A DNA stretch of 32,000 bases from Fibrobacter succinogenes subsp. succinogenes S85 (GTDB taxonomy: Bacteria > Fibrobacterota > Fibrobacteria > Fibrobacterales > Fibrobacteraceae), in the NCBI RefSeq assembly GCF_000146505.1, contig NC_017448.1, positions 2,310,001 through 2,342,000 on the forward strand, read 5' to 3'. Below the pieces are notes generated by a model. That model did not search any database, was not told the DNA's origin, and saw only the letters and a list, made by a program, of their open reading frames with translations. Made by a program: the position numbers and the translations under genes. How positions within the stretch are numbered: position 1 is the stretch's first letter; every line of letters begins with the position of its first letter. Below are positions 1 through 32,000 of this stretch, one piece after another.

Positions 1-453
1 CGCAACGTCATGCTGACGGGCTTCTTTGCCCTCTCCGGTGTTTCCACTGCATTTACCCCGCTTGCCGTTTCTGAAAAGCAGTCCAACATGCTCTTGACGA
101 GCTTCTTCGGTCAGATTGAACCGACCGTCGCCGTGACTCCGACCTTCCACATGGTGGGTATCGTCGGTCTCGAAACGTTCAGGTCTGACAAGGCTTACTT
201 GATGCTCACCGCCGATAACGGTACCAGCAAGACTGCCAAGAATACCTATTACTACGAAGTGAACACCAGCTACTACAAGAAGGCTCCGATCAATTACAAG
301 GACTTCGCAATTGGCCTTGGCTTTGACTGGGACTTCTCTGACCGCGTGGGTCTCCACTTCCGCTACAAGTTCATGACGCACTCTGACGAAACCGTTCCTG
401 ACAATGATTGGCATTCCCATTACATTGCTGCCGAAACCAAGGCATGGTTCTAA
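1..453 (+). CDS. C-terminal part of an outer-membrane beta-barrel-type protein (5' end lies outside the window)
   Basis: Frame 1 is open from base 1. The sequence has a Tyr/aromatic-rich, beta-strand-like alternation and ends ...ETKAWF; a terminal Phe is typical of OM barrels. The stop at 451-453 abuts the GGGAGG RBS of the next gene. Confidence 0.6.
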   Translation, partial: RNVMLTGFFALSGVSTAFTPLAVSEKQSNMLLTSFFGQIEPTVAVTPTFHMVGIVGLETFRSDKAYLMLTADNGTSKTAKNTYYYEVNTSYYKKAPINYKDFAIGLGFDWDFSDRVGLHFRYKFMTHSDETVPDNDWHSHYIAAETKAWF

Positions 454-468
454 GGGAGGATGCTAAAG

Positions 469-2631
469 ATGAATATGAAAATGAAAAATATTTTGATCGC
501 CCTTCTTACTGCATCGGTTGCCGCATCGGCTTCTGCTGTTGCTGACAATCAAAAGGCTTTGCAGGCAAAGGCTGATAGCGCCAATGCAAAGCGCGGTGTT
601 GAAATTGGTGGTAGCATTCGTGCTGTTGCACAGCGTTCCAGCTTCTCTACGGACCAGGACGTGCATAGCGTCAACAAGATGCCGAATGTCGAACACAACG
701 AATATGTGAGTGCTGACTTGAGCTTCGGCTTCCGTCCGTACGAAAACGTTCGCGCCAACGTGATTATGCGCCTTGGCGGCGGCATGCAGGAATACTTTGC
801 CGCAGCAGCAAAGACTCTCGAAGCCAAGTGGCTCAATGTCGAAGGCAACATCGGCAAGAACTTCTACTGGACCGTGGGTGACTTCCGCTCGGCAATCTCT
901 CCGCTCTCCATTTACAATCCCGGTATCGACATCTTGTACGAACCGACGATTTTCGCCCGCAAGCGCCACATGGCCCAGAAGGAACAGCTCCTCGAAGGCA
1001 ACAAGCGCAACCTCCAGGGTATTAACCTCCAGTTCCGTCAGGAAATCGACCCGATGATCGGTGAACTCCGCGCCGAGGCCTTCCTCGCCCGCGTGAACCG
1101 CGTGTCGGTCCTTGACTTTACCGGTGCTGAAGGCAATATCCTTCCGGGTGACGAAATCGCTGGTACGTCTCTTGCCTCTGCAACGGACAAGTGGCTCGTC
1201 GGTGGCAACATCGAACTCTTGCCGGTTCAGAAGAATGTGTATGTCGGTGTGACCCCGATGCTCATTTTCGATAATGAAAATTCGAAGTCCTACACTTACC
1301 GCCATCCGAACCGCGACCCGCAGGGCTTTGTTCCGGGTGATGCAGAAAACGCATACGAACGTCAGGAAATCAACCCGTACGAATACGGTCCGCAGAACAC
1401 GTTTGTGTTGAGCGCCCGTGCCGGTGCTGACGTGGGTGGTCTCGTGAAGCAGAAGGGTCTTTCTGCAGACGTGGTCGCCGAATACGCCATGTCCGTCAAC
1501 AAGGTGAAGACTGCCGCTTACGTCAATGATCTCGGTCTTCCGGTTCCTGAAACCGAAGAATCCATTAACGGTTCTGCCTTGCTCGCCACCGTGAACGCTG
1601 GCTACGAGATCGAAAACTCATGGAGCGCAGGACTTAGCTTGGACGTGGTCATGAACGACGAAAAGTGGTTCAACAACCTTGCCCAGTCCCCGAGCTTCTT
1701 CGCCCAGCGCGTGTTGAACTCCGACAAGGACGGAAACACGGTCAAGTACGGCGTGAACTCCCCGCTCTACTCTACCTTTGACGCTCTCTACAACTACTCC
1801 CCGAAGTTTACTCCGGTGGCCCGTACTCTCGGTACTGATGACAACGCCTTCATGGATGGTCAGTCCAAGAGCTACAACATCGCTCCGTACAACAAGAACT
1901 CCTGGGGTTCCAACGTCTATTCCGCAGCTCAGCTCGCTCTCATCAACCAGATGATCGATCCTGCTATCCAGGCAACCTTGCCGAACGGCCTTGCTACTGC
2001 AAACCGCAAGGGTTTCCGCGTAAGCCTCAAGGGTGACTGGCAGAACAAGATTGAAGCCCAGGCTCTCGTGAACATCTTCAACCAGGTGACTCCGGAAAGC
2101 GAAGCTATCGATAACGTGAGCTACAAGGAATTTGGCGGTGGTGCCAAGTTTGATGTCGCCAAGATGGCCGGCTTCAGCAAGGCTCTTGAATTCTCCGGTT
2201 CCTTCAAGCGTTCCGAAAACACGGTTACCCCGAAGGTCGGTACCGAAGCCAAGGTTACCAGCAACTTCCTCAACGTCGGTGCTTCCTTCCAGTTCTTGCC
2301 GCGCCTCGGCATTACGGGTGGCTTCCAGATGATTGAAACCGATTACGGTAATTCGAGCCTCATCAACCCGAATGTCGGTCTGGATGTCCCGTTCATGACG
2401 AGCAATCAGACTCAGTGGATGGTCGGCTTTGACTATGTCGTCGCAGACAATGCATGGCTCGCTATCAACTTCGGCATGATCAATGTCAAGAATGACTACA
2501 ACACGACTGTTGTCGGTGAAGAAGCCCGCAACTTGCCGGACTACTACAGTGCAACAGACGGCGCTTTTGGAACTTACGAACATAAGTTTAGTCAGGCGAT
2601 CTTTGAAGCTTCCATTAATGTGGAATTTTAA
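469..2631 (+). CDS. Large secreted outer-membrane beta-barrel-type protein, paralogue 1
   Basis: GGGAGG at 454-459 favours the ATG at 469 over 460. Signal peptide MKMKNILIALLTASVAASASAVA. The C-terminus is ...SINVEF. Strong codon bias. Shares blocks with the next gene (SPLSIYNPGIDILYEP / TPLTIYTPQTEILQEP; ATANRKGF / ATPDRKGI). Confidence 0.8.
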   Translation: MNMKMKNILIALLTASVAASASAVADNQKALQAKADSANAKRGVEIGGSIRAVAQRSSFSTDQDVHSVNKMPNVEHNEYVSADLSFGFRPYENVRANVIMRLGGGMQEYFAAAAKTLEAKWLNVEGNIGKNFYWTVGDFRSAISPLSIYNPGIDILYEPTIFARKRHMAQKEQLLEGNKRNLQGINLQFRQEIDPMIGELRAEAFLARVNRVSVLDFTGAEGNILPGDEIAGTSLASATDKWLVGGNIELLPVQKNVYVGVTPMLIFDNENSKSYTYRHPNRDPQGFVPGDAENAYERQEINPYEYGPQNTFVLSARAGADVGGLVKQKGLSADVVAEYAMSVNKVKTAAYVNDLGLPVPETEESINGSALLATVNAGYEIENSWSAGLSLDVVMNDEKWFNNLAQSPSFFAQRVLNSDKDGNTVKYGVNSPLYSTFDALYNYSPKFTPVARTLGTDDNAFMDGQSKSYNIAPYNKNSWGSNVYSAAQLALINQMIDPAIQATLPNGLATANRKGFRVSLKGDWQNKIEAQALVNIFNQVTPESEAIDNVSYKEFGGGAKFDVAKMAGFSKALEFSGSFKRSENTVTPKVGTEAKVTSNFLNVGASFQFLPRLGITGGFQMIETDYGNSSLINPNVGLDVPFMTSNQTQWMVGFDYVVADNAWLAINFGMINVKNDYNTTVVGEEARNLPDYYSATDGAFGTYEHKFSQAIFEASINVEF

Positions 2632-2646
2632 TGGGAGGTAACTAGA

Positions 2647-4788
2647 ATGAATTTCAATATGAACATGCGCAAATTTTTACTGACCTCCGCAGTAGCCTTC
2701 TCGGCAGCATCTGCTTTTGCCGCCGACAACCAGGCAGAGGTTGTGACGCAACAGAAATCCCTGTTGGAAAAGCTGGATTCTCTCAATGCGGCTGTGCTTG
2801 GCCTCAAGATCAACGGTACGGCTAAGGCTGGCATTGCAGCATCCTTCGCTTCTTCCGATCAGTTCGCTAGCGAATCTCCGACTCAGGAAAACCAGGCCTT
2901 CACGGATGTGAACCTCCGCTTGACCGCCCGTCCGAGCTCCGAGACGATGATTGATGTCCAGTTGCGTTTGCACAAGGATTGGCAGAACGCTTACGACGAA
3001 AACAACAACCCGATTATCGGCCACTGGTTCAGCTACGATGGTACCATCCTGAACAAGCATGTGGATTTCAACTTGGGTTACATGCGTGTCGGTTATACCC
3101 CGCTCACCATTTACACTCCGCAGACCGAAATCCTCCAGGAACCGGAAATCCTTGCTGAAAAGCGTCGCGAAGCACTTGCACAGCGCAACCTCGATACTAC
3201 GAGCCGTCGCCTGTTGCAGGGTCTCAACGTCGTTTACAACAGCGGCAATGTGAGCGTGCTTGATAACATCACCGCCCAGCTCACGGGTGCTCGCCTCCGC
3301 AACACGGCCAAGAAGATTGACCAGGTGTTCTTCGACTTCGACTTTGCTGACCGCTACCTCCTCGGTGCGCGTGTCGGTGCCGATGCCTACGGTGCTCACC
3401 TCGGTGTGAACTTCGTGAACCTGATGGACCGCAAGCAGACCCGCCGTTCTAGGCCGATTAGCGATGCCGATACCATCTACTACGATAACAACATGGTGAT
3501 TTCTGCCGATGTGGCTTTCGATTCCAAGAAGCTCCTCCCGGAACTCCCTGTGACGTTCGGCTTGACTGGCGAATTTGCCATGTCCAAGTGGAAGGTTGAC
3601 CGCGACTACAATGTTAAGGAAAACCAGACTTCTTACAACGCCATGGCTGGTAAGGAAGACGGTAAGTCCTTTGTCTACCTCAAGCCGGTAACGAAGGCTG
3701 TGACGACCTACACGAATGAAGATTACGCTGATGTCGATGGCAAAAGCTTCTATGCAGACCTCTTTGTGAAGGGCAATATCAGCGATATCGACTTCAAGGT
3801 CAATGCAGGCTACTTCCAGACGGATTCGGGCTTCTGGTCTGAACTCGCCTCTACTCCGGTTTACATGGGCCGTTCGACCATCTTCAATGGCAACGCTCTC
3901 TATGGCAACCCGGCTGATAGCCTCGTCTTGGCAACCTTCGGTGCATCGAGCCTCGAAAACCTCTACTTCAGCGTCTACAACTCTACGACGTTGCAGGCCA
4001 CGAACTTGATGACTTCTGGTGGTTCTAACTCCCTTAGCGCAGATGCAGGCGAAAGCAGCTATATGTACTCTCGCTTGGATAACAACTACAAGAACGGTCA
4101 CTTCTACCGTAACGGTTACACGAGCAACACCTACAAGAAGCTTGAAATGCTCTCCTTGAAGCCGTTCATGGATATCGACCCGTCTGTGAGCCTCGCATTG
4201 CCGCTCGGCAAGGCTACTCCGGACCGCAAGGGCATTACCGCCAAGGCTGATGTGAACTGGGCTGACAAGGTGACCTTCAACGCCCGCGTCAACATGGTTA
4301 CGCAGAGCAACTTGATCGGCTATGATCCGGTGACCTTTGCTCCAATCTCTACCGAAAACAAGTTCACGGAATTTGCTGCAGGTCTCGGTGTCGATGCTGG
4401 CGCTCTCGCTGGTCTTGACCGCCAGATTCTCCTCCAGGGTTCTTACTCTCACGGTGAAGAAGATTCCTACCTGAAGCGCAAGGCTGACCGCATTGTTGCT
4501 GGCTTTACTGCCGATGTCTGGGGTCCGATCGCATTGCTCGGCGGCTTCCAGATGTACACGAAGGAATTCGGAAATGGCTACGCTGTGGCTGCCGCTGCGG
4601 TGACCAAGGCTACGGAAATGCTCGCTCTCGGTGGTGCTCGCGTAAAGCTCGCTCCGCTCTCTTACGTCTCTCTCCAGGGCGGTTTGCTTAAGAACGAACT
4701 CGAATACTCCGTTATCGGCGTTCCTGCAGTTAACAAAATTTCCATCAGCAAGCTCGTTCTCCTTGCCGATGTGACGGTGAATTTCTAA
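2647..4788 (+). CDS. Large secreted outer-membrane beta-barrel-type protein, paralogue 2
   Basis: GGGAGG lies 8 nt upstream of the ATG. Signal peptide ...AFSAASAFAADN. The C-terminus is ...DVTVNF. Clear paralogy to 469-2631. Confidence 0.8.
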   Translation: MNFNMNMRKFLLTSAVAFSAASAFAADNQAEVVTQQKSLLEKLDSLNAAVLGLKINGTAKAGIAASFASSDQFASESPTQENQAFTDVNLRLTARPSSETMIDVQLRLHKDWQNAYDENNNPIIGHWFSYDGTILNKHVDFNLGYMRVGYTPLTIYTPQTEILQEPEILAEKRREALAQRNLDTTSRRLLQGLNVVYNSGNVSVLDNITAQLTGARLRNTAKKIDQVFFDFDFADRYLLGARVGADAYGAHLGVNFVNLMDRKQTRRSRPISDADTIYYDNNMVISADVAFDSKKLLPELPVTFGLTGEFAMSKWKVDRDYNVKENQTSYNAMAGKEDGKSFVYLKPVTKAVTTYTNEDYADVDGKSFYADLFVKGNISDIDFKVNAGYFQTDSGFWSELASTPVYMGRSTIFNGNALYGNPADSLVLATFGASSLENLYFSVYNSTTLQATNLMTSGGSNSLSADAGESSYMYSRLDNNYKNGHFYRNGYTSNTYKKLEMLSLKPFMDIDPSVSLALPLGKATPDRKGITAKADVNWADKVTFNARVNMVTQSNLIGYDPVTFAPISTENKFTEFAAGLGVDAGALAGLDRQILLQGSYSHGEEDSYLKRKADRIVAGFTADVWGPIALLGGFQMYTKEFGNGYAVAAAAVTKATEMLALGGARVKLAPLSYVSLQGGLLKNELEYSVIGVPAVNKISISKLVLLADVTVNF

Positions 4789-4800
4789 GAGGTGCTGAAA

Positions 4801-5460
4801 ATGAAAAAACTTCACCAGTACATGATGATTCTCGTGGCAGGCGTTTTGAGCGCCTGCGGCTCAATGGCCGTTAACGACCCTTATGTAGAAGCCCTTCCGG
4901 AAGGCTTTAACGCTCAGGAATACATGTCCTTGCACCCTGAACTGCGTGCTCGCCAGCTCAAGGACTATGTGGCTGATTATAATAGTCAGTTTAAGGACAG
5001 TCTTGGTAAAGATTACGATGCCGTAAAGAAGGCCGATGATGCCGCATTCCTCCAGGATGCGGAAAGACTCGGTGCCATCTACACGCATCCGCAGATTGGC
5101 GCCCATTCTTATGAACAGTGGGCTGATCTCATTGCCCAGATGAGTTCTGCTGACAGCACGGCTAACGAAATTTTCAATAGCTTGGCTGAATACAACTTTA
5201 TCAACGTTGCTGACGATGCCGCTTTGCTCCTCACAGTCCCTGTGGACTATGTGGCCATCTCCCAGCAGTTCAACGTATTCGGTAGAGAACATGGCTGGGC
5301 CTACCGTGCCTGCCGTGCTGACGAAGCCGCTAACCCGGCCCGCAGTTCTTTCGATATTGAAAAAAAGCAGGCCTCCAGGGCTACTTCTGCTGCCGGCTTC
5401 ACTCCGGATACCGGACTTTACTGCCGTGACGCAGCTGGCGTTGATCGTCTGATTCAATAG
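4801..5460 (+). CDS. Lipoprotein of unknown function
   Basis: An AAGAGGTG RBS precedes the ATG at 4801 (the ORF track starts at a GTG at 4792). The lipobox in MKKLHQYMMILVAGVLSAC-GS is L-S-A-C. Translationally packed between its neighbours. Confidence 0.75.
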   Translation: MKKLHQYMMILVAGVLSACGSMAVNDPYVEALPEGFNAQEYMSLHPELRARQLKDYVADYNSQFKDSLGKDYDAVKKADDAAFLQDAERLGAIYTHPQIGAHSYEQWADLIAQMSSADSTANEIFNSLAEYNFINVADDAALLLTVPVDYVAISQQFNVFGREHGWAYRACRADEAANPARSSFDIEKKQASRATSAAGFTPDTGLYCRDAAGVDRLIQ

Positions 5461-5477
5461 GATAAGAGGTATTCAAA

Positions 5478-6530
5478 ATGAACTTTAAAGTTATTACATT
5501 GGCTCTTGCCATGGGCGCTGCAATGGCCCAGGCTGCCGCTGACAAAGTGATTGGCTTCTATCCGTATTGGAGTCAGTATTCTCAGTTCTACGCCAAGGAT
5601 ATCCGCTACAATCTCGTGACCGACATCCACTATATGTCTATCACCCCGACTGCAGAAGGTACGGTTGCCTTTGCCGACGAATACGATGCCGACAACTTCA
5701 AGAACCTCGCTAGCATGTCCAAGGAAAATGGTGTGAAGCTCATCGTTTCCGTGGGTGGCATGGAAGCTGAATCGAACCTCAAGGCTATCGCCTCCTCCGA
5801 CGAAACGCTTTCTTCCTTCGTCTCTAACGTGAAGGACTGGATTGCAACGAACGGTGGTGACGGTGTTGAACTCGACTGGCAAAACCTCACGACGGATGAT
5901 TCCGAAGACTATGCCAAGATGGTGAACGCCTTGGTCGACGGTCTTTCGGGCTCGACGGTGACGGCCGTGATTTACCCGGCCGCCGGTATGGATGCCTACA
6001 AGGCCGAAGCCTTGAACCGCCTCGCTTACGTGGACGTGTTTATGACTGACCTCATGACCGAAAGTGAAAGCAGCCTCGTTCCGAACCAGAGCGCAAACTC
6101 TGTTCAGGAAACGCTTGACGCTGTTGCCTCTGCCGGTGTGAACAAGGATCTCCTTGCTCCGGTGGTGTTCATGTACGGTAAGTCCTTTGCTGGTGCTAAG
6201 GGCCTTGGCTCTAGCCATCAGGGCGTGGGCAGCGGTAACGAAGGTTACCTCCCGTACGCTGAACTCATGAACCGCTTTGACACTCCGGACTACACGGTGA
6301 CTTTTGATGAAGCTTCCAAGTCCGAAGTGGCTGTGAGCGAAACCGAATCTATCGTGTTCATGGGTATCCCGTCTGTGAAGGCTGTGGCTCAGCACGTGAA
6401 GAGCGAAGGCATGGCAGGCGTTGCCGTGTACGACCTCTCCCAGGACCACTACGAACCGATCGTCTCGCTCCTCGTGACGGTTGGCCTCGAACTCCGTCCG
6501 GGCGTGAACTACAAGGCTTCCAAGAAGTAA
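5478..6530 (+). CDS. GH18 (chitinase-like) family protein with a substituted catalytic motif (DGVELDWQ)
   Basis: Signal peptide is present. GH18 landmarks are VIGFYPYWSQY near the N-terminus, SVGG, GDGVELDWQN at the DxxDxDxE position, and GVAVYDLSQD near the C-terminus. AAGAGG RBS. Confidence 0.75.
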   Translation: MNFKVITLALAMGAAMAQAAADKVIGFYPYWSQYSQFYAKDIRYNLVTDIHYMSITPTAEGTVAFADEYDADNFKNLASMSKENGVKLIVSVGGMEAESNLKAIASSDETLSSFVSNVKDWIATNGGDGVELDWQNLTTDDSEDYAKMVNALVDGLSGSTVTAVIYPAAGMDAYKAEALNRLAYVDVFMTDLMTESESSLVPNQSANSVQETLDAVASAGVNKDLLAPVVFMYGKSFAGAKGLGSSHQGVGSGNEGYLPYAELMNRFDTPDYTVTFDEASKSEVAVSETESIVFMGIPSVKAVAQHVKSEGMAGVAVYDLSQDHYEPIVSLLVTVGLELRPGVNYKASKK

Positions 6531-6572
6531 TTCTCGGTTAGCTAGAATCGCGAGATTCACAAACGCTTTTAA

Positions 6573-6608
6573 AAATCCTCGACGCAACCGCGCCGAGGAT
6601 TTTTTCTT
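6573..6608 (+). terminator. Rho-independent terminator of the OM/lipoprotein/GH18 operon
   Basis: Stem AAATCCTCG ... CGAGGATTT followed by a T-run. Confidence 0.7.
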
Positions 6609-6759
6609 TCGTCTTTCGTCTGTAGCCACGAAGTGGCGTTCTCTCGTCTGGCCGCTACACTCGATACACTTGGCGTTGCCTATAGTAAACATTAAAATGG
6701 GTGGTGGAGGTACGCTTTTACAAAAGAAAAGGTATTTTTTAGCAAAAATGAGGTTTTGT

Positions 6760-8520
6760 ATGCGTAAACATCTATTGGCCGCGCTTGCTCTTGCGGTGCC
6801 GACTTTTGCAATCCCGCTGGTGAACCAGCTTGGATTTGCCCCTGAATCCGAAAAGACGGTCGTCATCCCCGGTAACGACGCGAACCCGCTCGAAGTCCGC
6901 GACATGGCAGGGAACACGGTGCTTACGCTTGAAGCCCCGATGGTCTATGACTGGGATTACAGCGGCGAAGAAGTCCAGACTTACGATATTTCTTCGATCA
7001 AGAAGCCGGGTACGTACCGCCTGTACAGAGACGGCTATATCGGTAATCCGGTCGTGATTGGCGAGAACGTCTATGAAGATTTGACGAAGGCCGCTCTCAA
7101 GTGGTTCTATTTCCAGCGTGCAGGCATGGCTCTTGATACGCGCTATGCAGGCAAGTGGGCTCGTGCGGCAGGCCACATTGACGATAGCGTGACTGTTTAC
7201 GGTACGGATTTGCCGACGGCGACGGTTGTTGCGCAGTCCAAGGGCAAGCCCGCTCCAAAGAAGGCTGACCCGAAGATTATCAAGTCGCAGCGCGGCTGGT
7301 ACGATGCCGGTGACTACGGCAAGTACATTGTGAACTCGGGCATTACCGTGTTTACGCTCTTGGAACTTTACGAACACTTCCCGGCTTTCATGGATACGCT
7401 CCAGTGGAACATCCCGCGTGAATTTCCGAAGATGCCGGCGCTCCTCGAAGAAATCCGCTGGAATTTGGATTGGATGCTTTCGATGCAGGACAAGGATGGT
7501 GGTGTTTACCACAAGCTCACGTCGCTCAAGTTCGGCTCCAGCACGATGCCTGAAATTGATGGCGCGAAGCGCTATGCGATTGAAAAGAGCTTGACTGCAA
7601 CGCTTGACTTTGCCGCTGTGATGGCGCAGGCTTCTCGCGTGTATGCACCGTTTGACAAGGCTTTTGCAGACCGCATGCTTAAGGCTTCTGGCGCTGCCTA
7701 TTATTGGGCCAAGCACAATCCGAAGGCTTTGTATAAGCAGCCCTCCGATGTGCAGACCGGCGACTATACGTATGGTGGCGAAGACGGCAAGGATGAATTT
7801 GCCTTTGCTGCAACGGAACTTTTCCGCGCCACGAAGAAGAAGAATTACCTCAATGACTTGAGCGCTTACAAAATCAGAAGCGATGGACCGTGGTGGGGCG
7901 ATGTGAACATGCTCGCCGTTTATCATGTGGCTCTTGATTCAGCGGACTTTGGCGCAAAGCTCGGTGGTGCCGCTCGCAAGGCTTTGCTTGCCGCTGCAAA
8001 CGAACTCCGCGCTGTTGGCGATACGAGTGCTTACAGACTCCCGGCTCTCCCGTCTAGCTGGAACTGGGGCAGTAACAGTGCCATGGCGAACAACGGAATC
8101 GTGTTGCTCCACGCTTATTATGTCACGGGCGACAAGAGCTACTTGGATGGCGCCCAGCAGTGCCTCGATTACCTCTTGGGCAAGAACCCGATTGAAATGA
8201 CGTACGTGACAGGCTTTGGCTACAGAAGCCCGCGCAACCCGCACCATCGCGTGAGTGAATCGGACTTTGTCGATGATCCGGTCCCGGGCATGCTCGTGGG
8301 CGGTCCGCACTTGGGCAAGCAGGATATCAACCTTGATGGCAAGGAACTTTGGAAATGCCCGAACTACGCTATTGCGGATAAGCCGGCTCTTGCCTACATC
8401 GATAACCGTTGCAGCTATGCGACAAACGAAGTGGCCATCAACTGGAACGCTCCGCTTGCATATCTCGCTGGCGCCTTGCAGGCCATTTACGTAGGCCACG
8501 CCAATGCGGTTGTGAAGTAA
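6760..8520 (+). CDS. Glycoside hydrolase family 9 endoglucanase with an N-terminal Ig-like (CelD_N-type) domain
   Basis: GH9 signatures are WYDAGDYGKY, NPHHR and YATNEVAINWNAPLAYL. The signal peptide MRKHLLAALALAVPTFA starts at the ATG at 6760; the track's TTG start at 6670 and the ATG at 6748 are less likely. Confidence 0.9.
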   Translation: MRKHLLAALALAVPTFAIPLVNQLGFAPESEKTVVIPGNDANPLEVRDMAGNTVLTLEAPMVYDWDYSGEEVQTYDISSIKKPGTYRLYRDGYIGNPVVIGENVYEDLTKAALKWFYFQRAGMALDTRYAGKWARAAGHIDDSVTVYGTDLPTATVVAQSKGKPAPKKADPKIIKSQRGWYDAGDYGKYIVNSGITVFTLLELYEHFPAFMDTLQWNIPREFPKMPALLEEIRWNLDWMLSMQDKDGGVYHKLTSLKFGSSTMPEIDGAKRYAIEKSLTATLDFAAVMAQASRVYAPFDKAFADRMLKASGAAYYWAKHNPKALYKQPSDVQTGDYTYGGEDGKDEFAFAATELFRATKKKNYLNDLSAYKIRSDGPWWGDVNMLAVYHVALDSADFGAKLGGAARKALLAAANELRAVGDTSAYRLPALPSSWNWGSNSAMANNGIVLLHAYYVTGDKSYLDGAQQCLDYLLGKNPIEMTYVTGFGYRSPRNPHHRVSESDFVDDPVPGMLVGGPHLGKQDINLDGKELWKCPNYAIADKPALAYIDNRCSYATNEVAINWNAPLAYLAGALQAIYVGHANAVVK

Positions 8521-8549
8521 GTTTGCGCTAGGTTGTGTGATTTAGGAAT

Positions 8550-8574
8550 AGGCGGGCTTTGGCCCGCCTTTTTA
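8550..8574. terminator. Bidirectional hairpin terminator between the convergent GH9 and pabB genes
   Basis: AGGCGGGC-TTTG-GCCCGCCT with a T-run on the + side. Confidence 0.7.
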
Positions 8575-8591
8575 TGTTTACATGTTGGCGG

Positions 8592-10187
8592 CTACTCGCT
8601 CAATTCAACTTCCACAATGCCGCGGACGGAATTGAAACAGTAGATTTTCTCGGCTGTTTGAAGGTCACTCGGGTACAGGATTTTTTCTTTGGCCTTGCCT
8701 TCGTTCAAAAGCTTTTGTCTTGTGATGCCGTTTAAAAGCCCGCACTCAATAGGCGGCGTGTAGATGATGCCGTCTTTTAGAATGCCGATGTTCGTGAACG
8801 TGCCTTCGGTGATTTCTCCCTTCTCGTTTACGCAGATTTCGTCAAAGACGTCTTTCGGGAACGGCAGTCGGATGCTCGTTTTGTGATACAGGAACGGATT
8901 GGATGAATCTACTTTGTGTACGATTTTGATTCTTGGATTTTGCTTGGGTGCAGGAATCGGTCTTGTTGTGAGTTCAAAGTGACCGTCTTTGAAAAGCTCA
9001 ATCCTGTTCACGACGGACTTGTCGAACTTGATTTTTTCAAGGTCGCTGTTCCAGGTGAAACCGAGTGCGTTTGCGGAATTTCTCAAACGTTCAAGATGCA
9101 ACTCGAAATCGGTGATGCCGGTTTCAATCAGAGAAAAATCGGTATTCAAAAAACTTGCCTTGGTCATTGTTTCATTCCATTCGTCGTCTGCGGTAGAGGC
9201 CCAAGTGATAGCGCCGCCTGCATCGTATCTGTATTCCGATTCGCCTAGCTTTTTCTGCAAGATTCTGATGGGGACGGAGAAAATCATTTCGTCGCCGTGG
9301 ATGTAGCCGATGGCGCCGCAGTAGACTTCTCGCGGGAATGGTTCTGCATTCGCGATGACTTCCATTGTAGAAATTTTTGGCGCACCCGTGATGGAACCGC
9401 ATGGATAAATCGCGTTGATGATGTCGTAAAGCGTTGTGCCGTCTTTCAGTTCCGATGAAATCTCGGAGGTCATTTGGAAAACGGTTTTGTGCTTTTCAAC
9501 TTCAAATAGTTTGTCTGCGCGGACAGTTCCCGGTTTTGAAATTCTCCCGAGATCGTTTCGCAGCAGGTCAACAATCATGACGTTTTCGGTGCGGTTCTTT
9601 AAGTCGTTGTGCAAGAATTCTTGCAACGCATTGTCTTCTTCGGAAGTCTTGCCGCGCTTGAGCGTTCCCTTCATGGGCTTTGTCAAAATCTTGTTGCCGC
9701 GCTTCACAAAAAACAGTTCCGGCGAGAAAGACAAAATTGTCTCGTACTTGTTTTGCAAAAAGGCGTTGTAAGGAGTCTTCTGGTTTTGCAAAAGGAACTG
9801 GTATAAGTCTAAATCACTTGCGTTTGTTCTTAGCGTTGAAGGGTATGTGTAATTGACTTCGTATGTAATTCCGTTCTTGATTTGCTCTTTGATGTAATCA
9901 ATCTTTTGTGAGTATTCTTCTTTTGATATACGTGGCTTTACGATGGTGCCGATTTTGTAGTCTGGGATTTTTTCTTCAAATGGCTGGAACGAGTCAAAAG
10001 CTTCAAAGTAGATCAGGGGTGCTTCACCTGCTATATTCTTGAGATCGTAGCGCATGTAGCCGAGAAGGTAATAGCCTTGGCGTTGCAAAGATTCAATTTT
10101 GTCGAGTGCGGACTGGACCTTTTGCGGGTCGAAAATTTCAATGGTTTCGATAGGATTATTAAATATTTTATTGGTATATATTTGCAT
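8592..10187 (-). CDS. pabB: Aminodeoxychorismate synthase component I fused to an aminodeoxychorismate lyase-like (class IV aminotransferase fold) domain
   Basis: Chorismate-binding motifs are ...MIVDLLRNDLGRI..., PCGSITGAPK and YCGAIGY. The C-terminal approx. 190 aa carry the PabC-like ...EGTFTNIGILKDGIIYTPPIECGLLNGITRQ. The start is set at MQIYTNK (CAT at 10185-10187), because the longer ORF overlaps the divergent gene. Confidence 0.85.
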   Translation of the reverse strand: MQIYTNKIFNNPIETIEIFDPQKVQSALDKIESLQRQGYYLLGYMRYDLKNIAGEAPLIYFEAFDSFQPFEEKIPDYKIGTIVKPRISKEEYSQKIDYIKEQIKNGITYEVNYTYPSTLRTNASDLDLYQFLLQNQKTPYNAFLQNKYETILSFSPELFFVKRGNKILTKPMKGTLKRGKTSEEDNALQEFLHNDLKNRTENVMIVDLLRNDLGRISKPGTVRADKLFEVEKHKTVFQMTSEISSELKDGTTLYDIINAIYPCGSITGAPKISTMEVIANAEPFPREVYCGAIGYIHGDEMIFSVPIRILQKKLGESEYRYDAGGAITWASTADDEWNETMTKASFLNTDFSLIETGITDFELHLERLRNSANALGFTWNSDLEKIKFDKSVVNRIELFKDGHFELTTRPIPAPKQNPRIKIVHKVDSSNPFLYHKTSIRLPFPKDVFDEICVNEKGEITEGTFTNIGILKDGIIYTPPIECGLLNGITRQKLLNEGKAKEKILYPSDLQTAEKIYCFNSVRGIVEVELSE

Positions 10188-10281
10188 AATCACAGAACTC
10201 TTTTTTGCGGCGCAAATATAATTATTATATATTACAGAAGTGGTTCTGTGGGGTATCTGTTTTTTCTTTGAGAGGGTGGTT

Positions 10282-11973
10282 ATGTTATCGCGTATTGCTT
10301 TGATGGCGACATTCTTGTTGGGGCTTGCTTGCGTGCCTGCGTCTTTTGCGGCGGGGCTTGTAAAGCAGAAGATTGACTCCACCGACTACATGATTACTCT
10401 TCCGAATTACGACCGTGGTTTTTATACGCCACAGGTGTTGCATATAAAGCCATCGGGAGGCAAGCCGATTGAAAAGCCGTACAGCAAGCTTTTGCATTTG
10501 CGTGCTGAGATTTCGGAATTCAGTAGCCGTGCGTGGCTAGGGATTGATACGACGGGCGGCAAGAAGGATACGACTTGGGGCAAGAGCCAGGACCTGACTG
10601 AAGACGCATTGAATGTGTTGCAACAGACGTTTGACAATATTCGCGCGAACAAGGGTTTTGTAATTGTGCGTATCTGTTATGACCCGTGGTACAATGGTCG
10701 CAGTAACGTGACCCCGGAACACAAGTGGGTGTTACGCCATGTGGAACAGCTCGCGCCTGTGCTTTCGAAGAATACTGATGTGATCGTCGCGCTTGAAATG
10801 GGCATGCACGGCGCCTATGGCGAAATGCATTCCGACACGAGCATTACTTACGACCGCGTTACCGAAGCGACGAACCTGATGCTCCGCAATACGCCTCCCG
10901 AACTCAAGATTCTCACGCGAACGGGCAACTATTCAGCGAAGGTACTCGGCTTTGATAACTGGGGCGTGGACTTCCATATCGATGGCGAAAAGTTTGCTGA
11001 AATTGCAAAGGCCAAGGGCGATACGATGTACCGCGTGGGAATGTTCAATGACGGCTACTTGGGTACGCAATACGATTACGGCACGTGGGGCGCGGATTGC
11101 AAGACTTCTATCTGCCGTGAAGAAGGTGTTGCCTGGCTTGAAAAGTACGGCATCAACACGCCTTATGGCGGTGAAGCGCTTACGACGGCGAACGGCTACC
11201 AGGTCATCAATACGCCGGAGTTCTTGGCATACGAAGGTTTCCGCACGCACACGAGCTATTTGAATATCCAGTGGAACAACAACCTGATTAATAGCTGGAA
11301 AAAGACGCTGTTCAAGCAGAAAGATTTTGATTATGACCCGGCGCGAGTCGATTCGCTGACAGGTTTCAAGTACATCAATGACCACTTGGGCTACCGCTTT
11401 GTACTGCGTGAATCATGGCTGAGCGATACGGTGGGTTCTGACCATGTGCTCCATGCAAAATTCCGCGTGCAGAACGTGGGCTTTGGCAACCTCACTTGGA
11501 AGGCTCCGGTAAAGCTTGCCGTTTTGGAAGACCTGGAAGGTAGCGATTTGGATATGTGCCCTGACATGGATTATGTGGACCTGCCTGATGTTGATTTTCG
11601 AAACGTCCATAGCCGCACCATTTCAATTGCGGGTGGTGATACTGTGATGACTTTTGACGGTAACAACGAAATTGAGGTTTCCGTTAAACTGGGCAAACTT
11701 CGTTATCGTAATTATCAGGTGTATTTGAAGGTGGGCAACATTGAGTTTGCCAATGATAAGCCTAGTGGAAAGGGTACTTGTGGCCTAGAACAGCCTGCCG
11801 CTTATTTGGGCAAGTTCTATTTTGATGAAAGTGTTCAGTCTATTGCTCCGCGTGTAGTTCGTGGCTCTGTGCAAAAGTCGCAAACGCCTTATGTGGAGCG
11901 GGTTCGCAACAACATGATCATCCGCAATGGCGAGCGTTCTTATAGGTTAAACGGAGCTGGAATAACGCCGTAA
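10282..11973 (+). CDS. Secreted DUF4874/DUF4832-like protein (putative glycoside-hydrolase-like)
   Basis: A GAGAGGGTGG RBS precedes the ATG at 10282. Signal peptide MLSRIALMATFLLGLACVPASFA. The family call comes from remembered motifs (EMGMHGAYGEMH, HLGYRFVL) and has not been searched. Confidence 0.5.
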   Translation: MLSRIALMATFLLGLACVPASFAAGLVKQKIDSTDYMITLPNYDRGFYTPQVLHIKPSGGKPIEKPYSKLLHLRAEISEFSSRAWLGIDTTGGKKDTTWGKSQDLTEDALNVLQQTFDNIRANKGFVIVRICYDPWYNGRSNVTPEHKWVLRHVEQLAPVLSKNTDVIVALEMGMHGAYGEMHSDTSITYDRVTEATNLMLRNTPPELKILTRTGNYSAKVLGFDNWGVDFHIDGEKFAEIAKAKGDTMYRVGMFNDGYLGTQYDYGTWGADCKTSICREEGVAWLEKYGINTPYGGEALTTANGYQVINTPEFLAYEGFRTHTSYLNIQWNNNLINSWKKTLFKQKDFDYDPARVDSLTGFKYINDHLGYRFVLRESWLSDTVGSDHVLHAKFRVQNVGFGNLTWKAPVKLAVLEDLEGSDLDMCPDMDYVDLPDVDFRNVHSRTISIAGGDTVMTFDGNNEIEVSVKLGKLRYRNYQVYLKVGNIEFANDKPSGKGTCGLEQPAAYLGKFYFDESVQSIAPRVVRGSVQKSQTPYVERVRNNMIIRNGERSYRLNGAGITP

Positions 11974-12203
11974 AACGCTAAATAAATTTTGCGTGTTTTA
12001 TGTAACTTTTTGCAAATGAATGAATCCATGCAAATTTTTCAGTATATATTAATCGCATGCAAAACTGGTACTTTATTATTGTTGTTTCTATAATTTTTGT
12101 CTCTGCCTTGTTCGCTTCTGCTGCATCGACTCCGATGTAGTGAAAACAAGAAACGCTACCGATTGTCGCTAACCATTAATGGCTAAAAATATATATTAGG
12201 GGT

Positions 12204-13082
12204 ATGACTTTACGTTCTATCCTCTTTTGTCGTTTTGCGGTGGTGTTGTCTGCGCTTTTGTCTTTGTCGGCGAGCGCGTTTGCAAAAGAAAAAGTCTTTG
12301 AAGAAAAAATCGATTCGCTGTTTTCAAAGCGGATGGAACTCCCAATGGTGAGTTCTAAGCTGGAACGATTGAATGGTAAGTTTGTTCCGGTCTGTGGCAA
12401 CGTGATAGATGAAGTTGATGAGCACACTCTTGACTTGTTGGCGGATGACGATTTGTTTGCGGCGGAGAGCCTTTACAATATCTTGAATGAGCGGATGCTT
12501 TTGAGGAACAAATCTCTTTTGCAAAAGGCTTCGCCAGAAATCCAGCGCAAGTATAAAAGCCTTTCGAGCCGATTTAACTTCATCAATTTGGAACGGATTA
12601 GAATCCACGTTGATTTTTATTATGACCGCGAAAAGCGTAATTGGGTCCGCCCGGTCAGTGATTCTGTAATCACCATGACGATGATTGTCAAGTCGGGGTA
12701 TTTCCTTTATCAGGACGGTGATTCCGTAATTGATATACGCCGCTATGGCTATTACATTCCGGGCTCGAACGTAAAGCGCATTTTCTTTAGCGATGGCTAT
12801 TCCGAGGTTCTGTGGGATAGCCCGGATATGGTGGCGCTAGATTCAATGAGGGTATTGCCGTATAAGCTTGTCGAGAAAATTTCCATTGAAAATGGCGATG
12901 TGCATAACCGACAGAAAATAAAAAAGCTCCTGAAGAGCGGAGATTTTGCGGCGATACCGCATGTCCTTCAGGAGATGGATGAATATTGCGAAGTGAATTC
13001 GTGTACTGAAGCCGCCGATTACAAACGCTACCTGAATATGCTGGCGCTGCTTTATAAGAGCGGCGTACTCCGGCGTTTTTAA
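12204..13082 (+). CDS. Secreted hypothetical protein
   Basis: Signal peptide ...ALLSLSASAFAKE. No recognisable motif. Its end overlaps the convergent rpe stop by 4 nt. Confidence 0.6.
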   Translation: MTLRSILFCRFAVVLSALLSLSASAFAKEKVFEEKIDSLFSKRMELPMVSSKLERLNGKFVPVCGNVIDEVDEHTLDLLADDDLFAAESLYNILNERMLLRNKSLLQKASPEIQRKYKSLSSRFNFINLERIRIHVDFYYDREKRNWVRPVSDSVITMTMIVKSGYFLYQDGDSVIDIRRYGYYIPGSNVKRIFFSDGYSEVLWDSPDMVALDSMRVLPYKLVEKISIENGDVHNRQKIKKLLKSGDFAAIPHVLQEMDEYCEVNSCTEAADYKRYLNMLALLYKSGVLRRF

Positions 13083-13729
13083 CCGTTCACCTTTGCGACA
13101 AATTCACGGCAGACCGCTTCCGGATCGGGCTTGCCGAAGATGGCGCTACCAACGACGAAGATGTTTGCGCCCGCTTCCTTGCAGGCGAGGATGTTGTCGA
13201 GCTTAACGCCGCCGTCAATCTGGATGTTGAGTTCCGGCTTGAGGGCGCGGAGTTCGCGAATCTTGTCGAGGCAGTAAGGAATGAGGCTCTGACCGCCGAA
13301 ACCCGGGTTCACAGACATAATGAGTACCATATCCACGATGTCGAGCACGTACTTGATGCTTTCGAGCGGAGTGGCCGGATTGATGGCGACTGCGGGCTTG
13401 ACGCCGAGTTCTGCAATCTGGTGCAGCAAGCGGTCAAGATGGTTCGTGGTTTCAGCGTGTACGCTGATGATGCTTGCGCCAGCCTTAGCAAATTCGCCCA
13501 CGTAGTTTTCCGGATTTTCGATCATCAAATGGCAATCGAGCGGAAGCTTGGTTCCCTTCTTGACGCAGGCAGAAATGCCCGGGCCAAAGCTGATGTTTGG
13601 AACAAAGTGTCCATCCATGATGTCCAGGTGAACGAGGCCTGCGCCTCCGTTTTCGATGGCTTTGAGACCATTGCCAAGTTCGAGGAAGTTTGCGTTCAAG
13701 ACGCTGGGAGCGATGATTTGTTTAAGCAT
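13079..13729 (-). CDS. rpe: Ribulose-phosphate 3-epimerase
   Basis: IAPSVLNANF, HLDIMDGHFVPNISFGP, MSVNPGFGGQ and DGGV are classical Rpe motifs over the full 216 aa. Confidence 0.95.
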   Translation of the reverse strand: MLKQIIAPSVLNANFLELGNGLKAIENGGAGLVHLDIMDGHFVPNISFGPGISACVKKGTKLPLDCHLMIENPENYVGEFAKAGASIISVHAETTNHLDRLLHQIAELGVKPAVAINPATPLESIKYVLDIVDMVLIMSVNPGFGGQSLIPYCLDKIRELRALKPELNIQIDGGVKLDNILACKEAGANIFVVGSAIFGKPDPEAVCREFVAKVNG

Positions 13730-13798
13730 ATTTCAAATATAGCAAAATAAAATTTTTTTTACTAAATTTAGGACACTAAGAAATAAGAGGAGATTATT

Positions 13799-14260
13799 AT
13801 GTCCAAGAATTCTAAAACTGTGGTTGCAAAACCCGTAAAAAAAGTTGCGACGAAGGCTGCGGCAAAACCCGCTGCAGAAAAGTCCGCCGCAAAAACCGTG
13901 AAGGCTCCTGCCAAGAAGGCCGCTCCGAAGGCTGAAAAGCCGGCTAAGGCTCCTGCTAAGGTTGCAAAGGCTGCAAAAGTTGAAGCCCCGAAAGCTGAAG
14001 TGAAGGTCGCCAAGGCCCCGAAGGCTGCTGCCCCGAAGAAGGTCGCTGTCGAATTCGTTGCCGATTGCCCGCTTGCAACAACCGTCTCTGTTGCTGGTAC
14101 GTTCAACAACTGGACTGTCGATGCCGACATGCTCAAGAAGGACAAGAAGACGGGTCTTTGGGTTGCAAAGATTTCCCTCGTTCCGGGCGACTACGAATAC
14201 AAGTTTGTCTGTGACGGTGTGAACTGGGACGCAGGCGACAACAAGATCAAGCACGTATAA
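13799..14260 (+). CDS. Lys/Ala/Pro-rich (histone-H1-like tail) protein with a C-terminal CBM48 / AMPK-beta glycogen-binding-type domain
   Basis: AAGAGGAG RBS. Residues 1-85 are AKP low complexity. The C-terminus VSVAGTFNNW...LVPGDYEYKFVCDGVNW matches the GSFNNW...EGEHQYKFFVDGQW pattern of AMPK1_CBM. Confidence 0.8.
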   Translation: MSKNSKTVVAKPVKKVATKAAAKPAAEKSAAKTVKAPAKKAAPKAEKPAKAPAKVAKAAKVEAPKAEVKVAKAPKAAAPKKVAVEFVADCPLATTVSVAGTFNNWTVDADMLKKDKKTGLWVAKISLVPGDYEYKFVCDGVNWDAGDNKIKHV

Positions 14261-14288
14261 TTGCTCTGATTGAAAAACTATTGAAAAT

Positions 14289-14318
14289 GCGCCGGGCATA
14301 ACGCTCGGCGTTTTTTTT
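14289..14318 (+). terminator. Rho-independent terminator
   Basis: GCGCCGGG...CTCGGCG hairpin followed by T8. Confidence 0.6.
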
Positions 14319-14366
14319 CATTTTGTGTAAAATAGTAAACTAGTGAAAAACGAAAATATTGTTATA

Positions 14367-14408
<42 letters not shown>

Positions 14409-14428
14409 TTTTCTAAATTTGCCCCCGT

Positions 14429-15688
14429 ATGAAATATTCCATCCCTGATTCAGTGCTTTTGAAAGCGGCCAGTGAATACGGCACCCCGCTTTGGATTTAT
14501 GACCGTGCGACGATTGAACGTGCTGTAAAGGACGTGCAGGTTTTTGACACTGTGCGCTTTGCTCAAAAGGCATGCCCGAACCTCTCTGTGGTTTCGCTCA
14601 TCCGCAAGCTTGGCTGCGTTGTCGACGCCGTCTCCGCTGGTGAAATTGTGCGCGCCCTCAAGGCCGGCTTCAAGGGTGGACAGCAGAAGGGCAAGGTTCC
14701 TGAAATTGTCTATACAGCCGATATCTTCGACCGCGATGCACTCGAACTCGTGAAGAAGTACGATATCGCCGTGAACGTGGGCTCTCCGGACATGATCCAG
14801 CAGCTCGCTGATTTTGGCGTGAAGTCTGAACTCACCATCCGCGTGAATCCGGGCTTTGGCCATGGTCACTCCCGCAAGACGAATACCGGTGGCGATCTTT
14901 CCAAGCACGGCATTTGGCACGAACAGATTAAGGACTGCATCAAGCTCGCCCAGAGCAACGGCATGTGGATTACCGGTTTGCATATGCACATCGGTTCCGG
15001 CACGGATTTTGAACACTTGGCCCAGGTTTGCGATGCCATGGTGGACGCTAGCCGTCACCTCGGTTCTCACCTCCGCACGATTAGCGCTGGTGGTGGCCTC
15101 CCGATTCCGTATCACGAAGAAGAAAAGGGCAACCGCATTGACGTGAAGGCTTACTATGATTTGTGGGACAACGCCCGCAAGCGTATCCAGCAGAGCATTG
15201 GTCATGATGTCCATCTCGAAGTGGAACCGGGCCGTTATCTTGTTGCAGAAAGCGGCTACCTCGTTGCGGAAATCCGCGCTGTGAAGAAGCAGGGAAGTAA
15301 TTTGTTCTACTTGCTCGACGCGGGCTTTACCGATCTCGTTCGCCCGAGCTTCTACGGTAGCTATCATGCTATTTCTGTGGTTGCCCGTGACGGTCGTGAA
15401 CTGAACGAAACTGTTGACGCTGTTGTGGCTGGCCCGCTTTGCGAATCCGGGGACGTGTTCACGCAGGAAGAAGGTGGCTTTGTCGTGACGCGCAAGCTCC
15501 CGAAGGCTCAGGTGGGTGACCTCTTGATTCTCCATGATGCTGGTGCTTACGGTGCCGCCATGAGCAGCAACTACAATAGCCGTCGCTACGCTGCTGAAAC
15601 GATGTACACGAAGGGTGAAATCAAGCTCGTTCGTGAACGCCAGACTTTCGAACAGCTTTTGCAGAACGATCGCATTATCGAACTGTAA
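14429..15688 (+). CDS. lysA: Diaminopimelate decarboxylase
   Basis: YGTPLWIYD, GGGLPIPY, EPGRYLVAESG and CESGD are fold-III PLP decarboxylase / LysA motifs over the full 419 aa. Confidence 0.95.
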   Translation: MKYSIPDSVLLKAASEYGTPLWIYDRATIERAVKDVQVFDTVRFAQKACPNLSVVSLIRKLGCVVDAVSAGEIVRALKAGFKGGQQKGKVPEIVYTADIFDRDALELVKKYDIAVNVGSPDMIQQLADFGVKSELTIRVNPGFGHGHSRKTNTGGDLSKHGIWHEQIKDCIKLAQSNGMWITGLHMHIGSGTDFEHLAQVCDAMVDASRHLGSHLRTISAGGGLPIPYHEEEKGNRIDVKAYYDLWDNARKRIQQSIGHDVHLEVEPGRYLVAESGYLVAEIRAVKKQGSNLFYLLDAGFTDLVRPSFYGSYHAISVVARDGRELNETVDAVVAGPLCESGDVFTQEEGGFVVTRKLPKAQVGDLLILHDAGAYGAAMSSNYNSRRYAAETMYTKGEIKLVRERQTFEQLLQNDRIIEL

Positions 15689-15720
15689 GCGATTGCCGTT
15701 CCTGACGCTTTATATAGCCG

Positions 15721-15751
15721 CCCCGCACACTGTTGCGGGGTTGCTTTTTTT
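15721..15751 (+). terminator. lysA terminator
   Basis: CCCCGCA-cactgt-TGCGGGG followed by TTGCTTTTTTT. Confidence 0.8.
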
Positions 15752-15788
15752 ATAGGCGTTTTATAGTATATTTAAAATGCGATAATTT

Positions 15789-16649
15789 ATGAATATTTGG
15801 CCTAAACTCAACTTGACTTGTGCGAAATTTTCTTTGGTCGTTGAACGTCCAGAGGAGTTTATGTGGTTCCCCGAGGCGGTGCTGCGAGGTGCTTTAGGGT
15901 ATTTTTGGCATGCCGAGGGCCTACGATTTGTTCGTCTATATGATCTTTTCTTTGGTGCTACCGAGCAGGCGGAACTTGAACGAATTGCAACGCCTCCGGT
16001 GGGTGCCTTGCTGAACTGCAATCATTGCGGCGAGAATCGTTTTGAATTGAATGCTATTTTGTTTGGAAAATGCGAAGAGCAAGTCCCTCTTTTGCTTGAA
16101 TCACTCCATATCTTGGGGCATGAGGGTGTCGGCGAAAGGTATGTACGTTTTTTTGTCGATGGACTGCCGAGGTTTAAAACAAATGAAATATGCAATTGCG
16201 TGTGTGATGATCCTGTCGATGGCCGTATTTTGCCGTTGTCGTTTTCCCCTGAACATGGCGTGTGCCTTGATATAGTGCGCCCTATGACGCTTCGCGCCTT
16301 GGGCGGTAAGTTTTTGATGGAATGGGATACGGGGGCGTTCTTCCGTAATTTGGTTCAGCGTCTGAGGCTGCTTTCGCAATTTTATGGAGAGCCGCTCCCT
16401 CCTGATTGGGGTGAAAATGTGCTAGAAGATGTTGCTCAAATCGTTGCTAGTTCTGATACTCGGATAGTACATCGTGCGCGTCGGAGTACGCGACAAAATG
16501 CAAGGCTGGATTACTCGGGATTTACGGGGTCGGTGGTGCTCCGCCGTGTGTCCGCCGACTTGTTTGGGTTGTTGCGCATGGGTCGCCTGGTTGGTGTTGG
16601 AAAAAATACCGTGATGGGTAGCGGGCGCTATTTGGTGTCGCTGCTTTAA
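15789..16649 (+). CDS. Orphan Cas6-like RAMP protein (Cas6 C-terminal / DUF2276-type)
   Basis: The C-terminal glycine-rich loop is LVGVGKNTVMGSGRYLV, a G-h-G-x5-G-x-G pattern. The N-terminal FSLVVERP..FPEAVLRGALGYF resembles a RAMP beta1. A basic RRSTRQNARLDYSGFTG precedes the G-loop. There is no SD before the ATG at 15789, so the start is uncertain. The family call has not been searched. Confidence 0.55.
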   Translation: MNIWPKLNLTCAKFSLVVERPEEFMWFPEAVLRGALGYFWHAEGLRFVRLYDLFFGATEQAELERIATPPVGALLNCNHCGENRFELNAILFGKCEEQVPLLLESLHILGHEGVGERYVRFFVDGLPRFKTNEICNCVCDDPVDGRILPLSFSPEHGVCLDIVRPMTLRALGGKFLMEWDTGAFFRNLVQRLRLLSQFYGEPLPPDWGENVLEDVAQIVASSDTRIVHRARRSTRQNARLDYSGFTGSVVLRRVSADLFGLLRMGRLVGVGKNTVMGSGRYLVSLL

Positions 16650-16668
16650 ATTTGTTCTCTTTTTTTGG

Positions 16669-16699
16669 TTGACGATATCTCCTTGGATAAGGATATAAT
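16669..16699 (+). promoter_or_regulatory. Putative promoter (T-tract, GGTTGACG, 19 nt, TATAAT)
   Basis: ttgacg at 16669-16674 and tataat at 16694-16699. Three other island intergenic regions have the same layout. Confidence 0.45.
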
Positions 16700-16738
16700 T
16701 ATTGGCGATTAAAGAAACTTTTAAACAAGGAGAACAAA

Positions 16739-16882
16739 ATGAATCAGGTTAAAAAAGTGATTGCTTACGTTGCCGCTACAGCTGAAGCCGCCAAGGTCCT
16801 CGTTGATGTGTATGAAAAATACAGGGCCAACGTTAAGGAAATTAAGGATAATTCCTGTTCCGGTCCGACGGTAGACGCCTAA
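16739..16882 (+). CDS. Mini-protein, 47 aa (MNQVKKVIAYVAATAEAAKVLVDVYEKYRANVKEIKDNSCSGPTVDA)
   Basis: A strong AAGGAGAA RBS lies 6 nt upstream. The helix is predicted to be amphipathic. It shares the MNQ(V/L)K start with the next mini-ORF. It is absent from the ORF track because it is under 60 aa. Confidence 0.45.
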   Translation: MNQVKKVIAYVAATAEAAKVLVDVYEKYRANVKEIKDNSCSGPTVDA

Positions 16883-16919
16883 TCCCCCAAAATTCAACCC
16901 CAAAAAAAGGAAATACAAT

Positions 16920-17018
16920 ATGAACCAGCTTAAAGGAATCATCACCATCGTCTCTGCTGTGGTTACTATCGTGAGTACCATTCAAAAAATGACCACGAAA
17001 AGTGCTCCCCGCGTATAG
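16920..17018 (+). CDS. Mini membrane protein, 32 aa (MNQLKGIITIVSAVVTIVSTIQKMTTKSAPRV)
   Basis: AAAGGAAA RBS. One hydrophobic helix is followed by a basic tail. A terminator follows directly. Confidence 0.45.
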   Translation: MNQLKGIITIVSAVVTIVSTIQKMTTKSAPRV

Positions 17019-17039
17019 AGCAAGTTTAACCTTCAACCT

Positions 17040-17062
17040 GCCCGCTTTTTAGCGGGCCTTTT
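17040..17062 (+). terminator. Rho-independent terminator after the mini-protein pair
   Basis: GCCCGC-ttttta-GCGGGC followed by CTTTTGTGCTTTTT. Confidence 0.7.
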
Positions 17063-17124
17063 GTGCTTTTTATATATTTCAAAAAAATCTCGGCGAAAAA
17101 TCGCTATCTGAAAGGAGAAGTTTT

Positions 17125-25416: not shown

Positions 25417-26388
25417 ATGCCGACGAACGCAATCAACTTCCCCAAAAATTTCCAGAACGCAGATAGTTTCGCTCGTTTCGCCAAGGTCTCGCCCTTGGTG
25501 GTTAACTGGCACGCTCTGGAGCATTGCAACTATAAGTGCTCTTTCTGCTACAGCGACTGGAACAGCCGTGATGAAGCTTGGAACACCCCCGAAAACGTCC
25601 GCAAGGTGATCGAGAATATCGCCCGTTTCCATGCCGATTATTTTGGCGCAGATGCAGCTCCCTGGCGCTTGAGCGTTGTGGGCGGCGAACCCATCCTCTT
25701 CCCGAAAAAGGCGCAGTTCATGGTCAAAACGGCTGTTGCGTGTGGTGCCGAGGTCTCGATAATCACGAATGGCAGTCACCTTGAGAACGCATTGCCCTTT
25801 GCACACCTCCTTTCCCAGGTGGGTATTTCGCTCGATTCCTTTGTTCATGAAACCAACTTGAAGATTGGCCGCCAGTGCAATGGTCACACGCTCTCCTTTG
25901 AAGAGATTTCGGATAAGATTGCTGCACTCCGTGCCGTTAATCCGAACGTCCGCGTGAAGGTGAACACTGTCGTCAACCAGAATAACTTCGGTGAAGTCCT
26001 TGTTGACAAGGTGGCAGCACTCGGTGCAACTAAGTACAAAATTTTGCGCCAGATGCCGTTTGGTGGCAACAAGGGTATTACGGACGATGAATTCCATGTG
26101 TTTATCCGTAACAATTACCGCGAGGACCTTTTCGGTCACGACGATGGTAAGCGTCACATCTTCATCGAGGATAATTCCGTGATGACGCAGAGCTATTTGA
26201 TGATTGCTCCGAACGGTTGCTTGTTCCAGAACGGTGGCGCGGAATACCGTTACAGCCGCCCTCTCATGGAAACCCCGTTTGAAGAGGCTCTGAAAGACAT
26301 CAACTTCTCTGCCGAAAAGTTCTTTAGCCGTTACACATCTACGGCGACGGACGCGATCCTCGCCCGTATGCATGAATGTGCTGCATAA
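25417..26388 (+). CDS. Prokaryotic viperin homologue (pVip, radical-SAM nucleotide dehydratase family)
   Basis: VNWHALEHCNYKCSFCY aligns with viperin VNYHFTRQCNYKCGFCFH. Other pairs (this protein / viperin) are VVGGEPIL / FSGGEPFL, VSIITNGSHL / VSIVSNGSLI, GISLDSF..TNLKIGRQ / AISCDSF..VNVLIGRG, VKVNTVVNQNN / FKINSVINRFN and QSYLMIAP / DSYLILDE. The start is set at the ATG at 25417. Confidence 0.9.
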   Translation: MPTNAINFPKNFQNADSFARFAKVSPLVVNWHALEHCNYKCSFCYSDWNSRDEAWNTPENVRKVIENIARFHADYFGADAAPWRLSVVGGEPILFPKKAQFMVKTAVACGAEVSIITNGSHLENALPFAHLLSQVGISLDSFVHETNLKIGRQCNGHTLSFEEISDKIAALRAVNPNVRVKVNTVVNQNNFGEVLVDKVAALGATKYKILRQMPFGGNKGITDDEFHVFIRNNYREDLFGHDDGKRHIFIEDNSVMTQSYLMIAPNGCLFQNGGAEYRYSRPLMETPFEEALKDINFSAEKFFSRYTSTATDAILARMHECAA

Positions 26389-26689
26389 ATTCACTCATCT
26401 TTCACTTCAAACAAAGGAGAATAACTTTATGTTCATTCTGATTTCAATTATCCTCGCAAAAATCCTCTAAGGCGCAAGCCACGCCCGGCTCGGAGGCGTA
26501 AAACCTGAGCCGTGTGGAGCCTACGGTATAAGGCCAACTTTTATCTCACATAGGTTCCCCGAGCCTTTAAAATCGGGGGTTCATAGACCTTAGGCGACGA
26601 GGTGTCGCTGAGGTCACAGTGGTCACAACGCTCGAGGCTGGGATGTTCCCAGTGTCGGTAATGCCGCATGGCAAAAGGAGATAAAAGTT

Positions 26690-27427
26690 ATGACGACGAT
26701 TACAACAAATTCCAAAATCGAATCCCTCATTGAATCCGCACGCAAGCATGGCGATAGCGCCTCAATCAATGCTCTTTATGAGCTTTACGAGGAAAAGTTC
26801 AAGTCTGCTGCGATGTATCATTTCAAACGTATTCCTTTCAACTTCGATGTGGCGCGACTCCCGAACAGTCGCTATAAACAGGACTTGATCATCAGTGCTG
26901 CTTACGATGCCTTTGTGAAGACGTACAAGACTTACGACGGCTCGCGTGGTGCCAGTTTTGTGACTTTGCTTAACAGGAACATTGAATGGCTCTTCAAGGA
27001 TCTGCAAAAAGAAAACGCTAAGGAAAGCAAGCGTTGGAAGAACAGTACTGACGCTATATACAGCAAGCGCAAGCAGGACTATACTGACGACCTTGAAAAT
27101 GTTTCCTGCAGTTCTCGCGATGCCTACGATACCTGCGACACCGACATGGTCAATGAAGTTCTGAGCACGATGCAGGGCGCAGCCCGCAAGAATGCCGAGG
27201 CTCTGTACCGCATCTTTTCTGAAGAAGGTGCTGATAAGCAGTGCTCCGCAGCAGACCGTCTCGGGATTTCGCGCCAGGCAATCAACAAAAGTTTCAAGTC
27301 GTACAGGGAATATGGCCCCAAGGCGATTCGCGACAGAGTCCTCGAAACGTTGAGGGAAAAAGCGTCCCAACGTGTAGTCGGGACAAAGACCACGAATTGC
27401 AATGTTTTTAAAGACGAATCTAAGTAG
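26690..27427 (+). CDS. Divergent sigma-70-family (ECF-like) protein
   Basis: AAAGGAGA RBS. The region-2-like segment is ALYELYEEKFKSAAMYHF...ISAAYDAFVKTYKTYDGSRGASFVTLLNRNIEWLFKDLQKE. The region-4 HTH is SAADRLGISRQAINKSF. Confidence 0.65.
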   Translation: MTTITTNSKIESLIESARKHGDSASINALYELYEEKFKSAAMYHFKRIPFNFDVARLPNSRYKQDLIISAAYDAFVKTYKTYDGSRGASFVTLLNRNIEWLFKDLQKENAKESKRWKNSTDAIYSKRKQDYTDDLENVSCSSRDAYDTCDTDMVNEVLSTMQGAARKNAEALYRIFSEEGADKQCSAADRLGISRQAINKSFKSYREYGPKAIRDRVLETLREKASQRVVGTKTTNCNVFKDESK

Positions 27428-27455
27428 GTCGTAACAAACAAAAAAGGAGTCTATT

Positions 27456-29450
27456 ATGACACAGTTCAAAAATCTTGCCGCATTCACGCTTTTCGCAGTT
27501 TCGTTGTTAGCCTCGGTTGTCAGCGCCGCCGGATCCAATTTGTTTGAATTCAAATCGGCGAATGTGCCGCCTGGTTCCATGGCCATTGAATACTATGGCG
27601 CCCTTTCGGGAATTTATCAGGGTAAAGACAACCTTTTCTTTAAGGGTGCCGACACGGTGCATGTGTATTTCGTTGGCGAACTTCGCGACAGCAAAATGGT
27701 CAATGGCGCTGCCGAAATCAAGGACGAGGAACGTCATGTCTCTTACACCGGGAACATTGTGAACGGCGTTATGCAAGACGACCATGCCGAAGCAACAAGA
27801 GTAAAGTCCAAAAAGTCCATGGAGTTCTTTAGCGGTAGTTTTAACGGCTACGAGTTCGACTCCTGCTTTTACGCCAATAGCGGAACTTCGGAACGGTATA
27901 TCGGAAAAATGTCCAACGGCAAATTCAATGACGTCAGTGCCTCTTACGTTGGCCCGCTGTACAGGATTTACAATGGGGATTTTTCCTCCTATGCCATCCA
28001 GAGCGACTTCTTTGATTTCTCGCCTGTGAATTTCAGTCGCAAGGACATGGCGACATTCCAGGGTGCCATGCGTGACGGCCGCATCGCGGACTTCGGGAGC
28101 CTTTCTGTTGTTCACAAAGGCGACACTCTGCACTATACAGGTGATTTTGAAAATGCCCAAGTAAATGGTGTCGGTACTGTAAAGGTGGGCGATTTGTATT
28201 CGTATGTTGGGCATTTCGCAAAGGGGCTGATTGCGGGGCTTGGCGAAATCACGTCGGATCATTTTTCTCGCCTGTTCACCGAAAGCGAACATGTACCTGC
28301 AGGGACTATTTCCATCAAGGGAATCTGGGCAGGGATTTCTGGACTCGGCACGTATTTCCGCGTGACGGACGAGGACGGTGCAAATGTCAAGCTCAAAATG
28401 AACGACGGAACCATCGAAGAGTTGAGCAGTCTGCAGCGTTTCAGAAACTGGGTTAGCGAAACAGGCGTTTCCGAGTGGATCGTGTCGCACAGAAGCGAAA
28501 TCGACAAAGTCATTACCGGGGCGGCCTTTGTAGATGCAGGTGTTTGCGCAAGCCTCCTGATCTTCCCGGCTTCGGCTCCGGTGACAGGCCCAATCTGTGG
28601 TGGAGGTTTCTTTACCATAGTGGGTACAGAGGCTGTGCTTCAGTTGATCTTGACGTTTGATGCCATCAACGAACAATGCTATACCGAAGATTGCGTCGAA
28701 GACTTGTGGAAAAACTTTGGCAAGGAACAGCTCTTCAATGCCGGATTGATTCTGTTGCCTCCGGTAATTGCACGAGCAGGCAAGGCGGTTGCGCCTACTC
28801 TCAAGTCGTATTTGGCTACGGTCAAGGAGTTTGGCTATACAAGGGCTATTGCGATGAGCAAGAACGCGCAGGCCGTGAAAGAGCTTGAAATGCTCCCGGA
28901 AATCAGCCTCCCTCGTGTCAGGGAAATCGATGTCCTCAACGACAGACTCGCCTTTAAGCAGGCCGTTGTCGACTACACCGGCAAGAGTTTTAGGGATGGC
29001 TTTGTGGAATTCTTTGTCCGTCTGAAAAAGTCCGGACAGGAAAATCTGATCAAGGACATTTGGAAAAGCCACAAGGATTTCATCAAGAACAGTGGAATCC
29101 GTGCCGGTGGTGAACACGAATGGCTCGAGGCGGATCGTTTCGTTGATTACCTGCTGAATCCGAAGTGGGGGAGTGATGGCGCTTACCTTGCCTACATACT
29201 CCCTAGAATGACGCAAAGGACAACGGGCGTAAAATTTGCCAATGGCGGCGCGCACACGATTGTTGACGAAACCGGGCGCAAAATTCCTGGGCCGAACAGC
29301 GGAAGTTTCCATAAGACTCTTGGTGAAACTATCGGGAGCTGCAATACCGCAAGCTGCGTGTTCGGCAAGATGAAAAGTTTTGCCTCGCGCGAGTTGACCT
29401 CGTCTTCGTACAAGGAATACCTCGCCATGGAACGTGCCGTTTTAGAGTAA
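27456..29450 (+). CDS. Membrane protein: signal peptide, MORN-like repeats, approx. 3 TM segments, then an unknown approx. 220-aa C-terminal domain
   Basis: AAAGGAG RBS. Signal peptide ...LLASVVSAAGS. Repeated YxGxxxxG units include YTGNIVNGV, YIGKMSNGKF, YTGDFENAQVNGVG and YVGHFAKGLIAGLG. Hydrophobic stretches cover residues approx. 352-402 and 426-440. The C-terminal domain carries GGEHEW, NGGAHT and SFHK. Confidence 0.8.
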   Translation: MTQFKNLAAFTLFAVSLLASVVSAAGSNLFEFKSANVPPGSMAIEYYGALSGIYQGKDNLFFKGADTVHVYFVGELRDSKMVNGAAEIKDEERHVSYTGNIVNGVMQDDHAEATRVKSKKSMEFFSGSFNGYEFDSCFYANSGTSERYIGKMSNGKFNDVSASYVGPLYRIYNGDFSSYAIQSDFFDFSPVNFSRKDMATFQGAMRDGRIADFGSLSVVHKGDTLHYTGDFENAQVNGVGTVKVGDLYSYVGHFAKGLIAGLGEITSDHFSRLFTESEHVPAGTISIKGIWAGISGLGTYFRVTDEDGANVKLKMNDGTIEELSSLQRFRNWVSETGVSEWIVSHRSEIDKVITGAAFVDAGVCASLLIFPASAPVTGPICGGGFFTIVGTEAVLQLILTFDAINEQCYTEDCVEDLWKNFGKEQLFNAGLILLPPVIARAGKAVAPTLKSYLATVKEFGYTRAIAMSKNAQAVKELEMLPEISLPRVREIDVLNDRLAFKQAVVDYTGKSFRDGFVEFFVRLKKSGQENLIKDIWKSHKDFIKNSGIRAGGEHEWLEADRFVDYLLNPKWGSDGAYLAYILPRMTQRTTGVKFANGGAHTIVDETGRKIPGPNSGSFHKTLGETIGSCNTASCVFGKMKSFASRELTSSSYKEYLAMERAVLE

Positions 29451-29477
29451 CACTCAATTTTTAAAAGGAGATAAAAA

Positions 29478-30164
29478 ATGCAGAATTTCAAGAATTACCG
29501 TAAATACGAAATTAGCAGCAGGCTTGGTGACAACCTTCCGCTTGACGTGATGATTGTGGGCGCTACAGGTGCTGGCAAGTCGTCGCTCGTCAATGCCCTT
29601 TGTGGCGGAGCGGTTGCATGCGTGGGCGAGGGCGTGGACCCCGAAACCATGGATATCACTCGCTATGCGCTCAACAACCATTTTTGCGTGTGGGATACGC
29701 CTGGGCTTGGCGACAGTGCCGTTGCGGATGCTAGCCATAAACGCAATATTGTCAAACATCTGCTGAAGACATACGAAAATGGCGGAGCGCGTTACCGTTT
29801 CATGGACCTTGTCCTTGTGGTGCTCGAGGGCGGCATTCGTGACATGGGCTCGTGCTACTCGCTTTTGAACGAAGTCGTTGTCCCGAACATTGACCGCGAA
29901 CGCATCGTTGTGGCTATCAACCAGGCCGATATCGCCATGAAGGGGACGCATTGGGATTCTTGGCGCAACAAGCCCGATGCGGTGCTTGACTCGTTCCTGC
30001 GCGACAAGGCCGAATCGGTCAGGCGGCGCGTTTACGAAGCGACAGGTGTTTCTATCCGTACGCCGGTGTGCTTCTCGGCTGGAACTGGCTACAACATGGA
30101 TGCCGTGGTCGATGCCTTGATTGAGCAGATCCCGCGCTACCGCCCAGCCGTGCGCCATGCATGA
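29478..30164 (+). CDS. P-loop GTPase, YfjP/YeeP (MMR_HSR1)-like, paralogue 1
   Basis: G1 is GATGAGKSS, G3 is WDTPGLGD, and G4 is the variant NQADI. AAAGGAGA RBS. Confidence 0.85.
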   Translation: MQNFKNYRKYEISSRLGDNLPLDVMIVGATGAGKSSLVNALCGGAVACVGEGVDPETMDITRYALNNHFCVWDTPGLGDSAVADASHKRNIVKHLLKTYENGGARYRFMDLVLVVLEGGIRDMGSCYSLLNEVVVPNIDRERIVVAINQADIAMKGTHWDSWRNKPDAVLDSFLRDKAESVRRRVYEATGVSIRTPVCFSAGTGYNMDAVVDALIEQIPRYRPAVRHA

Positions 30165-30179
30165 AGTTGAAAAAAATGG

Positions 30180-30210
30180 TTGACACTTTCACCGCAAAAG
30201 CAGATGTAAT
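30180..30210 (+). promoter_or_regulatory. Putative promoter (A-tract, GGTTGACA, 19 nt, TGTAAT)
   Basis: ttgaca at 30180-30185 and tgtaat at 30205-30210, with gaaaaaaat upstream. Confidence 0.45.
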
Positions 30211-30249
30211 AGACAAAAGAATTCAACAAGGTTCATAAGGAGAACTAAA

Positions 30250-31266
30250 ATGACTTACAATACGAACAACATGGAATTTGTTACCAAGATGGAACACGAT
30301 ATCGAAGCCTCTGGCCTCCCGGATGCAGTCAAGCACAAGCTTCTTGCCAACTTGCTGCTCCTCAAGAGCAAGAAGGTGAACCTCCTCATCACGGGTGCCA
30401 CGGGCTGTGGCAAGAGTTCAACCATCAACGCGCTCTTTAATGCCGACGTGTCGAAGGTGGGTGTAGGTGTGGACCCCGAAACCATGGAAATCGAGAAGTA
30501 CGAACTCGGCAACCTCGTTTTGTGGGATAGCCCGGGGCTTGGCGACGGCAAGGAAGCCGACAACCGTCACGCGAAAAACCTCACCGCGAAACTCCTCGAA
30601 CGCGACGCCGATGGCAATCCGCTGATTGACCTCGTGCTGGTGATTCTCGACGGCAGCTCCCGCGACATGGGTACTTCCTTCGAGCTTATCAGCAACGTGA
30701 TTGTCCCGAACCTCGGCGAAGACAAGTCCCGCATTCTGGTAGCGATCAACCAGGCCGACATGGCCATGAAGGGTCGCGGCTGGGACCGCGTGAACAACAG
30801 GCCCGAACCCGCTTTGGAGCAGTTCTTGCAGGAGAAGGTGGAATCCGTTAGGCGCCGCATCAAGGAAAGTACGGGTGTTGATGTGGAACCCATCTACTAT
30901 AGCGCAGGCTACAAGGATGGTGATGCTCCGCAGAGACCCTACAACTTGACCAAGCTCCTGTACCAGATTGTCCACTACACGCCCAAGGAAAAGCGCACGA
31001 TTTACGCGAACAACATCAACCGCGACCGTGAAATGTGGAAGGACGACGACGAACTCAAGGACTACCGCAACAGCATTCTGGACGATATTGTTGAATCGAT
31101 TTCGGACTGTGCTGAGACCGGGGCCGAGATTGGCGAAAGTCTGGGTGGCCTTTTTGGTAGCGCAGGCCGTACTGTGGGCCGTGTTGCAGGCCGCGTTGTC
31201 GGTGGCGCTTTCGGGGCGGTCAAGAGTATCGCGAAGTCCTTCTTCGGCGGACTCTTTGGCTGGTAA
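30250..31266 (+). CDS. P-loop GTPase, paralogue 2, with a C-terminal glycine-zipper / amphipathic tail
   Basis: GATGCGKSS, WDSPGLGD and NQADMAMKG. The core is clearly paralogous to 29478-30164. The tail is ...GAEIGESLGGLFGSAGRTVGRVAGRVVGGAFGAVKSIAKSFFGGLFGW. Confidence 0.85.
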   Translation: MTYNTNNMEFVTKMEHDIEASGLPDAVKHKLLANLLLLKSKKVNLLITGATGCGKSSTINALFNADVSKVGVGVDPETMEIEKYELGNLVLWDSPGLGDGKEADNRHAKNLTAKLLERDADGNPLIDLVLVILDGSSRDMGTSFELISNVIVPNLGEDKSRILVAINQADMAMKGRGWDRVNNRPEPALEQFLQEKVESVRRRIKESTGVDVEPIYYSAGYKDGDAPQRPYNLTKLLYQIVHYTPKEKRTIYANNINRDREMWKDDDELKDYRNSILDDIVESISDCAETGAEIGESLGGLFGSAGRTVGRVAGRVVGGAFGAVKSIAKSFFGGLFGW

Positions 31267-31319
31267 CGCCCCCACCTGCTCCTCATTAGCCACTTTGTGT
31301 GTCCCTTGTGTTGTGGCAG

Positions 31320-31565
31320 GGCGGTCCCGGTGAAAACCGGGGCCGTTTTTTATTTGGCAATTGAGGGCGCGGAGCCTAAAATTTCCCATTTTCACTCAAA
31401 AAAGTGTAAATTTAAGGTGTCCGGTCTGCATGGCCGGGTCGCAACTTGACATTTGATACAGACAACAAAAACGCCAATTTCGGGTGCGGCTGTTGCCAAC
31501 GGCCGCCTGGAACCCTTTATTTATGCAGGTTCCAGAGGGGTACTCCCTGAAAAGCATTCCTCTCG
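31320..31565. repeat. Non-coding repeat unit, copy 1
   Basis: Bases 31320-31466 match 31674-31820 at a 354-bp offset, with 5 mismatches in 147 nt counted by eye. Bases 31467-31565 recur at 31849-31869 and 31921-32000. Confidence 0.9.
31323..31351 (+). terminator. Rho-independent terminator (also the start of repeat copy 1)
   Basis: GGTCCCGGT-gaaa-ACCGGGGCC followed by GTTTTTT. Confidence 0.8.
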
Positions 31566-31593
31566 CAAGAGAGATCTTTTTTCAAAAAACAGG

Positions 31594-31624
31594 TTGACAC
31601 TTTTGTTGTCTTTGTCGATATATG
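31594..31624 (+). promoter_or_regulatory. Putative promoter (A-tract, GGTTGACA, 19 nt, TATATG) driving a short terminated transcript
   Basis: ttgaca at 31594-31599 and tatatg at 31619-31624. The 12 nt ggttgacacttt are identical to the promoter at 30178. Confidence 0.4.
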
Positions 31625-31673
31625 TTATGTCAGACGCTCGTTACGTTCGGCATAACATTTTACTCCTGAGGTT

Positions 31674-32000
31674 GGCGGTCCCGGTAAAAATCGGGGCCGT
31701 TTTTTATTTGGCAATTGAGAGCGCGGAGCCTAAAAATTCCCATTTTCACTCAAAAAAGTGTAAATTTAAGGTGTCCGGTCTGCATGGCCGGGTCGCAACT
31801 TGACATTTGTTACAGACAACATTCGTGTTACCATGCCGAAATTGAGCTAAAAACGCCAATTTTGGGTGCTTTTTAGGGTTTTGTAAAGAAAAATTAAAAT
31901 TCTATTAAGTGCTTTTGCGTGCAGTTGTTACCAACGGCCGCCTGGAACCCTTTATTTATGCAGGTTCCAGAGGGGTACTCCCTGAAAAGCATTACTCTCG
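31674..32000. repeat. Non-coding repeat unit, copy 2, with two insertions; truncated by the window end
   Basis: Collinear with copy 1. Extra segments sit at 31821-31848 and 31870-31920. Confidence 0.9.
31677..31705 (+). terminator. Rho-independent terminator (start of repeat copy 2)
   Basis: GGTCCCGG-taaaaa-TCGGGGCC followed by GTTTTTT. Confidence 0.75.

Follow-up and report, generated by a model that had tools for sequence, protein, structure and literature searches.

A strain-variable insertion downstream of lysA in Fibrobacter succinogenes S85 probably holds a type III-D CRISPR-Cas locus with other defence modules nested inside

We analyzed a 32,000-nt window of the F. succinogenes S85 genome (CP001792); all coordinates are window positions. 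Profile searches reproduced the gene content from 15,789 onwards, described by the original prediction as conflict-type or unknown throughout (Table 1). The modules had been proposed to carry their own hairpin terminators, and strong intergenic hairpins lie 3' of lysA and after mini2 (17040-17057), paralogue B (21441-21460) and GTPase 2, but not after every module. The proposed AT-richness holds for the genes from cas6 through paralogue B (~5.6 kb of 16 kb; GC 0.38-0.49, GC3 0.35-0.47 versus a core GC3 of 0.53-0.67), of which paralogue B is the most AT-rich gene in the island (GC 0.38), but not for the triad, viperin, p664 and GTPases, with a core-like GC of 0.47-0.56. The core genes pabB and hyp292 are also low (GC 0.445), and the three 60-nt spot counts given earlier (18, 16 and 29 G+C) are exact.

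Table 1. Features from the lysA terminator to the right end of the window, with the evidence for each.
Feature	Position	Strand	Evidence
lysA terminator hairpin and left junction (~15,753)	15719..15752	+	stem 15720-15741, then T-run (terminator scan)
cas6, crRNA-processing endoribonuclease of type III-D locus	15789..16649	+	PADLOC Cas6 2.3e-36 full length; Pfam CRISPR_Cas6 3.8e-12
mini1, 47-aa peptide	16739..16882	+	gene called in S85 record and in relatives
mini2, 32-aa hydrophobic peptide, one predicted transmembrane helix	16920..17018	+	32-aa gene called there in most related loci
TPR-DUF3800 paralogue A, 668 aa	17125..19131	+	AF2, Foldseek and family Pfam matches
TPR-DUF3800 paralogue B, 748 aa	19166..21412	+	BLASTP to paralogue A
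p198, 198-aa protein without family	21592..22188	+	overlaps kinase start by 20 nt
Ser/Thr kinase with C-terminal zinc ribbon, TerY-P-type STK	22169..23383	+	Pfam Pkinase 7.6e-11
vWA protein with MIDAS motif (DTSGS)	23435..24121	+	Pfam VWA 1.8e-11
PP2C phosphatase	24123..25124	+	Pfam PP2C_2 1.2e-54
Prokaryotic viperin (pVip)	25390..26388	+	NCBIfam NF038283, 274 bits vs cutoff 180
245-aa sigma-like protein	26690..27427	+	NCBIfam TIGR02937 E=0.0024, residues 26-203
p664, 664 aa: signal peptide, MORN-like repeats, hydrophobic segments	27456..29450	+	PDB MORN4 E=0.0011, residues 196-263
GTPase 1, 228 aa, TRAFAC, IRG/AIG1-like	29478..30164	+	Pfam MMR_HSR1 1.7e-11
GTPase 2, 338 aa, IRG-like	30250..31266	+	Pfam MMR_HSR1 7e-8, IIGP 1.4e-6
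Terminator, CRISPR leader copy 1 and degenerate solo repeat	31318..31581	+	direct-repeat families D1, D2
Promoter-like site TTGACA-17-TATATG and short transcript ending in terminator	31594..31705	+	direct-repeat families D13, D9 on L010
CRISPR leader copy 2 and first 21 nt of first repeat of array 1	31706..32000	+	repeat start 31980

The first gene, cas6, encodes a protein whose C-terminus carries a glycine-rich loop, VGVGKNTVMGSGRY, as read from the sequence, and no second cas6 was found elsewhere in the insertion. Two small ORFs follow. mini1, whose homologues in relatives span 46-83 amino acids, is preceded by a ribosome-binding site (aaggag) and a promoter-like TTGACG..GATATAAT, both read by eye, and had no family match in profile searches. 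mini2 was found by tblastn in every related locus long enough to include it, with 55-97% identity.

The two large proteins encoded next had been described as giant paralogues of unknown type. Their paralogy stands (25% identity, E=3e-35, end to end by BLASTP), but their status as unknowns does not, since they belong to a TPR and DUF3800 family (PMC10910872; PMC12669027). In paralogue A (AF2 pLDDT 79; Foldseek matches are TPR proteins), an RNase H-fold DUF3800 occupies the N-terminus (~residues 1-222), and TPRs form a superhelix at the C-terminus. Neither paralogue itself matched Pfam DUF3800, so their assignment rests on transitive homology: 21 of 59 family members match this profile, three of them above the Pfam cutoff at residues 5-227, and D9, E10 and D200 are invariant in the family, which comprises 178 clusters among 1.84 billion representatives. 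Like the accessories of Cas12a2 (V-A2) and VI-F loci, to which earlier reports of TPR-DUF3800 as a CRISPR accessory are confined (Altae-Tran et al., 2023, PMC10910872; Makarova et al., 2025, PMC12669027), these proteins combine an RNase H-fold DUF3800 with TPRs and are encoded within an RNA-targeting CRISPR locus, and a distant homologue adjoins a UvrD helicase, as in some V-A2 loci. Unlike them, the S85 gene has a class 1 partner, a type III-D system, and adjoins cas6; it is duplicated, forms the fastest-changing part of the island, and never occurs without two small peptides and a kinase/vWA/PP2C triad. A related island, L132, is 96-97% identical in nucleotides to the S85 island except at 17176-19909, where a replacement leaves one chimeric gene instead of two paralogues. 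By analogy with the nuclease or sensor role proposed for the family in V-A2 and VI-F loci (PMC10910872; PMC12669027), the most likely role of the TPR-DUF3800 proteins is that of RNase H-fold nucleases or sensors linked to CRISPR.

Downstream of these genes, p198 had no match in Pfam, PADLOC, NCBIfam or PHROGs; it travels with the type-1 triad in the related loci L098, L100-102, L123, L125 and L132, with 79-99% identity. The kinase of this triad has a C-terminal CPYC...CIEC motif and matches the PADLOC PD-T4-6 kinase models at ~1e-9. The triad is TerY-P-like. It shares with TerY-P triads, as PMC11090510 presents them (Anantharaman et al., 2012; Gao et al., 2020, therein), a contiguous MIDAS vWA protein, PP2C and zinc-ribbon Ser/Thr kinase; it differs in its order (kinase-vWA-PP2C), in the extra, translationally coupled 198-aa protein, in its weak match to the PADLOC TerY model (vWA protein, 0.0029) and in its context, which is a CRISPR locus and not ter genes or CoCoNuT systems. 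PMC11090510 also cites Gao 2020 for TerY-P as a stand-alone defence.

The viperin gene product matches PADLOC pVip at 7e-79 and carries the radical-SAM motif CNYKCSFC. Prokaryotic viperins (pVip) were reportedly described by Bernheim and colleagues in 2021, who are also said to have presented viperin as a stand-alone defence system; the S85 protein, with its equivalog-level match and CxxxCxxC motif, shows no notable difference from them, and it is encoded by a stand-alone gene in a cas locus without an adjacent nucleotide kinase. The 245-aa protein and p664 had been called a divergent sigma factor and a MORN-like membrane protein, and while both genes are confirmed, their family matches are weak. 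The 245-aa protein, whose TIGR02937 score of 17.5 bits lies below the cutoff of 42.9, is possibly an ECF-like sigma factor; its single-sequence AF2 model (pLDDT 42) is too low to use, and a 49% identical homologue occupies the same position in L107. A possibly ECF-like protein within a type III locus recalls CalpL-CalpT-CalpS, reportedly a type III-linked protease/anti-sigma/ECF sigma cascade presented by Rouillon and colleagues in 2023, but the S85 locus has neither a SAVED-Lon protease nor an anti-sigma partner, and the sigma assignment is below threshold. p664 was seen in the S85 lineage alone, being present in L132 and missing from the otherwise collinear L107. Finally, GTPase 1 has G1, G3 and G4 motifs and matches phrog_16468 (8e-32), and GTPase 2 matches PDB IRG structures (5e-5) and phrog_16468 over its full length (8e-79) and ends in a C-terminal glycine-zipper tail.

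The window closes with direct repeats (31320-32000, repeat search). The tandem non-coding repeats of the original prediction are real, and their identity is that of two CRISPR leader copies, the second of which enters array 1 at 31980-32000. Terminator-like sites near leader copy 1 lie at 31318-31349 and 31560-31573, and the solo repeat (31545-31581) has six mismatches to the canonical repeat, its 3' tag replaced by a T-run. The promoter-like element at 31594..31705 has six copies across the array region, and its fold is a terminator hairpin alone (z = -1.35). The 37-nt repeat, which comprises a CTCTC-GCAA-GAGAG hairpin followed by the 8-nt tag ATTAAGAC, begins at 31980 (position 11731 of L010); the sequence CCCTGAAAAGCATTACTCTCGCAAGAGAGATTAAGAC occurs 22 times in L010 versus 0 expected, and 47 times in L106. 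The insertion holds nine mini-arrays with 27 canonical repeats, each array with its own duplicated leader. Three 26-mers from the spacers gave no match in IMG/VR.

The island begins directly after the lysA terminator, as proposed. Blastn alignments to nine island-free relatives break off at 15,688-15,751 and restart only 38.9 kb further on, which places the right border beyond the window, as had also been expected. In S85 the insertion is flanked by lysA and by the conserved gene of a 301-aa membrane protein; in the nine further strains or species with an empty site, the latter follows lysA within 130-290 nt, with flanks 91-98% identical in nucleotides to those of S85. The relatives read ...TTTTTTTATAGCCAAG.CCATAC... 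at the junction, and S85 reads ...TTTTTTTATAGGC, then the island, then CCATACC. None of 80 Fibrobacter-species lysA loci carries island genes downstream of lysA. This directly bears out the accessory status claimed for the island, which varies between strains.

The remaining 22.7 kb, to the right of the window, holds the rest of a CRISPR-Cas locus. Genes for Cas1 (TIGR00287, 2e-63) and Cas2 (TIGR01573, 8e-15) lie between arrays 2 and 3, and the right end encodes Csx1 (CARF-HEPN, PADLOC 4.8e-180), Cas10d (1.6e-162), III-D Cas7 and Cas5 fusions (Cas7_IIId 1.9e-149; Cas5_IIId 5.4e-155), a Cas11-like small subunit and Csx20 (6.8e-54); the TIGR04423 and TIGR03986 matches in this effector module exceed their cutoffs. 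The 1,024-nt gap between L106 and L116 equals exactly the length of csx1. Cas10d retains an intact GGDD motif, and no HD motif or domain was detected in it. The module resembles the III-Dv complex of Synechocystis. Cas6 had been called an orphan RAMP, a label that fails because its cognate repeats, cas1-cas2 and the III-D effector module share the insertion. We consider it probable (about 0.8) that a complete type III-D CRISPR-Cas locus, other defence modules nested inside it, makes up a strain-variable insertion of 38.9 kb, whose left 16.2 kb are 15,753-32,000.

Comparison with related islands bears on how this locus arose. The block of peptides, TPR-DUF3800 and triad occurs at three chromosomal sites, after lysA, after LemA/M48 and after enolase, mostly with cas6 (~11 Fibrobacter gene arrangements), the related units being co-oriented with the flanking gene and having this head block at the left junction. 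One relative has the S85-type architecture after LemA/M48, with an identical repeat, 80% identical Cas1 and 90% identical GTPase 2. These data, with the clean junctions against empty sites, a Transposase_31 gene inside the relative's locus and, in L020, a remnant of cas6 at the lysA site, would fit a 39-kb integrative unit with CRISPR-Cas and defence systems as its cargo and insertion sites downstream of housekeeping genes. We regard such a mobile element as unlikely: no integrase or transposase domain (Pfam) and no tRNA were found in the window, as originally reported, and S85 has no integrase, transposase, tRNA, att site or flanking direct repeats for the insertion. Moreover, IMG/VR gave no matches, the intergenic target differs among strains, and the lysA-site copies are equally explained by homologous recombination of the flanks.

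Under the reading we prefer, a type III-D locus with nested modules, Cas6 would cut pre-crRNAs at the CUCUC-GCAA-GAGAG hairpin, leaving the 8-nt tag AUUAAGAC; the III-D complex would bind phage transcripts, and Cas10d would make cyclic oligoadenylate (cOA) that activates the Csx1 RNase. We infer that the S85 locus is expressed, processes crRNAs, synthesizes cOA and protects against phages. The nested modules would add further layers: viperin may produce chain-terminating ddh-nucleotides, the triad may serve as a TerY-P-like phosphorylation switch, the glycine-zipper tail of the GTPase pair would suit membrane damage, and the TPR-DUF3800 pair with its two small peptides would be the fast-diversifying part. 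Because cargo differs between related islands (STAND ATPase+502 aa, a 1140-aa helicase, GH-E toxin+ankyrin, p664), most of these modules probably work on their own within a shared defence island and are not cOA-controlled effectors.

A tighter arrangement, in which the whole cas6-to-array block is a type III accessory arm governed by target-RNA recognition through cOA or Cas6-processed RNAs, appears quite improbable. The block does lie co-oriented inside the cas locus, where a compact relative has the lone gene of a CARF-deaminase, the cOA-dependent Cad1, in the cas6-cas1 gap; GGDD is kept in Cas10d, and two further RNA-targeting CRISPR types are reported to have TPR-DUF3800 as an accessory (PMC10910872; PMC12669027). 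In two lineages, whose loci lie at different sites, the triad, viperin, sigma-like protein and GTPases also accompany cas6, cas1 and cas10d, and for viperin, GTPases and triad this could reflect a functional link beyond mere neighbourhood. However, Pfam, NCBIfam and PADLOC detected no CARF or SAVED domain in any embedded protein, near-identical islands gain and lose cargo, and the head block lacks an adjacent cas6 in three architectures (L095, L100 and L127). Very unlikely is a reading in which unrelated modules are simply stacked in a defence island and Cas6 is an orphan RAMP devoid of a CRISPR role: separate promoter-like sites and terminators, differing cargo and the reported stand-alone activity of viperin and TerY-P-like triads would suit it, but this Cas6, the only one in the insertion, has its full length and its glycine-rich loop, and the orphan part is refuted by the III-D genes and the cognate repeat (hairpin and 8-nt tag, 47 times) beside it.

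Taken as a type III-D locus, the island is made mostly of known parts in a new arrangement. It resembles a III-D subclass for which Fibrobacter is listed among the hosts (Shah et al., 2018, PMC6546367) in its Cas10d with GGDD and no detected HD motif, Cas5 and Cas7 fusions, TIGR04423 small-subunit analogue, TIGR03986 RAMP, csx1 (CARF-HEPN), csx20, cas6, cas1-cas2 and 37-nt repeats with an 8-nt tag. Unlike that subclass, S85 has its cas6, the left end of the insertion, set apart by 14.6 kb of co-oriented non-cas defence genes from the first leader, and has nine mini-arrays with duplicated leaders, not one or two arrays, whose ends hold a nested ~85-nt structured element.

Judging from its genes and repeats, the region that begins right after lysA is a complete type III-D CRISPR-Cas locus, to which the Cas6 at its left end and the repeats at the right end of the window both belong. 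The original prediction had described an accessory island of conflict-type modules; both of these attributes stand, and what it missed was the CRISPR-Cas locus as the organizing fact. Domain and model searches reproduced its gene list. From 15,789 rightward in the window every gene is on the + strand, in the order Cas6, two peptides (47 and 32 aa), the paralogues ParA (668 aa) and ParB (748 aa), a 198-aa protein, a kinase, a vWA protein, a PP2C, a viperin, a 245-aa protein, a 664-aa MORN-like protein, two MMR_HSR1/IIGP-type GTPases and long direct repeats. Left of 15.7 kb we identified GH18, GH9, a PabB-like enzyme, DUF4874/DUF4832, ribulose-phosphate epimerase, a CBM48 protein and LysA, in agreement with the housekeeping and glycan-degradation genes assigned up to about 15.75 kb.

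The accessory status of the region was analyzed in 80 lysA loci with 10-kb flanks, each from a different Fibrobacter species. The LysA of the window is identical to that of CP001792.1, the record of Fibrobacter succinogenes S85; adding 1,863,275 to a window position gives the position in this record. None of the 80 loci carries island genes downstream of lysA, save for a cas6 fragment in L020, which suggests that the lysA site may have carried CRISPR DNA on more than one occasion. Nucleotide homology between S85 and its closest relatives ends at window 15,688-15,751, and in these relatives lysA is followed by a conserved set encoding a 301-aa membrane protein, a 256-aa membrane protein, a cupin and a phosphoglucosamine-mutase-like enzyme. 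The site is empty in nine further strains or species, where the 301-aa gene lies 130-290 nt after lysA; in S85, this gene comes after csx20. We located the S85 right flank (L116, a stretch rightward of the window) through the cupin, which is identical in sequence to that of the relatives. Compared with the empty sites (91-98% nucleotide identity), homology breaks at window 15,688-15,694 and resumes at L116 8,113-8,123. Since the terminator T-run ...TTTTTTTATAG is common to S85 and several relatives, the left junction falls at ~15,753, right after lysA as had been claimed, and the right junction, correctly expected outside the window, was found on extension at ~54,694 (window coordinates). The insertion therefore spans ~38.9 kb, the first 16.2 kb of which lie inside the window.

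The marks of a mobile element or classical genomic island (recombinase or transposase, tRNA/att target, direct repeats) are lacking, as had already been noted from the sequence for integrase, transposase and tRNA: there is no tRNA in the window, no recombinase or integrase domain in the S85 island ORFs scanned, and no flanking direct repeat at the junctions in the comparison of S85 with the empty sites. A target-site duplication was considered and rejected, as TTTTATAG occurs twice on the left side only and has no counterpart on the right. No Rfam family was found in the window at gathering thresholds.

Two items of the original prediction needed correction, namely the orphan Cas6 and the tandem non-coding repeats, which it listed apart from each other. 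Cas6 has a full-length PADLOC match (2e-36) and is not an orphan, because a complete III-D locus is present, no other cas6 exists in the insertion, and matching repeats lie 15 kb downstream. The tandem repeats of the window are CRISPR leaders. The 37-nt repeat CCCTGAAAAGCATT(C/A)CTCTCGCAAGAGAGATTAAGAC occurs in 22 copies (0 expected) in L010 and has 47 matches in L106, both S85 stretches rightward of the window. It forms a hairpin of 5 bp with a GNRA cap and, behind it, carries an 8-nt ATTAAGAC tag, the layout expected of Cas6-processed type I/III repeats. Of the 47 matches, 27 are canonical repeats; together with variant terminal repeats they make up the nine mini-arrays of S85, so that arrays, a cognate Cas6 and the adaptation module of a type III-D locus are all present. 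Relatives with the identical repeat have fewer and longer arrays (6-20 repeats) than S85. Between the S85 arrays, a promoter-plus-terminator unit recurs, together with two tiny ORFs with ribosome-binding sites. In IMG/VR, no match was found for three spacer 26-mers, the repeat core or the ParA profile.

The right end of the insertion encodes the effector module, including a Cas10 with the GGDD palm (cyclase motif VLGGDDFT), a III-D Cas5 (Csx10-like), Cas7 RAMP subunits and a small subunit, as defines type III-D. An N-terminal HD motif was looked for in Cas10d and none was seen. A TIGR03986 match (255 bits, cutoff 161) was scored on the homologue in L109. S85 was covered in all but 1,024 nt between L106 and L116, which correspond exactly to the middle of the 432-codon csx1. 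PADLOC recognized Cas6, pVip and, beyond the window, several of the III-D effector genes. Fibrobacter is among the listed hosts of this III-D subclass (Shah et al., 2018; PMC6546367). Our literature search turned up no publication that deals with both CRISPR and Cas6 in Fibrobacter succinogenes. What had been a list of conflict-type genes becomes a defined object, a 39-kb portable III-D locus that doubles as a defense island, with borders and empty-site controls.

Features of the S85 insertion, its flanks and related loci (window coordinates unless an L-numbered locus is named; cas10d lies outside the window)
Feature	Position	Match or remark
Mosaic left flank	8592-13082	DUF4874/DUF4832 gene and 292-aa gene, in some close relatives only
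Heptamer tandem repeat TTCTAAG x 5.7	14361-14419	96% matches; directly upstream of lysA start codon
ParA gene	17125-19131	668 aa
ParB gene	19166-21412	748 aa
GTPase2 C-terminal tail	31120-31266	glycine-zipper-like, hydrophobic (…GGLFGSAGRTVGRVAGRVVGGAFGAVKSIAKSFFGGLFGW)
Leader copy 1	31,320-31,581	ends in degenerate solo repeat, T-run in place of tag
Leader copy 2	to 31,980	runs into first repeat of array 1
Mini-arrays	31,267-43,926 (L106 6741-19400)	1-6 spacers, each with own ~300-nt duplicated leader
Tiny inter-array ORFs	L010 16515-16610, 16671-16727	31 aa MKTTQQSIW..., 18 aa MRPIVTSV...
cas1-cas2	34,527-35,830	between arrays 2 and 3; Cas1 2e-63, Cas2 8e-15
~85-nt element in arrays	~32,360-44,080 (L106 7837-19556)	also L107-L110
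~85-nt element, non-CRISPR intergenic	L020 16847-16932, L080 1253-1348, L033 10746-10841, L016 5018-5103
csx1 (CARF-HEPN)		PADLOC 4.8e-180, scored on L109 homologue
cas10d	~46,665-48,182	505 aa; PADLOC Cas10d 1.6e-162; Pfam Cas10-Cmr2_palm2 2.6e-14
183-aa RAMP		Pfam RAMPs 6.2e-14
Cas5-IIId		PADLOC Cas5_IIId 5.4e-155
Double Cas7, 467 aa		Pfam RAMPs 2.9e-42, two stretches
Small-subunit analogue		TIGR04423, 144 bits (cutoff 40), on L109 homologue
Cas7-IIId, 755 aa		PADLOC Cas7_IIId 1.9e-149
csx20		PADLOC 6.8e-54
cas6 fragment	L020 12131-12667 (-)	38% identical; opposite strand, between lysA and conserved 301-aa gene
Chimeric TPR-DUF3800 gene	L132 2035-4278	replaces window 17176-19909
Transposase_31 (PF04754) gene	L107 13416-14369, L110 4465-5418	NODE_86 locus, between arrays and csx1
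Distant TPR-DUF3800 homologue	L104 1279-3414 / L105 740-4247	22% identity
Cas_NE0113 + A_deaminase fusion (Cad1-like)	L111 4597-11709	Fibrobacter type III locus, between cas6 and 478-aa Cas1

The AT-richness ascribed to parts of the island, for which the three G+C spot counts were correct, holds from cas6 to ParB (GC 0.38-0.49, GC3 0.35-0.47), against ~0.51 overall (GC3 0.53-0.67) in core genes. It does not extend to the triad of kinase, vWA protein and PP2C, the viperin, the 664-aa protein and the GTPases (GC 0.47-0.56, GC3 0.56-0.72), and the core genes pabB and hyp292 (encoding a 292-aa protein), at GC 0.445, are themselves as AT-rich as parts of the island. The arrays have a GC of 0.46 and the III-D effector module of 0.45. 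The island is proved by synteny; composition alone would not have sufficed.

Among the nested genes, the kinase (Pkinase, 7.6e-11) has a C-terminal zinc ribbon (CPYC..CIEC, of the form CxxC...CxxC), the vWA protein (Pfam VWA, 1.8e-11) has the MIDAS motif DTSGS, and the PP2C (PP2C_2, 1.2e-54) is contiguous with both. By its domains, the triad appears to fit the definition of TerY-P systems, in which a TerY-like vWA, a PP2C and a Ser/Thr kinase fused to a C-terminal zinc ribbon/OB fold are co-encoded (PMC11090510); since the TerY-specific PADLOC model matches weakly (0.0029), the vWA protein is a candidate for the TerY subtype. The viperin scores 274.2 bits with NF038283 (cutoff 180) and 7e-79 with the PADLOC pVip model and carries the radical-SAM motif CNYKCSFC, which identifies it as a pVip. 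The 245-aa protein is a putative, unproven ECF sigma factor, with a weak match to TIGR02937 (17.5 bits, below the cutoff of 42.9; E = 0.0024), no match in Pfam or among PDB sequences, and a single-sequence AF2 model with pLDDT 42. The 664-aa protein has a weak MORN match. Both GTPases have G1, G3 and G4 motifs; the second (GTPase2) matches over its whole length phrog_16468, a family without assigned function (8e-79). In spite of this strong PHROG match, tblastn against GenBank phages gave nothing. The glycine-zipper-like tail of GTPase2 suggests that it may insert into the membrane. A CARF or SAVED sensor was detected in none of the nested modules.

A comparison built on the contexts of ParA and Cas1 homologues identified ~11 distinct architectures in Fibrobacter, at three chromosomal sites: after lysA (S85, L103, L129 and L132), after LemA/M48 (L095-L099 and L107) and after enolase (L100-L102). 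Next to the left junction, they share the same series: cas6 (in most), one or two small peptides, and one or two genes of the family of ParA and ParB, which encode TPR-DUF3800 proteins. A homologue of the 32-aa peptide was found wherever the contig is long enough, and the triad, in one of two flavors, comes next wherever the contig reaches far enough, sometimes with a STAND ATPase and a 502-aa protein inserted ahead of it. The remaining cargo is variable (a 1140-aa helicase, a GH-E toxin with an ankyrin protein, the viperin, the 664-aa protein). The contig NODE_86 (L098, L107), at the M48 site, follows the S85 order from the viperin through the sigma-like protein and the two GTPases to arrays whose repeat is identical and cas1-cas2, with further arrays ahead of csx1-cas10d and the rest. 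It also has a Transposase_31 gene; the corresponding stretch of S85 contains nothing but unannotated ORFs (48, 142 and 114 aa), and a domain scan of the latter two gave no match.

Identity to S85 is uneven among the proteins of these related islands: 95-96% for the vWA protein, 90% for GTPase2, 86-88% for the kinase, 80% for Cas1, 61-75% for Cas6, 58-70% for ParA and ParB and 49% for the sigma-like protein. The metagenomic locus L132 is 96-97% identical to S85 in nucleotides from lysA to GTPase2, except for a segment in which a single chimeric TPR-DUF3800 gene replaces the two of S85, which marks these genes as the diversifying cassette of the island. The C-terminal TPR part of the chimera is ParB-like and its N-terminal DUF3800 domain is divergent, suggesting that domains or cassettes may be swapped. 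In a compact type III locus of Fibrobacter that is more distantly related (Cas1 59% identical), only a CARF-adenosine-deaminase gene and a 195-aa ORF lie between cas6 and cas1, which points to this gap as the place of ancillary genes in this lineage.

ParA and ParB share 25% identity from end to end. Their family is small, with 178 clusters of proteins mostly 650-740 aa long in a profile search of 1.84 billion representatives, and a metagenome scan with alignment A1 of the family gave 11 loci. ParA and ParB themselves have no Pfam match; DUF3800 is matched by 21 of 59 diverse members, three of them above the Pfam cutoff (residues 5-227), including full-length ParA homologues (profile E 1e-20 to 1e-22), and D9, E10 and D200 are invariant in the family. 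In the AF2 model of ParA (pLDDT 79), residues 1-222 form an alpha/beta domain and residues 244-668 a domain of helical repeats (pLDDT mostly >80). Foldseek matches of the whole model, dominated by the TPR part, are led by Tom70/71, APC/C TPR subunits and MalT domain III; together with TPR Pfam models, which match 27 of the 59 members, they indicate a C-terminal TPR superhelix. Searches of PDB sequences with ParA-family profiles gave nothing, or designed TPR proteins only. We had also weighed whether ParA and ParB might be the large subunits, Cas10/Cas8-like but divergent, of a novel effector, and dropped this given their DUF3800 and TPR architecture and the presence of a real cas10d module.

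In S85 and NODE_86 the TPR-DUF3800 genes lie between cas6 and the arrays; cas6 is also adjacent in L097, L103, L125, L126, L129 and L132, and was not seen in L095, L100 and L127. RNase H-fold proteins termed TPR + DUF3800 have been described as CRISPR accessories: PMC10910872 reports them for a sub-branch of Cas12a2, in some cases together with UvrD, and PMC12669027 for VI-F and V-A2 loci. In a limited search of the text-searchable literature we found no report of the family with type III systems. The locus adds an RNA-targeting type of class 1 to the known partners V-A2 and VI-F, both RNA-targeting types of class 2, and the family is tied to small peptides and a TerY-P-like triad across ~11 architectures, as far as contigs reach. 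The parts are of known kinds; new are the arrangement, the link of TPR-DUF3800 proteins, peptides and triad to III-D, and the diversification of the paralogues. A distant homologue, far from any Fibrobacter context, adjoins fragments of an RtcR-like CARF/sigma-54 activator, opposite a 1422-aa UvrD-like helicase.

From what is known of type III systems, Cas6 would mature crRNAs carrying a 5' AUUAAGAC tag, the III-D complex would recognize transcripts, the GGDD palm of Cas10d would make cOA, and cOA would switch on the HEPN RNase of Csx1. Most likely, the nested modules act as further, independent defense layers, given that the cargo is variable, that no CARF or SAVED sensor was detected, and that viperins and TerY-P-like triads, the latter according to a passage of PMC11090510 citing Gao 2020, are reported to work alone. 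Among the nested genes, the TPR-DUF3800 pair has the strongest claim to be a genuine CRISPR accessory, because of the family's tie to RNA-targeting CRISPR types and its position beside cas6; its role as a nuclease, sensor or RNA-processing factor is conjecture. A bolder and rather improbable proposal is that peptides, TPR-DUF3800 genes and triad form a new accessory arm of type III-D in Fibrobacter, anchored beside cas6, in which RNA that is target-bound or has been processed by Cas6 would be read or cut by the fast-swapping DUF3800/TPR proteins, with a signal passed on to a phosphorylation switch and a membrane-active peptide, causing abortive infection in parallel to cOA-Csx1. The locus provides a genetic system, in a cultivable rumen bacterium, for studying what DUF3800 nucleases contribute to CRISPR immunity and whether cas-nested defense modules are tied into CRISPR signaling.

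Finally, each array ends in variant repeats, with ~85 nt nested between ...GAGAGAT and TAAGAC. In 17 distinct copies, this element adopts a six-helix fold that includes the repeat hairpin, with 98.4% of cells paired over 26 pairs (27-47% in slid controls) and compensatory changes in 12 of the 26. Rfam searches of the array region with an E-value threshold gave only sub-threshold, terminator-like matches and none for the element, and no DUF3800-associated RNA motif was found by Rfam in the window or the array region. A covariance model found >30 copies in these arrays, zero in the window, and, in other Fibrobacter genomes, seven good matches (40-50 bits) within intergenic DNA outside CRISPR. 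These intergenic copies led us to downgrade a CRISPR-specific, DUF3800-linked RNA, and they point to a dispersed structured repeat/ncRNA family that also occupies array ends.

Follow-up and report, generated by a model that had tools for sequence, protein, structure and literature searches.

The open reading frame at positions 15789-16649 of the window (the whole 32,000-nucleotide stretch of Fibrobacter succinogenes subsp. succinogenes S85 DNA that was analysed) very probably encodes the pre-crRNA-processing Cas6 of a split, extended type III-B-like locus. This assignment is based on the identity and fold of the protein, the CRISPR arrays and the cas1-cas2 genes downstream, the architecture of the repeats, synteny with cmr loci, and purifying selection. 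The gene looks orphaned because an insertion of about 15 kb follows it and the 32-kb window ends at the first repeat of an array. The original prediction had recognized a Cas6-like RAMP protein, and that assignment holds; its suggestion of an orphan with a role outside CRISPR is not supported, as the first cognate array begins where the window ends and cas1-cas2 follow some 2.5 kb further on.

The following scheme is proposed. The downstream arrays would be transcribed from repeated leaders. Cas6 would bind the 5-bp, GCAA-loop hairpin of each 37-nt repeat and cut at the 3' base of the hairpin, leaving crRNAs with the 8-nt 5' tag AUUAAGAC, and the tagged crRNAs would be handed to a type III (Cmr-type) effector. 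The presumed ancestral arrangement, with cas6 directly before cmr1-6, is still seen in other Fibrobacter genomes. In the lineage of the window, about 15 kb of unrelated defence genes lie between cas6 and the arrays with cas1-cas2. They encode two small peptides, a pair of DUF3800-TPR proteins, the members of a kinase/VWA/PP2C triad, viperin, p245 and p664, and two GTPases.

15789..16649, + strand: cas6, a divergent PF10040-type pre-crRNA endoribonuclease (HMMs, AlphaFold model with Foldseek, dN/dS)

The cas6 reading frame starts with ATG and encodes 286 amino acids. It is preceded by the lysA terminator (15720-15741) and by a promoter-like site (15749-15778). The N- and C-terminal sequences that had been quoted for the protein are both present. 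Residues 164-281 match the Pfam family PF10040 (CRISPR_Cas6) with E 3.8e-12 and 47.2 bits against a cutoff of 25, and this match covers the C-terminal glycine-rich loop region. The PADLOC Cas6 models PDLC01477 (E 2.3e-36) and PDLC01496 (E 4.9e-28) match the protein end to end. The proposed check with Cas6 HMMs thus succeeded for PF10040; however, none of the NCBIfam Cas6 models matched. Neither did phmmer return any match among PDB sequences, and a profile of the family matched no PDB Cas6 sequence in its own N-terminal half and gave no usable residue-level alignment. The lack of NCBIfam and phmmer matches places the protein in a divergent subfamily. A Cas6-pattern search of genome contigs returned only four loci.

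In the family alignment, the glycine-rich loop VGVGKNTVMGSG is invariant, as the original prediction would lead one to expect of a Cas6-type loop. Also invariant are the RxSxRQ...DYSGF segment and residues R33, Y38 and W40. The catalytic residues of Cas6 enzymes are typically a His with a Tyr or Lys. Position H41 is histidine in the window protein, but it varies within the family and is replaced by K or R in two Cmr-linked relatives. The two cysteine clusters noticed earlier, NCNHCGE and CNCVCDD, do exist in the window protein; however, they are unconserved even in orthologues with 60-75% identity, which leaves the metal-binding insert they had suggested unsupported. The reading frame is intact in all orthologues (285-286 amino acids). 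In the three lineages that carry the downstream cassette described below, cas6 has dN/dS values of 0.09-0.17, with dS about 1 or higher, so that the gene is under purifying selection.

Structure prediction, which had been suggested as a check, leads to the same family. The AlphaFold2 model, built from an alignment of 11 family members, has pLDDT 89.3 and pTM 0.87. All of the top 21 Foldseek matches in PDB are Cas6 proteins, with E down to 1.5e-11 and TM 0.5-0.66. The best of them is TTHB231 (4c9d, E 1.5e-11), and the matches include Thermus thermophilus TTHB231 and TTHA0078, Sulfolobus Cas6, Streptococcus thermophilus Cas6, and the Cas6 domain of a Cas6-RT-Cas1 protein. The protein is thus predicted to adopt the tandem ferredoxin-like/RRM fold, with the glycine-rich loop at its C-terminus. 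Cas6 proteins of the PF10040 group (T. thermophilus TTHB231/TTHA0078, PDB 4c9d and 4c8y; Sulfolobus, PDB 4ilm) have in common with the window protein the two-RRM fold, the C-terminal loop and, as inferred for the window protein, association with a type III system and a substrate repeat in which a short hairpin with a GNRA-type loop is followed by an 8-nt AUU... handle. On the other hand, sequence identity to the solved Cas6 structures is only 10-19%, and the N-terminal half has neither phmmer nor profile matches to any Cas6 in PDB. Profile matches, fold and genomic context agree that this is a genuine Cas6; it adds a divergent protein to an established family, and the locus is of an established kind as well.

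The CRISPR arrays that go with this gene start at the very edge of the window.

31320..31544, + strand: CRISPR leader, copy 1 (148-nt and 88-nt direct repeats in common with copy 2)
31545..31581, + strand: solitary repeat of the terminal type, CCCTGAAAAGCATTCCTCTCGCAAGAGAGATCTTTTT, an "empty" array (found with the L008 repeat as search pattern)
31674..31979, + strand: CRISPR leader, copy 2 (direct repeats in common with copy 1; further leader copies in L011)
31980..32000, + strand: start of a genuine array, whose first repeat is cut after 21 nt by the window end (full 37-nt repeat in L011, 11731-11767)

The continuation of the window was read in contig L011 (CP001792.1, F. succinogenes S85), which overlaps the window with one mismatch in 11751 nt and reaches about 9.3 kb past its end, so that 41 kb of S85 sequence are covered; L011 stops within the arrays. 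Scans of the window alone for tandem (TRF) and direct repeats found no array, since only one full copy of the repeat lies inside the window. The arrays came to light when the repeat of the related Fibrobacter locus L008 was used as a search pattern for the window. This search found CCTCTCGCAAGAGAGATC at 31559-31576, with 0.04 chance matches expected in the window. The solitary repeat that contains it is degenerate, and its form is that of the repeats which end the arrays in L011. The earlier statement that the region has no repeat-spacer array thus gives way to a leader with a solitary repeat, a second leader, and the start of an array at 31980-32000.

In L011, the full 37-nt repeat at 11731-11767 is followed by six more at a spacing of 73-75 nt. 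The S85 repeat is CCCTGAAAAGCATT[A/C]CTCTCGCAAGAGAGATTAAGAC, and the spacers measure about 36-38 nt. From window position 31.3 kb onward, about 10 kb of sequence contain 46 copies of the 16-nt repeat core and seven copies of the leader (direct-repeat families D2, D7 and D9), leader copy 1 being one of the seven. From the window end through the following 9 kb there are at least seven leader-plus-array units. The CRISPR region consists of numerous short arrays with a separate leader for each, and conserved hairpin-rich inserts interrupt them. The cas1 and cas2 genes are embedded among these arrays at window-equivalent positions 34527-35830, and are confirmed by TIGR00287 (214 bits) and TIGR01573, respectively. 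The cas6 gene lies on the same strand, about 15 kb upstream of the arrays. Published curation lists 29 CRISPRs in S85 (PMC4852346). Searches for protospacers with three exact 25-28-mers against viral contigs, and with 7.7 kb of the arrays by BLAST against 50,697 phage genomes, found none. Rfam gave no match to the window at the gathering threshold and none to the arrays at E<=0.01.

In the repeat RNA, CUCUC-GCAA-GAGAG forms a 5-bp stem with GCAA as the loop, and exactly 8 nt, AUUAAGAC, follow it. A hairpin with an 8-nt handle is the classical layout of a Cas6 substrate. The substrates of T. thermophilus Cas6, with a repeat hairpin and then an 8-nt handle, have the same architecture. The window protein probably cleaves this repeat, and the alternative proposed earlier, that a CRISPR locus elsewhere would account for the protein, has in its first part been borne out by a cognate locus about 15 kb downstream with a repeat that it would serve. 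The linkage of cas6 to CRISPR is seen in the solitary repeat, the array from 31980, the cas1-cas2 genes beyond, and orthologues adjoining cmr1-6.

No cas1, cas2 or effector gene was found among the genes of the 32-kb window, as stated in the original prediction, and no cas10, cmr or csm genes were seen in the 41 kb of S85 sequence. Effector genes are seen in relatives. In Fibrobacter contigs L004, L005, L006 and L008, Cas6 proteins with 39-42% identity to the window protein directly head operons Cmr1-Cas10-Cmr3-Cmr4-Cmr5-Cmr6. In L008, the Cmr operon is followed by repeats TGTCAGAATGCCATYGCTCTCGCAAGAGAGATT whose hairpin is identical to that of the S85 repeat. An 84-kb metagenomic contig (L001/L018) contains a cas6 with 75% identity, followed by the cassette that is also found in the window, and further on the viperin/p245/GTPase block, arrays with the same repeat, cmr genes, and more arrays. 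On this contig, tblastn found homologues of cmr1, cas10, cmr3, cmr4 and cmr6 downstream of the orthologous cas6 (L030, L041) and detected no Cmr5; the arrays and cmr genes lie about 30 kb after cas6. Thus orthologues of the window gene adjoin Cmr operons and the same repeat, and a related contig carries both arrays and cmr genes, which speaks against a stand-alone, non-CRISPR role.

The four type III-B loci L004, L005, L006 and L008 resemble the lineage of the window in the orthologous Cas6, in the repeat hairpin, and in the flanking accessory genes (kinase/VWA/PP2C/p205, viperin, p245, p664). They differ in that cmr1-6 directly follow cas6, whereas the window has an inserted cassette at this place, its arrays and cas1-cas2 lie 15 kb from cas6, and in the related contig cmr is about 30 kb away. 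Four further contigs carry the S85-type repeat together with Cmr genes. In L023, from a strain 98-99% identical to S85, the arrays are followed by a gene for a CARF protein (TIGR02221/DxTHG) that also has an Rx4H HEPN-like motif. A type III module has been reported in Fibrobacter by Shah et al. (PMC6546367). The cmr genes after the arrays of the 84-kb contig, the contigs with repeat and Cmr genes, the CARF protein and the published module all suggest that S85 encodes a type III effector further along or elsewhere in the genome. Two of the four further contigs also contain cas1-cas2 and a second Cas6 paralogue with 33-34% identity; as this paralogue goes with the S85-type repeat there, S85 could rely mainly on another Cas6, encoded elsewhere in its genome, for processing.

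Directly downstream of cas6 there is a cassette of four genes.

16739..16882, + strand: sORFa, which opens the cassette and encodes a small amphipathic protein of 47 aa (RBS AAGGAGA; length of 45-47 aa conserved in L001, L007 and L016)
16920..17018, + strand: sORFb, a 32-aa hydrophobic small protein, MNQxKGI... (frame and 32-aa length kept in four lineages; tblastn matches)
17125..19131, + strand: X668, an N-terminal DUF3800 (RNase H-like) domain with a C-terminal TPR domain (model, TPR fold matches, family profiles)
19166..21412, + strand: Y748, a full-length paralogue of X668, DUF3800-TPR (hhalign)

The region 16650-17124 contains a promoter-like site, the two sORFs with AAGGAGA ribosome-binding sites, and a strong terminator (17040-17057) after sORFb; another terminator (21441-21460) follows Y748. 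Pairwise dN/dS of sORFb among the four lineages is 0.29-0.79. X668 and Y748 are similar over the whole length (hhalign E 9e-60). In the model of X668 (pLDDT 77.5), an alpha/beta domain at the N-terminus is followed by a helical, TPR-like domain, and this C-terminal domain has structural matches to TPR folds. By themselves, X668 and Y748 have no Pfam match at E<=0.01. An exhaustive profile search yielded a family of 157 representatives; PF12686 (DUF3800) is matched by 18 of 57 members and TPR models by 12 of 57, and positions D9, E10, G12 and D200 are fully or almost fully conserved. Through their family, the two proteins thus have a DUF3800 domain with conserved acidic residues and a TPR domain. 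They were also considered as diverged Cas10 or Cas7 proteins; this candidate was rejected, as there are no PADLOC or Pfam cas matches and the family resolves as DUF3800 plus TPR.

Proteins with TPR and DUF3800 (RNase H fold) domains are known as accessories of Cas12a2 (V-A2) and VI-F loci, where a part in interference or in the biogenesis of crRNA has been proposed for them (Altae-Tran 2023, PMC10910872; Makarova 2025, PMC12669027), and DUF3800 genes have been associated with ncRNAs (PMC5737381). X668 and Y748 are like these accessories in domain content and, like them, sit inside a CRISPR-cas locus; a UvrD/SF1-type helicase is encoded nearby in the related loci L001 and L016. However, here they form a tandem pair of paralogues after two small peptides in a class 1 (type III-B-like) locus, and the cassette also occurs without cas6 upstream. 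Indeed, in L016 and L017 the sORF-sORF-X-Y cassette is preceded by genes for LemA and peptidase M48, with no cas6, and the 16 kb of L015, a distant locus of the family, contain neither cas genes nor arrays. Thus the cassette is an autonomous module. The original prediction had pointed to unknown nuclease-like genes beside cas6; this adjacency recurs in several Fibrobacter lineages, but it is not obligatory.

The remaining genes between cas6 and the arrays continue the defence island.

21571..25124, + strand: p205, Ser/Thr kinase (22139-23383), VWA (23435-24121) and PP2C phosphatase (24021-25124), a TerY-P-like triad (Pfam, PADLOC)
25390..26388, + strand: prokaryotic viperin, an antiviral radical SAM enzyme (NCBIfam NF038283)
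26690..31266, + strand: p245, p664 and a pair of paralogous GTPases (29478-30164, 30250-31266); the block is conserved and lies directly upstream of the arrays

The triad matches Pkinase (E 7.6e-11), VWA (E 1.8e-11) and PP2C_2 (E 1.2e-54) of Pfam, and PADLOC gives a PD-T4-6 match. Adjacent VWA, PP2C phosphatase and Ser/Thr kinase genes are the domain content of the TerY-P triad; the differences are a weak PADLOC match to TerY (E 0.003), the extra p205, and a gene order that varies between lineages. Viperin scores 274 bits against the cutoff of 180 with the equivalog model NF038283, as expected of the pVip defence genes. Homologues of kinase, VWA, PP2C and p205 flank cas6-cmr in L006 and L008, a 66% identical viperin homologue adjoins cas6-cmr in L005, and a p664 homologue does so in L004. 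The p245/p664/GTPase block precedes arrays in L023, L025, L035 and L039 as well. Since these homologues flank cas6-cmr or arrays elsewhere, the region is a conserved defence neighbourhood with the X/Y cassette inserted beside cas6. Terminators split the stretch from cas6 to the arrays into separate transcription units.

One possibility is that the adjacent cassette has captured Cas6 functionally, so that the enzyme would process RNA for or with the DUF3800-TPR pair and the small peptides, instead of or besides crRNA maturation, the cassette being a type III accessory or alternative effector module. The order cas6-sORF-X-Y recurs in the window, in L001-L003 and in L007, with Cas6 identity of 61-75%, and in S85 the cmr genes are absent from their ancestral position after cas6; the published links of such proteins to Cas12a2 and VI-F loci and of DUF3800 genes to ncRNAs point the same way. 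However, all of these loci come from one genus, and the synteny may be simply inherited. The cassette occurs behind LemA and peptidase M48 genes in place of cas6 and, in the distant locus, away from any cas genes or arrays; it has its own promoter-like site and terminators apart from cas6; no repeat-like site was found near it, and the sORF unit shows no excess of RNA structure. What speaks for a capture comes down to adjacency within a single genus and the class 2 analogy, and we consider it improbable. A related suggestion concerns the pair itself: together with the two small membrane or amphipathic peptides it might form a module that has so far escaped notice and serves a type III-B system of class 1, either as an accessory or as an alternative effector, wired to Cas6 and crRNA or to type III signalling. 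We regard this as improbable too; if true, it would extend the association of TPR-DUF3800 proteins with Cas12a2 and type VI-F to class 1.

The other possibility is that cas6 is a decaying or catalytically inactive remnant that lost its function when cmr was displaced. The distance of about 15 kb to the rest of the locus, the variable H41, and the failure of all NCBIfam Cas6 models to recognize the protein would fit a relic. However, such a gene would hardly keep an intact frame of 285-286 amino acids in all orthologues together with the invariant glycine-rich loop and RxSxRQ...DYSGF segment, and the Cas6 fold is predicted with high confidence. Given the intact frame, the low dN/dS at dS of about 1 or more and the promoter-like site of its own, a relic is very unlikely. 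Thus a Cas6 that processes the transcripts of the arrays downstream remains the preferred reading.

An orphan Cas6 with a role outside CRISPR would have been notable; the evidence is for a normal crRNA-processing Cas6 whose arrays were cut by the window edge, and "orphan" cas genes from fixed windows need a check of the flanks. Of moderate interest are a type III-B locus split by an inserted defence island, a tandem DUF3800-TPR pair in a class 1 locus, as this type of protein has so far been linked only to class 2, and the unusual multi-leader layout, with many short arrays, a leader for each, and conserved hairpin-rich inserts. Fibrobacter is a key cellulose degrader of the rumen, and thus its repertoire of phage defence is of practical relevance.

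Four intergenic regions had been proposed to hold structured RNAs. Two of them, 25.2-25.4 kb (z -3.5) and 26.4-26.7 kb (z -5.9), indeed fold better than shuffled sequences; the structured element in the second of them spans 26472-26689. The region 31.3-32.0 kb is the CRISPR leader and repeat, and 16.6-17.1 kb contains the two sORFs and a terminator. A search with the L008 repeat pattern found no CRISPR-repeat-like site at 16.6-17.1, 25.2-25.4 or 26.4-26.7 kb. The region 16.6-17.1 kb was rejected both as a structured RNA and as a Cas6 substrate: its sORFs are conserved, it has no excess of structure (z -0.04), and it has no repeat-like site. Near the sORFs there is a sub-threshold Rfam match to DUF2815 (E 0.33).

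The radical-SAM gene at window 25390-26388 scores 274 bits with the NCBIfam model NF038283 (cutoff 180) and encodes a prokaryotic viperin, an identity missed in the original prediction. A viperin homologue, 66% identical, adjoins the cas6-cmr genes of the Fibrobacter locus L005. Upstream of the viperin gene, the intergenic sequence (window 25160-25389) is more stably folded than its shuffled versions (z -3.5).

A candidate regulatory region precedes p245, the first gene of the block upstream of the CRISPR leaders.
Window 26430-26689: 13-codon ORF and structured element, directly upstream of p245

The ORF (MFILISIILAKIL) is preceded by a ribosome-binding site and is kept in the related contigs L023, L025 and L035. 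Between this ORF and p245 lie about 215 nt of strongly structured sequence with a minimum free energy of -95.9 kcal/mol (z -5.9), and five of the 47 pairs predicted by RNAalifold show compensatory changes (four sequences, three lineages). The element has no match in Rfam. A possible role is regulation of the p245-p664-GTPase operon, as a leader-peptide or 5'-UTR element.

The last genes of this operon encode two paralogous small GTPases, MMR_HSR1/IIGP-like, with mutual identity of about 45%.
Window 29478-30164: small GTPase
Window 30250-31266: small GTPase

The first CRISPR leader is always directly downstream of this pair, both in S85-like and in related contigs (L023, L025, L035, L039). The adjacency could mean that the GTPases are accessory genes linked to CRISPR, or it could be no more than inherited synteny.

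A repeated unit is found after every array-terminal repeat (GAGAGATCTTTTTT), at window 31582-31710 and again at 12451, 16285, 17795 and 19509 of L011, the S85 locus that continues the window. It contains a promoter-like TTGACAC-N17-TATATG site, a hairpin with 15-nt arms and a terminator hairpin, and looks like a gene for a small RNA (about 80 nt) that has been duplicated along with every leader. Conserved inserts, rich in hairpins and about 105-180 nt long, break up the arrays themselves (L011 12100-21017, equivalent to window 32.3-41.3 kb). Each starts after a variant-handle repeat (ATGGCAAC, ATTGCAGC or ATTGCAAC) and has a half-repeat (..AGTAAGACTTGGAACTCTCGCAAGAGAGATTAAGAC) at the end. An insert of the same type lies 3' of cmr6 in L008 (17799-17999). 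The inserts have no Rfam match and may specify conserved RNAs of a regulatory or a non-spacer, crRNA-like kind.

Two further kinds of genes occur near the arrays of relatives.
L023 954-2246, minus strand: TIGR02221 (cas_TM1812)/DxTHG CARF protein, 430 aa, just past the arrays
L035 3347-3982, minus strand: second Cas6 paralogue
L039 2453-3088, minus strand: second Cas6 paralogue
L022 10460-11329, plus strand: second Cas6 paralogue
L046 1008-1877, minus strand: second Cas6 paralogue

The CARF protein, from a strain 98-99% identical to S85, has a C-terminal RNGFNH motif (Rx4H, HEPN-like); its presence past the arrays implies cyclic-oligoadenylate signalling by a type III system. In these four Fibrobacter contigs the second Cas6 paralogue, which shares 33-34% identity with the window Cas6, adjoins arrays bearing the S85-type repeat; S85 lacks it at the corresponding position.

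Finally, extra defence-type genes lie downstream of the sORFa-sORFb-X668-Y748 cassette in the related loci L001 (19026-22448) and L016 (12276-17289). They encode a 1140-aa SF1 (AAA_11/AAA_12) helicase and a wHTH-PRTase-associated protein; in L016, Y and the VWA gene are separated by an inserted gene for a 1167-aa ATPase_2 (STAND-like) protein.

What the first reader, a model, noticed from the sequence alone, without database searches (positions are those of the whole stretch)
26690..31266. Sigma-factor + MORN-like membrane protein + two paralogous GTPases: candidate undescribed four-gene module
The four genes are co-directional, each with an AAGGAG-type RBS, separated by gaps of 28, 27 and 85 nt. 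(1) A divergent sigma-70/ECF-like protein with a region-2-like core and a region-4 HTH (LGISRQAINK). (2) A 664-aa protein with a signal peptide, MORN-like YxGxxxxG repeats predicted to be extracytoplasmic, about 3 TM segments and an unknown cytoplasmic domain. (3, 4) Two paralogous GTPases of the YfjP/YeeP type, with an NQAD G4 box. The sigma factor and membrane protein are reminiscent of an ECF sigma / anti-sigma pair, but with inverted topology. YfjP/YeeP-type GTPases are typical of E. coli cryptic-prophage islands and are functionally unknown. I know of no described system with this combination. One model: an envelope sensor (MORN) releases or activates the sigma factor, which turns on island promoters, and the GTPases act as switch or effector.
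Basis: partly seen in the sequence, partly recalled or inferred. Interest (0 to 1): 0.75.

Follow-up and report, generated by a model that had tools for sequence, protein, structure and literature searches.

The report
Paired GTPase cassette with sigma regulator
The four genes are real but are not one conserved module: the core is a widespread, undescribed pair of small GTPases sitting in a Fibrobacter anti-phage island, which in this genus has gained a sigma-factor-like regulator with an unusual RNA leader, while the MORN membrane protein is a recent insertion between them.

Summary
In detail: there are four co-directional ORFs with gaps of 28, 27 and 85 nt and AAGGAG ribosome-binding sites. 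They encode a sigma-70-fold protein, a MORN-repeat membrane protein and two paralogous GTPases (45% identity, NQAD G4 box). The host is Fibrobacter, and the locus lies in a defence island next to a prokaryotic viperin (pVip) and a TerY-P triad.

The four-gene-module reading fails. The GTPase pair (a long form with a glycine-zipper tail plus a short form) is an autonomous cassette found across several phyla with unrelated flanks, and natural fusions of the two types exist. The sigma-like gene accompanies the pair only in Fibrobacter, always as pVip, leader, sigma, slot, GTPases (8 lineages). One Fibrobacter-like locus has the pair alone.

The MORN protein fills the slot in one near-identical lineage only. 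Six lineages have an empty slot and one carries a nuclease gene plus a 202-aa gene. Its 52–57% homologues stand alone elsewhere.

New finding: the sigma gene has a conserved leader with a 13-codon mini-ORF and a covarying structure that sequesters its Shine-Dalgarno sequence.

The most likely function is a regulated anti-phage GTPase cassette, but this function is inferred and not shown.

The parts
25390..26388 (+). Prokaryotic viperin (pVip). It lies immediately upstream of the sigma-like gene in all 8 Fibrobacter lineages examined. It is context, and possibly a functional partner.
   Evidence: NCBIfam viperin_w_prok scores 274 bits against a cut-off of 180. PADLOC pVip E=7e-79. Synteny is shown.
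26429..26470 (+). 13-codon leader mini-ORF (MFILISIILAKIL*) with its own AGGAG ribosome-binding site.
   Evidence: It is present in 7 of 8 lineages, with synonymous differences and a conserved peptide M[FL][IL]L[IA][SA]I[IV]L[AG]KIL.
26471..26689 (+). Structured leader RNA of the sigma-like gene. The anti-SD sequence 26538-26547 (CTTTTATCTC) pairs with the SD region 26678-26687 (GAGATAAAAG).
   Evidence: RNAalifold predicts 46 pairs. 94.6% of cells are paired against 35-49% when partners are slid. 19 pairs have compensatory changes against 8.1±2.0 in shuffles, 0 of 500 shuffles reaching the observed value. The window MFE is -107 kcal/mol, z=-5.1, and contains the closing helix. There is no Rfam match. 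The leader is found only upstream of sigma-like genes, in 16 of 16 loci.
26690..27427 (+). Divergent sigma-70-family-like protein: a sigma-2-like N-terminal domain, a variable linker and a C-terminal HTH (LGISRQAINK).
   Evidence: The family has only 17 clusters, all from Fibrobacter-type metagenomes.
27456..29450 (+). MP664, a lineage-specific insertion in the slot between the sigma-like gene and G1. Its parts are: signal-peptide-like N-terminus (27456-27527), MORN beta-hairpin repeats (27582-28421), hydrophobic segments (28506-28667) and a conserved uncharacterised C-terminal domain (28803-29447).
   Evidence: It has only 10 homologues among 5.8 billion proteins, and their contexts differ. 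The MORN fold is shown and the hydropathy. The C-terminal domain family is described.
29478..30164 (+). G1, the short GTPase of the pair (P-loop lysine K34).
   Evidence: MMR_HSR1 E=1.7e-11. Motif conservation is shown and pair conservation.
30178..30212 (+). Promoter-like element GGTTGACA...GATGTAATA in the G1-G2 gap.
   Evidence: It is conserved at the orthologous position in the other Fibrobacter loci. It has not been shown to be active.
30250..31266 (+). G2, the long GTPase (P-loop lysine K55) with a C-terminal glycine-zipper tail (31117-31263).
   Evidence: MMR_HSR1 and IIGP hits lie above the Pfam cut-offs. phrog_16468 matches over the full length, E=8e-79. The family has more than 5000 homologue clusters. 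The tail is conserved across phyla.
31318..31349 (+). Intrinsic terminator that ends the unit. It is also the start of repeat element D1.
   Evidence: 14-bp stem followed by a T-run. D1 is defined.

Best explanation
The locus is a composite inside a hypervariable Fibrobacter defence island. It is not a four-gene machine.

(1) The core is an autonomous, horizontally mobile two-gene cassette. It consists of a long TRAFAC GTPase (IIGP/AIG1-like G domain) ending in a glycine-zipper tail, plus a short paralogue. I infer that the two proteins form a GTP-dependent heterodimer. I further infer that, when triggered by infection, the heterodimer uses the long subunit's glycine-zipper tail to damage the membrane, giving an abortive-infection-type defence.

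(2) In Fibrobacter the cassette has acquired a dedicated sigma-70-family-like transcription factor, always placed downstream of a viperin gene. Translation of that factor is kept off by a leader RNA that base-pairs with its Shine-Dalgarno sequence. I infer that the block is released through translation or stalling on a 13-codon upstream mini-ORF. Once made, the factor would raise transcription of the downstream genes, probably from the GGTTGACA...TGATATAA-type promoters of the island.

(3) The space between the sigma-like gene and G1 is a variable slot. It is empty in six lineages and holds an Endonuclease_NS_2 gene plus a 202-aa gene in one. In the window's lineage it holds MP664, a MORN-TM protein with an uncharacterised His/Glu-motif C-terminal domain that otherwise lives as a stand-alone gene. 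MP664 is therefore a passenger or an added effector. It is not an anti-sigma sensor.

Shown here: the anatomy, the co-occurrence pattern, the protein folds and the covariation of the leader. Inferred: the defence role, heterodimer formation, membrane action, the target promoters of the sigma-like factor and the trigger of the leader.
For: Pair autonomy: a long-type gene and a short-type gene are adjacent in all 29 genome loci except the two cut by a contig end (L019) or disrupted (L036). These loci come from Clostridia, Selenomonadaceae, Campylobacter, Burkholderiales, Methylococcales, Pseudoalteromonas and others, and no flanking gene cluster is shared between them. The pair stands alone in the Fibrobacter-like locus L056, next to type III CRISPR-Cas genes.

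Physical partnership: five protein clusters are single-chain fusions of the G1 type and the G2 type. Both paralogues keep intact G1, G3 and G4 motifs, and nearly all complete long-type genes carry the Gly-zipper tail (L034 has an Ala/Val-rich tail instead).

Defence context: pVip and a TerY-P triad are adjacent in the window. Neighbours elsewhere include WYL/WCX regulators, CapH-like HTH proteins, MADS components, PD-T4-6 kinases, Cas3 and integrases.

Sigma fold. Sigma-pair co-occurrence: every locus that carries the sigma-like gene has the GTPases downstream wherever the contig allows.

Slot variability and MP664 as an insertion. All MP664-containing loci are 96-98% identical in MP664. In the window the insertion replaces the G1 promoter seen in empty-slot loci.

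Leader.
Against: There is no experimental or database evidence that the GTPase pair defends against phage. It has no PADLOC model beyond P-loop-only matches to LeoA/LeoBC. No formal enrichment statistic was computed.

The sigma-like protein fails the curated sigma HMM cut-off (17.5 bits against 42.9). Its C-terminal half is modelled with low confidence.

The island promoter motif looks like a canonical sigma-70 consensus, so the housekeeping sigma may use it. The window lineage also lacks that promoter upstream of its own leader.

pVip is as tightly linked to the sigma-like gene as the GTPases are, so the regulator may serve pVip instead.

In the window MP664 is tightly packed into the operon (gaps of 28 and 27 nt). 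This is compatible with functional recruitment.
Confidence: 0.6

Rival explanations
1. All four genes form one signalling module in which the MORN membrane protein senses the envelope and releases or activates the sigma factor, which then turns on the GTPases and island promoters.
For: In the window lineage the four genes are packed as one transcription unit with gaps of 28 and 27 nt and no internal promoter before G1. This arrangement is kept in L007, L047, L048 and L049.
Against: All MP664-containing loci belong to one near-identical lineage (MP664 96-98% identical). Seven other sigma-GTPase lineages lack MP664. MP664 homologues at 52-57% identity lie elsewhere without a sigma-like gene or GTPases. 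No anti-sigma domain is detected. The same slot holds a nuclease gene plus a 202-aa gene in L044.
Confidence: 0.07
2. The sigma-like gene and its leader belong to the viperin rather than to the GTPases. On this reading pVip, the sigma-like factor and the GTPases form a composite Fibrobacter system. For example, the regulator could respond to viperin products or to transcription stress, with the GTPases as a second layer of defence.
For: pVip is immediately upstream of the leader in all 8 lineages. This includes L040, where the public gene call missed it. In the window there is no promoter between pVip and the leader, so they may be co-transcribed. The pair exists without the sigma-like gene elsewhere.
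Against: Most lineages have a promoter-like element between pVip and the leader. The slot cargo and the GTPases, not pVip, lie downstream of the sigma-like gene.
Confidence: 0.15
3. The GTPase pair is not an immune system. It is instead a selfish or housekeeping function of mobile elements, such as addiction, element maintenance or membrane remodelling, like the uncharacterised YfjP/YeeP/YkfA GTPases of E. coli CP4-type islands.
For: It is distantly related to YfjP. It is found in an integrative mobilisable element with relaxase, integrase and resolvase genes and next to an integrase in L027. It belongs to a PHROG family of unknown function.
Against: It repeatedly neighbours known defence genes and WYL/CapH-type regulators. 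It was not found in 50,697 phage genomes or in the IMG/VR pattern scan.
Confidence: 0.12
4. The sigma-like protein is not a regulator. It is a decoy or sensor that mimics a host sigma factor in order to detect phage anti-sigma or RNA-polymerase-hijacking proteins, and it then activates the GTPases.
For: It diverges much faster than its neighbours. Between lineages it is 31-69% identical, against 83-93% for G2, 72-84% for G1 and 64-81% for pVip. Its expression is tightly gated by the leader.
Against: There is no direct evidence. Fast divergence is concentrated in the linker and may only reflect relaxed constraint. The pair works without it in other taxa.
Confidence: 0.06

Closest known systems
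Two-gene dynamin-like anti-phage system (Eleos / LeoA-LeoBC; Millman et al. 2022, bioRxiv 10.1101/2022.05.11.491447)
   Same: Both consist of two adjacent paralogous GTPases in defence islands. In the dynamin system the P-loops of both proteins are needed for defence. The PADLOC LeoA and LeoBC models are the best defence-library hits for G1 and G2. A membrane-directed action is plausible for both.
   Different: Only the P-loop region matches: 54-77 residues of models that are 559-601 positions long. G1 and G2 are 228 and 338 aa, whereas the PADLOC LeoA and LeoBC models are 559 and 601 positions long. They show no match to the rest of those models, and they carry a glycine-zipper tail instead.
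E. coli cryptic-prophage GTPases YfjP / YeeP / YkfA
   Same: Both are small MMR_HSR1-type GTPases of unknown function on mobile islands. Pairwise similarity is detectable: 28-31% identity, E about 1e-11 to 1e-13.
   Different: YfjP is a single gene rather than a pair. Its G4 box is SQSD, against NQAD here, and it has no glycine-zipper tail. Its neighbours differ (rnlAB and yfjQ in CP4-57). No nucleotide-level match to the window was found in 5,426 E. coli genomes.
Sigma-70 family factors, groups 3/4 (SigB, sigma-S, sigma-28/WhiG, ECF)
   Same: The overall two-domain helical fold is shared (Foldseek top hits). There is a region-2-like motif, F-E-T-W-L-x-x-K-I, and a C-terminal HTH.
   Different: The protein scores below all curated sigma HMM thresholds. 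The family has only 17 clusters, confined to Fibrobacter. It is encoded behind a mini-ORF and an SD-sequestering leader, and there is no adjacent conserved anti-sigma gene.
Leader-peptide translational attenuation (ermC/cat-type) and SD-sequestering riboregulators
   Same: Both have a short upstream ORF followed by RNA structure that occludes the SD of the regulated gene.
   Different: The ligand or stalling signal is unknown. The peptide (MFILISIILAKIL) and the multi-hairpin domain of about 200 nt have no Rfam counterpart. The regulated gene is a sigma-like factor in a defence island, not a resistance gene.
WYL/BrxR/CapW- or CapH-type regulators placed next to defence systems
   Same: A dedicated transcription regulator sits immediately beside the cassette. 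The same GTPase pair has WYL/WCX or XRE-HTH neighbours in other taxa.
   Different: Here the regulator has a sigma-70 fold, is co-directional with the cassette, and is itself under RNA-level control.

Membership tests
Sigma-70 family (sigma-like protein) | Passes a curated family HMM (Pfam Sigma70_r2/r4 or TIGR02937) | tested here: not met
   TIGR02937 scores 17.5 bits against a cut-off of 42.9, E=2.4e-3. No Sigma70_r2 or Sigma70_r4 hit at E<=0.1.
Sigma-70 family (sigma-like protein) | Sigma-2 and sigma-4 helical domain architecture | tested here: met
   In the AF2 model residues 10-110 have pLDDT of about 81-92. Foldseek top hits are SigB (E=4.3e-4), sigma-S, sigma-32, WhiG, SigI and sigma-28, and phage sigma factors. 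The C-terminal HTH is modelled at only pLDDT 50-60.
Sigma-70 family (sigma-like protein) | Binds core RNA polymerase and directs promoter-specific initiation | not testable with these tools
   This needs biochemistry or ChIP.
ECF sigma / anti-sigma pair | Conserved adjacency of the sigma gene with a membrane anti-sigma that carries an anti-sigma domain | tested here: not met
   MP664 is absent from 7 of 8 sigma-like lineages. It has no Pfam domain hit at all.
MORN-repeat proteins (MP664 N-terminal region) | Tandem beta-hairpin MORN repeats | tested here: met
   Foldseek gives MORN1 6t4r E=1.5e-7, plus junctophilin and radial-spoke MORN proteins. Pfam MORN does not hit MP664 itself. It does hit relatives that share the C-terminal domain, with E as low as 1e-45.
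Polymorphic toxin / immunity pair (MP664) | Variable C-terminal toxin domain followed by a cognate immunity gene | tested here: not met
   The C-terminal domain is the most conserved part of the protein. The downstream genes differ in every context: G1, a transposase, a 65-aa ORF, a 236-aa ORF and Fic.
HNH/EndoVII nuclease (MP664 C-terminal domain) | Conserved H-N-H beta-beta-alpha metal finger | tested here: not met
   H600 and H619 are invariant, but N614 is not conserved across the wider family. There is no Pfam, NCBIfam or PDB match. The region is modelled at low pLDDT.
YfjP/YeeP/YkfA GTPases | Close sequence relationship and CP4-type island context | tested here: inconclusive
   28-31% identity over the G domain, E about 1e-11 to 1e-13. 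The context and the single-gene arrangement differ.
Dynamin-like defence GTPases (LeoA/LeoBC, Eleos) | Match to the LeoA/LeoBC family model over most of its length, beyond the G domain | tested here: not met
   The matches cover only 54-77 residues around the P-loop. The NCBIfam LeoA model scores 18-23 bits against a cut-off of 325.
TRAFAC-class P-loop GTPases (G1, G2) | G1 GxxxxGK[ST], G3 DxxG and G4 [NT]KxD-like motifs | tested here: met
   MMR_HSR1 hits lie above the cut-off for both proteins, and IIGP lies above the cut-off for G2. The motifs are conserved in both paralogue types across phyla, with an NQAD variant of G4.
Prokaryotic viperin (upstream gene 25390-26388) | Curated equivalog HMM | tested here: met
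   NF038283 viperin_w_prok scores 274 bits against a cut-off of 180. PADLOC pVip E=7e-79.

The most novel reading that the evidence does not exclude
The two-GTPase cassette (an IIGP/AIG1-like long subunit with a glycine-zipper tail plus a short paralogue) has thousands of homologue clusters in at least five phyla. On the most novel reading, it is a new abortive-infection anti-phage system. In Fibrobacter it would be wired to a viperin and controlled by a private sigma-70-family factor. Translation of that factor would be gated by a previously undescribed mini-ORF plus SD-sequestering leader RNA that senses translational stress. The slot between the sigma-like gene and the GTPases would accept interchangeable effectors: the MORN-TM protein with a new His/Glu-motif domain, or a nuclease with its immunity gene. 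The island's E. coli-like TTGACA/TATAAT promoters may be read by this private sigma factor, in a host whose housekeeping promoters look Bacteroidetes-like.
Probability: 0.2. Interest if true: 0.8.

Novelty: new variant of a known kind. Interest (0 to 1): 0.5.

Why it matters
If the paired GTPases are an immune system, they would add a very widespread GTPase-based defence that no catalogue yet includes. Its G domain resembles the interferon-inducible IRG and GIMAP GTPases of animals, and in Fibrobacter it sits next to a viperin, another immune gene shared with animals.

The sigma-like regulator and its leader would be a rare example of a defence cassette controlled by a dedicated sigma factor under translational RNA control. 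They also give a concrete, testable cis-regulatory RNA.

For annotation, the result warns against reading tight operon packing as evidence for a module. The MORN gene here is a recent insertion into a variable slot.

Tried and rejected
- Nucleotide searches of the region against E. coli genomes and plasmids found nothing. The locus is not enterobacterial.
- A tblastn search of G2 against 50,697 phage records and an IMG/VR pattern scan found nothing.
- PADLOC, Pfam, NCBIfam and PHROGs gave no family for MP664, and only sub-threshold hits for the sigma-like protein.
- I tested whether the 246-aa and 236-aa genes near MP664 homologues (L004, L005) were diverged sigma-like genes. They are not.
- I considered an HNH nuclease for the MP664 C-terminal domain because of an H-x13-N-x4-H spacing in the Fibrobacter sequences. 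I rejected it because the Asn is not conserved in the wider family and no profile or PDB match exists.
- I tested whether the radical-SAM gene next to the Clostridium carboxidivorans GTPase triple is a viperin. phmmer finds no similarity to the window pVip.
- An Rfam scan of 25000-32000 found only a sub-threshold hit on the terminator.
- Literature searches found no description. The terms covered paired GTPases in defence, YfjP/YeeP, viperin with Fibrobacter, glycine zipper with GTPase, MORN with polymorphic toxin, and immunity-related GTPases in prokaryotes.
- The exact pattern GGTTGAC-N17-21-TANAAT occurs only once in the window, at 16667.

Full report
**Observation**

The gaps are 28, 27 and 85 nt, and each gene has an AAGGAG-type ribosome-binding site. 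A strong terminator follows at 31318-31349.

G1 and G2 are paralogues, 45% identical with E=3e-60. Both hit MMR_HSR1 above the Pfam threshold, and G2 also hits IIGP.

Directly upstream lies a prokaryotic viperin at 25390-26388 (NCBIfam viperin_w_prok 274 bits against a cut-off of 180; PADLOC pVip 7e-79). Before that lies a kinase/VWA/PP2C (TerY-P-like) set.

The first 16 kb of the window encode GH9 and GH18 glycoside hydrolases, a chorismate-binding enzyme and a PLP-dependent decarboxylase. Homologues are named 'uncultured Fibrobacter', and related contigs carry Fib_succ_major domains. The host is therefore Fibrobacter, not an enterobacterium (no E. coli or plasmid match). The four genes sit in a defence island.

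**Is it a four-gene module?**

I tested co-conservation gene by gene.

- MP664, the 664-aa membrane protein, has only 10 homologues among 5.8 billion proteins.
- One homologue, at 97% identity, sits in the same arrangement (L007).
- The others are 52-57% identical and lie in at least four different contexts. They sit next to AAA+ genes and a transposase, next to an NYN gene and a TerY-P set, next to AbiE, or next to Fic and PDDEXK genes. None has a sigma-like gene or GTPases nearby.

By contrast, G2 belongs to a very large family of more than 5,000 clusters. In 29 loci from one-genome-per-species contigs, a long G2-type gene is adjacent to a short G1-type gene. The exceptions are L019, where the contig ends, and L036, where the pair is disrupted; some loci add a third copy. 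The hosts include Clostridia, Selenomonadaceae, Campylobacter, Burkholderiales, Methylococcales and Pseudoalteromonas. All-against-all clustering of the flanking ORFs shows that only the GTPases are shared between loci. The pair is an autonomous cassette.

Five protein clusters are natural single-chain fusions of a G1-type and a G2-type domain. This is Rosetta-stone evidence that the two proteins act together. Both types keep GxxGxGKS, DxPGLGD and NQAD motifs across phyla. Nearly all complete long-type genes end in a glycine-zipper tail.

**The sigma-like gene**

Its family is tiny (17 clusters) and confined to Fibrobacter-type metagenomes. Every locus recovered shows the same order: pVip, a leader of about 300 nt, the sigma-like gene, a slot, then the GTPase pair. 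The loci fall into eight lineages: the window group, L011, L012, L040, L042, L044, L050 and L052.

The slot content varies:

- It is empty in six lineages. One of them, L012, has the two GTPase genes in swapped order.
- It holds an Endonuclease_NS_2 gene plus a 202-aa gene in L044, L045 and L053.
- It holds MP664 only in the window group (window, L007, L047-L049), whose MP664 copies are 96-98% identical.

In empty-slot loci a promoter-like element lies between the sigma-like gene and G1. In the window it is replaced by the MP664 insertion.

One Fibrobacter-like locus (L056, G2 84% identical) has G1-G2 alone, with no sigma-like gene, leader or pVip. It sits between PEPCK and type III CRISPR-Cas genes.

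Three conclusions follow. MP664 is a lineage-specific insertion. The sigma-like gene is a Fibrobacter-specific addition. The GTPase pair is the mobile core.

**What the proteins are**

*Sigma-like protein.* Sequence evidence is weak. TIGR02937 gives E=2.4e-3, below its cut-off. A family profile hits WhiG region 2 at E=0.03 and HTH regulators at the C-terminus. The AlphaFold model is confident for residues 10-110. Its Foldseek hits are almost exclusively sigma factors, both in the PDB (SigB, sigma-S, sigma-32, WhiG, SigI, sigma-28) and among viral models. I accept a sigma-70-family fold; function is untested. The protein diverges faster than its neighbours: 31-69% identity between lineages, against 83-93% for G2.

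*MP664.*

- Residues 43-322 fold as MORN repeats (Foldseek MORN1, E=1.5e-7).
- Hydropathy gives a signal-like N-terminus and two clear hydrophobic segments. The third is weak, so the topology of the C-terminal domain is unresolved.
- The C-terminal domain (about 450-664) is the most conserved part.
- A full-database profile search finds this domain at the C-terminus of roughly sixty representatives with different architectures. These include MORN-rich proteins of 900-1100 aa, a Gly-zipper protein and short proteins.
- The invariant residues are T508, G509, E518, F519, F520, R522, H554, E555, W556, L557, K570, W571, G575, Q587, G597, H600 and H619.
- It matches nothing in Pfam, NCBIfam or the PDB.
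- An HNH reading was considered and rejected.

**Context of the pair outside Fibrobacter**

A pooled scan of 150 neighbouring proteins gives WYL/WCX regulators, CapH-like and XRE HTH proteins, MADS components, PD-T4-6 kinases, Cas3 and integrases. In individual loci a WCX or WYL regulator, or an XRE HTH protein, lies next to or close to the pair. This suggests defence-island residence, and a local regulator beside the cassette. In Fibrobacter the sigma-like protein would fill that role. I did not compute a formal enrichment.

The closest described system is the two-gene dynamin-like defence, but only the P-loop region matches. E. coli YfjP is a distant relative: 28-31% identity, a single gene, in a different context.

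**A new feature: the leader**

Aligning the regions upstream of the sigma-like genes revealed a conserved leader, even where the proteins are only 31-50% identical. It has two parts.

- A 13-codon mini-ORF with its own ribosome-binding site lies at window 26429-26470 and encodes MFILISIILAKIL. It is present in 7 of 8 lineages, with synonymous changes.
- About 200 nt of structured RNA follows.

RNAalifold predicts 46 pairs in seven helices. The evidence for the structure is as follows:

- 94.6% of cells are paired, against 35-49% when the partners are slid.
- 19 pairs show compensatory changes, against 8.1±2.0 in shuffles; no shuffle of 500 reaches the observed value.
- The closing helix pairs CUUCUAUCUC (window 26538-26547) with the Shine-Dalgarno region of the sigma-like gene (26678-26687). 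The window carries one compensatory C-G to U-A change in it.
- The window leader folds at -107 kcal/mol (z=-5.1), and this fold contains the closing helix.
- Rfam has no match.
- An nhmmer profile finds the leader only upstream of sigma-like genes, in 16 of 16 loci.

I read this as translational gating of the sigma-like gene, of the leader-peptide/SD-sequestration kind. The signal is unknown.

**Promoters**

A GGTTGACA...TGATATAA motif is real and conserved at orthologous positions. It lies upstream of the leader in five lineages and in the G1-G2 gap in seven (window 30178). It also lies in front of other island genes (window 16667, 31592, and a variant at 21520).

Its density is 0.22 per kb in loci that carry the sigma-like gene and 0.03 per kb in loci that carry MP664 homologues but no sigma-like gene. 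Two housekeeping genes in the same window instead have a Bacteroidetes-like TAnnTTTG just upstream of the start codon and no SD.

However, the motif is also the canonical sigma-70 consensus, the numbers are small, and the window lineage lacks the motif before its own leader. I leave the question open.

**Most likely mechanism**

Steps marked as inferred have not been shown.

1. The leader keeps the sigma-like factor untranslated. The structure is shown; its function is inferred.
2. A signal acting through the mini-ORF opens the SD (inferred).
3. The factor raises transcription of the slot cargo and the GTPases (inferred).
4. G1 and G2 act as a GTP-dependent heterodimer. Fusions and motif conservation are shown; the interaction is inferred.
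5. G2's glycine-zipper tail attacks the membrane to abort infection (inferred).
6. MP664 is a passenger or an extra effector. The insertion is shown; its role is unknown.

The rival readings are a pVip-centred composite system, a non-immune mobile-element function, a sigma decoy or sensor, and the original four-gene model. They are listed with their tests.

**Verdict**

The proposed module dissolves into three parts: a widespread undescribed GTPase pair, a genus-specific sigma-like regulator with a novel leader, and an inserted gene. Novelty is rated as a new variant of a known kind (GTPase-based, regulator-flanked defence-island cassettes). Interest is moderate (0.5), with a more novel reading at about 20% probability.

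Noticed in passing
window 26429-26689 (also L011 6200-6434, L040 7742-8006, L044 7743-8006, L012 6900-7162, L050 6731-7006, L052 6744-7015): A conserved leader lies upstream of the sigma-like gene. It has a 13-codon hydrophobic mini-ORF and a covarying multi-hairpin RNA whose closing helix sequesters the sigma gene's Shine-Dalgarno sequence. There is no Rfam family for it, and it is found only upstream of sigma-like genes.
   Followed up: yes
window 21571-26388: A TerY-P-like set (205-aa gene, kinase 22139-23383, VWA 23435-24121, PP2C about 24126-25124) is followed by a prokaryotic viperin at 25390-26388. Both recur, in varying order, around the sigma-GTPase unit in the other Fibrobacter loci. 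GH-E nuclease plus ankyrin pairs and NACHT/NB-ARC genes also occur there.
   Followed up: partly
window 31320-31467 and 31674-31821 (D1); 31478-31565 and 31913-32000 (D2): Two repeated intergenic elements (148 nt at 97% identity, 88 nt at 93%) begin at the terminator after G2. They are multi-copy downstream of G2 in L047, L011, L049, L050 and L052. They may mark cassette boundaries in the island.
   Followed up: partly
window 31592-31705: Between the repeats there is a promoter-like GGTTGACA...GATATAT element. It is followed by a unit of about 70 nt with a 5' hairpin, a single-stranded ACUCCU (anti-SD-like) stretch and a terminator. Similar units occur in L011 (16338) and L040 (10963). This may be a small RNA.
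   Followed up: no
window 13079-13729 (-) and 14429-15688 (+) versus 16650-31266: Two housekeeping genes have a Bacteroidetes-like TAnnTTTG motif 12-15 nt before the start codon and no Shine-Dalgarno sequence. Most of the island genes from 17125 onward that were checked, including all four genes of the finding, have an AAGGAG-type or similar SD, and several intergenic regions there carry TTGACA/TATAAT-like promoters. This hints at two expression regimes in one genome.
   Followed up: partly
window 16733-21412: The island starts with two small ORFs (about 47 and 32 aa, each with an SD) behind a GGTTGAC-N19-TATAAT promoter. Two large paralogous proteins follow (668 and 748 aa, 17125-19131 and 19166-21412). 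They have no Pfam hit and lie in the lowest-GC part of the window (0.35-0.39).
   Followed up: no
L044 8785-10495 (= L045, L053): In one lineage the slot between the sigma-like gene and G1 holds an Endonuclease_NS_2 protein (345 aa) and a 202-aa gene, with their own promoter-like element. This may be a toxin-immunity pair, or a swapped effector.
   Followed up: partly
P0024, P0027, P0028, P0032, P0033; L042 47-2578: Natural single-chain fusions of a G1-type and a G2-type GTPase exist. L042 also has an 843-aa protein whose C-terminal part is 78% identical to G2 residues 1-281, fused to an N-terminal AAA_16/22-like region.
   Followed up: partly
P0053, P0072 and similar 440-455-aa G2 homologues (Lachnospiraceae): Many Firmicutes G2-type proteins carry an extra Cys-rich domain of about 110 aa after the glycine-zipper tail (CYITTAICEEFGK...). 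It is absent from the Fibrobacter proteins.
   Followed up: no
window 25348-26394 (-), 27507-29312 (-), 29454-30158 (-); L040 6655-7776 (-): Long antisense ORFs overlap the real genes. In the public gene calls for L040 the antisense ORF was called instead of pVip, which hides the viperin in that record.
   Followed up: yes
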